Shown here piece by piece: positions 1 to 64,000 of a DNA stretch of 64,000 nt (the first letter of the stretch is position 1; each line of letters starts with the position of its first letter). Origin of the DNA: a virus. A program made the translations under genes and the position numbers. The notes under the pieces are model-generated. The model made no database searches and was not told where the DNA came from. It worked only from the letters and a program-made list of their open reading frames with translations. The DNA lies in IMG/VR virus record IMGVR_UViG_3300036770_006954, positions 64,001 to 128,000 of that record, one strand, 5' to 3'.

Positions 1-231
1 ATCATTTTTGAACCAAGATTGGTCCCTAACGATAAATTGAGTATTTTCACGAGCTCTTCTTTCCCAAACAAAACCTTCGAGTTCCTTTTCCCCAAAAATT
101 ATTAAGTTAGCATCGATTCGAAGTAGTTGTTCAAATTTATCTAAATAGTGTTGAAAAGAACGGGACCAACCCTCTTGAAGTTCATCTCGTTTAATATTCC
201 ATAAACCTGTGACAAATGTAATATTATTCAT
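1..231 (-). CDS. Partial (runs off window start) HtrL/YibB-like glycosyltransferase-related protein
   Basis: Manual translation from ATG at 231: MNNITFVTGLWNIKRDELQEGWSRSFQHYLDKFEQLL..., a typical HtrL/YibB-like N-terminus; start overlaps the stop of the upstream gene. Confidence 0.55.
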   Translation of the reverse strand, partial: MNNITFVTGLWNIKRDELQEGWSRSFQHYLDKFEQLLRIDANLIIFGEKELEGFVWERRARENTQFIVRDQSWFKND

Positions 232-1105
232 ATATGTTGTTAAATTCTTCAAATATTTTATAGAAACTTCTGTTTATAACAAAAAAATCCTCTTGTAATC
301 CCTTGATTCCTGAATCAGGAGACCACCAAACATCAAAAAATTTTTTATTGACTAATTCAGGATGGTTAAATGAAATTAATGTCATAATCAATTCTTCATA
401 TGGATGTTGATTATCTTCATCCATAATTCGTGTTAGGTAGTTGTCAAATAAATCGACCATTTGTCTCCATTTATCTCTGCGTCCACCGAACAATCCTCCA
501 ACAACATGTAAAGACCTATCATAATTGATATACCACTTTGGATTCACAGTTCCCGACCAATAATTTCTTTCATTGTCCTTGGCAATCATAAAAAATTTAT
601 CGCCAGTAAATTCAATTAAATTTTTCAACATTTCATTATTGAATTGATTACATTCGTAATACCTTTGTTCAATATGTTTTGAGGTCAGGTACTTATTTGG
701 AAACAAACCAACGTGTGACAATCCCGCGTCAATCCAATAATAATAATCATAAGACCCGTCTTCATAATCAAACCATTCGAATTTGGCGTATTGAATTTCT
801 AAACATCTATCACCCCTTTTGATTTCATCAACTTGTTTAATTGAATTTAATCTTTCAGAGTGTCTTGTTTTGGTTATATCGAAAACTCTGATTTCTAATT
901 TTTCTTTAGAAATTTGATGTTGATTGTAAAAAAAGTTGATAAGAGAATCATATTCTCTTTCTGAAGTGTAACATAAAAAGTCGGCTTCAGTCATTTTTAA
1001 CAACGACAATAGACTCCATCTATAGTGTCCGTTTCTACCTGGTCTTCCTCCCAAGTCAGTACCATTTAGGTCACTGTAGATACATGTAATAAACTTAGTT
1101 TTCAT
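224..1105 (-). CDS. HtrL/YibB (WlaTC)-like putative glycosyltransferase
   Basis: YYYWIDAGL motif, VVGGLFGG, EELIMT; lies in a GT operon. Confidence 0.55.
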   Translation of the reverse strand: MKTKFITCIYSDLNGTDLGGRPGRNGHYRWSLLSLLKMTEADFLCYTSEREYDSLINFFYNQHQISKEKLEIRVFDITKTRHSERLNSIKQVDEIKRGDRCLEIQYAKFEWFDYEDGSYDYYYWIDAGLSHVGLFPNKYLTSKHIEQRYYECNQFNNEMLKNLIEFTGDKFFMIAKDNERNYWSGTVNPKWYINYDRSLHVVGGLFGGRRDKWRQMVDLFDNYLTRIMDEDNQHPYEELIMTLISFNHPELVNKKFFDVWWSPDSGIKGLQEDFFVINRSFYKIFEEFNNIYE

Positions 1106-1830
1106 ATAGAAATTTCTGTGAAAATTTTATCCTGTTTAGTTTTAATATTTTGTGTAAGGTTCAGATACTCGGAAGGAATTTTGACTGGTGAATATTGGTT
1201 CCAATTATATGTTTGTGTATAAAAATTATTATAAACCCCATGTGACACATCTGACCAGTCACTAATTTGTGGTGCAATTGGTATTACGGGAGAATAACTT
1301 TGTTTTTTACTCATAATGAATTGATAAATAAAATCATCAATCGCATAATAACCCAAATTTTCTTTAGGTTCTAATTTCAAGACTTCATCGTAAACACTAT
1401 GGTGATAAATAATCATATTTGTTGCGAAGATACCTCTGTGGTGCTCCAATTTTGGTGGAAAATTTGTCAAATCCAATAAAGTTGAATATTGTTCACTTCT
1501 ATTAACAGGTCGATTTAGTGTTGGTGATAAATTAAATATACCGTAATCAATACCTTCAGTTTCGGTAGTAATTTTTTCAATAAGAGACTTGGCGTAGGGC
1601 ATAATTGAACAATCATCTTCAATCACCATTACCTCATCTAAACCTTTTTTAATTGCACTCTTTATTATCTCAATATGAGATAAAGAACAACCACCGTGGT
1701 CATTAGTATCTACAGCACTAAATCTTTCAAAGTCCCAACCAATATAATCCATTTCAAAATGAATGGATTGCATTCTGTCATGTCTTCTATCTAAATTGAC
1801 AACATACTTGTAAATTTTATTAATATCCAT
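1102..1830 (-). CDS. GT25-family glycosyltransferase
   Basis: YVVNLDRRHDR...RFSAVD...GCSLSH...VIEDD motifs. Confidence 0.8.
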   Translation of the reverse strand: MDINKIYKYVVNLDRRHDRMQSIHFEMDYIGWDFERFSAVDTNDHGGCSLSHIEIIKSAIKKGLDEVMVIEDDCSIMPYAKSLIEKITTETEGIDYGIFNLSPTLNRPVNRSEQYSTLLDLTNFPPKLEHHRGIFATNMIIYHHSVYDEVLKLEPKENLGYYAIDDFIYQFIMSKKQSYSPVIPIAPQISDWSDVSHGVYNNFYTQTYNWNQYSPVKIPSEYLNLTQNIKTKQDKIFTEISI

Positions 1831-3077
1831 TACAAGTTTCCTGTTAGACGGTCACACCAACCTTTTGACTCAGAGTGTGGCCATACAACCCAATAAGCCG
1901 GTTTTTGTGTTGTTTGGAACTCTCTCCAAATTTTACAATATTTGTCGGGGTCATTCATCATCCTCGAGATTTCAGCTTTGTCGGCATCCTTCCTAAATAA
2001 TGTCGAATCATCAGAACCATGGAATGCTACAACCCAAAAATCATAATCTTTTTCGGGTACACTAGCATAACCCACATCAATACAATGCTTGAACACTTGT
2101 GCAAAATCTTTTTTCCATTCTTCCTCGTTCTCGTAATTGTATGGGTTTGGGGGGTAATGTTTATCAATGGTATATTGTTGGACTGCTCTTTTCTCGAACA
2201 AAATCCCCGCATACTTTTCATAATCTCTCAGAGTCCTTTCAGTACCAAAACCATAAAGTCCATCATGACCTTCTTGAATTTCACCATCCATACCAAATAA
2301 TTTTCTGTTGGTAAGGTGAGACTTGTTGTTTTTATCGACCCATTGCTTGTCGTCATCCCATTGCTTGGTTCTACCCTTACGAGTGTATTCGTGCCAAATA
2401 AGAACCTTATGAGGGTGAAACAAATCATAACCCCAAGTGTATGCCCTTGCAGCAATCGAAATTTCCTCGCCATGAAAGTAATACTCAGGATTGTGTTGAA
2501 CCTCAGTTGAAAATTGTCCAAGAGTAAATGCATAGTGTGCTGAATAAAATCTTGCGGGAACGGGTTCTTTCATATCCCTCCAACCTGGAATTGTTTCAGG
2601 AAGGAAAAACACAGCGCCCTCAGGGATGAATCGGTCAAAAACCATTCTCCAAGGTTCTTGAACTCTTCCTGATGGGTCATTATCAGGGTCAAATGATGAA
2701 ACATATCCTGTTAGTAGGGGCTTTTTATGACCTTTTTTTTGAAGTTGTTTAACCATCTTTATCATTTCATCATCCCAATTTGGTGCAAACCTCATATGTG
2801 AATCAATTTGAAGTGTGTACTCTTCACCCTCATAAAGTTGTTGTGTTAGATTTCTCGCCCAACAAACTCCTTTCGAGTCTTCATATGGAATATTTAAAAT
2901 ACGAAAACGCTTATCGTTTTCATATTCAGTCAAATCATCAAACTTGTCGTCAGTATGAAATTGTCTTGAGATTGCAATTCTTAAATTTTTAGGTCTTTTA
3001 GCGTTCGCTATCATATCCCTCAAAGTGTGGATAAGTTGTGGGTCTCTATAAGAGGCAATTTGAACAAATATTTTCAT
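1830..3077 (-). CDS. GT60-like UDP-GlcNAc:polypeptide/hydroxyproline GlcNAc-transferase
   Basis: IFVQIASYRD, GVCWAR, LQIDSHMRF..WD, GEEI and WHEYTR motifs of the Gnt1/OGNT family. Confidence 0.8.
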   Translation of the reverse strand: MKIFVQIASYRDPQLIHTLRDMIANAKRPKNLRIAISRQFHTDDKFDDLTEYENDKRFRILNIPYEDSKGVCWARNLTQQLYEGEEYTLQIDSHMRFAPNWDDEMIKMVKQLQKKGHKKPLLTGYVSSFDPDNDPSGRVQEPWRMVFDRFIPEGAVFFLPETIPGWRDMKEPVPARFYSAHYAFTLGQFSTEVQHNPEYYFHGEEISIAARAYTWGYDLFHPHKVLIWHEYTRKGRTKQWDDDKQWVDKNNKSHLTNRKLFGMDGEIQEGHDGLYGFGTERTLRDYEKYAGILFEKRAVQQYTIDKHYPPNPYNYENEEEWKKDFAQVFKHCIDVGYASVPEKDYDFWVVAFHGSDDSTLFRKDADKAEISRMMNDPDKYCKIWREFQTTQKPAYWVVWPHSESKGWCDRLTGNL

Positions 3078-3137
3078 TAACTAAATTTTTACAAAAAAAA
3101 TAAGTATAATGAAAATAAAATGAATATTCCTTTTAAA

Positions 3138-3165
3138 CAAAAAACCCCTCACAAAGGAGGGGTTA
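3138..3165 (-). terminator. Intrinsic terminator after the Thr/Pro protein gene
   Basis: Minus strand ACCCCTC-loop-GAGGGGT followed by a T-run. Confidence 0.75.
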
Positions 3166-3167
3166 TT

Positions 3168-4187
3168 TTAACAAGGTGTTTCGTTATTTATGAATCCGTT
3201 TCCATTTATCACCTCGAACGCAGATGTTCCATCTGACCAATAACCATCATTTACAGGTGTAGTCAACGAGGTATCTAAGAATAAAAATTCACCTGTTGTT
3301 GGCCCTTGTGGTTGTGAGCTACTTGAGTAAACATTAAATGTTGTAACACTTGTACAAGCATCAATTGCTGTTGCCCCTGAGGTTAATAGATACGACCAAT
3401 AAGATATTGTTGGTGTTGGTGTCATACTTGTTGTAGGTGTATTCGTCGGAGTTTCTGTTGGCGTTGAAGTAATGGACGCAGTCAAACTAACGGTCGGCGT
3501 ATTAGTTGGTGTTTCTGTATTAGTTGGTGTGTTTGTTGGAGTTTGTGTCAAGGTTGGACAAACTGAAATAAATAAGAAATTCCCTGAAGAATCAACTTCA
3601 ATAACAATACCATTGAAATTATAGAAACCTGTCATATTGATTGTTGCTGGTCCTGCAGGAACGTTCGAGAGTAAAGATACATCCCCCCAAACAGAGTCGT
3701 TACCATATACCGTAATTGGTCCATTGATATTACCACACGCATCTAATAAAGTTGAACCGCTATAAACACTGAATGGAGTCAATGCTGGCGGAGTTACGCT
3801 AGGTGTGGGTGTGTTAGTTGGTGTTTCAGACGGCGTTTGGGTTGGGGTTTGTGTATTAGTCGTAGTGTTAGTTGGTGTGTTTGTTGGTGTCTCTGAAGGT
3901 GTTTGTGTTGGTGTATTTGTTGGTGTTTCTGAAGGTGTTTGTGTTGGGGTTGGCGTGTTTGTCGCACTTGGAGTTGGCGACATAGCAAACGGAAAGGAAC
4001 CAAAATCTGTAACAGTAATGATTGTTGGCATTGCTGTAGAATAGGTACCATCTATCAACCAAATATTGCAGGCATGTCCTGCGGGAAGTAAAACATCGTA
4101 TACCCACATTTGATTCGAACACTCTTGATATGAATAAACACCATTTGAAGATGTGTTATTAGTTAAAAGATATTTTCTACACGCCAT
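3168..4187 (-). CDS. Thr/Pro-repeat virion surface protein with a duplicated small Cys domain
   Basis: [12 protein letters not shown] repeats; two SGxT..DAC modules; late motif upstream. Confidence 0.6.
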
Positions 4188-4243
4188 TTTTTCGTTTTTT
4201 TAATAAATATTATAATATTTCAAATTATTTCAAGTCTGACTTT

Positions 4244-7200
4244 TTAACTTGGTGTGACTGTCGGTGTGGGTGTTGGTGTCACTGAAGTTTCACTTGGTGT
4301 TGCTGTGGGAGTTGGCGTTGGAATAACAAGGTCATTTTCTACTTCAATACCAATGTATATTAATTCACCACTAACAAAGTTAGTAGATGCCGATTGAATT
4401 AATCCTATATTACCCGAAGGTGTTGCTCCCGAGACAGTTCCAAACACAAAACCGTTATCTGAACCATTTTCCCAATACTTCAACGAATTCGAATCACCAG
4501 AATAAATTACCGTTGTGCCCGATTGTGTCATTGTAAAGAAAATAGTGTTACCCGTAAACTCAGAAAAATAATCTAATCGGTCAACATCATCTGAATCAAA
4601 TGAGTTGAAATACACTCCACTATTAGGAGAATTCAATAAATTCGGGTCCGTGATACCATTATCAATTATTGTATTTCCAGAAGTTGGTAGTCCTGAAGGA
4701 GATGTAATAAAGTTATAAGGAGCCGAACTTTGAATCTGTACATCAACTAAAGTAGTCAAAGTAATAGGGTACGAACTTGTGAGAGTTACCGATTGGCTGA
4801 CACTCGAGTCTAACAGAATTGTTTGATTATTCAGAACTGTTACAGTACCAGGAGGGTCCTGAACTCTTAGTGACGCTAATAAAGGTGTACCATTACCTGA
4901 GGGGGTTGAAGACAATCCAAGAGTGATTGTGTAAATACCCGAACTAGGATTTGCAGTATTATCAGTGTCAGCAATGTATTGGTTTCCACCACCTGCCGCG
5001 GGACATGGCCAAGGATTTTGTGGACCTATAGGTAACGAATTCACGTAGAATGTCGGTCTAGGAATACTGTTTATAGTAACATCGGTTATACTGGTAAATT
5101 GACTACAGTTCGAGATGTATAATTCAATTGGTCCCGTTGTTTGAGTTGGCGTTTGAGTATGAGTTGGAGTATTTGTCGGTGTTTCAGTATTGGTAGGTGT
5201 TGGAGTCTGAGTTGGCGTTTCAGTATTTGTTGGTGTTGGCGTTTCAGTATTTGTTGGTGTTGGGGTTTCAGTAGGTGTTTCAGTTGGTGTATTTGTTGGG
5301 GTTTCAGTATTGGTTGGTGTTGGAGTTGGAGTTTCTGAAGTTTCAGTAGGAGTTGGTGTTGGAGTTTCAGTAGGTGTCTCTGTATTTGTTGGTGTTGGTG
5401 TTGGAGTTTCTGAAGTTTCAGTAGGTGTTGGAGTTGGTGTTGTAGGTGGTAAACAACAATCAGTATCATAAACAACACTGACAGGTGTTGAACCCGATAA
5501 TACAACCAACGAATCTTTTTCGAAACAAAACTCAAATCTGAATCTTACAGTATCAGGATATGTTGTAGCCGTCAGGGTTCGGTTGTAAGTGTAAAGTCCA
5601 TCGCAACTAGTCATTTGAACTATCGTGTCACCAGTTATTTCTACTGATACAAACTGATAACATTCGTCCAAAACACAAGTAGCTGTTGGAGTCGGTGTCA
5701 TTGTTTCCGTTGGTGTGGGTGTAGAAGTTGTCGAAGTTTCGGTTGGTGTCGGAGTTGGTGTCGGAGTTACTGAGGTCTCAGTAGGTGTTGGGGTCGGACC
5801 ACCACAACAATCAAGAGCAACATAATATGCATAAATTATCCCTCCACCACCATCCCAATAATTGATGAGAACTGGTGGTGTCGATAAACATACTAGTCGT
5901 CCACTATATCCTGAGATTTGAACGGTTTCGGTTCCACCACTACAGTAAGTGAATTCCCAAGTGGCACCTGAAGCAACACCTCCGAACACCTCATACTCCA
6001 AACAACCCGCACAAGGTTGAGTTAAAGTTGGTGTTGGAGTTGGTGTTTGTGAAGATGTAACACTTGGTGTTGGAGTTGGTGTTGGTGGTGGTGAACAAAG
6101 GGCGACTTCAGTAATTTCAATCCAATTATTGTAAATATTGATTGTTCCTTCACATAGGCAAGTGGTAAATACTTGATAAGCCTCAAGGGTGTAATCAATA
6201 ATATTACCATTACAATCAGTGGCAGTAAAGACCGCAGGAATCGGTTCCAAATTCCTGAAAGTATACTCAACACAATTACATGCCGTAGGTGTAATTGTTG
6301 GTGTTGGCGTGTTTGAGGAAGTATTTGTTGGTGTCGGAGTATTTGATGATGTTGCCGTTGGTGTTAAATTTGCAGTGACACTAACTGTCGGACTATTACT
6401 CGGTGTTGGAGTTATGAAAACATTTCTACATGGTCCTACTCTTAAAACGGTTATATCAGAACAACTTGATGTTGGTGGTACACAAGCACATACATTTACC
6501 GAATCGAATTGTGAGAAAACGCTCAATCCAAAATAAGAAGGCCCTTGGCTCACAAAATTTCCGTTACAATCAACCCAATTAACGTTTTCACCACATGGGG
6601 TCGCACCCGTGAAATAAAGTGTATAAGTTTGACAATCACAACCACTTGTAGTCGGTGTTGGGGTGTTAGTTGGAGTAACAGATGGTGTTACTGTGTTACT
6701 TGGTGTTTGTGTATTAGTTGGGGTTTGAGTGACAGTGGGAGTCTGTGTGACAGTTGGCGTGACTGAAGAAGTAGGTGTTGGGGTTGGTAAATTACATCCA
6801 GCACCCAAATTAGTTTGTGTTGTTAAACAACTTGTGATTACACAGTCCCCACATATACAAACATAAATTGTTGAACCCGATGTGAAAACATTATCAGTAT
6901 ACTGTGGGAAATCTGATGCCGATTTAGTAATTAGAGTTCCAAAACAATCGATGTAACTAATCGTGTTTGAACAATTCTCATTAAATGTAACTTCAATAGT
7001 TTTACACTCACAAGGTGTTTCTGTTGGCGTTTGAGTTGGGGTAGATGTCACTGTTTCTGTTGGGGTAACTGTTGGAGTTGCAGTCATAGATGCTGTAACA
7101 GAAGGTGTTGGAGAAACTGACACACCTTCACAACAGTTGTTATAGAAAGAAGAATTCAATATACGGTCACTGTTTGCGTCATAAATTGTGGTCCCTGAAA

Positions 7201-9178
7201 TACAATTACCTTCCAATGGACCTAAGGTGACTGTATATGGGTATACACCCGTTGGTGACTCCAATGGGAAGAATCTGTTCCATGGACCAAACGACGCACA
7301 ATAAGTCATAACTGCGGTTGTAGGTCCGAGGATAAGAATATCAACGTTATTCCAACAATTAGTCGTTGCGCAAGTTGGTGTTGGCGATACTTCAAAAGTA
7401 TTTGTTGGTGTTGATGTGTTAGTTGGTGTAACTGTAGGTGTAGGGGTAGGGCAAGGGTCATCAAAAGGCCATGCAGAACCACCACCTCTACAAGGAGTAG
7501 AATATGAATTAACAGTTACTGCAGGACCACCAACAGTGCCTGTCACAAAACAATAATCGTCAAGATTATAAGTACCAATTGGTAAACCATCCAAAGTGAC
7601 AACAGATTCATCACAACAAGTCAATCCTGTAATAAATGCTGTTGATGCGGTTACAGTTATATTAACAATCGACGCACATCTTCCTGGTGGTGTCGGTGTA
7701 GGGGTTGGAGTTTGAGTTGCTGAATTTGTTGGTGTCGGTGATGCAAAAAACTGAGGACAAACCACATTAATAGCATCCAAGAAATTTCCACCTGCTTGTG
7801 CAGATGTTGCGGAAAACAATAATTGATAATTTTGTTCTTGTGCAACAAAATTAATAGTGTTAAAAGTCCATTGTCGGGTTACGGCAGTGTATTCTGTTGG
7901 GAAATAGATAAGACCTGTAGTTTGTCCACTAACTGCGACAACTAATGTATTTAAAAAGTCTTGTCTACCCATATGGGCAAACTGAATTTGGTATTGAGTT
8001 CCAGGTGTGGCGTAAAAGGCTTGAAATAACGCTTGTGGTGAGGCTAAATCGGCATTTACTTCGGCAAAATAATTACCTTCGTAGGCAAAATAATTTTGGA
8101 AACCACTTGGCCAAATTTCGATACTTTGGTCGGCAGCGGTGGTTTCCCAAAAAGGAATACAAAATTCAGGATAGAACCTTGGTTGGTTCGTAGAAGGTAA
8201 GCAAAATGATGTGCTTGTATTGAAATCTTCAAATGAAGTGTTTCCCAATCTTCCACAAGCTAAAGTTGGTGTGGGAGTCGGAGTTGCTGTTGGTGTTTGA
8301 GTTACCGTTGCAACAAACTGACATTCAGGAGCAGATGAGGCTCCTCCTACATATGTTCCGGTATTTTTGATGTATGTGAGACCATAAGGGGCAATTGGAT
8401 TAAACAACCAAACATCACCATTAGCGTTTGTTATGTATAAATCGTTATCATTTATAAACATTCCTAATGCATAAGGAATAGATGGTTGAACTATAAACTC
8501 CAACACCATTGCACCGGTTGAGTAGTTATAACCTCTTATGTAACCATCAACGGTTGTTGCATATAAAATGTTATTAGTTGTTAGAATCAAATCTCCATAA
8601 ACAACCCCTATTATATTGAATTTTGGCGTTACAACACCCGTAGTTGTGGTAATATCAATTTCAATCACGGTTAAACCACTTGTTGAAATCAATTTTGTAT
8701 TCGAAATTGCGGTCATACCTGCACCAAGTTCTACACCTGTTACTGCGATATTTCGGTTGTATAAAATCGAAAAAGGGTTCAGAGTAATATTATATTCGTA
8801 AATTGCTCCTGTGGTGTAGTATGCAGAATAAGTCCAAAGTTTTGTTGTTGTATTGGCAATATCTACACCATTACCCAAAATAGGTCCACCTAAAAATACT
8901 GATAAAGGTGTAACGGTATTACTCGAAAACTCGTAAATTGCACCCGGTGCTAAGAAAACCACACAGTCATCTAAAGAAGGTGGAGTAGTTGTGAATGAAT
9001 AATTGTAGTCGTATAAGGGTGAATAGACATCATAATCCCCAAAATAATAGGGGTTTAGGTAATTGAATGGGATTGTTTGTTCACCAATATCAATAGTTCC
9101 ACCACTATATGGGTTAAAAGTTACATTAACCGTTTGTCCGCTAAGATTATCACTTAAAACTCGAATTCCGACTGCCAT
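4244..9178 (-). CDS. Large (1644 aa) fibre/adhesin-like protein: beta-propeller-like and jelly-roll-like domains plus Cys-rich modules joined by TP linkers
   Basis: About 10 TPTPT linkers alternating with Cys-rich ~55-75 aa modules; NTSFE...AEVN...NFLD segment is carbohydrate-binding-like. Confidence 0.6.
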
Positions 9179-9213
9179 AATAATAAATACTCAATACCTC
9201 CAATTAGTTTTTA

Positions 9214-9780
9214 TCAACACACACCTGTATTGATAATTAATGTTCCACTTATTTGTATTATTTTTACACCATCCGAAATTGTAAAGTTTGCCCCAATTGG
9301 TGGAATAGTTAATTCACGATTACCATAAACATGGTCACCGACAGTTAATTGTCTAAAAGGCTTGGTTGAATACACAGTAACATTTGAAGGAAACCCTCCG
9401 AATTGATTTATTTGTTGACAAACATCTTGAAAATAACCACCCGTTCTTAAATTTTGGATGAAGACTGCTGAGGGGGTAACGGAAGGTGTTACAGTATTTG
9501 TTGGTGTTGGTGTTTGAGTGGTTGGGGTTTGACTCAAACTTACTGTTGGTGTTACTGTTGGTGTGATTGTTGGTGTTGGTGTTGAGGAGGGACAAGGACC
9601 TAAATTAACTATATTCAAAGGTGCCCCATAAGATTCAACCGTGATTGATTCTGCACAAATACTTTCAGAAAATAATGGTGCAATTTGAGTAATATTTACA
9701 CTACCTGTACAACCAGTCCATTTATAAAATCCCTCTTGTACGGAGTTATAATTTGTTATTCTATAGTATAGACAAGACAT
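9214..9780 (-). CDS. Cys module + TP linker virion protein
   Basis: Same Cys module type as 4244..9178 (CLYYRITN...WTGCTG...IC...GPC) followed by TP repeats. Confidence 0.55.
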   Translation of the reverse strand: MSCLYYRITNYNSVQEGFYKWTGCTGSVNITQIAPLFSESICAESITVESYGAPLNIVNLGPCPSSTPTPTITPTVTPTVSLSQTPTTQTPTPTNTVTPSVTPSAVFIQNLRTGGYFQDVCQQINQFGGFPSNVTVYSTKPFRQLTVGDHVYGNRELTIPPIGANFTISDGVKIIQISGTLIINTGVC

Positions 9781-9791
9781 TTTTCAATCAA

Positions 9792-10424
9792 TTAGAATGT
9801 CTTGTTTAAAACGAATAAATCACTGTAAATATAGTTCAATGGGTCGTCGCTACTAAATTGTACCGTAATGTCCAAAGTGTTTGAAATTGTTGTATCAAAG
9901 TCTGTATTATTCGTTGTTTGAAAGGCAGTTCCATATACTTGCCCGTTTCCTTTAACCACTTGAAAATTACCATGACTAGAAATTGACCCTACAGTAGGAC
10001 CACCAATATTACGAATTGTAAAAAAAACACTCATAAACCAATTATCGCCTGATGCCGCAGGGTCAAAAGATGCACTTGTTGCAAGTATAACAGAACCTGA
10101 CTTAAGTCTTATTGTAATATCATCATTAGTATTATTCAAAACACCACCCATAATGAGTTGAAAACTATCCCCAACTGAAAATCCATTTGCGGGTACACTC
10201 AATGTTCCAACCCCTTCACCAATTATTGTTGTTTCGGATGTTGTCCCACTTACAGTAACACTATTTCCTGTTTGAGAAAAAAGACCATAAACTTGAGGAT
10301 ATGGGTTCAGTGAACCTTGTTTTACTCTGTATGTTGTACCAGATTGTGCAACGGCAAATTCCGCATTGGGTGTTATTCCTGAAGATAATAACTCGGGAAG
10401 TTGAGAAATGGGTAAATTTGGCAT
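9792..10424 (-). CDS. Putative tail-fibre/accessory structural protein
   Basis: N-terminal PISQLP motif of the kind seen in phage fibre proteins; beta-rich C-terminus. Confidence 0.45.
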   Translation of the reverse strand: MPNLPISQLPELLSSGITPNAEFAVAQSGTTYRVKQGSLNPYPQVYGLFSQTGNSVTVSGTTSETTIIGEGVGTLSVPANGFSVGDSFQLIMGGVLNNTNDDITIRLKSGSVILATSASFDPAASGDNWFMSVFFTIRNIGGPTVGSISSHGNFQVVKGNGQVYGTAFQTTNNTDFDTTISNTLDITVQFSSDDPLNYIYSDLFVLNKTF

Positions 10425-10444
10425 TTTATTTTATAAATATTTGT

Positions 10445-13400
10445 TTATACGAAGTATTTCAAAACTATTATACCAGAGCCACCGTTTCCTCCCGCTCTTA
10501 CTCCTCCACTTGGATGTGAACCACCTCCTCCACCATTACCTGTGTTAGATACCGCATTAGCCCCTGTTACAACAGTATTTCCTCTTGCACCTGCACCACC
10601 TTTACCGTATTCAATTGAAGAACCTGTAATTGAGGATGTAAGTCCTGTACCTCCCGCACCACCTGAACTTGGATTATTAGGGGAACCGGCGCCGTTAGAA
10701 CCATTAGCGGTTGAACCTCCTCCTCCACCTCCGCATCCACCAACTGCACTACCCCAGTTTCCACCACCACTACCTCCTGTTGCAGCACTTACATTTGAAA
10801 CCTGTGAAAGTCCGGCAACTCCGACACCTCCGGGAGCAAGTCTACTACCTCCACCAGCACCACCACCGAGTGCCGTTATAGTGTCAAAGACTGAATTCGA
10901 ACCATCGGTTCCGTTAGTATTAACACCTGGAGTTGCGGCGCCACCCGTTCCACCTGAACCAACGGTGACCGTATATGAATTACCTGGAATTACAGATAAA
11001 ATTCCTGTTAGAACCATACCACCACCTCCACCAGCACCACCACCAGTATCGTACCCGTTACCACCACCACCTCCACCTGCAACAACAAGATATTCAACTG
11101 ATGTTACACCTGCAGGTGCTATCCAAGAAGTCGTACCAACAGTTGTGAATGATTCAATTGTTGGTGAGGGTGTTGTACTTGGTGTGGGCGTATTAGTTGG
11201 GGTTGTGGTTTGTGTTGGAGTTGGTGTTGGTTGTATTGGCTCTATCAAAATACCATTGGGTTCCTCACTTTCCTGAAGAATCATAAATAAATTTTCCTGA
11301 AGTAAAAATCCTTCGTTCGGTAAAGTACTGGTTGGTGTAGGTGTAACGCTACCTGTTGGAGTCAAAGTATTTGTGGGTGTTGGAGTTGGAGTGTTAGTGG
11401 GGGTTTCTGTCGGAGTATTAGTCGGAGTTTCTGTTGGAGTGTTGGTGGGACTTTCTGTTGGAGTGTTAGTGGGGGTTTCACTTGGAGTGTTAGTTTGAGT
11501 TGGGGTATTTGTTGGGGTTTCAGTATTTGTTGGCGTAGGAGTGTTAGTTGGGGTTTCAGTATTTGTTTGCGTTGGGGTGTTAGTTGGGGTTTCAGTATTT
11601 GTTGGCGTAGGAGTGTTAGTTGGAGTATTTGTTGGTGTTGAGGTTGATGTGGTTGTATTAGTTGGGGTGTTAGTTGGTGTAGAGGTCGATGTTACAGTTG
11701 GTGTAGGAGTTGCCAATAACTCAAAAGTGTATCCTGTTGTGAATGTATAGTTGAATCTACTAGTCCCCGAATAGTTAGAAGTTATTGAGGTGTATTGTGC
11801 ATCTCTAGTTAGATTTCTGTAATTGAAATCTAAAGAAGAAAATTCATAACCCCTTGTCTGACCTGATGGAATTAGAATTGTAACATTTTCAGTGATTGGT
11901 TCACCAACGAATGTGTCGAGTTGTATTGTAAATGATATTGATAAATCTACATCAACTGGCAACTGACTTTGAGCAATATAATTTGACTGTACGGACCCTT
12001 GATAAAATTCAGAAAGTAAATCAATGTTGTTTCCCTCTAACTCCAAGTAAGTTAAATCATTGTTGGGGATGGGGATTGAAATAATGTCACCATCAGGTAT
12101 AACAAGATAAGCTAGCTCTTCGTCAGGAATAACAATGTATTCTAAATCATTTGATGGTACTATAATTACACAATCAGGACAATCGGGATTTAACAACCCA
12201 TATTTCGGTTTCAAAATCCTAAAATTATGTTTTACTTCAGAGGCATCCAAAGGTTCAACATACATTCTAAAGGCACTTACTTCACCAATAAAACTACCCG
12301 CAAAAATTTCTTCCAAAAATATGTTTGTCGTGAGACCCGAATATATTGTATTATCTAAGTCTTCAGTTGTTAAACACTCAGGGTCTTGTTGATAAATTAT
12401 ATCAGAAATCTCAGGAGGACACCCTCCTGAAAAAGTAAGATTATCTTTGAGTCCTTGTGTACCCCCACCAACTGATATATTGAATGGTACACCAACTTGA
12501 CGCTCTTTAAACGTGTTTAGTGGTCTTGGAATAATTTCTTCAAAGTCTTCACATACCATCAATAATTTACCATTTACAAAAATTTTGAGAGTACCAAGTC
12601 GGTATTCTCTCTCTTGTAACCATAAGTCATTGATATGGACTTGAGTTGTTTTCGCAGGGGTATATCCTGAATAACCTTCTTCGTGGGTTATTGGTGGCAT
12701 TACCAAACTAACACTATTATTCGCCGAGGTTGCGGTAAAAACATCTTGTTCAATAACCCCTAAACCTCCAAGATAAGATAAATCTTTACACTCAAAATAG
12801 GCATTTCGTTCGAATACGGCATCAATTTGCACCCAGTGTTCAAAATTAATATAAGGTGTAAACTTACAATCTTCAAAAATACCACGGGTAGAACACCATT
12901 CTACAGTGGTCACACCAGTTACAAAACTTGTTCCTGTAAGACAAGTACCTGATGGTATACAACTTCCTGTAATCAAATATTCCTTTACACAAACTCTCGG
13001 GTTACCAGTGTCACCACTAAATCTGATTGACATGGCATTGGATACACCATCGTATAAAGGGTCCAATTCTTTAATTGATGCTTCGGTGGTACAACTACAC
13101 GGGCATCCACAAGTGCAATTCGACGATGTCACACCTGAGGGTTGGTATACTGGAATGCAATCTGCACCTGTTCCTCCTGATACTGCACAAGCACAGGTGT
13201 GCATACAGGTCAAACCCGAGGTCACTCTTGTATAACCTGTGTCGGAGGATGGACTTCCATCGGCGTAGTGGTAAAATTTGTTTTCAGCTCTACTACCCAT
13301 GAAAAAGAATGTTCCTTTGTTCTCAGGATAACGGGCATTTAAACCAATATTTGTATTACCTGTGAACTGATATTTCAATAACATCTCCACAGTCCAACCT

Positions 13401-14026
13401 TGACTCATTCTTGTTGGAAAAACTTCATAATCATAACCTTGGAGTTTGTAAAAACCCTGATAAAAACCACCTTGTAGTTTCGCCACCGTTCCGATGTTTC
13501 CACCGACATTTACATAATCCAAATCGTAAGAGTAAGAATTGTCATTCCATAGACGATTTTGGGGTGTGGTGTTTCCACTAATCGGATGCATTTTAAACCT
13601 TCGGTCGTAAACATATCTGTTGAAAGTTTCGGCGGTTGTGGTATAAAGACCTGTGTATGCGGTCATGGTGATACCCGACATTTGGGTTGTTAATCCATTG
13701 TCAATACCCGTTAAACCCACATCACAAATTTCGGTGGTTACAGGACAGAAGTTTGGGTCAACATCTAAAGGGTTATAAAAGTTTTCTGAAACAACAGTGT
13801 CATAAAGAAATTGACCAACTAAAGGAGATATGGTTGTCCCTGTTGAATTAAAATCAAACTTAAATGGCATCCTATTACCATCATCTTCAGCAATTAATAA
13901 AGGTGAGAAAATAACCTCTTGATGGAAGTCTCGGGCGTCGTCTGCCAAACAGAAATCTGTAATTTCATTGACAGGTTTTAACCCAATCTTCCTGTAATTG
14001 TATTGATTGATATTTTGGTATGCCAT
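10445..14026 (-). CDS. Virion structural protein: LamG/ConA-like N-region, TP stalk, C-terminal glycine-rich fibre domain
   Basis: Long TPTNTPTET tract (about 11320-11710); [22 protein letters not shown]...[10 protein letters not shown] glycine-rich domain. Confidence 0.65.
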
Positions 14027-14035
14027 AAACTATAT

Positions 14036-14064
14036 GATAAATACCCTTCTTTTGAGTATTTATA
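14036..14064. promoter_or_regulatory. Back-to-back divergent late-promoter motifs
   Basis: GATAAATA at 14036-14043 (TATTTATC on minus) and TATTTATA at 14057-14064, between divergent genes. Confidence 0.65.
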
Positions 14065-14075
14065 GTTAAAAAAGT

Positions 14076-14876
14076 ATGCTGAAATTAAACGAGGAATATT
14101 TCGGTTCAAATTATTACTTTCTCCTCCGTGAAAAGAAGGACAGCGGACACCTTTGGTTTTCCGTTGCAAATACAATAACGGAAGCAAGAAAAAAAGATGA
14201 GTATATTAAAGTACCAAAAGAGAAAATTGAAAAGCTCAAAAGTCATTTGAATAAACTGATTAAGAGTAAGACCAAGAAAAAACCAAACGAAATCAAAAGT
14301 GAAATTGAAGAGTTGGTAAACTCAGATGGGACTTTGTCAAATTCAAACGTTCCAATCTTAGACCCTCGGTTACACCCAAGAAAAACTATGGACCAAACTG
14401 TCCAAGCAACTACACAACCAGGTAATTACTTGGCTTGGTCTTACAGAGGTGGAAGAACATATTACTCAGAATCTGAAATGAAAGAAGAAGATATGTCAGC
14501 GGCTTTCGGTTATGAAGAAACAAAAGACATGACTCCTGAGGAAACTATTAAAACTCTTGAAAAAATGGGAGTTGAGAATCCTGTAGAAAGAGCAATTGAA
14601 TTCGGAAAGGACCCAAAAATTTCTCAAAAAAATAAAAAAAAGGGTAGTGATATGAAAATTCGTCTACAAGAAAAAGAAACCTTAAGACGAATTCAAAAAG
14701 AGCAAATGGCTAAAATAATTGAAGACATTTTGGTTAATAAGAAAAATAAAGAAGATATTGTTGGTAAAAAAAAGGGTAAAGAAGTTCTAACTAAAGCGGA
14801 AATTATGGATTTAATCAAGAAAAACGAACCCGTTGAAAATATCGATAAAGTTATAAAATCATCTCGTGAACAGTAG
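14076..14876 (+). CDS. Hypothetical Lys/Glu-rich protein, possibly head-internal
   Basis: ORF with late motif upstream; LNE/ITE/LQE motifs. Confidence 0.6.
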   Translation: MLKLNEEYFGSNYYFLLREKKDSGHLWFSVANTITEARKKDEYIKVPKEKIEKLKSHLNKLIKSKTKKKPNEIKSEIEELVNSDGTLSNSNVPILDPRLHPRKTMDQTVQATTQPGNYLAWSYRGGRTYYSESEMKEEDMSAAFGYEETKDMTPEETIKTLEKMGVENPVERAIEFGKDPKISQKNKKKGSDMKIRLQEKETLRRIQKEQMAKIIEDILVNKKNKEDIVGKKKGKEVLTKAEIMDLIKKNEPVENIDKVIKSSREQ

Positions 14877-15354
14877 TCTTTACAATTCAAGTATCGGTGA
14901 GGTGTTGATTCCAAAAGAAATTAAACAACATCTTGTAAATTCTTTTGCCCAAGCACAAGGTGCCGATATAAATACGGAAGGATTCAGAAGGAACCAAGAA
15001 TTACAAGGTCAAGAAAAAATTACCTACAAACAACTCAAAAGAATTAAAAACTTTTTTGATAACTTTAAAGGTAAACCCACAGAATTACCCTTCATTTTAA
15101 ATGGTGGTGTACTTATGAAAAACTGGGTGAATAATACTTTATCAAGTATGAGAAACAACACACAAAATAATCAACAAGATACTACACCTGAAGATTCTAA
15201 GGTGAATTCAAGTGATTTGAAAAATAATGTGAAGGACTTGGTGAGACCATCCAAAGAACACAAAAGGACCGCACAGAAACATGCCACAGCAACTTATGAA
15301 CAAACAGTTGTTGAAAGTCTGAAAAGAATAAATGAATTAATCTCAAAAATCTAA
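14866..15354 (+). CDS. Hypothetical protein (GTG start)
   Basis: ORF coupled to both neighbours. Confidence 0.55.
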   Translation: MNSSLYNSSIGEVLIPKEIKQHLVNSFAQAQGADINTEGFRRNQELQGQEKITYKQLKRIKNFFDNFKGKPTELPFILNGGVLMKNWVNNTLSSMRNNTQNNQQDTTPEDSKVNSSDLKNNVKDLVRPSKEHKRTAQKHATATYEQTVVESLKRINELISKI

Positions 15355-15662
15355 TGCCAGCTAATAACCCCAAGGTTTACGAACCTTTAGATTTAAATCA
15401 AACTGAACAAAACAATCTAACGGCAATTGCCGATTTGGAAAGAAAAAAATTAATCACTCGTAATGACTTTAAACAAGGTGCGGATGAATATGGTGTAACG
15501 AATTCACAGGCTCTTGCAGATGGTGATGATATGGGTAGAGGTACAGGTGTCTTCTTGGATGTGTACAATGACGCCGCAGGTACTAGTGTTGATGTATTTG
15601 AAAGAAAAGACGACATCAAAATCAACAAATACAATAGATTTAAAACATATCCTAACTTCTAA
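15354..15662 (+). CDS. Hypothetical protein
   Basis: TAATG translational coupling on both sides. Confidence 0.6.
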   Translation: MPANNPKVYEPLDLNQTEQNNLTAIADLERKKLITRNDFKQGADEYGVTNSQALADGDDMGRGTGVFLDVYNDAAGTSVDVFERKDDIKINKYNRFKTYPNF

Positions 15663-16042
15663 TGAAACTAACTGAAGTCTTTAAATCTTTGATTACCGAA
15701 ATCGCTTCTGTAGATTCGGTAAGAAAATCTATTGAAGACAAACAAAAAATTATCATGTATTATGATGGTGATGAACCAGGTGGTAGGGGTTTAAGACTTA
15801 TTGAACCTGTTGCCCTTGGAAGAAGTAAAAGAGGTAATTTAGTTTTACGGGCTTGGGATGAGGAAGGTGCATCACACAGAGGATACTTAGGTACACGACC
15901 TATGCCGGGATGGAGATTATTCAAACTTGATAAAATATTGTCCTATAAACCGTCGGGTGAAAATTTTAATACACCAAGACCAAATTTTAACCCAACTGGT
16001 GACAAAGACATGACAAGTATTATTATTATAGCAAAATTCTAA
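15662..16042 (+). CDS. Stand-alone WYL-domain protein
   Basis: IMYY...RLIEPVALG...LRAW...WRLFKLDKI matches the WYL fold pattern. Confidence 0.75.
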   Translation: MKLTEVFKSLITEIASVDSVRKSIEDKQKIIMYYDGDEPGGRGLRLIEPVALGRSKRGNLVLRAWDEEGASHRGYLGTRPMPGWRLFKLDKILSYKPSGENFNTPRPNFNPTGDKDMTSIIIIAKF

Positions 16043-16045
16043 CAA

Positions 16046-16630
16046 ATGGACTTAGAAAAAATTATGTTGTCAAAGGCTATCATGGATAGACATAGCCAAA
16101 TGGATTCGGGTAGTGCCCCTAAACCAAAATCGAATACGGTTTTGGAAAACTATGATGCTCCCCAAGCAAGATATAATATTCCACAAGAATTTATGGGTGA
16201 AGCACCACAAAGAATGCAAATGCCACAAGCACCATCAATTCCTGTAAGTCCATTCGCTAACAAACCATATCCTGTAGCTTCATCAGAAGCCATCAAAAAT
16301 TCAAAACTACCTGATGCAATTAAAAAATTAATGATTGAGCACCCTATCGAACAACCAACTTCAATGTCTGGTGGGGCAGTTTTATCCGATGAATTAGTGG
16401 AAAGAGCATCAAGACTTATGGGTAATAATAAAAAACCTGTAATGGAACAAGCAATACCACATCAGAATACAGGTGACCTGAGAACTATATTAAAAGAAGT
16501 TGTTCAAGAAGTCTTGGCTGAGAATGGATTGTTGATGGAAGGTGCTGAAAAATCAAATGAATCATTCAGATTTCAAGTTGGAAAACATCTTTTTGAAGGG
16601 AAACTTACGAAAATCAAAAAATTATCTTAG
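16046..16630 (+). CDS. Hypothetical protein
   Basis: ORF; contains a DLRTILKEVVQEVLAE motif. Confidence 0.6.
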   Translation: MDLEKIMLSKAIMDRHSQMDSGSAPKPKSNTVLENYDAPQARYNIPQEFMGEAPQRMQMPQAPSIPVSPFANKPYPVASSEAIKNSKLPDAIKKLMIEHPIEQPTSMSGGAVLSDELVERASRLMGNNKKPVMEQAIPHQNTGDLRTILKEVVQEVLAENGLLMEGAEKSNESFRFQVGKHLFEGKLTKIKKLS

Positions 16631-16685
16631 GTACTTTTCATTTGTGAATTGATTTCTTATATTTTAGGGAACTAAAATAGAATTC

Positions 16686-17900
16686 ATGTCACAAATCAAT
16701 GTATTAGTAATACCATCTGACCGATTTGGTGTTGGAAAATTTAGGTCAATTGAACCTCATACTTTTCTTCAAAATAAATTCCCTCAAGACTTTCACATTG
16801 AAATAGATTTAAATCCTCCTATGGATGATTTGGACTTTTACAAAAAGTTTCAAATTGTTGTTTATCACAGAAGTATTACTAATGAATTCGAGAAGTCATA
16901 TGTACTTGTAGAAAATCTGAAGAAAATGGGTATTGTCACAGTGTGTGATATGGACGATTATTGGAATCCCACCAAGGACCACCCAATTCACGATATCATT
17001 ATTTACAATAAGATTAACGAAAAAATTGTTGCTAGTATCAAACAATCCGATTGGGTAACAACGACAACGCCATTGTTTGCGGATGAAATTAGGAAATACA
17101 ACAAAAATGTGTTTGTACTTCCTAACGCAATAAATCCTGATGAGGCACAATTCAAAGAACCAACAACAGAACATGAAAAACTTAGAGTAGGTTGGTTAGG
17201 TGGTTCATCTCATTTGTCAGACCTTCAACTTTTAGATTCTTCGTTTGCTAAGCTCAGTCAAAATTATAAAGATTTGCAATTTGTTATATGTGGTTTCGAC
17301 ACAAGAGGTACTATTACTGAGATAAATGCTCAGACAGGTGAGCACAAAAAACGACCAATTCGACCTGAGGAAACTGTTTGGGCACGCTACGAAGAAATCT
17401 TCACACAAAACTACAAGTATGTTAGTTCAGAGTATGAAAAGGTTTTGAAAAAATATGCTCGGGAAGAATATCCCGAATTTTCCAATGAGTCTTATCGTAG
17501 GGTGTGGACTCTTCCTGTGACATCTTATGCAAGAAATTACGCCAAACTTGATGTATCTTTGGCACCAATTAAAAACCACATGTTCAATCGAATGAAGTCA
17601 CAACTCAAAGTGATTGAGGCGGGATTTTACAAAAAGGCTGTGATTGCAACTGACTTAGGTCCATATACAATTGATTTGAAACATTGTCTTAAAAATGGCG
17701 AATTTACCGATGGTAATGCTCTTTTGGTCGATGAGAATAGAAATCATGGTGATTGGGCAAAGTTTATTATAAAACTTCAAAAAAATCCAAATCTTGTCAA
17801 AGACATGGGGGAACGATTGTATGAAACTGTATCAAAAAAGTATGACTTAAATATTGTTACTGTTGAAAGAGCGGATTTTTACAAAAGTCTAATTAAATAA
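16686..17900 (+). CDS. GT-B (GT4-like) glycosyltransferase
   Basis: DMDDYW, VGWLGGSSH, LAPI...FNRMKSQLKVIEAG. Confidence 0.8.
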   Translation: MSQINVLVIPSDRFGVGKFRSIEPHTFLQNKFPQDFHIEIDLNPPMDDLDFYKKFQIVVYHRSITNEFEKSYVLVENLKKMGIVTVCDMDDYWNPTKDHPIHDIIIYNKINEKIVASIKQSDWVTTTTPLFADEIRKYNKNVFVLPNAINPDEAQFKEPTTEHEKLRVGWLGGSSHLSDLQLLDSSFAKLSQNYKDLQFVICGFDTRGTITEINAQTGEHKKRPIRPEETVWARYEEIFTQNYKYVSSEYEKVLKKYAREEYPEFSNESYRRVWTLPVTSYARNYAKLDVSLAPIKNHMFNRMKSQLKVIEAGFYKKAVIATDLGPYTIDLKHCLKNGEFTDGNALLVDENRNHGDWAKFIIKLQKNPNLVKDMGERLYETVSKKYDLNIVTVERADFYKSLIK

Positions 17901-17910
17901 AAAAAAACAA

Positions 17911-18621
17911 ATGATTAAAACACCAATAAACAAAATTCTTTTTTTGGACATCGAAACCGTAGGTCTTGAAAAGAATTATGATGACTTACGAACCAACCAC
18001 CCGAGAATCGCAGACCAATTCGACAAATATTTTGATTGGTTTCTGAAAAGATTTCCCGAAGACAAGGAAATTAAGGAAGACCAAAAAAATATTGTTTTTG
18101 CAACTCGAGCGGCACTTGTCCCTGAATTTGCCAAAGTTGTTTGTGTTAGTGTTGCATTTGTGCTAAACAACGGGGAAGTAAAGAGACAGACCTTTTCAGG
18201 TGATGATGAAAACCAACTTCTACGAGATTGTCAAAATCTTTTGGATAGATGTGGAAAATTGGATTTTTGGTTATGTGGTCATAACCTCAAAAATTTTGAT
18301 ATTCCTATGCTCGCAAAAAGAATGTTGATTCAAAACATCCTTCCACCCTCCATTCTTCCTTCTTACGACACAAAACCTTGGGAGGTTAAAGCAATCGATA
18401 CAAAAGAGGTATGGCAGTTTGGTGCGTACACGGCAATCGGCTCGTTAGATTTACTATGCGCTTGTATGGATGTACCATCACCTAAAGAAGGTGAAGTTAC
18501 TGGTTCAAAAGTACATGATGCATATTGGAATAAAAACATGTTAAAAGAAATTGCCGAATACTGTGAACGAGATGTACAGGTATTGGTGGATGTAATTCAA
18601 AAATTAAAATCTTTGAAATGA
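17911..18621 (+). CDS. DEDD 3'-5' exonuclease (PolB-exo-like)
   Basis: FLDIET, GHNLKNFDIP and YCERDV Exo I-III motifs. Confidence 0.85.
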   Translation: MIKTPINKILFLDIETVGLEKNYDDLRTNHPRIADQFDKYFDWFLKRFPEDKEIKEDQKNIVFATRAALVPEFAKVVCVSVAFVLNNGEVKRQTFSGDDENQLLRDCQNLLDRCGKLDFWLCGHNLKNFDIPMLAKRMLIQNILPPSILPSYDTKPWEVKAIDTKEVWQFGAYTAIGSLDLLCACMDVPSPKEGEVTGSKVHDAYWNKNMLKEIAEYCERDVQVLVDVIQKLKSLK

Positions 18622-19238
18622 ACGATAACCAAGATAATCTTGACGATTTAATCGACGCAGAATTGCAGAAGTTAATCGAAGAAGTCGAAAAATTAACTTT
18701 CAATCCTTCAAGTTCAGAAAGCGAGTCTGAAGATGAAAAAACTCTGAATAAAAGTTTATCAGAGTTGGATGATTTTATGGAGGAGGAATTTTTAAAAATT
18801 GAACTTCCTTTACACAAATTTCACCCTGATGCGATAGTACCTTCATATGCGTATAGTTTGGATTCGGGATTTGATTTATTCAGTACCGAGGAAGTATGTT
18901 TATTACCTTTTGGTAGGGCATTAGTACCAACAGGTTTGGCATTTGAAGTACCTGATGGTACAGAGCTTCAGATACGAAGTAAAAGTGGTCTTGCAATCAA
19001 TCAAGGTTTAATGGTCTTGAATAGTCCGGGAACTGTTGATTGTGGATACCTTGGCGAAATCAAGGTGATTGTTATGAACATGAACGATTATACGGTTACA
19101 ATTGAAAAAGGAACAAAAGTAGGTCAAGGAGTTTTGTGCCCCGTTTACAACGGTAAACGAGTTAAACTAATCGAAAAAGAAAGTTTAGGCACCTCGGACC
19201 GAGGAAATAAAGGATTTGGTAGTACAGGTTTGAAATGA
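18618..19238 (+). CDS. dut: Trimeric dUTPase with acidic N-terminal extension
   Basis: SGFDL, RSKSGLA, GTVDCGYLGE, RGNKGFGSTG. Confidence 0.95.
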   Translation: MNDNQDNLDDLIDAELQKLIEEVEKLTFNPSSSESESEDEKTLNKSLSELDDFMEEEFLKIELPLHKFHPDAIVPSYAYSLDSGFDLFSTEEVCLLPFGRALVPTGLAFEVPDGTELQIRSKSGLAINQGLMVLNSPGTVDCGYLGEIKVIVMNMNDYTVTIEKGTKVGQGVLCPVYNGKRVKLIEKESLGTSDRGNKGFGSTGLK

Positions 19239-20869
19239 TTACAGTTGGATATTCTACACGAAAACATAACCCCGAATTAATTGAATACTTCAAAAAATCC
19301 TCGGGGAATCCAAAATATGTCGAAGTTATTGAAAAAATTAATAACGGAGAAAAATCTTTATCTCAAGTTTATAATGAAATACTTGAAGAATCACAAAGTG
19401 ACATTGTAATTTTTTGTCATGATGACATTTATTTTGATACTAACGCTTGGTACTCGAAAGTTGTAAGAAATTTTGAAAAAAATGATTTCGGAATCATTGG
19501 TGTTGCAGGAACCGTCAATCTACCGAGTTCGGGTCTATGGTGGGAAAACCGAAGAAAAATGATTGGAATTGTAAATCATGAAAGTAATGGAAAAAAATGG
19601 GAGTCCAAATATTCTCAAAATTTTGGTAATGAAATTAGACAAGCGGCAATTGTGGATGGTTTATTTATTGCGGTTAGTAAAAAAAGAATTAAGAAAAAAT
19701 TTGTTGAGGAATTTGAAGGGTTTCACTTTTATGATTTACCGTTTTGTCTTGAAAATCATTTAGAGGGTGTAAAAATCGGTGTTTGTACAAACATTAGAAT
19801 TACTCACAAATCAGTTGGACAAACTAATGAACAGTGGGAAAAAAACAGACAAATATTTGAGAAAAAATATTCTGATAACCTACCAATCAAAATACCGTTT
19901 GCACCTGAAAGACAGATGAAAGTTTTAATTTCTTCTATGTTTTTCAGAACATTTACCGGCTCAGAAATTTATGTGTATGAATTAGCAAAATCTCTTCAAA
20001 AACAAAATTGTCAAGTCACGATACTATCACAAATAGGTGGTCCATTAACAGATTTGGCAAAAAAAGAGGGTATTAAATGTTTACCGTTTGAGGAAGCCCC
20101 TGGTTTTAAAATGGGTGATGGTAAGTGGATGGTAATGGGTCCCGATGGAAAACCTCAAGTTTCAAACCCAACGACACTATACAAAATTGCCGAAGTAGAT
20201 TTTGATATCATACATATTCAACATAAACCTGTTGCCGAGAGAATAATCAATCTATACCCTACGATTGATAAAATAGCAACGATTCACTCCGAGGTAATCG
20301 AACTTGAAGACCCTGTAATTCATGATTCTATAAAACATTATGTTGCAATCAGACCAGAAATCAAAGAACACCTTATAAATAAATTTGATATACCTGAAGA
20401 AAAAATCTCAGTAATTTATAATCCTGTCGACAAAAATAGATTTCCAACACTCACAAAAAACGAGAATGGTTACATTCTTTTTGTTGGAACGGTGGATTAC
20501 CTAAGAGAAATGGCAATTAAAGATGCTGGTGAATACGCGATTTCACTTGGAAAGGAATTGTGGTTAGTTGGAGAAGACAAATCAATTTATTTGAAAAGTT
20601 ATTTAAACAACCCAAGTATAAAACATTTTCCACCAACGTGGAACTTAAAGCCATTTATTGAAGGCGCGTATGAAACTGCTGGAATTCAATTGGGAAGAAC
20701 CACAATTGAAAGTTGGATGAGTGGTAAAGATAGTTGGATTTATAAGGTTAATGATAGTGGAGATATAATTTCGAAAGAAAAAACGTCACCACCCGATGAT
20801 ATTGAAAAGTTTTATTCCGATAATGTTGCAAAACAAGTTAAACAAGAATTTTTAAAAATATTATCATAA
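19235..20869 (+). CDS. Bifunctional glycosyltransferase (GT-A N-domain + GT-B C-domain)
   Basis: FCHDD...VDGLF...FHFYD N-half; TGSEIYVYELA C-half. Confidence 0.75.
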   Translation: MITVGYSTRKHNPELIEYFKKSSGNPKYVEVIEKINNGEKSLSQVYNEILEESQSDIVIFCHDDIYFDTNAWYSKVVRNFEKNDFGIIGVAGTVNLPSSGLWWENRRKMIGIVNHESNGKKWESKYSQNFGNEIRQAAIVDGLFIAVSKKRIKKKFVEEFEGFHFYDLPFCLENHLEGVKIGVCTNIRITHKSVGQTNEQWEKNRQIFEKKYSDNLPIKIPFAPERQMKVLISSMFFRTFTGSEIYVYELAKSLQKQNCQVTILSQIGGPLTDLAKKEGIKCLPFEEAPGFKMGDGKWMVMGPDGKPQVSNPTTLYKIAEVDFDIIHIQHKPVAERIINLYPTIDKIATIHSEVIELEDPVIHDSIKHYVAIRPEIKEHLINKFDIPEEKISVIYNPVDKNRFPTLTKNENGYILFVGTVDYLREMAIKDAGEYAISLGKELWLVGEDKSIYLKSYLNNPSIKHFPPTWNLKPFIEGAYETAGIQLGRTTIESWMSGKDSWIYKVNDSGDIISKEKTSPPDDIEKFYSDNVAKQVKQEFLKILS

Positions 20870-21589
20870 ATGACTATTTTGACTACAGCATATAATTGTG
20901 AACCTTTTATTGAGAGGTGTCTGTATAGCATAATGTCACAGCAATTCAGAGATTTTACTTGTTATATTTTGGACGACATGTCAACTGATGGTACCACAAA
21001 AAAAGTCAAAGAAATAATCCAAAATGACTCGAGATTCGTTCTAATCGAAAATACAAAGAAATTATATCAACCAGGAAACTATGATTTAGTAATACGGTAC
21101 ATGAATTTATCTGATGATGAAATATGTGTAGAGGTCGATGGCGATGATTGGTTACCAAATTCTAAGGTATTTTCAAGGATTAATGAAATTTACAGTTCTG
21201 AAAATATTTGGATGACCAGCGGTTCATTCAATTATCATAATGGTAGACCTGGTTTTGCCAGTCCCCCCACTTCTGTAGAAAATTTAAGAAAACAAACATT
21301 CACATTGTCTCATCTTAGAACTTGGAAGTCTTGGTTATGGAAAAAAATTGATGAGAATGATTTAAAAAATGAAACTGGTGAGTATTGGTCAGTTGCCGGT
21401 GACTTGGCATTTATGTTCCCGATGTTGGAAATGTCAGGAATGGAACATTTCAAATTTATCTCCGAAATTTTGTACACATACAATGAATCGAACCCTTTAA
21501 ATGACCATAAAGTTAATATGTCAAATGTTAATAAAACAACTACATTAATAAGAAATAAATCTCCTTATACAAGAATTAAAAATGAATAA
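20870..21589 (+). CDS. GT2 glycosyltransferase
   Basis: TTAYN, DDMSTD, VDGDD. Confidence 0.85.
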   Translation: MTILTTAYNCEPFIERCLYSIMSQQFRDFTCYILDDMSTDGTTKKVKEIIQNDSRFVLIENTKKLYQPGNYDLVIRYMNLSDDEICVEVDGDDWLPNSKVFSRINEIYSSENIWMTSGSFNYHNGRPGFASPPTSVENLRKQTFTLSHLRTWKSWLWKKIDENDLKNETGEYWSVAGDLAFMFPMLEMSGMEHFKFISEILYTYNESNPLNDHKVNMSNVNKTTTLIRNKSPYTRIKNE

Positions 21590-22292
21590 TACCCCCAAAA
21601 TATCAGTTTGTATTCCAACTTATGAAGCTAATGGAAGAGGCGTAGAATTTCTAAGGAAGAATGTAGAATCTATTTTGGAACAAACTTATCAGAATATCGA
21701 AATTATTATTTCCGACCACTCCAAAACTGATAACATCCAACAATACATTGAATCTCTTAATAACGATAAAATTGTTTATCTTAGATATACTGAGAATATA
21801 GGATGGCCAGCACACAACACAAACAATGCAATAAAAAACTCATCAGGTGATTTTATTAAGTTGATGAACTTAGATGATTACATTGAAGGCTCGGATAGTA
21901 TTCAATTAATGGTTGATTTGTTAAATGAAGGTCACAAATGGGTTATTAGTGGTTGCAAACATTTAAACTACGGAACAGGAGAATGGTCAAACCCAATTAT
22001 ACCTCGAATTGAGAACGATGGTAGACACCTACTAAGGGGAATCAATTATGTTGGTTGTCCAAGTGTTGGATTAATACCCCGAGAAGAATATTTTGACCCA
22101 GAAGTAATCTATATGATAGATTGTGAATTATGGTACAGAATGTTTATTAAATATGATTATCCTGGTGTCTTGAAAGATTACAGAATTGTAATTGGAATCG
22201 GTGACCATACATTAACAAGTCAATGGGCATCAAAACATAGTGATTTACTCTGCAAAGATATTGAGTATTGTAATAAAAAATTTCTAATATGA
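21582..22292 (+). CDS. GT2 glycosyltransferase
   Basis: ISVCIPTY, ISDHS, NLDD, GCPS, DCELWYR. Confidence 0.85.
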   Translation: MNNTPKISVCIPTYEANGRGVEFLRKNVESILEQTYQNIEIIISDHSKTDNIQQYIESLNNDKIVYLRYTENIGWPAHNTNNAIKNSSGDFIKLMNLDDYIEGSDSIQLMVDLLNEGHKWVISGCKHLNYGTGEWSNPIIPRIENDGRHLLRGINYVGCPSVGLIPREEYFDPEVIYMIDCELWYRMFIKYDYPGVLKDYRIVIGIGDHTLTSQWASKHSDLLCKDIEYCNKKFLI

Positions 22293-23446
22293 AAAATATA
22301 CAACTTTTTGTTCCCAAGTTTAGGAAAGAAGAAATTCAAGAACATATTTCAGTTTGCTTAGATAGAGGATGGACTGGTTTGGGATTTAAGACCGTAGAAA
22401 TTGAAGAGAAATGGAAGGAGTATACCAACCTTCCATTTGCTCATTTTATAAATTCTAACACCTCAGGATTACACTTGGCGTTCAAGATTCTTAAAGATGC
22501 CAATAAGTGGAACGATGGTGATGAGATTATAACAAGTCCTCTGACATTCGTTTCCTCAAATCATGCAATCGTTTACGAAAATCTAAAACCAGTGTTTGCG
22601 GATGTTGATGAGTTTCTATGTTTGGACCCCAAATCAATAGAATCAAAAATAACCAAAAAAACCAAAGCAATTCTATTCATTGGAATTGGGGGGAATACAG
22701 GTCAATTAAATTCTGTAATAGAATTGGCTAAAAAACATAAATTGAAAGTAATCTTGGATGCTGCCCATATGGCAGGAACTTTTATTAAAAACCCCAATAC
22801 AGGTCAACCTGAACATGTTGGTCATAGAGCTGACGTAACCGTATTTAGTTTCCAAGCCGTTAAAAACTTACCAACGGCAGATTCAGGTATGATTTGTTTT
22901 GCAAATGAGGACTACGATACTTTAGTTAGAAAACTATCTTGGTTAGGTATTAATAAAGACACATACCAAAGAAGTAATGACAAAGGAAATTATAAGTGGG
23001 AATATGATTTAGTTGACGTTGGTTACAAATACCATGGAAACTCAATTATGGCATCAATGGCATTAGTTGGTTTAAAATATCTTGACGAAGATAATAACAG
23101 AAGAAGAGAAATCTGTGAAATTTATGAAAAAGAATTAACAAAACATGGAATTCAAACTATAAAAACTCATAAAGATTGTGTATTGTCATCAAGACATTTA
23201 TTTCAAATTGTTGTTAATCAAAGAAATAAATTTATGGAACTATTAAACTCGAATGGAATTTATCCTGGAGTTCACTATAGAGACAACACCAATTATAAAA
23301 TGTATAAACACGGATTTGGTACTTGTCCAAACTCTTTAACTATTTCTGAAAAATTAATAACACTACCATTACATATGAACTTAAATGACGATGATGTGAA
23401 ATATATCATAGAAAAAGTAATAGAAGTAAATAAAAATTTAAATTGA
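22289..23446 (+). CDS. DegT/DnrJ/EryC1/StrS PLP-dependent sugar aminotransferase
   Basis: DAAH and FSFQAVKNL with catalytic Lys. Confidence 0.9.
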   Translation: MKNIQLFVPKFRKEEIQEHISVCLDRGWTGLGFKTVEIEEKWKEYTNLPFAHFINSNTSGLHLAFKILKDANKWNDGDEIITSPLTFVSSNHAIVYENLKPVFADVDEFLCLDPKSIESKITKKTKAILFIGIGGNTGQLNSVIELAKKHKLKVILDAAHMAGTFIKNPNTGQPEHVGHRADVTVFSFQAVKNLPTADSGMICFANEDYDTLVRKLSWLGINKDTYQRSNDKGNYKWEYDLVDVGYKYHGNSIMASMALVGLKYLDEDNNRRREICEIYEKELTKHGIQTIKTHKDCVLSSRHLFQIVVNQRNKFMELLNSNGIYPGVHYRDNTNYKMYKHGFGTCPNSLTISEKLITLPLHMNLNDDDVKYIIEKVIEVNKNLN

Positions 23447-23447
23447 T

Positions 23448-23882
23448 ATGTTAGTTATTCGTGATTTTGAAAGAAATGACTCTACAAGCGGGTTATTAAA
23501 AACACTTAAAGAAGTGTGGTCAGTTGATGAAATAAATGAATCAACATTAGATAAATGGTTTAAGAATGATAATCACATGGTAATTGCGGAGTTTAATGGT
23601 GAAATTGTTGGTTCAGCAACTTTACATTTACAACAAAAAATTATTCGTAATGGTGGTATTGCTGGATGTATTGAAGATGTTGTAGTTAGAGAGGATTATA
23701 GAGGAAATAACATTGGCACTCAATTAATACAAGAATTAATTAAAAAGGCTGAAAATTTTGGGTGTTATAAAATAATTTTATCTTGTTTTCCTGAAAGGAT
23801 TAATTTTTATAAAAAAAATGGATTTAATCAAGAGTCAATAACTATGAGATTCGATTTAAAAAAATTAGAAAAAAATGTATAA
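23448..23882 (+). CDS. GNAT acetyltransferase, GNA1-like (glucosamine-6-P N-acetyltransferase)
   Basis: KIIRNGG.AGCIEDVVV...RG.NIG...GCYKIILSC...FYKKNGF. Confidence 0.75.
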   Translation: MLVIRDFERNDSTSGLLKTLKEVWSVDEINESTLDKWFKNDNHMVIAEFNGEIVGSATLHLQQKIIRNGGIAGCIEDVVVREDYRGNNIGTQLIQELIKKAENFGCYKIILSCFPERINFYKKNGFNQESITMRFDLKKLEKNV

Positions 23883-24675
23883 CGTTGAAAAAATTTCAAA
23901 TTGGGACTTACGAGTTAATATAGAAACAAACAAACCCTGTGAATTGTATGTTGATAATTTTCCTAACACCCCAAAAAATTCTATTCGAGTTTTATGGTTA
24001 GTTGAACCTGATGAAGTAAGTAGAGTAAAAGAAGTTGTCTTTGGTAGATACAATGAGTTTGATTTAATTCTTACTTTTGATAAAGAAATTTTGGAACGGT
24101 GCCCAAACGCTCGCCTTCATACTTTTGGTATGACATGGATTTTGGATTATGATTCTTCTCAAGAAAAAGAATTTTGTGTTACTTCACTAATTGGTGGAAA
24201 ACAACTTTCTCCAAACCATCTTCTTCGCCAACAATTACCTCAGATTAAAAATAAAATTGAAAATGTAGATTTACACCTATTCGGAAGTATTAATAATCCT
24301 TTTTCGGGTGAGGGTGTTGATAGGAAAATGCAGGATAATGACAGAAAAAATGAACTTTTTTATTCTCAATATCACATTGCAATCGAAAATTTCTCAAAAG
24401 AAAATTTTTTCACCGAAAAATTGATGGATTGTTTTCAAACTAAAACAATTCCAATTTATGTTGGATGTCCTAATATCTCAGAATTTTTTGATACCCGAGG
24501 TATGTTCATTGTGAACTCTTTGGAAGAAATTACTGAAGTAATTAAAAATTTAACACCTGAAACTTATTCTAATATGTTGGAATATGTTGAAATAAATTAT
24601 GAATTAAGTAAACCTCATGCACATTTTAGGGAAAGACTAAAAAGTGTTGTGTCGAATTTTGTAAACTCCTTGTAA
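23875..24675 (+). CDS. GT10-like (alpha-1,3-fucosyltransferase-like) glycosyltransferase
   Basis: YHIAIEN...FTEKLMDCF..KTIPIYVG. Confidence 0.75.
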   Translation: MYNVEKISNWDLRVNIETNKPCELYVDNFPNTPKNSIRVLWLVEPDEVSRVKEVVFGRYNEFDLILTFDKEILERCPNARLHTFGMTWILDYDSSQEKEFCVTSLIGGKQLSPNHLLRQQLPQIKNKIENVDLHLFGSINNPFSGEGVDRKMQDNDRKNELFYSQYHIAIENFSKENFFTEKLMDCFQTKTIPIYVGCPNISEFFDTRGMFIVNSLEEITEVIKNLTPETYSNMLEYVEINYELSKPHAHFRERLKSVVSNFVNSL

Positions 24676-24677
24676 CT

Positions 24678-25295
24678 ATGAATAACGAATTAGAATTAAA
24701 TCTCCAAAAAATTGTTGATGGTCATCATAAAGTGACTTATCGAGGTATAAAGATGATTAAAAATCCATTTGATTATCTACTTTATCAAATGATAATTAAT
24801 GAAGTTAAACCCGATTTAATTGTCGAAATCGGAACTAATCATGGTGGTGCTTCTTTATACATGGCTGACATGTTAGATTTGATTGGTAAGGGTGAAATCC
24901 ATACAATAGACATTACAGAATATCCTATGGATTCTCTAATTTTAGAAAACAAAAGGATTAAAAGATTCTTGGGTGGATATCAGTCATATGATTTAAAAAA
25001 TACTGAAGGTTTCGAAACAGTATTGGTTATTGATGATGGTTCACACACATATGAACATTCTTACGAAATTCTTCACAAATTTAAAAATGTTGTAACACTC
25101 AATAGTTATTTCATTATCGAAGATGGTGCATTAATTCATATTGGTTTAGGTAAAGATTATGGCGGTGGTCCTGTAAGGTCAATTGAACAATTTATGGGTG
25201 AAAATAATCAATATATCATAGACAGAAAATGGTGTGATTTTTTCGGTACCAATACAACTTTCAACACTAACGGATTTTTAAAAAGAATTAGTTAA
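24678..25295 (+). CDS. CmcI-family SAM-dependent (sugar O-)methyltransferase
   Basis: KNPFD..LYQ, IVEIGT.HGG, DDGSH, IIED. Confidence 0.8.
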   Translation: MNNELELNLQKIVDGHHKVTYRGIKMIKNPFDYLLYQMIINEVKPDLIVEIGTNHGGASLYMADMLDLIGKGEIHTIDITEYPMDSLILENKRIKRFLGGYQSYDLKNTEGFETVLVIDDGSHTYEHSYEILHKFKNVVTLNSYFIIEDGALIHIGLGKDYGGGPVRSIEQFMGENNQYIIDRKWCDFFGTNTTFNTNGFLKRIS

Positions 25296-26077
25296 TGAGC
25301 ATTATTTCAACAAAGTTGATGGGTGGGCTGGGTAATTATATGTTTCAAATTGCCGCCGCTTATGCAATTTCTTTAAGGGACAAAAAAAAAATTGTTTGTG
25401 AAACATATGATGTACAGTCACCTCAAAAACCAATACATCACTATAAAACGAATTTATTTAATAAAATAGAATTCACTGAAGAAAAAATTCCTCATATTCC
25501 TTTTGGAGAACCAAAATTTTCTTACACAGAAATCCCAACAATCAAAGAAAATCTGAGACTTTATGGATACTTCCAAAGTGAAAAATATTTCAAAAATTAT
25601 CGTGACAAAATTTTGGAGTTATTCGATTTAGATGAATCAATTAAAGGAAATGTCAAAACAAAATACAAAGAAGTTTTAAAAAAAAATCCGACATCAATTC
25701 ATGTAAGAAGGGGAGATTATGTTTGGTTGAGTGATTACCATGAAAATCAGAACTTACAATATTATGAAGAAGCTGTTCGAATTATTGGTGAAGAAAGTTA
25801 TTTTTTAATCTTTTCAGACGATATATCGTGGTGTCAAGAAAATTTGAATTTCATCAAAAACAAAACATTTGTAAGTGGTAATCAAGATTATGAAGACCTT
25901 TTTTTGATGACACAATGTGAGAATAATATTATTGCAAATTCAAGTTTCAGCTGGTGGGGAGCTTGGCTAAACAAAAATGAGGGTAAAAAAGTGATTGCAC
26001 CGAAAAAATGGTTCGGAAAATCAAATTCACATCTTGAGACAAAAGACTTATATTGTGAAAAATGGATGGTAATATGA
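25295..26077 (+). CDS. GT11 alpha-1,2-fucosyl/colitosyl-transferase
   Basis: GGLGNYMFQ, GYFQSEKYF, HVRRGDY, NSSFSWWGAWL. Confidence 0.9.
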   Translation: MSIISTKLMGGLGNYMFQIAAAYAISLRDKKKIVCETYDVQSPQKPIHHYKTNLFNKIEFTEEKIPHIPFGEPKFSYTEIPTIKENLRLYGYFQSEKYFKNYRDKILELFDLDESIKGNVKTKYKEVLKKNPTSIHVRRGDYVWLSDYHENQNLQYYEEAVRIIGEESYFLIFSDDISWCQENLNFIKNKTFVSGNQDYEDLFLMTQCENNIIANSSFSWWGAWLNKNEGKKVIAPKKWFGKSNSHLETKDLYCEKWMVI

Positions 26078-26997
26078 AGGTATTAGTTACAGGAAGCAAC
26101 GGATTAGTTGGGAATGCATTAAAAAAAATATTAGGTGATAACCATGTCTATCACACACGAGCTGATGTTGATTTGTTTGACACAAAAAAAACGAAAGAAT
26201 ATTTTGAGTATCATGTTAAGAATTCAGGTGTTGATACTGTAATTCACTGTGCAGCCAAAGTTGGTGGTGTTGGCGCAAACTCAAGTAACAATCATGGATT
26301 TTTTCTCGAGAATTATTTAATTAATAAAAATGTAATGCAGGCATGTTTTGAATTAGAAATGCCAAATTTTGTTAATTTGTTATCTACATGTGTTTTTCCC
26401 GATTCAAATATTGTTTATCCACTTACTTCTGACCAAATAGACAATGGTAGACCACATCCTTCCAACGAAGGGTATTCATACGCCAAAAGACTATCAGGAT
26501 ATGAAACCAAAATTTTTAGAAGTTTTTTGAGAAAAAATTGGATTTCAATTGTCCCTACAAATATCTACGGACCACATGATAATTTTAATTTAGACCATAG
26601 TCATATTATACCAGGTATGATACACCGAGCGTATTTGACCAAACAGAAAAACGAAAAAATGGTTATATGGGGTGATGGTTCACCCTTAAGACAATTTATT
26701 CATTCAGAAGACTTAGCTAAAAACATATTATGGGCACTTGAAAATTGGAACACAGAACATAATTTTCAGGCAATAAACGAGACTGAAGTTTCGGTAATGG
26801 AAGTTGCCAATATAATATGTAAAAAATTTGGAATTAAAGACAATGACTTAGTTTTTGATTCAACTAAACCTAAGGGACAATTTAGAAAACCTGCCAAAAC
26901 AGATATTCCCAAAAACTATGAATTTATCAAATTTGAAGATGGTATTAATTCAACGATTGAGTGGTTCATAGAAAATTATAAAAAAGTAAGAAAATGA
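26074..26997 (+). CDS. fcl: GDP-L-fucose synthase / GDP-colitose synthase (Fcl/ColC)
   Basis: GSNGLVG, AAKVGG, STCVFP, YSYAK, PTNIYGP.DNF, WGDGSPLRQF. Confidence 0.88.
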   Translation: MKVLVTGSNGLVGNALKKILGDNHVYHTRADVDLFDTKKTKEYFEYHVKNSGVDTVIHCAAKVGGVGANSSNNHGFFLENYLINKNVMQACFELEMPNFVNLLSTCVFPDSNIVYPLTSDQIDNGRPHPSNEGYSYAKRLSGYETKIFRSFLRKNWISIVPTNIYGPHDNFNLDHSHIIPGMIHRAYLTKQKNEKMVIWGDGSPLRQFIHSEDLAKNILWALENWNTEHNFQAINETEVSVMEVANIICKKFGIKDNDLVFDSTKPKGQFRKPAKTDIPKNYEFIKFEDGINSTIEWFIENYKKVRK

Positions 26998-28157
26998 AAA
27001 AAATAGAACTCGTACAAGACACAATTGATAACAAAGATATTGACAGTTTAATTGAATGGTTGTCTAGCTACCCTCGTCTGACTAAGGGACCAATGACATT
27101 GGAATTTGAATCGAAATGGTCAGAATGGATTGGTACCAAATATTCGATTTTTGTAAACTCAGGTTCATCAGCAAATTTATTAATGGTATTTGCTTTAAAA
27201 TATCTGAATCTTTTGAAGAATAATAAAGTTTGTGTACCATCACTTTCTTGGGCGACAGATTTGGCACCAATCTTACAATTTGATTTACAGCCATTATTGG
27301 TTGATTGTAACCTTGAAAATTTATCTGTGGACTTGAATCATTTAGAGGAAATTTTTAAAACAGAAAATCCGTCGGCACTAATATTAGTTTCAGTATTGGG
27401 TCTCTCTCCCGACATGAATAAAGTGGTGGAACTTTGTGAAAAATATGATGTAATACTTTTAGAGGATAACTGTGAATCACAAGGCACTGAATTTCAAAAT
27501 AGAAGGTTGGGAAATTTTGGATTAATGTCGTCTTTTTCAACTTATTTCGGACATACTATGAGTACGATTGAAGGTGGTGTTATTACTACCAATGATGAAA
27601 AGATATATCATACACTTTTACAGTTAAGGAGTCATGGATGGTCTAGAGACCTACCGTCAGATAAACAATTAGAATTAAAACAGGAATGGAATTGTGATGA
27701 TTTTAGCTCACTTTACACTTTTTTTATACCGGGATTTAATTTAAGAAGTACGGACTTACAAGCACAGATAGGGCTGAATCAATTGAAAAAAATTGATGGT
27801 TTGATTGAAAAAAGAAATCAAAATTTCAAACTATACTCTAAATTGTTGTCACCCAAAGTGTGGTTCCCAAAAGAAATTGAAGATACTTTTACCGCAAATT
27901 TCGCAATCCCTGTAATTACAAAAGATAAGGAAAGTAAGAGTTCTTTAATCAAAGAACTAGTGGAAAATGGTATTGCATGTAGACCACTTATTTCAGGTTC
28001 AATGGGTTCACAACCATTCTATAAAAAAATATACGGAGAACTTATCTTACCAAATTGTTCAATTATTGATGAAAGAGGGATATATGTTCCAAATCACCCT
28101 CAACTTGAAGAAAGTGATATTGAATTAATCTGTGATATTATTTTGAAACACGCGTAG
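26994..28157 (+). CDS. colD: ColD-like GDP-4-keto-6-deoxymannose 3-dehydratase (PLP, His in place of the catalytic Lys)
   Basis: NSGSSANL, LEDNCES, FSTYFGHTMSTIEGG, RSHGW, GFNLRST; 387 aa; flanked by fcl and gmd. Confidence 0.75.
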   Translation: MKKIELVQDTIDNKDIDSLIEWLSSYPRLTKGPMTLEFESKWSEWIGTKYSIFVNSGSSANLLMVFALKYLNLLKNNKVCVPSLSWATDLAPILQFDLQPLLVDCNLENLSVDLNHLEEIFKTENPSALILVSVLGLSPDMNKVVELCEKYDVILLEDNCESQGTEFQNRRLGNFGLMSSFSTYFGHTMSTIEGGVITTNDEKIYHTLLQLRSHGWSRDLPSDKQLELKQEWNCDDFSSLYTFFIPGFNLRSTDLQAQIGLNQLKKIDGLIEKRNQNFKLYSKLLSPKVWFPKEIEDTFTANFAIPVITKDKESKSSLIKELVENGIACRPLISGSMGSQPFYKKIYGELILPNCSIIDERGIYVPNHPQLEESDIELICDIILKHA

Positions 28158-28163
28158 TAATTC

Positions 28164-29135
28164 ATGGAAAAAGTAGCACTTATCACAGGTATAAATGGTC
28201 AAGATGGTTCATATTTGGCAGAATTTTTATTGGAAAAAGGATATGAAGTACACGGAACTCTAAAAAGAAATTCTGTGAGTGAAAATCAAACCGCTCGACT
28301 CGATAATATTTTTCAAAAAATAACCCTTCATTATGCGGATTTAACAGACTTATCATCATTAATTTCCGTTATACAAAAAGTTCAACCTAATGAAATTTAT
28401 AATTTAGCTGCACAATCACATGTTAGAATTTCGTTCGACCAACCAATTTACACCGCACAAGTTACAGGTCTTGGTACTCTCAATTTGTTAGAGGCTGTCA
28501 GATTAATCGACCCCAAAATAAAAATATATCAAGCATCATCGTCAGAAATGTTTGGAAACTCAATTGATAAGGATGGGTACCAAAGAGAAACCACTCCGAT
28601 GACACCAGTATCACCATACGGTTGTGCCAAAGTTTTTTCTTATAATATTTGTAAAAATTATAGAAATTCTTACAACATGTTTATCTCTAATGGTATTTTA
28701 TTCAATCACGAATCACCAAGAAGAGGAACTAACTTTGTAACTAACAAGGTAGCTAAAGAGGCCGTAAAGATAAAGTATGGATTATCTACTGAGTTAAAAT
28801 TGGGTAATTTAGATGCTACACGAGATTGGGGACATGCAAAAGATTATGTCGAGGCGATGTGGTTGATTTTACAACAAGAAACTGCCGATGATTTTGTTTG
28901 TTCTACAGGTATATCTCATTCGGTAAAAGAATTATGTGAATATACGTTTAACAAACTTGGTCTTAACTATCAAGATTGGGTTAAATTAGATGAGAAGTTT
29001 TTAAGACCTGAAGAACTTCACGATTTAAAAGGGGATTCAACAAAATTGAGAACTATTACAGGTTGGGAACCAAGATACACATTTGAAAAAATGATTGATG
29101 AAATGATTGATTATTGGTTGGAATTTTACGAATAA
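28164..29135 (+). CDS. gmd: GDP-mannose 4,6-dehydratase
   Basis: ALITGINGQDGSYLAE, YNLAAQSHV, SPYGCAK, FNHESPRRG, RDWGHAKDY. Confidence 0.95.
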   Translation: MEKVALITGINGQDGSYLAEFLLEKGYEVHGTLKRNSVSENQTARLDNIFQKITLHYADLTDLSSLISVIQKVQPNEIYNLAAQSHVRISFDQPIYTAQVTGLGTLNLLEAVRLIDPKIKIYQASSSEMFGNSIDKDGYQRETTPMTPVSPYGCAKVFSYNICKNYRNSYNMFISNGILFNHESPRRGTNFVTNKVAKEAVKIKYGLSTELKLGNLDATRDWGHAKDYVEAMWLILQQETADDFVCSTGISHSVKELCEYTFNKLGLNYQDWVKLDEKFLRPEELHDLKGDSTKLRTITGWEPRYTFEKMIDEMIDYWLEFYE

Positions 29136-29141
29136 TTAGAA

Positions 29142-29585
29142 ATGGGGATTAGACATTACATTTCACATCGAGGTAATATAGACGGGAGAATAACCAACGC
29201 GGAAAACTCTCCTGAATATATTTTGACCGCATTATCTCGGGGATATGAGGTGGAAATTGATGTGTGGTTTGTTAATGATTTATTTTATTTAGGTCACGAC
29301 GAACCTCTTTATTTAGTAAGTGAGGAATTCTTGGAAAATGAAAAACTTTGGTGTCACGCCAAAAATGGAGAGTCATTTTACAAGATGTTATCTAACCCCA
29401 AAATCCACTGTTTTTGGCATCAAACCGATGACTACACTCTAACTTCAAAAGGTATTCCGTGGGTGTTTCCTGGTAAAAAGGTGTATGAAAATTCTATATG
29501 GGTTTTACCTGAGAAAACAATCTTCAAGAATATAATGATAAACTGTTTAGGGATTTGTTCTGATTACATATCAAAATATAAATGA
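29142..29585 (+). CDS. GDPD/PLC-like phosphodiesterase-fold protein
   Basis: ISHRGN, VEIDVW, LGHD, WCHAKN, ICSD. Confidence 0.6.
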   Translation: MGIRHYISHRGNIDGRITNAENSPEYILTALSRGYEVEIDVWFVNDLFYLGHDEPLYLVSEEFLENEKLWCHAKNGESFYKMLSNPKIHCFWHQTDDYTLTSKGIPWVFPGKKVYENSIWVLPEKTIFKNIMINCLGICSDYISKYK

Positions 29586-30946
29586 TAAAATTAGTTGTTT
29601 TCGATTTGGATGGTGTGTTAATTGAGGCCAAACAATTACATTACGAAGCTCTCAATGACGCACTAAATCTACACGCACCAAATTGTGTAATATCTTGGAA
29701 TGAGCACCTTTCCAAATATGATGGTCTTAAAACCAAACAAAAATTAGAAATGTTAACTAATGAAAAGGGGTTGGACCGTAATTTACACAATGTTGTTTGG
29801 GAAGAAAAACAACGAATCACCAATCAGAAACTAAAAGATATTACCCCTCATTCTAATTTGATAGACCTACTAAAAAGACTATCAGAGGATGGTTTTAAAA
29901 TTGCCTGTTGTAGTAATTCAATTAGAAAGACTGTTCTAACGGTTTTATCTAAGTTGGACATCATAGAATACTTCGACCAAATACTGTCCAATGAGGATGT
30001 AAAGAATAGTAAACCTCACCCCGAGATTTATTGGAAAGTCATATCTGAAATGGGGGTTATTGCAGAGGAGACTTTAATTGTTGAGGACTCACCTTATGGA
30101 CTCTTAGCTGCGGCAAGAACACACGCACCAATACTGAGGGTAAAATCCCCCAAAGAAGTTAATGTTGAAAACCTGTATAGAAAATTAAACGAATTAAATA
30201 ACAAGTTCAAAATGAAGAAACCCAAATGGACTGACGAGACTCTCAATGTATTAATACCCATGGCGGGTGCTGGTTCAAGATTTGAAAAAGCGGGATATAC
30301 ATTTCCTAAACCTCTTATCGATGTTGAAGGGGACCCTATGATTAAAGTCGTCACTGAAAATTTAAACATTAAAGCCAATTACATTTTTATCGTTCAAAAA
30401 TCACATAGAGAAAAATATAACTTGGATACTTTACTTGGTATGGTTTCACCTGGTTGTAAAATTGTTGAGGTTGAGGGTATTACCGAAGGTGCTGCAAGCA
30501 CTACACTTTTGGCTAAAGAATATATCAATAATGATAATCCATTAGTTATGGCAAACTCAGACCAATTTATCGAGTGGGACTCCAATGAATTCATGTATAA
30601 GATGTCGGAAACCGATTGTGATGGGGGAATTGTAACCTTTAAATCAACTCACCCTAAATGGTCATTTGCTAAAGTTAACGAAAATGGTTTGGTAACTGAG
30701 GTTGCCGAAAAGAATCCCATTTCGGACATTGCAACAGTGGGGGTCTATTATTGGAAAAAAGGTTCTGATTATGTTAAGTATGCCGAACAGATGATTGAAA
30801 AGAATCTTAGAGTTAATAATGAGTTTTATGTGTGTCCTGTGTTCAACGAGGCAATTCAAGATAACAAAGAAATCAGAACTTATGAAATCGTCAAAATGTG
30901 GGGATTAGGTACTCCTGAGGATTTAAATACCTATTTGAGACGATAA
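29582..30946 (+). CDS. HAD phosphatase fused to a sugar nucleotidyltransferase
   Basis: FDLDGVL...KPHP...VEDS N-half; LIPMAGAGSRF...PKPLI...LGTPEDL C-half. Confidence 0.85.
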   Translation: MIKLVVFDLDGVLIEAKQLHYEALNDALNLHAPNCVISWNEHLSKYDGLKTKQKLEMLTNEKGLDRNLHNVVWEEKQRITNQKLKDITPHSNLIDLLKRLSEDGFKIACCSNSIRKTVLTVLSKLDIIEYFDQILSNEDVKNSKPHPEIYWKVISEMGVIAEETLIVEDSPYGLLAAARTHAPILRVKSPKEVNVENLYRKLNELNNKFKMKKPKWTDETLNVLIPMAGAGSRFEKAGYTFPKPLIDVEGDPMIKVVTENLNIKANYIFIVQKSHREKYNLDTLLGMVSPGCKIVEVEGITEGAASTTLLAKEYINNDNPLVMANSDQFIEWDSNEFMYKMSETDCDGGIVTFKSTHPKWSFAKVNENGLVTEVAEKNPISDIATVGVYYWKKGSDYVKYAEQMIEKNLRVNNEFYVCPVFNEAIQDNKEIRTYEIVKMWGLGTPEDLNTYLRR

Positions 30947-30992
30947 AAGGTTTTTTTTCTTTATTTTACCACTATTTTGGTAAAAAAACATT

Positions 30993-31379
30993 ATGATTAC
31001 AACACCCATTAGCGTTGGTGAACTTTTGGACAAATTATCTATTTTGTCCATTAAAAAAAACCGACTGACAAATCCTGATAAACTATTTCAGGTTGAAAAA
31101 GAATTTTCTTACTTACATGAATTGTCTGAACCATTTTTGAGGGTTAAAGATTATTTTAATTTATATGATGATTTGGTTTTGGTTAATTCAAAATTATGGG
31201 ACATAGAGGATAAGATACGAGTTTGTGAAAAGAATAAAAAGTTTGATGATGAATTCATCGAATTAGCCAGGTCGGTCTATTATACTAATGATGACAGATT
31301 CGAACTGAAAAATAAAATTAATCTTCTTTCAAATTCAGAAATACAAGAACAAAAAAGTTACGAGGATTACAAAAATTAA
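30993..31379 (+). CDS. DUF6165-like protein
   Basis: PISVGELLDKLSIL...LWDIEDKIR...LARSVY.TND.R. Confidence 0.7.
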   Translation: MITTPISVGELLDKLSILSIKKNRLTNPDKLFQVEKEFSYLHELSEPFLRVKDYFNLYDDLVLVNSKLWDIEDKIRVCEKNKKFDDEFIELARSVYYTNDDRFELKNKINLLSNSEIQEQKSYEDYKN

Positions 31380-31382
31380 TAT

Positions 31383-41385: not shown

Positions 41386-41864
41386 AAAAAATTATCAGAC
41401 TAACCGAAACAGATATTAAAAACTTGGTTCTAAGAGCTTTAAAAGAAGCGGAACATGAACATAACCGTTACATGTTTTTCAGCAACTTAGAGCAACTAAA
41501 AAGACAAGCTGAGAGGTTATTAGAACTTGATTCGGATGTAATACACTCAATTTTGGAGAATGGTCACGATTGGGCAGATGACCATATTACCGTTGCAAAA
41601 GAAAACCTTGACCAAGTGTTTGATTTCTTAATGGGTGAAACTCAAGGGATGGATGATGATGAAATGATAATGGTGGATGATGTCACTGTCTTGGAAGGTA
41701 AAAAAAAGACAGGAACAAAATTATGTGCTAGGGGTAAAGCGGCGGCTAAGGCTAAATATGATGTATACCCCTCTGCATATGCCAATGGTTACGCGGTACA
41801 AGTTTGTAAAGGAAAAAAACCAGGTCTTGACGGAAAAAAAAGATGTTCGGGGACCTATTGTTAA
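41382..41864 (+). CDS. Putative head-internal protein with LTE leader and DUF5872-like C-terminus
   Basis: MKKIIRLTETDI leader; KAKYDVYPSAYANGY motif. Confidence 0.55.
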   Translation: MKKIIRLTETDIKNLVLRALKEAEHEHNRYMFFSNLEQLKRQAERLLELDSDVIHSILENGHDWADDHITVAKENLDQVFDFLMGETQGMDDDEMIMVDDVTVLEGKKKTGTKLCARGKAAAKAKYDVYPSAYANGYAVQVCKGKKPGLDGKKRCSGTYC

Positions 41865-41888
41865 TTTGAAAAGTTTGATTTACCTTTG
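41858..41888 (+). promoter_or_regulatory. Bacteroidota-type housekeeping promoter (-33 TTG / -7 TAnnTTTG)
   Basis: TTG at 41858-41860, 20-nt spacer, TACCTTTG at 41881-41888. Confidence 0.5.
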
Positions 41889-41900
41889 TCGTCAAAGATA

Positions 41901-42308
41901 ATGGTAATGAAAAATCTAAACCACACATTTCGTCGTTTCATTCAAAAACTGGCTTTGAAATTATTTCGGTATTTAAACACCGAACAGGAAAGGTCAATTT
42001 ATGAACGGGACTGCATTGCAGTTTGTAAAAAATTTATTTACGAACCTGATTCAATAATGTTACTAACTCCGATTACAAGTAAAAGATACATTAGAAGTGA
42101 AAACAGTCAAATTTTTATTATTTTAGAATCCCATCGTGTAAAAATTATTAACCATGTGTATGCATATGATGTACTGATGAATGACAGGTCATGGAATCAA
42201 TTAATCAAATTGTTTGACAATGAAGTTGAAAAACGGAGGGAGGATTTTGAAAAACAAATCACAAAAAATATCAAAACTTCACTACAAAAAATTATTTCAG
42301 AAAAATGA
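41901..42308 (+). CDS. Hypothetical protein
   Basis: ORF; start at 41901 or 41907. Confidence 0.6.
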   Translation: MVMKNLNHTFRRFIQKLALKLFRYLNTEQERSIYERDCIAVCKKFIYEPDSIMLLTPITSKRYIRSENSQIFIILESHRVKIINHVYAYDVLMNDRSWNQLIKLFDNEVEKRREDFEKQITKNIKTSLQKIISEK

Positions 42309-42664
42309 AACACCCATTCTATACTCTCTACTATACAGGACTTGCCGTCTTGATTTCCCTGTTACTTTTTGGTGGATTATTTATTTCCAATCTCTCAAAT
42401 ATTGTTGACCTTATACCAAAAGAGAATAAACCTAAGGTTCAATCAAATGTGGTAATAAATCCTATGGTGTTAGAAACAACAACACCTAAATCATTTGTTG
42501 AGTTGAATAGTCCCAAAGTAGAAAAAAAAAGGAAAACTGAAACTGAAAAACCAAAATTAGACACTGAGGATACTAATAGTATTCACAATAACATGAATAA
42601 TGAAACACCTAATACTGTAAACAACTTAGATACTACGCAAAAGAGAGGAGATACTACCCTATAG
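42305..42664 (+). CDS. Membrane-anchored hypothetical protein
   Basis: N-terminal hydrophobic helix GLAVLISLLLFGGLFI. Confidence 0.55.
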   Translation: MKHPFYTLYYTGLAVLISLLLFGGLFISNLSNIVDLIPKENKPKVQSNVVINPMVLETTTPKSFVELNSPKVEKKRKTETEKPKLDTEDTNSIHNNMNNETPNTVNNLDTTQKRGDTTL

Positions 42665-43277
42665 ATTCCTTGAGTACTTTTTGAATTAAATCTCTCAATC
42701 CCTCATTCTTTTTCTTTGATTTGTAAGAGGTCATAGTTGGTTTATTACCCTTACCAACTTTGGGCTCCTTTTTTTCTGCTCGTCTTTTTTGCGCACAAGC
42801 GGCTTTTTTTTCAGAGTCTGACATTTTAGCCGCAACTCCTGCCGCTCGGCATTTCGGGTAACCTTTTGATTCACCTTCAGGTCGACCACAAGGTGGATGC
42901 CCACCACCTTCTTTTTTTCTACATATATTAACCCATGGACCTTTGGGTTGTTTACTCCCTTTAGGTTTTTTTTTGGTACCAAACCAAACCGCCAAATCTT
43001 CCTTTAAAATGTCCTCTTTAAAAATTTTCTTTCTCATATTTTCAACTTTCTTAACATTTGTTTTAGTTTGTTTTTCATCTTTGGCAATTTGTTGTTTTGT
43101 TTTTTTTATCTCACCATCATATGAATCAAATGCAGTTTCATTATTAACATAACCTGAAACTTTTTCAGTATAAGGTCTGAGCTGTTCATCCTTCCAAACT
43201 CGTGGGGTAATATTTAATTTTCCTTTAAAAACACCATCACTTGATGATGTGGTACTCTCGTTGATTTTTCTTTTCAT
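42654..43277 (-). CDS. Basic Cys-containing putative head-internal protein
   Basis: EDLAVWF...WVNIC...PCGR...YPKCR; INE/LKE motifs; late motif at 43291-43298. Confidence 0.55.
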   Translation of the reverse strand: MKRKINESTTSSSDGVFKGKLNITPRVWKDEQLRPYTEKVSGYVNNETAFDSYDGEIKKTKQQIAKDEKQTKTNVKKVENMRKKIFKEDILKEDLAVWFGTKKKPKGSKQPKGPWVNICRKKEGGGHPPCGRPEGESKGYPKCRAAGVAAKMSDSEKKAACAQKRRAEKKEPKVGKGNKPTMTSYKSKKKNEGLRDLIQKVLKESIG

Positions 43278-43309
43278 AACCCTATATTTTAATAAATATT
43301 TAGTTTTTT

Positions 43310-43552
43310 ATGCAAGATTTGAATTCAACTTCTTTATTTGACAGAATAACCATCCAAAGTTCAAATGATTTCGATAATTTGATAGACACCTTGAATGCTG
43401 AGCAGGCTGATTATATTACTAAGATAGCATTAGAAAAAGCGTTTAATTCGGGTATCTTTAGCTTAAGCGAAAGTGAAATTCTATCCAAATCGCTAAGAAT
43501 TTTAAATGTTACCAAAAATTTACACAGGGAAAATAATATTGACAAAAAATAA
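43310..43552 (+). CDS. Hypothetical protein
   Basis: 80-aa ORF ending at a bidirectional terminator. Confidence 0.55.
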   Translation: MQDLNSTSLFDRITIQSSNDFDNLIDTLNAEQADYITKIALEKAFNSGIFSLSESEILSKSLRILNVTKNLHRENNIDKK

Positions 43553-43581
43553 AAAAGGGGACCGAAGTCCCCTTTCTTTTT
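43551..43581. terminator. Bidirectional intrinsic terminator downstream of the major capsid gene
   Basis: AAAAAAGGGGAC-CGAA-GTCCCCTTTCTTTTT. Confidence 0.85.
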
Positions 43582-43594
43582 GTAGTTTGAGATA

Positions 43595-45388
43595 TTATCT
43601 CAATTCTCTCAAGTCGAATGTTCTAACACCATCAACTGTGATACGACCGTAGAAACGGTTGTTTACAACCTTCTTAGCGTATCTGGTCATGATACCCTTG
43701 ATAGGTGTAAAGTTGAATGGGTTGTACATTGTTGGAGTGAGTTGTAAAGGTACATATGGAGCGTAGATGTAACCTGTGTCAAGTAACGATGTACCTTTGT
43801 GACCCAACAACACTTGGTTTGCTGGGAAGTAAGGGTCACGGTAAACTTGATATCTACCTGCCAATGTTCCAACTCTCTCAATACCCATGTTGTATTGGTC
43901 TTGCTCAGGAGCTGCGTTTGATACGTGGAAGTACTCCAAGTCATCAAAGATTGCAGAAACCTCAGAAGATACAACAATCCAGTTAGCACCACCTCTTAAG
44001 GTAGACTTGTGGATTTGTGCTGAAATTTGGTTAATTGCAGTGATAAGAGTTTGGTTCCAGTCCTTCTGAGTGTAAGGAGTAGTACCTTGAGAGAATCTCT
44101 TCCATCCGTTGTAGTCCCAACGAAGGTTCCAAGATGCTGCTTTTCTCAAATCTCTTAAGATTTCACGGTCGATTTCCGCAGCTACTTGTTCTGACAATAA
44201 AGCTGTCAATTCAGCTTCAGCGTCGATATTGTGGAACGCAGCTACGTCCTGAGCCATTTCAGGTGACCATTGAGCTCTAAGTTTTCTTTCAGTAACCGAT
44301 ACAGTCACAGACTGAAGGTCGAAAGAAACTTCACCAATTTTATCTTCGAATTCAAGATTCTTGTAGATTCTGTAAGTTGCTGTAAACGCAGAATCATTTG
44401 CAGTTGTTGAAGAGAATGTTGAACCAGTGTATCCGTCAAGTGATGAATCACCACAAGAGATACAAACAGGAACTTGAAGGTCTACTTCGAGGTAAATTTT
44501 ACCTTCAGCGTCACAAACATTGTAGTAAGTACCACCATCAGTCAAACTGTTAGGGAATACCAATGAAGTGTCCTGACCGTATTCCACAATACCCTTACCG
44601 TATCTCTGAGTAACAACTCTAAATAGGTAATTGTTATTTACATTCGCAGAAGTTGTTGGGTTACCAGCAACACCACGGATTTGTAGGTCAGTCAAGAATT
44701 CTTCAGTGTCCATAGGTTGACCGTTTGGTCCAATCAATTGACCAGCTCCAGCTGAAGCAAATCCAGACATCATGATGTAAACTTTTCTGTAATTATCAGT
44801 GTCATATCCTGTAACAATCAAAGAATCTCCTTGCCATGCTACTGTTCTTGTACCAGCTGTGATAGCCGAGAATGAACCTTTTGAGTAGTCGTAAAGTCCT
44901 GGTGGGTCCAAAGCAGGTTCGTTACCTTCGTAGAATCTATCGTAAAGGTCTTTAGTGTTGTTGTAGTCATAACCACTGTTTGGAGTCTGACCAGCAGCCG
45001 CGTTAGGTGCGCCGAAAGGTGCCCAGTGCTCGTTAGCGTTAGCTCCAGTGTAAGACTGAATGTTTGGTACGAAGTAGAACAACTTACCGATAGGAAGGTT
45101 CATCGCTTGTACCGAAACGATGTCGTTAGCCAAAAGTTTAGAGAATACTCTTCTTACGATTGGGAAAACAACAGTTTCAAATGAACCTGTATCTGCAGTT
45201 GATGATGCTTCGTTGATGAGATAAGACGCTTGGTTTTCATACAACTGAGCGATGTTCTCTTTAAGGTGTCCGTTAAGTCCATCGAGGAAACCTAACTTGT
45301 CCCATTTGTTGATTGTATCTTCTTTGATAACCTTAAGGTGCTTAAGACCGATGTTACCAACAAGACCACTTTCTAATAATGCTCCCAT
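43595..45388 (-). CDS. Major capsid protein (T4 gp23-like)
   Basis: VRRVF..L.ANDIVSVQAM, RKLRAQWSPEMAQD..AFH.IDAEAEL, YAPYVPL, P..GIMTRY. Confidence 0.95.
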   Translation of the reverse strand: MGALLESGLVGNIGLKHLKVIKEDTINKWDKLGFLDGLNGHLKENIAQLYENQASYLINEASSTADTGSFETVVFPIVRRVFSKLLANDIVSVQAMNLPIGKLFYFVPNIQSYTGANANEHWAPFGAPNAAAGQTPNSGYDYNNTKDLYDRFYEGNEPALDPPGLYDYSKGSFSAITAGTRTVAWQGDSLIVTGYDTDNYRKVYIMMSGFASAGAGQLIGPNGQPMDTEEFLTDLQIRGVAGNPTTSANVNNNYLFRVVTQRYGKGIVEYGQDTSLVFPNSLTDGGTYYNVCDAEGKIYLEVDLQVPVCISCGDSSLDGYTGSTFSSTTANDSAFTATYRIYKNLEFEDKIGEVSFDLQSVTVSVTERKLRAQWSPEMAQDVAAFHNIDAEAELTALLSEQVAAEIDREILRDLRKAASWNLRWDYNGWKRFSQGTTPYTQKDWNQTLITAINQISAQIHKSTLRGGANWIVVSSEVSAIFDDLEYFHVSNAAPEQDQYNMGIERVGTLAGRYQVYRDPYFPANQVLLGHKGTSLLDTGYIYAPYVPLQLTPTMYNPFNFTPIKGIMTRYAKKVVNNRFYGRITVDGVRTFDLRELR

Positions 45389-45418
45389 TTTAAATTTTTG
45401 TTTTTAGGAATTTTTATT

Positions 45419-47020
45419 TTAGAGTTTATTCATTAAATCCTTAATTCTTAAGTATTGAGGATTTTCATATGTTTTAGACTCAATCAAGGTTGCTGCTGAA
45501 CCAGAAGTTTTTGTTGTGTTCAACTGTCTTTCAACACTTTCTGAAATATTTTTCATGTCTGTGTTTGAAAGTTCATCCTTGACAGTTTTATAGAGTTGCT
45601 TTGATTCTTTAAGAGATTCTACAGAATCAAATCTTCTCAAGATATTTATTTTTTCTTTTTTGGTAGTGGAATGTTCAGTAAATAATCTTGTTGCGTATGC
45701 CAAGTTTGAGTTAAAAACTGCAACTTCGTTGAGTTTCTCTCTAAAGACATTAAGAGCTTTTCTGTACTCTTCATTCTTCTCTCTTAACATGTTTAATTCC
45801 GCTTCAACAGCCTCTACTTTAACACCATTATCACCATAAACATAATTTCTGTTGTTTGTGATACCTTTTCTTAACCCTCTACCTTCTTTTGACCCCATAC
45901 CATAAGTTCTAGCAGCCTCTTTGGTTTCTTCCTTGGTTTCATAGTCTTTCTTGCCAGGATGTGTCTTAGATTTGTCACCTTTGTTACCACCGAATTTTCC
46001 TTCGTAGTCTTTGTAGTGACCATCTTTACCTTCACCAGCTTTCTTCTCAACACCACCTACTTTCTTGCGTCTGTATTCGTGTTTGTCAGAACCCCAGTTC
46101 TTATCCTTACCTTCTTCCATTTCACCCTCTTTGAACTCAAATTTTGCTTTACCAGTACCCATAGCTTTAGGTCCAGCCTTTTTGTGGTCATCAAATCCTT
46201 TTTTAGGTAAAGTACTATCGTACTTAAATTTAGGATGACCCATACCTACGCCTTTTGGTTTTACAGTCATTTTAGCTTCTGAAAGGTCATAATCTTCAGT
46301 ATGAAGTTTATCGTCCTTCATATCCAATTCCAAATCACGAATATGTGCCGCGTCATCTTTTTCAGCTCCACGGTAATGGTCATATTCTTCATCGTCCTCT
46401 TCAGAAAGGTCCATCTCTTCCTCGTCCATTTCTATCTCATACATGACTTCGTCTTCTTCTTCCATAGTTTCAGATGACGAATAAAGAGCATCTAAAACAG
46501 CGTCCAAGTCAGGGTCGTCTTCAACATCAAGTTCGTCGAATTCCATTTCTTGTTCGTCCATTTCCATTTCTTCCATCATTTCATCTTCCTCATCCATTTC
46601 AGATTCGTCGAGTTTTACAATGTATTCTACATCTTCATTCTCGTCAGTGATGTGAACTTCATTTTCGTCTTTTACAACTACGATTCCATCTTCAGGTCCC
46701 ATAGCCTTGAAAGCCTTAATAACTTCCTCATCTGACATATCTGTCATATCGATAGTTTCTTCATCCGAATCAAAATCCATATCGAATTCATCTTCAGAAT
46801 CTTCCATATTATCAACATCGCTATCCATGTCAAAATCCATGTCTAGCTCAGTATCAACTTCAACCTCATCTTCTTGTTCTGAGAGAGATTCCTTTACTAA
46901 CTGACTGATTTCTTCCTTCATTGTAGAAGCAAGTATTCCTTTTGCGTTTTCGGCAATGACTTCTTCAACATTTTTCATTTGAATAAGTGCCTCTTCAACT
47001 AAATTTTTAGTTTCTTGCAT
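45419..47020 (-). CDS. Prohead core/scaffold protein (gp22-like position)
   Basis: Very acidic, coiled-coil C-terminus, many (L/I)xE sites; lies between protease and MCP. Confidence 0.75.
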   Translation of the reverse strand: MQETKNLVEEALIQMKNVEEVIAENAKGILASTMKEEISQLVKESLSEQEDEVEVDTELDMDFDMDSDVDNMEDSEDEFDMDFDSDEETIDMTDMSDEEVIKAFKAMGPEDGIVVVKDENEVHITDENEDVEYIVKLDESEMDEEDEMMEEMEMDEQEMEFDELDVEDDPDLDAVLDALYSSSETMEEEDEVMYEIEMDEEEMDLSEEDDEEYDHYRGAEKDDAAHIRDLELDMKDDKLHTEDYDLSEAKMTVKPKGVGMGHPKFKYDSTLPKKGFDDHKKAGPKAMGTGKAKFEFKEGEMEEGKDKNWGSDKHEYRRKKVGGVEKKAGEGKDGHYKDYEGKFGGNKGDKSKTHPGKKDYETKEETKEAARTYGMGSKEGRGLRKGITNNRNYVYGDNGVKVEAVEAELNMLREKNEEYRKALNVFREKLNEVAVFNSNLAYATRLFTEHSTTKKEKINILRRFDSVESLKESKQLYKTVKDELSNTDMKNISESVERQLNTTKTSGSAATLIESKTYENPQYLRIKDLMNKL

Positions 47021-47061
47021 AAAAATTGTTTTTAATTTACCTTATAAATAGTTCTCAAAAC

Positions 47062-47140
47062 AAAAAAATCCGTCTGAAACCCCCCTCTTTAAGAAAAAGG
47101 TTTTAGACGGACAAAAAAAAAGGTGGATAAACCACCTTTC
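47062..47140 (-). terminator. Two tandem intrinsic terminators
   Basis: Minus strand GAAAGGTGG-TTTAT-CCACCTTTTTTTTT, then CCGTCTAAAACC...GGTTTCAGACGG-ATTTTTTT. Confidence 0.7.
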
Positions 47141-47143
47141 AAA

Positions 47144-47353
47144 TTATTCGATTACTTCGTCGATTTTACTTTCAACAACAGAAACGATACGCCATTCGTG
47201 TTGGAACCCCGTATATTTCTTTGTGACTTTAGCTTCGACATCAGTTACAGAAAAACCGTTTACAAGTTTCTCTTCTCGGATTTTTTTGATTCGACCTGAG
47301 TTTTCGTCGGGTAAATCATAAACCACTTTAGCAATGAAAAATTTCTCATCCAT
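47144..47353 (-). CDS. DUF4494-like small protein
   Basis: FIAKVVY...G.IKKI.E..LV...S.T..EA pattern of a Bacteroidota family. Confidence 0.55.
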   Translation of the reverse strand: MDEKFFIAKVVYDLPDENSGRIKKIREEKLVNGFSVTDVEAKVTKKYTGFQHEWRIVSVVESKIDEVIE

Positions 47354-47372
47354 AATTATTAAATCATTTTAG

Positions 47373-48089
47373 TTAACGATTTAAATAATCGGTTAATTTT
47401 TTCATTAAATCAACTGACTTACCCATTCCAGAGTCAGAAATTTTCTGTTTTTTTTCTTCCTCGAGGTTTTCCTCGTACATTGACCTCTCTTCGGGGGAGT
47501 TAAATAGGTAAGCACCAGGAGTTGACGGTGAAGATACCAAGTCGAAACAGATAAGTTCAAAATCGTCCTGTACTTCATTTTGTTCTCCCTTTTTAGCCAA
47601 AGACCCAACACCACGCGATGAAACACCCATTGTTACACCTTGTCTCATGAGGTTTGCTGCGATATCTCCCTTGGTTGATACAATACCACTCTCATGGAAT
47701 CCTGGTGATGTAAGGAGTTTTAATTTACCCATAAGGATATGACCATCCCACCATATGTCTGTAATAAGGTGTGATACTCTATCCAAATCAATCAATGATG
47801 ATTCAGGGTGATTTAACTCAGAGGTTGATAAACCTTTTTTAATTGCGGTTTTATATCTGTCAGCCTCTCTTTTTAAAATTCTCTCAGGGTATACTCTTCC
47901 ATTTCTATTTGGGACACCAAATTTTTGAAGAACAGCATAGAACTCAAATGGGTTACGATAATCCATTTGTTTTTGTTCTTTCAAAAATGACTCATTGAGT
48001 GGGTCAGAGGGTGAAATGTAACCAGCGTCCATTTCAATCAATATACCCTTACCCGTTTCTCTTGGCCCAAGAATGTGCAAATCTTTCAT
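47373..48089 (-). CDS. Prohead protease (T4 gp21-like)
   Basis: NRNGRVYP, ELNHP, GVSSRGVGS, FDLVSSPS. Confidence 0.92.
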   Translation of the reverse strand: MKDLHILGPRETGKGILIEMDAGYISPSDPLNESFLKEQKQMDYRNPFEFYAVLQKFGVPNRNGRVYPERILKREADRYKTAIKKGLSTSELNHPESSLIDLDRVSHLITDIWWDGHILMGKLKLLTSPGFHESGIVSTKGDIAANLMRQGVTMGVSSRGVGSLAKKGEQNEVQDDFELICFDLVSSPSTPGAYLFNSPEERSMYEENLEEEKKQKISDSGMGKSVDLMKKLTDYLNR

Positions 48090-48115
48090 TATATTCTTTT
48101 AAAATAAATATAATG

Positions 48116-48568
48116 TTAGTTCATAGTTTTAATTTTTATCTTTTCTTTACTGGAAGTAAATGTGAAGTAATCATTTTTGATTACACAATCTTTGTAAATT
48201 TCTCTGATAATTTTTTTTATTGCGTCTTTCAGTACCGAACCTTTGAAATCTATTTCAGTTTTAGTGAATAGATTTATCTCAAGATTCATAAAAGACTTTT
48301 TACCTACTTGAATACCACTTGTTCTTAGGTCTAAGTCGACGATAAATTTTTCAGCGAAAAGTTCACGATTAATACTTTCATAAACACTGTGTTTTACATT
48401 TCTTGAAAGACCACCTACAACACGGTCCCAATTCTCCATTTCCTTTTTTGGAGTAACCCATGTTTGTATGTTTATGTAAAGTGATTTTAGTTGTTTTGAA
48501 TCTACTGTTCCGTATTGAGTTTTAATTGATTCATATTGGTTAATTTTAACCGTTTTTCCTTTTTTCAT
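48116..48568 (-). CDS. Hypothetical protein in the head module
   Basis: 150-aa ORF. Confidence 0.65.
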   Translation of the reverse strand: MKKGKTVKINQYESIKTQYGTVDSKQLKSLYINIQTWVTPKKEMENWDRVVGGLSRNVKHSVYESINRELFAEKFIVDLDLRTSGIQVGKKSFMNLEINLFTKTEIDFKGSVLKDAIKKIIREIYKDCVIKNDYFTFTSSKEKIKIKTMN

Positions 48569-48645
48569 TCATATTCAGATTGGAATCTGTTTATTTTTTA
48601 ATAATCATAAGAAACTTTTACCCCAAATCCAAATATTTCTATTAT

Positions 48646-48831
48646 ATGTTAATAGTACAAGTAGACAAAAACATTGAGAAAGCACTCAAAATGCTTAAGT
48701 CTAAAGTTATTAAAACCAAACAGAGTCAAAAACTTAATTCCTTAAAAGAATACCAAAAAAAATCTGTTAAAAGAAGAACAGAAAAAACAAAAGCTTCTTA
48801 TGTTCAAAAGTTTAAGAATCAAGAAGAATAG
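48646..48831 (+). CDS. rpsU: Ribosomal protein bS21 (phage-encoded)
   Basis: MLIVQVDKNIEKALKMLKSKVIKTK...EYQKKSVKRR...KA.YVQK matches Bacteroidota S21; antisense within the head module. Confidence 0.85.
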   Translation: MLIVQVDKNIEKALKMLKSKVIKTKQSQKLNSLKEYQKKSVKRRTEKTKASYVQKFKNQEE

Positions 48832-49519
48832 ACTCTTCTAATTTCTTTAACTTTACATAATTAACTTGGTCGAATTTTTCAGTTTCAATCTTTTCAATGG
48901 TTTCATTAATTTTAGATTGAATATCTGACTCTTCTTGTTTGGAGAGCAAAACCTTCAGTTTGTTAATTGTCGACTCCTTAAGAGTTGAGTACTCACTTTC
49001 CAAATCTTCATTCTTAGACGCTAAGATATGAAATACCTCTTTCTTGGTCACCTCATCCAAACTCTCTATGTATTTTCCAATAGTTTGATTGGCAATCGTA
49101 ACCATCGACTTCAAAGGAATTTTAGGGCTTTCATTTAAACCTTTTGCAGTAGACATAAGATTACTAATTAATCTTTTTTTTGACGACAACCTTTTGTGAA
49201 TATTCACATTTTCAAAATACACCAAATTATCAATATCTTGGTAAATATTTGAAGATTTTTCCCCATTTTTTGGTAATGAAGCATTCTCTAACAAATGTCT
49301 AATTACATTTACAGATTCTTCTAAAAATTCTTTGGCGTCGTTTTCAGATAATCCTTGTGGTGTATTAAGGTCATCATAAATGGAATAAACCTTTGAAAAA
49401 GATTTATTTTTCAAAACATTATGTTTGAATTCTTTTAATGTTTGCTTGAAAGTAGAAGAGTCTTTGTAGGACTCTACCAAGTTTTTTTCGATAATCGATT
49501 TAATTTGTCCGAAGGTCAT
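48812..49519 (-). CDS. Hypothetical helical protein in the head module
   Basis: 235-aa ORF; late motif at 49539-49546. Confidence 0.65.
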   Translation of the reverse strand: MTFGQIKSIIEKNLVESYKDSSTFKQTLKEFKHNVLKNKSFSKVYSIYDDLNTPQGLSENDAKEFLEESVNVIRHLLENASLPKNGEKSSNIYQDIDNLVYFENVNIHKRLSSKKRLISNLMSTAKGLNESPKIPLKSMVTIANQTIGKYIESLDEVTKKEVFHILASKNEDLESEYSTLKESTINKLKVLLSKQEESDIQSKINETIEKIETEKFDQVNYVKLKKLEESILLDS

Positions 49520-49546
49520 GAGGTTGTATTTATTCTCTAATAAATA

Positions 49547-51424
49547 TTAGGAATTTAACAACTTATCTAACTCTTCTTCTATTTTACCTAAACTTTGTTG
49601 TGCAATACCCAAATTAAGAAACTGACTACCATATAAATCGGTCTCAATTAAAAGATTCATGTCTTTATTTTGAGTAGATTCGGGAGTAATTTCCGCCTCT
49701 TCAGGTGCGGTTCCTTCTTCAGGGGTTTCACCACCTAATTCAGCACCAAGGTCACCACCCAAGTCACCACCAATCTCAGGACCCGCATCAAAACTACCAC
49801 CACCACCAAATGCTGCCGCCGCTGGTTCAGAAGTTTCTCCTGGAGGTGCTTGTGGAGCCCCTTCACCAGGTTTGTTTCCGTACAACTTATCAAGTTGGTC
49901 GAACAATCCTGTCTTAGAAATTACTGTTGGAGTATTCTTCAACTCCTCACCAATAGCTCTTTCCATTCTCTGTTGTAGAAGGTCAGTTCTGATTTCATCA
50001 TCTGACCAATTAAAAATGTGTTTCTTGGCCCAAGTAGATGACGCTGGTTGAATACCATTACCTGGGTCTGAAACTAAATCACGATACAATAGAACTTTTT
50101 CTTTCCAAATATCAACCTTGAGTAGGTCGGCTTGCGTTGATGGGTTAGTAAGACCTAAGGTAAAATTAGAAATCTCCTCTTCAAACCCAAGTAGAAATAA
50201 GTGAATGATTGCAATCTTGTTAAGTTCTTGCAACATCGACTTTTGAATTCTATTAATGGTTCTTGCAAATCGGATATCCATCAGAGCCAAAGTTTTACCA
50301 TCACCAACAACTTCCTCAAAACCTAAAAACGCCTTAGGAATTCTAAGAGCAGTAACAAGTTTTTTCTGAATGTATTCGATGTCTGCAATTTCCGAAAGAT
50401 TTTGAGCACCAGGTAAAGTTTCGATTGGCGATGGTTGTGCTGGGTCCCTTACAGGAATGAAGAAGTCTTGGTCTACAGCCATTTGGTTGAATCTCATGTC
50501 TACATTACCTGTCTTTGAATCTACAATTTGTTCTCTCTTGAACTTGTTGGCAACACGCTGTACATAAGCCTCAACATCATCATCGTTCATGTTTCCAACA
50601 TAAACTTTAAAGATTCTTCTCTCAGGCGCTCGTGAAGTACGATAAATCAACATAGCATCTTCAGATAACAAAAGTTGTTTCCAAATACGACGAGACTTTT
50701 CTAACATAGAAGTACCGTAAGGTAGTTTTCTATCGTCACCTAATAATCTAAAGTGAGCAATTTCCCATGTTTGGAACTCCATATTTTGAGTTTTCCAAGT
50801 GAATCTTAATCCCTTGTCTTCAGTATTATTTTGTGGAACACCAACCGAAGCATTTCTTGTAGAAAGACCTTGCTCAAATCGTTCAATTTCGATGTTCGGA
50901 AGTTGTTGACAACCAATAACCCCCTTTTCAGGGTCCAATCTCATATAAACGAAATTATCACCGTATTTACAAGTGTTTCTTGTCCACATCGGTAAATTGG
51001 TGTTAATATCCAAAGCATTGTTGAATAAATCGGCTAATACTGATTTAATCCTTTTTGATTCAGAATAAATTTGAAGAATTTGACCGTCCTCGTTTGGTGT
51101 GGTGGATTCTTCGGCATAGATATCCAAAGCTGCTGAGATTTCTGGAGTATACTCCATAGATTCATAATCGTAATACGAAGCCAGTCTGTTTGGTTCGTAG
51201 TAGATTGCTTGGGTGTATAAATTGTTTTCAACTTTAGCAAACTGATTCGCTAAATAAAAAGATTGTTTGGCTTGGAGTTTCTCTCTTTCGTATTCTGTCT
51301 TGTCAGTTGTCCTGAGGAGTTCTCTTTTGTCTAACTTATAGACAGGAAAATCTTGGTTCATTAAGGCATCGGGCCCCAAAGCCCTTGTCAGTCTTTGCCA
51401 AACCGTTAGATTTCTATTTTCCAT
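49547..51424 (-). CDS. Portal protein (T4 gp20-like)
   Basis: PEISAALDIYAEE, EDAMLIYR..RAPERRIF.V.VGN, IETLPGAQNL.EIADIEY. Confidence 0.93.
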   Translation of the reverse strand: MENRNLTVWQRLTRALGPDALMNQDFPVYKLDKRELLRTTDKTEYEREKLQAKQSFYLANQFAKVENNLYTQAIYYEPNRLASYYDYESMEYTPEISAALDIYAEESTTPNEDGQILQIYSESKRIKSVLADLFNNALDINTNLPMWTRNTCKYGDNFVYMRLDPEKGVIGCQQLPNIEIERFEQGLSTRNASVGVPQNNTEDKGLRFTWKTQNMEFQTWEIAHFRLLGDDRKLPYGTSMLEKSRRIWKQLLLSEDAMLIYRTSRAPERRIFKVYVGNMNDDDVEAYVQRVANKFKREQIVDSKTGNVDMRFNQMAVDQDFFIPVRDPAQPSPIETLPGAQNLSEIADIEYIQKKLVTALRIPKAFLGFEEVVGDGKTLALMDIRFARTINRIQKSMLQELNKIAIIHLFLLGFEEEISNFTLGLTNPSTQADLLKVDIWKEKVLLYRDLVSDPGNGIQPASSTWAKKHIFNWSDDEIRTDLLQQRMERAIGEELKNTPTVISKTGLFDQLDKLYGNKPGEGAPQAPPGETSEPAAAAFGGGGSFDAGPEIGGDLGGDLGAELGGETPEEGTAPEEAEITPESTQNKDMNLLIETDLYGSQFLNLGIAQQSLGKIEEELDKLLNS

Positions 51425-51466
51425 ACTTGTCTAAAGTTAATCTTTCTTAGATTATTATAAATACTT

Positions 51467-53227
51467 TTACCTCCCAAATAACCACCCATACTTTTGATAA
51501 TCAGTTCTACTTGCAGTATAATCTTTGGAATGAATCATACCGGGGTCTTTAAACTGAGGTAACGATGGATTAAAATATTCAGATTTTTCTTTGTTTTCAG
51601 TAACTATGGTTGACCAAGAATCTAACATTGCCTTAGTATGGTTTACAACTTTAACCAATGAAGGAAAGGCTGCCTCTGCAACATAAGTTGCCATTGCAAT
51701 AGACATAATACAATCGTCATGATGGCCTTTTTGGTGGTCGGGTCTTCCATTGATGTAAACAAAAGTTCCCATTTCATTTACTAATCTACTCGAACGAATC
51801 TTAAATTCATGTCTAATTGATTCTTCAAAAGAAGCGATAATTTGAACTCTTTTGTTGTTAAAATTGATTCCTGGTATTTTTTCTTTAACCCTAGGGTCAT
51901 ATTTCCATTTATTTGCCATGTCGATTCCATCATAGAAAAAATTTTCATATCCTATTTCTTGTAACTTTCGTGCAGTTGCAACACCCATTCCACCTGTCAA
52001 ATCAATAACACAAAGGGCACTATACATAATACCCCACTTATAAGCGATTTCGGCTAATGTATCGGGTGGTATTTTACCAACAAATTCTAATACCTGTTCT
52101 TTTTCATCAAAATCAATAATTTCAATACAAGAAAAATCCTCAGAATCCCCTCGAGAAACATCAATACCCATTACATATTTGTGACCATTTATAGGTTCTT
52201 TCCAAATCCATAATTGACCACCAACTAATTTGGCACTCGGTTCTCTAACATCATTTTTTTGAATATCCTGTAAAAGTTGTGAATCGAATACATTATCACC
52301 CGAACCTAAGAAATTACACTCCAATTCTTGAGCAACCTTTCTCCTATCATATTTGAGTTTTTTAACCATACTCTCAAACCAAGAAGAACAAGGTTTGTAA
52401 CCATCTTCAATATATTTGTGAAGAGTTTCCAAACTTCTTTCCCTTCTATTTTCTGCGGATAAATCAATGACAACATCAGAAGGATATTCATGTTTGTTAA
52501 GTAGGTAATGGACTAAATCGTTAGTCTTAACCATATACAAATCTTTGGTGTATCGGGGGTCACGATACCAATACATTTCAGTGATTTTGAAATCATTCAT
52601 ACCACGAAGTGCTTGGTCATAGATTTCGTAGTAAATTGGGTCAAAACCGTTAGGTGTTGAAATCACTACGACTTTACCTCCGGTAGAAAGAGATGCCATA
52701 CAAGCAGCCCAGAAATCACTGTCGGCTTCAATAAACGCCGCCTCATCAAAAATAAGTGTGGTGGGGGTGTATCCACGAAGTGCGTCTCGTGAAGTTGCAA
52801 CCGCTTTTACCTCGCACCCATTTGTTAGTTTGAAGTGGCGTGCAGAATTTTTTTCAGGTGCAAACCCAATACCAACCCAACTTGGCCATTGTTCAGTAAA
52901 CCCACGAATTTTATTTGCAAATTCTACTGATGTATCTAACTTATTGGCAATGATTAGAATTTTTTCAGGTTTTTCTTTTCGAGCAAAGGCTAGTCTTTTA
53001 CTAGCCCATGCTGCGGTTACTGTAGAGACACCCGCCTGACGATACTTTAATGCAATGTTTTCATTGTATTCCTCATAGTCCTCCACCAATTGAACTTGGT
53101 CTTGGAATAACTCTAAGGGTACATATCGGGATACTGTGTTATCGTAAGTCTGTAAATAAGTTTTTAGAGCGTAAGGAGTGCTCTTCATGCACTTCTTATA
53201 CTCAATAATAACTTGTTCTTTTGTCAT
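51467..53227 (-). CDS. Terminase large subunit (T4 gp17-like)
   Basis: KYRQAGVST, LIFDEAAF, ISTPNG, QELEC.FLGS, GIDVSRG, HDDCIMS. Confidence 0.95.
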   Translation of the reverse strand: MTKEQVIIEYKKCMKSTPYALKTYLQTYDNTVSRYVPLELFQDQVQLVEDYEEYNENIALKYRQAGVSTVTAAWASKRLAFARKEKPEKILIIANKLDTSVEFANKIRGFTEQWPSWVGIGFAPEKNSARHFKLTNGCEVKAVATSRDALRGYTPTTLIFDEAAFIEADSDFWAACMASLSTGGKVVVISTPNGFDPIYYEIYDQALRGMNDFKITEMYWYRDPRYTKDLYMVKTNDLVHYLLNKHEYPSDVVIDLSAENRRERSLETLHKYIEDGYKPCSSWFESMVKKLKYDRRKVAQELECNFLGSGDNVFDSQLLQDIQKNDVREPSAKLVGGQLWIWKEPINGHKYVMGIDVSRGDSEDFSCIEIIDFDEKEQVLEFVGKIPPDTLAEIAYKWGIMYSALCVIDLTGGMGVATARKLQEIGYENFFYDGIDMANKWKYDPRVKEKIPGINFNNKRVQIIASFEESIRHEFKIRSSRLVNEMGTFVYINGRPDHQKGHHDDCIMSIAMATYVAEAAFPSLVKVVNHTKAMLDSWSTIVTENKEKSEYFNPSLPQFKDPGMIHSKDYTASRTDYQKYGWLFGR

Positions 53228-53233
53228 AATTCC

Positions 53234-54523
53234 TTAGTCAGGACGGGAAATACCCAAACCTGCTAAGAAATCTAAACCATCATCCTCGGAATCTTCATCC
53301 GTGTCAAAACTTTCGTATTCCTCCTTGTTTTGTTTTGCAATTGTAATCAACTCACGAAAAGAGTCGGTAGCTTTTGCAATTCTTTTGGTATCTTCAGAAA
53401 TGGCGTTTCCAACAATTTCCAAGAACTCCTCAGCAGGGAGTTTATAAAGTTCCATTTGGAACCAATTAATCAAACCTTTATTTTGTTCATCATATACCTC
53501 ATCAGGTAATGCAAAACGAATTTTTTCCACAATTTGTGGTCCAATTCTAAGAGACCATGCCTCCATAGGTAGGGTATCGGTTTGGCCCATAACTTTTTCA
53601 CGGGTAGTGGGGTCTTCAGGTAAACCATAACGACCTTTAGCTTCTTCCAATCCTTTGATTATTTCGTGACACACAATGGGAAATAACATCCCATAGGCTT
53701 TAATTACGGTGTCGGGAGAACTGTCACCATCCTCATCTTCAAAACCATCATCACCAGCATCTTCAAGTTCGACTTTTCCGGCAACTCCTTGACCTGTAGC
53801 ACTCATCATGTCAATCATTTGTTCCATGGTGAAGTACATGAAATCATTCAAAGACATAATTTCCAGATATGCAGGATAAAGTCTTGGGTCAATTTCATCA
53901 AGTTTTTCCCTAACCTCAGGTTTTTGGAAAAGATAGTGTCCCTTTTTCGCCGAACCTTGGATAATTGCGTTAATGATATTTCTTTTATGTTTTTCTAATT
54001 CTAAGACTTCTTCAGGAGTTACTTCATCAATGTCAAAGCCTGAATCAATCATAATCTTTTGTGCATCCTCTTCGTTTTCTTCTTCTAACTCGTCGGCTTC
54101 ATATCTGAAGTTACTGACATCGATTGGTTCACGATTTAAATTTGCCTCAACGATGAACCAATCTGAAGGTACTTGAGTATCCTCTAAACAAGCTTCGATT
54201 GCCAAGTTCTCTAAAGCATCTCTGTGTCTTGATTCAATTTGCATAATTTGAGGAACTTTCTGATACATTTCAGCAATCAACATTCTTCCTAACATTTGAG
54301 AACTAATTGATTCTCTGCCAGTAACTTCTCGAACTTTGTCTACAACTTGTTTGAATCGGTTAGTAACCAATCTTTGTACATCTTCAGGACCTTTACCCAT
54401 TGCAGGGTTTTTTGCATAAGGACTTTCAGGGTCTCTTAATTTTCTTTCGAGACTTGGGTCCATACGTTCGGGGTAATCCCCGTAATCAATTTGTTCCTGA
54501 ATTTTTCTATTTTTTGCCATCAC
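53234..54523 (-). CDS. Hypothetical acidic protein
   Basis: 429-aa ORF upstream of terminase. Confidence 0.65.
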   Translation of the reverse strand: MMAKNRKIQEQIDYGDYPERMDPSLERKLRDPESPYAKNPAMGKGPEDVQRLVTNRFKQVVDKVREVTGRESISSQMLGRMLIAEMYQKVPQIMQIESRHRDALENLAIEACLEDTQVPSDWFIVEANLNREPIDVSNFRYEADELEEENEEDAQKIMIDSGFDIDEVTPEEVLELEKHKRNIINAIIQGSAKKGHYLFQKPEVREKLDEIDPRLYPAYLEIMSLNDFMYFTMEQMIDMMSATGQGVAGKVELEDAGDDGFEDEDGDSSPDTVIKAYGMLFPIVCHEIIKGLEEAKGRYGLPEDPTTREKVMGQTDTLPMEAWSLRIGPQIVEKIRFALPDEVYDEQNKGLINWFQMELYKLPAEEFLEIVGNAISEDTKRIAKATDSFRELITIAKQNKEEYESFDTDEDSEDDGLDFLAGLGISRPD

Positions 54524-55382
54524 GAAGAATACTTTGGATTAGTTGTAATACATCTTTTTTAGCATCTTCCATTTCTTTTTTAGACGCCTTTGGTTTTGGA
54601 TTCGGTCCTTCAAATGGTTTTTTTCCTGGGTGAGCAGGACGAATTGATGGACGAGTACCGGGTTTTGTAGTAGGTTTAACAGGTGCGGTCTCAGTTTCCG
54701 ACTCACCCATTGATTGTAACATACCCAAATCTCCAATAGGACGACTCATACGGATACTCTTACCCTTCTTTGATTTTGGTTTGTAAACCGAGCGACGAAT
54801 GACACCTTGTTCGGCAATCATATCTAATATTTCTGCTTTGGACATTTTTGGTTCTAAATAATTTTCAACCAAAGATACAATTTCTTCCTCAATAAAAAAA
54901 TCCATCGGAGATTTTCCTTCCTTCAAACTTTTTTTGACTTGTCTAACACATCTTTCAAACTTGGCGTTTTTCTTAGGTCCTAACTGTGAGTGGCATATTG
55001 CCCAAGGATTGTTTTCATCTTTTTCTTCCTCTGACATATCCTCTTTTTTATCAATTTCAGTATCCCCTAAATCACTCATACCGTCAGGAGCTTGAACTTG
55101 GTGTGGAGCTTGAGTGGTTGCACCACCTTGAGCACTACCCATGTAGTCCATATCATCCTCAGTCATCTCAGTTTCAATACGAACATTTATACCTCTTGAT
55201 GTCAAATCTTTGAGTTTTCCTGGGTCTTGAGTTGCCTTTTCTGCGGAAATCATAACTGCACCTTGTTCTAAAATAGTGAGTTTCTCGAGAAGTACATCCA
55301 TTTGATTCTCGTTTAATTTAACAACGGTTGTTGGTGATAATCCCATTTCAACCAATTTTACAATTTTTTCCTTAGTTTTCAT
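54507..55382 (-). CDS. Hypothetical putative head-internal protein
   Basis: ATG at 55382; NPWAIC motif; multiple LxE sites. Confidence 0.55.
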   Translation of the reverse strand: MKTKEKIVKLVEMGLSPTTVVKLNENQMDVLLEKLTILEQGAVMISAEKATQDPGKLKDLTSRGINVRIETEMTEDDMDYMGSAQGGATTQAPHQVQAPDGMSDLGDTEIDKKEDMSEEEKDENNPWAICHSQLGPKKNAKFERCVRQVKKSLKEGKSPMDFFIEEEIVSLVENYLEPKMSKAEILDMIAEQGVIRRSVYKPKSKKGKSIRMSRPIGDLGMLQSMGESETETAPVKPTTKPGTRPSIRPAHPGKKPFEGPNPKPKASKKEMEDAKKDVLQLIQSILRDGKK

Positions 55383-55767
55383 AAACAACTTCTTTTTCAA
55401 ACTCAAGAATTAAGTCTTTTTCGTAAAGTTTATTTTTTACCGATTCTTCCTCTTCACCAAATTTAAATACCAATCGATTGTTTTCATCATACTCTTCAAT
55501 TTCCCATCCTAAAGCAATAACACCGTCCATGGCATCGGACATATTAAAATAATCTGAGTTTTGAATGAGTTCTAATTTAACATCTGAGTTTCTAAGAACT
55601 CCGACTTTGTCGATATGTTCTAAATTAGGTGGTGTGGGGTATCCACTTGAAGGAGATGCCTCCCATGAATCACCCCACACATCTAAATTTTCTGAAAATA
55701 TAAATTCGTAGAGATTGTTTCCCTTATAATCAGGACCAAGTCCATTGATATAAGTTAGATATCTCAT
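55372..55767 (-). CDS. Hypothetical protein
   Basis: ORF coupled to neighbours. Confidence 0.6.
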   Translation of the reverse strand: MRYLTYINGLGPDYKGNNLYEFIFSENLDVWGDSWEASPSSGYPTPPNLEHIDKVGVLRNSDVKLELIQNSDYFNMSDAMDGVIALGWEIEEYDENNRLVFKFGEEEESVKNKLYEKDLILEFEKEVVYEN

Positions 55768-56930
55768 AAAACTATTCCTTCTACAGAAATTCTAATTTGT
55801 TTATTTTTATTTTCAAATACCAAATTTTTCTTGTTAGTTCTACCAACAAATTCAAAATCAGAATTTTCTTCTAAAAACTTTTTTCCCGCCAATTCCTGTT
55901 CAATGGTTTCAGATAGAGTTTCAATTTTTGAAATAAACGAATTAACTTTTTTCTTGTTTTCGATTTTTCTTTCTTCGAATAACTTTTTTGAAAGTTGTAC
56001 CTCTGAGTCAGTAACCTCAAAATACTTACTTAGGACTTTGTCGATTTTACTTTCTCTTACCGAGTTGAAGTCGTAATCTTCAGAACCCATACCTTCCATT
56101 GGTTCTTCCATAGAAACCTCATCTTCGATACCTAAATCCATTTCAGGTTCTCCACCCATATCAGAATCCATTTCAACATCTGACTCTACATCTTCAAACT
56201 TAGACATAATATCTTCCATATCTTCTGGTTCCAACTTAGTTAAATCGAGTGCGGAAAGAACCATGTTTATAACATATTTGATATCTTCAGAAGACATCCC
56301 TTCTTGGTCTTCAAGAGCTCTCATCTTTTGAGTTAACTTACCTGTAAGTTTTTGAATTACTTTGAAAGAAACTTTTTCTTCCATATCTTCACCACCTGTC
56401 ATCGGTTCTTCAGCCGGAACATCTAAATCAAGTTCTGCGTCCACCCCTAAATCAAGCTCATCCTCACCACCCATACTATCCATAGGTAATTCGGGTGCTG
56501 GAAGTGCAGCTGGTTCTGCGGGAACTGCAGGTGCTACAGCCTCAGGTGCTGGTGGAGTTGGTGTTTTTAAAACAAATTTCTTTTGTTCACCAAATAATTT
56601 AACTTCTTCAGTTTCTCCGTTTAACTCGTTTGTTTCTTTCACAATTAAGTTTAACTTCTTTAGAGCTTGTGAATATGAAGAATAATATTTTCTATTTTTC
56701 ATTGGCTCAATATAATCCAAGGTTGACTCATTCAATCCTTTTTTGATAATATACCCTTGTTTTTCTTTGACAATGTGGTAGTTCATACCGTCAGCCAAAT
56801 TAATTGAATAATCACTTGAACTTTCAGTAATACCGTTTGAGGGCATTCTGTAAGTGGCGATTTCCATAATTCTTTTCAATTTTTCGGTACCTTCTAATTT
56901 TTCACTACCGATTGGTTTAAGTTTTGCCAT
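55764..56930 (-). CDS. Hypothetical acidic putative head-internal protein
   Basis: ITE/LNE/VKE/LSE motifs; acidic linker. Confidence 0.6.
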   Translation of the reverse strand: MAKLKPIGSEKLEGTEKLKRIMEIATYRMPSNGITESSSDYSINLADGMNYHIVKEKQGYIIKKGLNESTLDYIEPMKNRKYYSSYSQALKKLNLIVKETNELNGETEEVKLFGEQKKFVLKTPTPPAPEAVAPAVPAEPAALPAPELPMDSMGGEDELDLGVDAELDLDVPAEEPMTGGEDMEEKVSFKVIQKLTGKLTQKMRALEDQEGMSSEDIKYVINMVLSALDLTKLEPEDMEDIMSKFEDVESDVEMDSDMGGEPEMDLGIEDEVSMEEPMEGMGSEDYDFNSVRESKIDKVLSKYFEVTDSEVQLSKKLFEERKIENKKKVNSFISKIETLSETIEQELAGKKFLEENSDFEFVGRTNKKNLVFENKNKQIRISVEGIVL

Positions 56931-56951
56931 GGTTTTTCTTTATTTAATTTT

Positions 56952-57830
56952 TTAATTGTTAAGTCCGTGCATTCCACCCAACTGAACTGCACTCATATCG
57001 ATAACAGTCCCTTGTCTTCCACCATCGGGATTTTCAGGGACCCAATCCACTGGGTGAGGATAAGGTGGGGTTGTGATTACTCCATCACAGTCAACGCACG
57101 CATTGGCTTCGTATTGCTCATTTACTTCAAACACACCAAAAGGTGTTGGTGTTGGAGTTGGTGTTGCAGTGCCAGTCGCAGTTTGAGTCGGTGTTGCTGT
57201 ATTTGACGCCGTAATACTTGGTGTGGGTGTATTAGTGTTGGTTGGTGTATTAGTTGGTGTATTTGATGGTGTTTGAGTAGGTGTATTAGTTGGAGTTTCC
57301 GTAGGTGTAACCGTTGCTGTTGCCGTAATACTCGGAGTAGGAGTATTTGATGCGGTTATACTTGGGGTAGGGGAATTGGTGGGTGTTTGAGTTTGTGTTT
57401 GAGTTGGGGTTACAGTGTTAGTTGGAGTTTGAGTTACTGTCGGTGTTGGTGTATTTGTTGACGTTTGTGTTTGAGTTGGCGTGTTACTTGGTGTTTGGGT
57501 TTGAGTTTGTGTTGGGGTAGGTGTATTTGTTGAAGTTTGGGTTTGTGTTGGAGTGTTACTTGGAGTATTTGTTGGTGTTGAGGTTGGAGACTCAGTTGGT
57601 GTTGGTGTTAAATCTCCCAAACATTCAATACAAGTTTCCCAAGGCCCGTTGAATACTGTGACTACTTGAGCTAAGGGAGTTTCATCAAAATTTACTAAGG
57701 TCCAACAACCAATGTTTGTTGACCCCGCTAATAATTCGTAAATTTTACCTGAAACTATTTTAGCTTCGGTGGCAAAAAATCTTGAAGGTTGACCCGTACA
57801 AGAAGTTCCAATAAAATAATTCAACGCCAT
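56952..57830 (-). CDS. Thr/Pro-repeat protein with CxxC-containing ends
   Basis: About 155-aa TP/TQ tract between CIEC and CVDC; late motif at 57844-57851. Confidence 0.65.
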
Positions 57831-57896
57831 GGACTTTTTTTTCTATAAATATTGTCGGTTAATAATAACTTTAATAAATAAATATCTAAATTGGTA

Positions 57897-58649
57897 TTAA
57901 TCTACCAATTTCACCTCAACTGATAATTCTTTGTCTGTTTGCCGACTGACAGTTGAATAAAGTTTTTCCAACAATCCCGACCTACGGAGGTATTTGAATA
58001 CCAAGTTTTCATAAGAATATTCCCCCTCTTTTTCGAGTCCTGACTTACGATAATCTTTTAATTTCTTTTTTAGTTTTTCAACTTTTTCTTCGTTGGCTTT
58101 AAGTCCTTCTTTTTTGATATTGGTGATAAGGTTTTGGATTTTGTCCTTCCAACTGTCAATTTTGGTTGTTAGGACCCCTCTTTCTAGTTGTGGTTTTTCT
58201 TTTGATGGTTTAGAAATCCACTCATCATTCAGTACGGAATATACTCCTGATGCAAAGTGAATCTCTTCAGAATCTTGTGGGTATAGTTCCACTTCGTAAC
58301 CGTATATTTTAATATCGTGTTTGTCATTAAAAATTTGTTTTTTAAGACCAAACAAATCTCTATAGAGTTGAGCTTGTTTTCCGAATTGATTGTAATCAAT
58401 GATAAGGTGGAGGTCAAAGTCGGAATATTCTGACCAGTTATAGTTTGATAGACTACCTGTCAGTACCACATCTTCAACTTCTAAGTCATCCACTAATGTA
58501 TCCCCGAAAGCTTCGGAGATTTTCATAAGTGCGTCTCTGACTTTTGGTTTCATCACCGCTTCAGATGCGTCGTCATAGTTTTCCCATACCTTTGGGTTAA
58601 GGGTGTCTCTAACTGCGAAACTCTGAAGTATAGTTGATAGTTGTGCCAT
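57897..58649 (-). CDS. Pol-beta-superfamily nucleotidyltransferase
   Basis: VLTGSLSNYNWSEYSDFDLH (GS...DxD) plus VELY. Confidence 0.8.
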   Translation of the reverse strand: MAQLSTILQSFAVRDTLNPKVWENYDDASEAVMKPKVRDALMKISEAFGDTLVDDLEVEDVVLTGSLSNYNWSEYSDFDLHLIIDYNQFGKQAQLYRDLFGLKKQIFNDKHDIKIYGYEVELYPQDSEEIHFASGVYSVLNDEWISKPSKEKPQLERGVLTTKIDSWKDKIQNLITNIKKEGLKANEEKVEKLKKKLKDYRKSGLEKEGEYSYENLVFKYLRRSGLLEKLYSTVSRQTDKELSVEVKLVD

Positions 58650-58669
58650 CTGAGATAAATACCTCCTTA

Positions 58670-58912
58670 TTAGAGTTTGGTGTATTTGAATTTTTTGGCA
58701 ATATCACTTGAGAAGTATTTTCCTTGAGATTCTGCCATTCTGAATTTCGTGTAGGTTGCGTGTGGAACTTCTTCGTATTGGTATTTGGTTCCATTTTTAA
58801 ATTCTACCACCATTTCTTTTGACTCGGTATCATAGGTACTTTTGATGATTGTTGTTGAATCAATCTCATTGATGATTTTTGTTCCGTCTATAGTTTCTTT
58901 TTTTACTCCCAT
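58670..58912 (-). CDS. KTSC-domain protein
   Basis: STTI....YD......VEFKNG..Y.Y..VP...Y..F..AESQGKYF. Confidence 0.88.
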   Translation of the reverse strand: MGVKKETIDGTKIINEIDSTTIIKSTYDTESKEMVVEFKNGTKYQYEEVPHATYTKFRMAESQGKYFSSDIAKKFKYTKL

Positions 58913-58965
58913 TGTAAAGATGTTTTATAGTTTAATTTATTAGTGTATTGTCAATTGATAAATAC

Positions 58966-58994
58966 AAAAAAACCCCCAACTTACGCTGAGGGTG
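58966..58994 (-). terminator. Intrinsic terminator after the UVR-domain gene
   Basis: Minus strand ACCCTCAGC-GTAA-GTTGGGGGT-TTTTTT. Confidence 0.75.
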
Positions 58995-59014
58995 AAAAAC
59001 AAGGTCATTAATTA

Positions 59015-59440
59015 TTAGGAAAGTTTCTTTATTTCATCTCTAAGTTCTATTGCTTTTTCAAAGTCTTGTTGGTCGACTGCTTTCATTAGTTGGAAGTTGA
59101 GGTCATCAATTTTGACTTTGTTGTCTTCCAAGTTTTTAATCTTGTCACGAAGTTCAACCGCTTTTTCAAACTCTTGGAGGTCCACCGCTTTTTTAAGTTC
59201 TTTTTTGAGACGCTCCAAGTTTGTAGATTCTTCGGTTTGTGGGGTACTACCTTGGGTTGACCTGAAGATTGTGGTGAATTGAATCATTCCATCTTCAGAG
59301 GTAAAGGTTTCTTTTGACCAATCCCCCAATTCATCTTTACCGGTTTCTTTTTGGGTTTTACCTTTATAGACAAATGGGTCTTGGTTTAACAAGGAGTTAA
59401 AAAGGTTGTCAAATTCGTCAAGTAATCTTCTTCTAAACAT
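59015..59440 (-). CDS. Tandem UVR (UvrB/C-motif) protein, putative ClpC adaptor
   Basis: LKKAVDLQEFEKAVELRDKI and LMKAVDQQDFEKAIELRDEI; ATG at 59440. Confidence 0.8.
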   Translation of the reverse strand: MFRRRLLDEFDNLFNSLLNQDPFVYKGKTQKETGKDELGDWSKETFTSEDGMIQFTTIFRSTQGSTPQTEESTNLERLKKELKKAVDLQEFEKAVELRDKIKNLEDNKVKIDDLNFQLMKAVDQQDFEKAIELRDEIKKLS

Positions 59441-59478
59441 TTTTTTAATTTTTAATTTGTTTATTTGACCCTGATAAG

Positions 59479-59580
59479 ACAAGTCCTGTACCAAATCAAA
59501 ATAACTGACAAAATGTCCGAAATAGTTGTATTTGTAAATAATTTCCTGACACGATGTCAAATATCAAGAAAATTCTGACA
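59479..59580 (-). promoter_or_regulatory. Putative sigma54 (-24/-12) promoter with TGACA-N3-TGTCA palindromes
   Basis: TGGTACAGGACTTGT on minus (59479-59493); TGACAAAATGTCC at 59506-59518, TGACACGATGTCA at 59547-59559, half site at 59576-59580. Confidence 0.5.
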
Positions 59581-59637
59581 AGGGTTTGGAATTGTCCTTT
59601 TTTTGATTAACCTTTGTACAAATCAATTTTAATAATC

Positions 59638-61638
59638 ATGAACGACACATTAGGAGACGACGATAAGACACTTTCGAGAAAGAAACCTACCTCCGACTCG
59701 GGAACCCCCGTATTGGATAACTTCTCTCGGGACTTGAACAAATTGGCGGAACAAGGAAAACTCGACCCAGTAATTGGTCGTGAGAAAGAAATTGTTCGCA
59801 TTGCTCAAATCTTGTCTCGTAGAAAGAAAAACAACCCTATTATCTTGGGGGAGCCAGGTTCTGGTAAAACCGCATTGGTTGAAGGATTGGCATCTCTGAT
59901 TGTGAATGGGGAATGTCCTAAAAACCTTCTTGACAAGCGTATTGTCAATTTGGACCTTACCGCAGTGGTGGCAGGGACAAAATACCGTGGTCAGTTTGAG
60001 GAGCGTCTAAAGGTTATCCTTGAAGAACTCTCCAATAATCCCAACATTATTGTCTTCATTGATGAAATTCACACATTGATTGGTTCAGGTAACTCATCAG
60101 GTAGTTTGGATGGTTCAAACATCTTCAAACCCGCACTTGCTCGTGGAGAAATCCAATGCATCGGTGCAACCACCTTGGACGAGTATCGTAAGTCATTTGA
60201 GAAGGATGGAGCTTTGGAGCGTCGATTCCAAAAGGTAATCGTGGACCCCTCAACGGTTCAAGAGACAATCCAAATCCTCACCAACATCAAAGACCGCTAC
60301 GAGGCTTTCCACAAAGTGGCATACTCTCAAGAGATTATCGAACTCTGTGTACAACTCGCAGACCGATACATCACCGACCGTGAGTTCCCTGACAAAGCAT
60401 TTGACATCTTGGATGAAGTTGGTGCCCGTAGTCAAACCGAGCAAAAGATTCCTGAAGTAATTGAGGACCTCAAGCAAAAGGCTGCGGAAATCAAACAACA
60501 AAAGATGGATGTTGTTAAGAAGCAGAACTACGAAGAAGCTGCATCCCTTCGGGACAAGGAGCGTAAAATCCTTGCCAAACTTGAAGAGGAAAAGCGCAAA
60601 TTCGCAGAAGAATCTGCAACTACCCGTATCCCCATCTCCGTGGAGCAAGTCTACGATGTGGTTTCCAACATGACCAAAATCCCTGTGAGCAAAATGTCCA
60701 TTGACGACACCAACTCACTTATCAATATGGACAAAGTCCTTATGGAGAAGGTAATTGGTCAAGACGAAGCCGTTTCCAAGATTGTTAAATCAATCCGTCG
60801 TAACCGAATCGGAATTAAAGACCCCAACCGTCCCATCGGTTCATTCATCTTCTTGGGTTCAACAGGTGTGGGTAAGACCCACTTGGCAAAACAGATTGCA
60901 AAGGAGATGTTCGGGTCAGAAGATGCGTTAATCCGCGTCGACATGAGCGAATATCAAGAGAAACATACTTTGTCTCGTTTGGTAGGAGCACCTCCGGGAT
61001 ATGTCGGTTACGAAGAAGGTGGACAACTCACCGAACAGGTAAAAAACAAACCTTATTCTGTTATCCTGTTTGATGAAGTGGAGAAAGCCCACAAGGACAT
61101 CTTCTCAATCCTCCTTCAGATTCTTGATGATGGTCACGCAACCGATTCCCTCGGTCGAAAAATCAATTTCAAGAACACCCTTATCATCATGACCACCAAC
61201 CTCGGAGTTAAGAAACTTCAAGACTTCGGAGCTGGAATCGGGTTCTCCTCAAACAAGTACTCAAACGAGGAAGCCAAGAAACAAATCTTGATGAAGGAAA
61301 TGAAGAACTTTTTCTCTCCCGAATTCCTCAACCGTATCGATGACACCATCGTGTTCCAAACACTCACGAAGGACAACATCGAGAAGATTGTAGGATTGGA
61401 ACTTCAGAAACTCTCGAAGCGACTCGGTGAGATGAAGTACAAAGTGGTGATGGACCCCACCGTTACAGAGTACATTGCAAAAGTCGGTTTTGATGATGTA
61501 TACGGAGCTCGTCCTGTAAAACGAGCCATCCAAGACAAAATCGAAGATTACCTCTCGGAGCTTATCCTAATAGGTAAACTTAAAGAAAACCGAAAATACA
61601 CCTTAAAGGTAGTAAATGAAGAGGTGAAAATCTCTTAA
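59638..61638 (+). CDS. clpC: ClpC-type AAA+ unfoldase lacking the N-terminal domain
   Basis: GEPGSGKT/IDEIH (D1), UVR middle domain, GSTGVGKT/FDEVEK (D2), IGF ClpP-binding loop, GARP. Confidence 0.92.
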   Translation: MNDTLGDDDKTLSRKKPTSDSGTPVLDNFSRDLNKLAEQGKLDPVIGREKEIVRIAQILSRRKKNNPIILGEPGSGKTALVEGLASLIVNGECPKNLLDKRIVNLDLTAVVAGTKYRGQFEERLKVILEELSNNPNIIVFIDEIHTLIGSGNSSGSLDGSNIFKPALARGEIQCIGATTLDEYRKSFEKDGALERRFQKVIVDPSTVQETIQILTNIKDRYEAFHKVAYSQEIIELCVQLADRYITDREFPDKAFDILDEVGARSQTEQKIPEVIEDLKQKAAEIKQQKMDVVKKQNYEEAASLRDKERKILAKLEEEKRKFAEESATTRIPISVEQVYDVVSNMTKIPVSKMSIDDTNSLINMDKVLMEKVIGQDEAVSKIVKSIRRNRIGIKDPNRPIGSFIFLGSTGVGKTHLAKQIAKEMFGSEDALIRVDMSEYQEKHTLSRLVGAPPGYVGYEEGGQLTEQVKNKPYSVILFDEVEKAHKDIFSILLQILDDGHATDSLGRKINFKNTLIIMTTNLGVKKLQDFGAGIGFSSNKYSNEEAKKQILMKEMKNFFSPEFLNRIDDTIVFQTLTKDNIEKIVGLELQKLSKRLGEMKYKVVMDPTVTEYIAKVGFDDVYGARPVKRAIQDKIEDYLSELILIGKLKENRKYTLKVVNEEVKIS

Positions 61639-61643
61639 CATAG

Positions 61644-61671
61644 AAGGGGGGACGAAAGTTCCCCCTTTTTT
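61644..61671 (+). terminator. Intrinsic terminator after clpC
   Basis: AAGGGGGGAC-GAAA-GTTCCCCCTTTTTT. Confidence 0.85.
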
Positions 61672-61704
61672 ATTTTCAAAAGTATTTATTACAAAAATAC
61701 TTTA

Positions 61705-62043
61705 ATGAAAAAAATCGTTAAATTAACTGAAAGTGACCTCACAAGAATCATCGAAAGAGTCATTTCAGAACAAGAAAAAATTGAACTACCTGCAAAGGAG
61801 TTAAAGTCGGTCATTGAACCTGCCAAAGTTGCTCAAATTAAATCTCAAGCAGATGTATTGGCTCAAGACACAGAGTTAATCAAAAATACATTGGATTTAA
61901 TTAGAAGAATTGACCCTGAATCATATCAAATGATTACCAAAGGACAAACCCCTAATAAAAGAACTGTATTGGGTGACGCAATTATCGGTGGAACTTTGTT
62001 GTCATTGATTTACACCGTAATGGCGGAATTGAAAGGTCAATAA
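61705..62043 (+). CDS. LTESD-leader protein with C-terminal hydrophobic helix
   Basis: MKKIVKLTESDLTRIIERVISEQ; late motif at 61683-61690. Confidence 0.65.
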   Translation: MKKIVKLTESDLTRIIERVISEQEKIELPAKELKSVIEPAKVAQIKSQADVLAQDTELIKNTLDLIRRIDPESYQMITKGQTPNKRTVLGDAIIGGTLLSLIYTVMAELKGQ

Positions 62044-62044
62044 G

Positions 62045-62617
62045 ATGAAAATTTTAATCTCGGAATCACAATATAAAGTTCTTGTTGAACAAGAAAGCGA
62101 AGATGTGTGTGTACAAGACGAACTTGACACACTAAACGATTTCTTGGGTGGAATTGTCACGGTTGAACCCGAAGACATCGGTGGAGAACTCAGTCACGAA
62201 GATTTGCTTTCCACAGTTACCGACCCCAAAGCAAAAAACATGTTGACCAAGGTTTTAAACAACCTTTCACAAATGAACATGGAACAACTCAGAGACCAAC
62301 TCAAAAAAGTTATGTCCATGAAAAATCTCAAAGAACAAGAAACTCCTTATATGGATAGAACAACCGAAATTGGTGGAGTTCAAGTTCCAACAGCGGTAGT
62401 TCATGGGTCACTAGGTTTATTGGCAATTGCAATTCTTACCAAAATGATTAAAGGTCTCTCGGGTATGGGTACTGGTGGTAGAAGAGGTGGAAGACGAGGT
62501 CGTCTTGCATCAAGAGCTACAGGATGTCAAGGAGGAGCCGCAAGAGCAAAACTCGTCAGAATGAGAAGAAGAAGAGAAAACTGGAGAAGTTTCCTCAGAA
62601 AAATCGGATTAAGATAA
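62045..62617 (+). CDS. ISESQ-leader protein with hydrophobic helix and Arg-rich tail
   Basis: MKILISESQYKVLVEQ; GLLAIAIL; RRRR tail. Confidence 0.65.
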   Translation: MKILISESQYKVLVEQESEDVCVQDELDTLNDFLGGIVTVEPEDIGGELSHEDLLSTVTDPKAKNMLTKVLNNLSQMNMEQLRDQLKKVMSMKNLKEQETPYMDRTTEIGGVQVPTAVVHGSLGLLAIAILTKMIKGLSGMGTGGRRGGRRGRLASRATGCQGGAARAKLVRMRRRRENWRSFLRKIGLR

Positions 62618-62637
62618 AAAAATAAAAAAAAACAAAA

Positions 62638-63132
62638 ATGAAAAAAGTTATTAGACTTACAGAATCAGATTTGACAAGAATTATTCAAAGAGTTATTGAA
62701 GAACAAGAAATGACTCAAGCAAATAAGAAATCACCTCAACAATGTGAGATGATTAAAAAGAGAGCCCTCAGAAATAAAAACAGAGGTCAAAGATTAATCA
62801 AAATGTTCCCAAAACCATTACAAGGAATAATGAGTAAATCTTTTGACTCTGGCATCAAAAATGGTGTTGAATCATTCTTTACATCAATCCCCACAGAAGT
62901 CAGAAGTGAGGTCAAACAAAAATTTAATAAATCAAAAAAACCGAAGACTGACGCTGAACTCGATGTTATAATTGCAAATGCAGAGTCAGGACAACAAGAT
63001 ATGCAAGAACAAACCGCAAGTTGGAAGGACTGGGTTTGGCTTATGGTTCTTTTGGCAATCATTATTTTTCTAATTTGGAACGGCACCCGCAATTACGGTG
63101 AATACTGCGGTCAGTCAATTTGGTGGAATTAA
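62638..63132 (+). CDS. LTESD-leader protein with C-terminal TM helix
   Basis: MKKVIRLTESDLTRIIQRVIEEQ; WVWLMVLLAIIIFLIW. Confidence 0.65.
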   Translation: MKKVIRLTESDLTRIIQRVIEEQEMTQANKKSPQQCEMIKKRALRNKNRGQRLIKMFPKPLQGIMSKSFDSGIKNGVESFFTSIPTEVRSEVKQKFNKSKKPKTDAELDVIIANAESGQQDMQEQTASWKDWVWLMVLLAIIIFLIWNGTRNYGEYCGQSIWWN

Positions 63133-63153
63133 AAAATTTATCATCACACACTT

Positions 63154-63188
63154 AAACCCTCCCTCAAAAAAAGGGGGGGTTTTCTTTT
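63154..63188 (+). terminator. Intrinsic terminator
   Basis: AAACCCTCCCT-loop-AGGGGGGGTTTTCTTTT. Confidence 0.7.
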
Positions 63189-63211
63189 GGGTGAAATGGT
63201 ATTTATAACAT

Positions 63212-63901
63212 ATGAGGGACATTATACTCAAGGTATTAAAAGAAGAAGTTAGTAAAGGGAAAGTAACTTGCGACAACTGTGGATGGTCTTGGAAACTATC
63301 AGAGGGGGGTCATGACCCTTACATTTGTCATCAGTGTAACCATAACAACGAACCCAAAAATTTAAAAGAATCTTACCGACACCCCAACCCGGAAAGTTTT
63401 AAAAAATACTTCAAATTGGTGAAAACATATTGGGATAAAGTAGGTCTCACTAGAGATTCAGAGGAAAAGGCAAAAAAATACATTTTGGATTCTACACTAT
63501 CATTCCCGTTTGTTTTGGCATATCTTGGTGGCCGTGAAAAATTTTTGGAAACAATTTCAGATAAAATTATAGGTAAAATTTTTGAGTGTGAGTATTGTAT
63601 TGGATATAACTTCAAGTATTATGTCAATGAGATTTCATTGGACGAAAACATGCATTATAGGGAAATTAATGTGAATGCGGTTATTGACACGACTTCTTTA
63701 TCAGGAAGGACTTATAGCTACGAAGATGGATTTACAGATGTAGACTACAAAAAATTATCGGAATTGGAGGGCTCAGAATTTTATTCTGATGTACTTCAAG
63801 AAATTAAAGCGGAAATGAGTGATGATTTAGAAAAAAAGATTGACGCACCATTTGAACTTTACATTGAAGTTGAAACCTTAAAGTTCGAGACTTTCGATTA
63901 G
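63212..63901 (+). CDS. Leader-bearing zinc-ribbon protein
   Basis: MRDIILKVLKEE; CDNC...CHQC; late motif at 63200-63207. Confidence 0.6.
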   Translation: MRDIILKVLKEEVSKGKVTCDNCGWSWKLSEGGHDPYICHQCNHNNEPKNLKESYRHPNPESFKKYFKLVKTYWDKVGLTRDSEEKAKKYILDSTLSFPFVLAYLGGREKFLETISDKIIGKIFECEYCIGYNFKYYVNEISLDENMHYREINVNAVIDTTSLSGRTYSYEDGFTDVDYKKLSELEGSEFYSDVLQEIKAEMSDDLEKKIDAPFELYIEVETLKFETFD

Positions 63902-64000
63902 AAAACCCACCGATTAGTTTGAGGTTTCAAATCTTTTTGATGTTTACGATAACCCAATTTTTCAATCATCTTCCTACCCATTTCAATACCATTGAAAACA
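63898..64000 (-). CDS. C-terminal fragment of a gene entering from beyond the window
   Basis: Open frame ...VFNGIEMGRKMIEKLGYRKHQKDLKPQTNRWVF* ending at 63898. Confidence 0.4.
   Translation of the reverse strand, partial: VFNGIEMGRKMIEKLGYRKHQKDLKPQTNRWVF

Follow-up and report, generated by a model that had tools for sequence, protein, structure and literature searches.

Gene content of the GT60 locus

We analysed a window of 64,000 nucleotides, meaning the whole 64-kb stretch of DNA under study, on contig G000 (171.6 kb, ~57% complete) of a large freshwater phage. A GT60-family enzyme of 415 aa, putatively a polypeptide alpha-HexNAc transferase, is encoded at 1830-3077 on the minus strand. 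Downstream on the same strand lie genes for a GT25-family glycosyltransferase (1102-1830) and a weakly HtrL-like protein of 293 aa (224-1105), which form a variable cassette, and then the 5' part of the HtrL563 gene (1-231), which extends beyond the window start and occupies 62561-64231 of G000.

A script locating tracts rich in Thr and Pro (TP tracts) found them in five window genes and no others. All five are on the minus strand, and four lie directly upstream of GT60, as a sequence-only reading of this DNA had described. Nearest to GT60 is a 339-aa protein (3168-4187; phrog_15511) whose three small Cys-containing modules are linked by tracts at residues 66-108, 110-141, and 240-262. It is preceded by a 1644-aa protein with a beads-on-a-string layout (4244-9178), in which nine TP tracts (331 aa) alternate with small Cys-rich modules and residues 341-470 weakly match the carbohydrate-binding-like DUF642. 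The 188-aa protein at 9214-9780 has a single tract (residues 59-105), and 13 related loci have a homologue of it upstream of GT60. Within the block, a 210-aa protein (9792-10424) has no TP tract and no family match in Pfam and phrog-type profile searches. The block begins with a 1193-aa fibre-like protein (10445-14026) matching PF21722 (82 bits), phrog_2295, and phrog_863 ("tail fiber assembly"). It comprises a conserved N-terminal domain (residues 1-794) that is kept upstream of GT60 in 39 related loci, tracts at 795-903 and 928-962, and a glycine-rich C-terminal domain of tail-fibre type. A ConA/LamG-like resemblance of this protein was recorded as a lead only. The fifth gene, also anticipated, encodes a 292-aa protein beside head and packaging genes (56952-57830, minus strand), and three further TP genes lie elsewhere on the contig.

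The tracts of the five genes add up to 727 residues, of which 41% are Thr, 25% Pro, and 8% Ser. They are encoded by mixed synonymous codons, showing that they are maintained at the protein level. As a chance control, the TPTxTPT DNA pattern had 101 matches across the contig but 0 in the backward reading. No signal peptides were found on the window TP proteins. Weak homology and gene position suggest that these proteins are located in the virion. TP linkers are also common as unglycosylated spacers.

A strong intrinsic terminator (3164-3143, minus strand; an 8-bp GC-rich stem and then a T run) directly follows the stop codon of 3168-4187 and separates the last TP gene from GT60. The TP-gene block and GT60, though co-oriented, are therefore probably not on one transcript. 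The motif TATTTATA lies 15 nt upstream of 9792-10424 and also precedes the portal gene and several TP genes, including 56952-57830. It was not found upstream of GT60, and together with the terminator this implies that the timing of the TP genes and GT60 may differ.

The GT60 enzyme and its conserved partner

The product of 1830-3077 matched PF11397 with an E-value of 4e-68 (231 bits, cut-off 21), bearing out the proposed GT60 assignment. The structure search against GT60/GT27 that had been suggested as a check agreed: the best matches of its AlphaFold2 model (pLDDT 85) were GT27 polypeptide GalNAc-transferases (29 entries, Z 19-21.5), whereas other GT-A families scored at most 16.9. The alignment with GT27 covers the whole catalytic domain (~275 residues, rmsd ~3.5 Å; Foldseek E 4e-11), and the DxH motif is invariant (Q90-D92-H94). 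Sequence profile and predicted fold thus identify a GT60 member whose nearest solved folds are those of mucin-type initiators. The protein has no hydrophobic segment and is predicted to be soluble, and residues ~328-415 form a beta-rich C-terminal extension. The GT60 enzymes that have been characterised transfer alpha-GlcNAc to polypeptides, in some cases to mucin domains, and polypeptide transfer is the sole activity known for the family (PMC8724618).

The sequence-only reading placed a GT25 and two HtrL-like genes beside GT60. The GT25 family was recovered (PF01755, E 1e-10, 42 bits, cut-off 24, partial coverage). One HtrL-like gene also held: HtrL563, which ends at window 231/252 on the minus strand, is a genuine HtrL/YibB protein when read whole (556-563 aa; PF09612, 56 bits, residues 10-258; TIGR02192, 66 bits), and its model shows two GT-A domains. 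The other, 224-1105, is insecure. Its product had no Pfam or NCBIfam match and only a weak pairwise likeness to HtrL563 (25% identity over 133 aa, E 1e-5, including the WIDAG region).

Among the 96 related phage loci listed, 87 have an HtrL563 homologue downstream of GT60, 54 have the 293-aa protein, and 43, about half of the relatives, have GT25. The four phage records with GT60 are also those with full-length HtrL563. It also adjoins GT60 in bacteria, and the two are fused in three bacterial loci. The conserved partner of GT60 is therefore the two-domain HtrL563, not GT25. The cassette consists of GT25 and the 293-aa protein in this phage and includes acetyl-, methyl-, carbamoyl-, and fucosyl-type enzymes in relatives.

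Association of GT60 with TP tracts in phages

Among the 80 related contigs listed, nearly all with enough upstream DNA showed one to four co-oriented TP genes before GT60, varying widely in size and number. The absence of co-distribution had been named in advance as grounds for rejecting the glycosylation proposal; instead, GT60 was found in 14 of the 29 listed viral contigs picked for TP tracts only and in none of 11 controls, which were smaller on average (Fisher p 0.004, kinship ignored). The GT60 copies in these 14 contigs were as little as 29-39% identical to that of the window. GT60 was present in only 4 of 50,697 phage records. Both of those scanned, XacN1 and RAS14, were TP-rich, with 51 and 22 TPTxTPT matches, respectively, compared with none in seven GT60-negative large phages.

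Some of this evidence would also fit unrelated neighbours, in which the tracts stay unmodified, GT60 and HtrL563 target a host cytoplasmic or another phage protein, and the association reflects ancestry and an accessory hotspot by the fibre genes. Five near-complete viral genomes (G001, G005, G012, G018, and G027) have TP tracts without GT60, showing that GT60 is not required for such tracts. Nine of the 14 positive contigs belong to one clade, the terminator divides the TP genes from GT60, and the cytosolic GT60 of Dictyostelium has a single target, Skp1 (PMC8724618). However, the pairing also turns up in phage lineages with a GT60 of just 29-48% identity, and in bacteria.

Bacterial loci and origin of the module

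Among the 80 bacterial loci listed, TP-tract ORFs lay within 4 kb of GT60 in 25 cases and more than 5 kb away in one, a 24-fold local enrichment (p 7e-7, kinship ignored). These loci span at least eight phyla. Adjacency across so many phyla and across divergent phage lineages cannot be explained by the shared ancestry of one clade, and we consider the unrelated-neighbours reading quite unlikely. Many of the bacterial TP neighbours carry RR-type signals, consistent with modification before export. These signals and a T9SS sorting domain mark the bacterial TP neighbours as exported surface proteins.

The phage module is ~71% identical to a chromosomal copy in Saprospiraceae. This identity and the wide occurrence in bacteria mark it as a system captured from bacteria. 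By these comparisons the module is bacterial in origin and not specifically eukaryote-like, so the earlier description of a eukaryote-like glycocalyx was not upheld.

One bacterial chromosome has the order GT60-carbamoyltransferase-HtrL563 adjoining a TP protein, which also argues against DNA as the substrate. A role of GT60 and its partners in glycosylating hydroxymethylated bases of phage DNA might be suggested by the position of the cluster, beside DNA polymerase B here and, in XacN1, close to genes for DNA polymerase and RNase H, and DNA-glycosylating phage GT-A enzymes do exist (10.1101/2023.12.21.572611). However, the sole thymidylate-synthase homologue retains the dUMP-specific Asn (LGDTHLYLNH), a TET/JBP gene was not found on the ~57% complete contig, and GT60 or PF11397 goes unmentioned in both DNA-glycosylation papers compared, one of them the study just cited. 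We regard this role as extremely improbable.

The sugar island and possible host-surface remodelling

The predicted 18-kb sugar island proved real by its gene families. It spans 16.7-34.8 kb (16686-34829, plus strand) and encodes three GT2, a GT4-like, a GT10, and a GT11 enzyme, GDP-mannose dehydratase, an epimerase, two DegT proteins, a GNAT, a CmcI methyltransferase, and a HAD-nucleotidyltransferase, interspersed with exonuclease, dUTPase, and PhoH genes. In relative L035, genes of these types are placed between GT60 and the downstream GT25, 293-aa protein, and HtrL563 genes, suggesting that the island may be tied to the GT60 module.

Sugar-gene clusters of jumbo cyanophages were interpreted by Iyer et al. 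as host-surface remodelling (PMC7824862). Applied here, the GT60 cluster and the island would change the LPS, capsule, or glycoproteins of the host surface during infection, perhaps so that superinfection is blocked, and the TP tracts would be ordinary linkers that happen to lie close by. GT25 and HtrL/YibB families are known from LPS loci, cassette variation among relatives resembles O-antigen loci, and the export of bacterial TP neighbours means that a phage GT60 could act on host TP proteins. Nevertheless, the 64-kb window encodes no polytopic membrane protein, and hence no flippase, polymerase, or ligase, nor does it encode an initiating phosphoglycosyl transferase. Remodelling is also at odds with the polypeptide specificity of all known GT60 enzymes, and it leaves unexplained why GT60-bearing phages have dozens of TP tracts and GT60-negative relatives none. 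We consider it unlikely.

Proposed glycosylation of virion proteins

What we observed directly is the family and fold of GT60 and HtrL563, the tracts, their co-location, and their co-distribution, and the recurrence of the GT60-TP pairing in phages and many bacteria suggests that this phage probably glycosylates its own particle proteins. We assign a probability of roughly 0.6 to the reading that a bacterially derived module carries out mucin-type O-glycosylation, in the cytoplasm, on the TP linkers of fibre-like virion proteins. Self-glycosylation as first proposed is thus supported in part, by enzyme family and fold, co-location, and co-distribution; its eukaryote-like character is not upheld.

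We infer which sugar is added, to which acceptor, and in what order, and that the TP proteins belong to the virion. The soluble GT60 would transfer the first HexNAc, by family precedent alpha-GlcNAc, from a UDP-sugar onto Thr/Ser of (TPTx)n linkers. The acceptors would be the signal-less, beads-on-a-string fibre-like proteins, modified during synthesis in the host cytoplasm. HtrL563, with its two GT-A domains, would extend the chain, the lineage-variable cassette would generate glycan diversity, and the distant island may add to the glycan. If so, the linkers would be stiff, protease-resistant, and glycan-coated, on hypervariable fibres or decorations.

A variant has a phage 2OG-Fe(II) oxygenase hydroxylate tract prolines before GT60 adds GlcNAc, as for Skp1, whose hydroxyproline-linked glycan is initiated by a GT60-type pp-alphaGlcNAcT (PMC8724618). 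Two PF13640 (P4H-type) oxygenases are encoded on G000 (161630-161893 and 164948-165244). However, they lie ~97-100 kb from GT60, XacN1 and RAS14 have GT60 and TP tracts without PF13640, and the GT60-negative Microcystis phage Mel-JY01 has a PF13640 gene, making the variant very improbable.

Comparison with known systems

Protist GT60 enzymes (Dictyostelium GntB/Gnt1 and Trypanosoma cruzi OGNT) share PF11397, the DxH motif, and the GT27-near GT-A fold with the phage enzyme. Their known acceptors are Thr/Pro-rich mucin domains, and the Skp1 enzyme is a soluble, cytosolic precedent (PMC8724618). Neither the phage nor the protist form has a ricin-type lectin domain. The phage enzyme differs in its prokaryotic/viral setting, its unrelated beta-rich C-terminal extension of ~90 aa, and its pairing with HtrL563, which is no part of protist GT60 pathways. 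Compared with GT27, which initiates animal mucin-type glycosylation, its identity is just 10-13%, it lacks the lectin domain and GT27 Pfam membership, and Golgi residence is impossible.

Giant viruses (chlorovirus Vp54, Mimivirus fibrils) likewise decorate virion surface proteins with their own nucleotide-sugar synthesis and glycosyltransferases (PMC9614988), but they have eukaryotic hosts and other GT families and linkages, with any homology limited to the generic GT-A fold.

Phage virion glycosylation itself is already known. In mycobacteriophages Che8 and cluster O, phage glycosyltransferases and methyltransferases modify virion proteins in the cytoplasm, producing a glycan shield (Freeman 2023, as described in PMC11256854 and PMC11600133), and an F1-cluster mycobacteriophage has an HtrL/YibB-annotated gene near glycosyltransferase genes (PMC10453261). 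As described there, that glycosylation is proven experimentally and its acceptors are capsid and tail-tube subunits, whereas the present system is known from sequence and models and its acceptors would be long TP-tract fibre proteins. Among the 50,697 phage records, no mycobacteriophage had a GT60 homologue.

The Xanthomonas jumbo phage XacN1 belongs to another lineage with another host, and its cassette includes a carbamoyltransferase. Its TP tracts are in large proteins beside tail sheath and baseplate genes, the nearest TP gene being ~9 kb from GT60 and not adjacent. The XacN1 paper identifies no glycoproteins, GT family, or TP tracts, but it reported at least two Schiff-positive bands in the virions, with ORF334 and ORF328 as the authors' candidates (PMC5852040). 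We found that ORF334 is a GT60 homologue (48% identity) and ORF330 an HtrL563 homologue (41%).

Gene order and Thr/Pro-rich tracts

CheckV rated the 171.6-kb contig that contains the window as 57% complete, so the genome is probably that of a jumbo phage of ~300 kb. Its GC content is ~35%. The window carries a T4-like head module (major head protein, protease, portal and large terminase), and the nearest records by major capsid protein were a 484-kb uncultured phage, Microcystis phage Mel-JY01 and Flavobacterium phage immuto. Relatives of the 597-aa major head protein (43595-45388, minus strand) match it in two pieces over 53-70% of the length, which suggests that a domain has been inserted. 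A 674-aa homologue of AAA+ ATP-dependent proteases (phrog_4871, 792 bits), an unusual phage cargo, is encoded at 59614-61638 on the plus strand.

The genes of the cluster all lie on the minus strand. In the direction of transcription, genes for a 1193-aa protein with Thr/Pro-rich (TP) tracts (10445-14026), a 210-aa protein without a tract (9792-10424), a 188-aa protein with a tract (9214-9780) and proteins of 1644 aa (4244-9178) and 339 aa (3168-4187), both with tracts, are followed by an intrinsic terminator (3164-3143), which separates the last TP gene from the GT60 gene (1830-3077). Then come GT25 (1102-1830), a gene for a 293-aa protein (224-1105) and an HtrL-type gene for 556-563 aa, which runs from ~231 to past the window start; outside the window it is followed by a 132-aa ORF and DNA polymerase B. 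A scripted search placed TP tracts in five genes of the window and no others there, at the sites given in the sequence-only reading, and in three further genes elsewhere on the contig.

The tracts of the five window genes comprise 727 residues, with 41% Thr, 25% Pro and 8% Ser, and are encoded by mixed synonymous codons. The DNA pattern for TPTxTPT had 101 matches on the contig, versus 0 for the reversed pattern. The tracts are separated by Cys-containing modules of 49-100 aa in a beads-on-a-string arrangement and are also flanked by larger terminal domains. They are thus long, Thr/Ser-dense, Pro-bearing stretches outside folded domains, as is characteristic of mucin-type acceptors. The 1193-aa protein matches PF21722 and a tail-fibre PHROG, a protein-atlas search with the N-domain of the fibre-like protein gave only a ConA/LamG-like lead, and none of the TP proteins has a signal peptide. 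Neither a nucleotide search of window 1-14100 against the phage collection nor a tblastn search with the C-terminal half of the 1193-aa protein returned a match; for the latter, low-complexity masking is the probable reason. Outside the window, contig positions 4156-7179 (minus strand; locus L339) encode a 1007-aa TP-tract protein with SprB repeats (PF13573), which occur in gliding adhesins of Bacteroidota.

The motif TATTTATA was found in sense orientation 11-42 nt upstream of ~23 genes of the contig, among them the portal gene, several TP genes and many of unknown function; GT60 lacks it. Window sites include 10432-10439, 39850-39857, 47043-47050, 51456-51463, 57844-57851 and 63200-63207, and the motif is a candidate phage (perhaps late) promoter element. 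A T4-type late promoter is not proposed for 10445-14026: the only TATAAATA upstream of it is a TATTTATA site read on the opposite strand, and this site more probably belongs to the divergent gene 14076-14876.

The GT60 enzyme

The sequence-only reading had proposed 1830-3077 as a GT60-like enzyme on which a profile or structure search should decide, and both searches bore this out. The protein scored 231 bits against PF11397 (cut-off 21), covering profile positions 95-351 and an N-terminal stretch. Its AlphaFold (AF2) model, built from 14 homologues, has a pLDDT of 85. After Z-score re-alignment, GT27 polypeptide GalNAc-transferases took ranks 1-29 (Z 19-21.5, ~275 residues), ahead of the next GT-A family at 16.9, and Foldseek also ranked them first. 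The sequence had no match among PDB chains; the link to GT27 is one of fold only. Q90, D92 and H94 are invariant in 14 sequences, some of which are only 27-42% identical; D92 and H94 form a DxH motif, the metal-binding motif typical of GT27.

No Pfam domain besides PF11397 was found in the protein. Its C-terminal 90 aa form a beta-rich extension in the model, and it lacks a C-terminal ricin-type lectin domain, as does the GT60 family in general (PMC8724618). A divergent GT60 domain (30% identity) is fused to a long extra C-terminal region in a 799-aa protein of a 310-kb contig (G013; L216:8390-10789). The fold's first strand stands right at the N-terminus of the window protein, which lacks a hydrophobic segment, so a soluble, cytoplasmic enzyme is expected. 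According to a review (PMC8724618), the GT60 family is related to GT27 and consists of polypeptide alpha-GlcNAc transferases. In Dictyostelium and T. cruzi these start mucin-type glycans, and Skp1 is the acceptor of a form that is soluble and cytosolic.

Two other substrates were considered. GT60 might act on hydroxyproline after prolyl hydroxylation, and the contig does encode two P4H-type 2OG-Fe(II) oxygenases (PF13640) outside the window, at 161630-161893 (minus strand) and 164948-165244 (plus strand). However, such oxygenases and GT60 were not distributed together across the five other phages checked, and we therefore do not favour this route. Glycosylation of DNA by the GT60 cluster is unlikely, given that thymidylate synthase retains the Asn of dUMP-specific enzymes, that no TET gene was found on the 57% complete contig, and that the GT60 family goes unmentioned in papers on phage DNA glycosyltransferases.

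Partner enzyme, cassette and sugar island

Two HtrL-like genes had been proposed beside GT60, and one of them is secure. HtrL563, the HtrL-type product of contig positions 62561-64231, scored 56 bits against PF09612 (Pfam cut-off 24.1) and 66 against the NCBIfam equivalog TIGR02192, below the cut-off of 265, and by these profile scores it is a member of the HtrL_YibB family and not a YibB orthologue. The second, 224-1105, is weakly similar to HtrL563 in pairwise comparison (E 1e-5) and had no Pfam or NCBIfam match at E 0.01. The GT25 gene scored 42 bits against PF01755 (cut-off 24), covering only profile positions 68-135 of 199.

The HtrL563 model (pLDDT 89) has two GT-A domains. Residues 1-267 match GT6 blood-group transferases (Z 13-13.7) and residues 285-554 match B4GALNT1, GnT-I and POMGnT1 (Z 14-15), Z values that are evidence of the modelled GT-A fold only and not of specificity. 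The whole-chain matches (LH3, Mimivirus R699, LARGE1 and K4CP) are all two-domain glycosyltransferases. W136-x-D138 and E381-D382-D383 are invariant.

The 18-kb sugar island described from the sequence alone is real, and includes GDP-Man dehydratase, an epimerase/reductase, GT10 and GT11. Genes for a PolB-type 3'-5' exonuclease, dUTPase and PhoH are interspersed in it (17911-19238 and 31383-32108, plus strand). Phage sugar clusters are usually interpreted as remodelling the host surface (PMC7824862). However, export and polymerisation genes are absent from the window, and remodelling of the host would leave the TP tracts of the phages themselves unexplained.

Conservation and co-distribution in phages

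Close relatives of GT60 were encoded by 370 viral contigs, of which 80, at 77-93% identity, were examined. In nearly all of these 80 that had enough upstream DNA, one to four co-oriented TP genes, for proteins of ~100 to ~2,200 aa, stood just before GT60; a TP gene lay downstream in one contig only. In phages the conserved frame opens with a fibre-like N-domain, found in 39 of 96 phage loci, and variable TP genes; GT60 and a variable cassette follow, and HtrL563 (87 of 96) and polB close it. GT25 and the 293-aa gene make up part of the cassette in about half of the phage loci. The cassette of one relative (L035) additionally encodes a GNAT, a hexapeptide acyltransferase, DegT aminotransferases, an FkbM methyltransferase and a GT10-like enzyme, the kinds of gene that in the window are found in the separate sugar island.

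The sequence-only reading had named co-distribution of GT60 and TP-tract genes as its own test, and the association was recovered. Among the matches listed, PF11397 occurred in 14 of 29 viral contigs of at least 50 kb chosen only for TPTxTPTxTPT, versus 0 of 11 control contigs, which were smaller and chosen by the reversed pattern (Fisher p 0.004, kinship ignored). Nine of the 14 belong to the window's clade, and the GT60 proteins of the other five are 59, 39, 32, 30 and 29% identical. TP tracts also occur in five near-complete genomes that lack GT60. Among 50,697 phage records, GT60 (44-48% identity) was found in four, XacN1, Xoo-sp13, CM1 and RAS14, and full-length HtrL563 only in the same four. 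XacN1 had 51 and RAS14 22 matches to TPTxTPT (reversed control 0), versus none in seven GT60-negative large phages, namely the capsid relatives LR756508, Mel-JY01, immuto and S-RIM2 together with SCTP-2, Atu_ph07 and RaK2. Because metagenomes contain >7,000 distinct close relatives of GT60, this phage lineage is very abundant in the environment.

Bacterial loci

A scan of one genome per prokaryotic species yielded 534 stretches with a GT60 relative, and the best 80 of these (35-72% identical) were examined. The top matches were from Saprospiraceae and other Bacteroidota. One of these loci (L348) belongs to a true chromosome, which encodes BamA-like, OmpA and UvrB proteins and has the same GC content of 34%. 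Together with the SprB-repeat gene on the contig, these matches point to a Saprospiraceae-like host from which the GT60 gene would have been captured.

A full-length HtrL563 homologue adjoins GT60 in ~35 loci of the best 80 of 534, and the two are fused in three (L415, L422 and L390). Examples of adjacency or fusion within L347-L426 are L348:8504-13092, L369:8941-15145 and L415:10220-13546. Counting non-shadow ORFs with tracts of at least 30 aa, 25 TP genes lay within 4 kb of GT60, in 21 loci, versus 1 beyond 5 kb in similar amounts of DNA (p 7e-7). This bacterial replication is hard to reconcile with GT60 and TP genes being unrelated neighbours. Represented among the 21 loci are Bacteroidota, Gemmatimonadota, Planctomycetota, Verrucomicrobiota, Acidobacteriota, Actinomycetota, beta- and gammaproteobacteria and a deltaproteobacterium. 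GT60 beside or fused to full-length HtrL563 occurs in at least eight phyla, in most cases with a TP protein no more than 4 kb away, and looks like an undescribed bacterial glycosylation module.

Many bacterial TP neighbours start with an RR-type signal, and one ends with a T9SS sorting domain. Some have a sulfotransferase, carbamoyltransferase or FkbM methyltransferase beside them. In Gemmatimonas (L361, L362, L365, L367 and L370) the ORF just upstream of GT60 is small, with a hydrophobic stretch and a long Ser/Thr/Pro tail, and its N-terminal domain looks like a PqqD/RRE type. In Jiulongibacter sediminis, of which the cultured strain JN14-9 carries the module, a TP protein is followed in turn by GT60, a carbamoyltransferase and an FkbM-HtrL563 fusion. 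The run from ORF334 (GT60) to ORF330 (HtrL563) in XacN1 repeats this order of enzymes, which argues that its carbamoyltransferase would decorate a glycan rather than DNA.

Proposed mechanism and comparison with known systems

We give glycosylation of the phage's own virion a probability of roughly 0.6. In the cytoplasm, GT60 would start the glycan by attaching a HexNAc to Thr/Ser in the TP linkers of the fibre-like proteins, which have no signal peptide. HtrL563 would lengthen the chain, and its diversity would come from the variable cassette. Activated sugars and additional transferases may be contributed by the sugar island, with its GDP-Man dehydratase, epimerase/reductase, GT10 and GT11. 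A dense glycan coat would stiffen and protect the extended linkers and alter surface recognition. Beyond the fold and family identifications, every step of this scheme is one that we infer.

Our full-text literature searches for PF11397, or for GT60 with phage, found no paper describing such a system. What appears new is the identity of the initiating enzyme as a GT60 protein of predicted GT27-like fold, its fixed two-domain partner, and a probable (TPTx)n acceptor, suggested by co-location in both phages and bacteria. More tentatively, at slightly less than even odds, GT60, two-domain HtrL563 and a Thr/Pro-tract acceptor may form an undescribed, prokaryote-wide cytoplasmic mucin-type O-glycosylation system, a prokaryotic relative of the eukaryotic GT60/GT27 mucin-initiating step. 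In bacteria it would act on RR-signal/T9SS surface proteins before export, and its capture by abundant freshwater jumbo phages and by the XacN1 group would have served to coat hypervariable fibre proteins with glycans. If so, two unstudied prokaryotic families, bacterial and phage GT60 and the HtrL563 type, would gain a function, a bacterial cytoplasmic mucin-type pathway would be implied, and (TPTx)n would be a specific acceptor motif open to testing. A glycan coat on the fibres could influence host range, resistance to proteases, the stickiness of particles and the way in which phages are recognised by the immune system.

XacN1, Xoo-sp13, RAS14 and CM1 are cultured phages, so the hypothesis is directly testable. 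XacN1 ORF334 is a GT60 homologue, and the TP tracts of this phage occur in ORF232-237 and ORF384, in ORF369-372, which directly follow the tail sheath genes, and in ORF325, a neighbour of the baseplate wedge genes. According to the XacN1 paper (PMC5852040), at least two virion protein bands stain with Schiff reagent, and the authors propose ORF328 and ORF334, the two glycosyltransferases of the phage, as their makers. These bands are the only indirect support for O-glycans on TP tracts. Virion glycosylation by phage-encoded enzymes is established in mycobacteriophages (Freeman 2023, as cited in PMC11256854 and PMC11600133), and in XacN1 it has been suggested (PMC5852040). If our reading is true, glycosylated phage virions would cease to be a peculiarity of actinobacteriophages.
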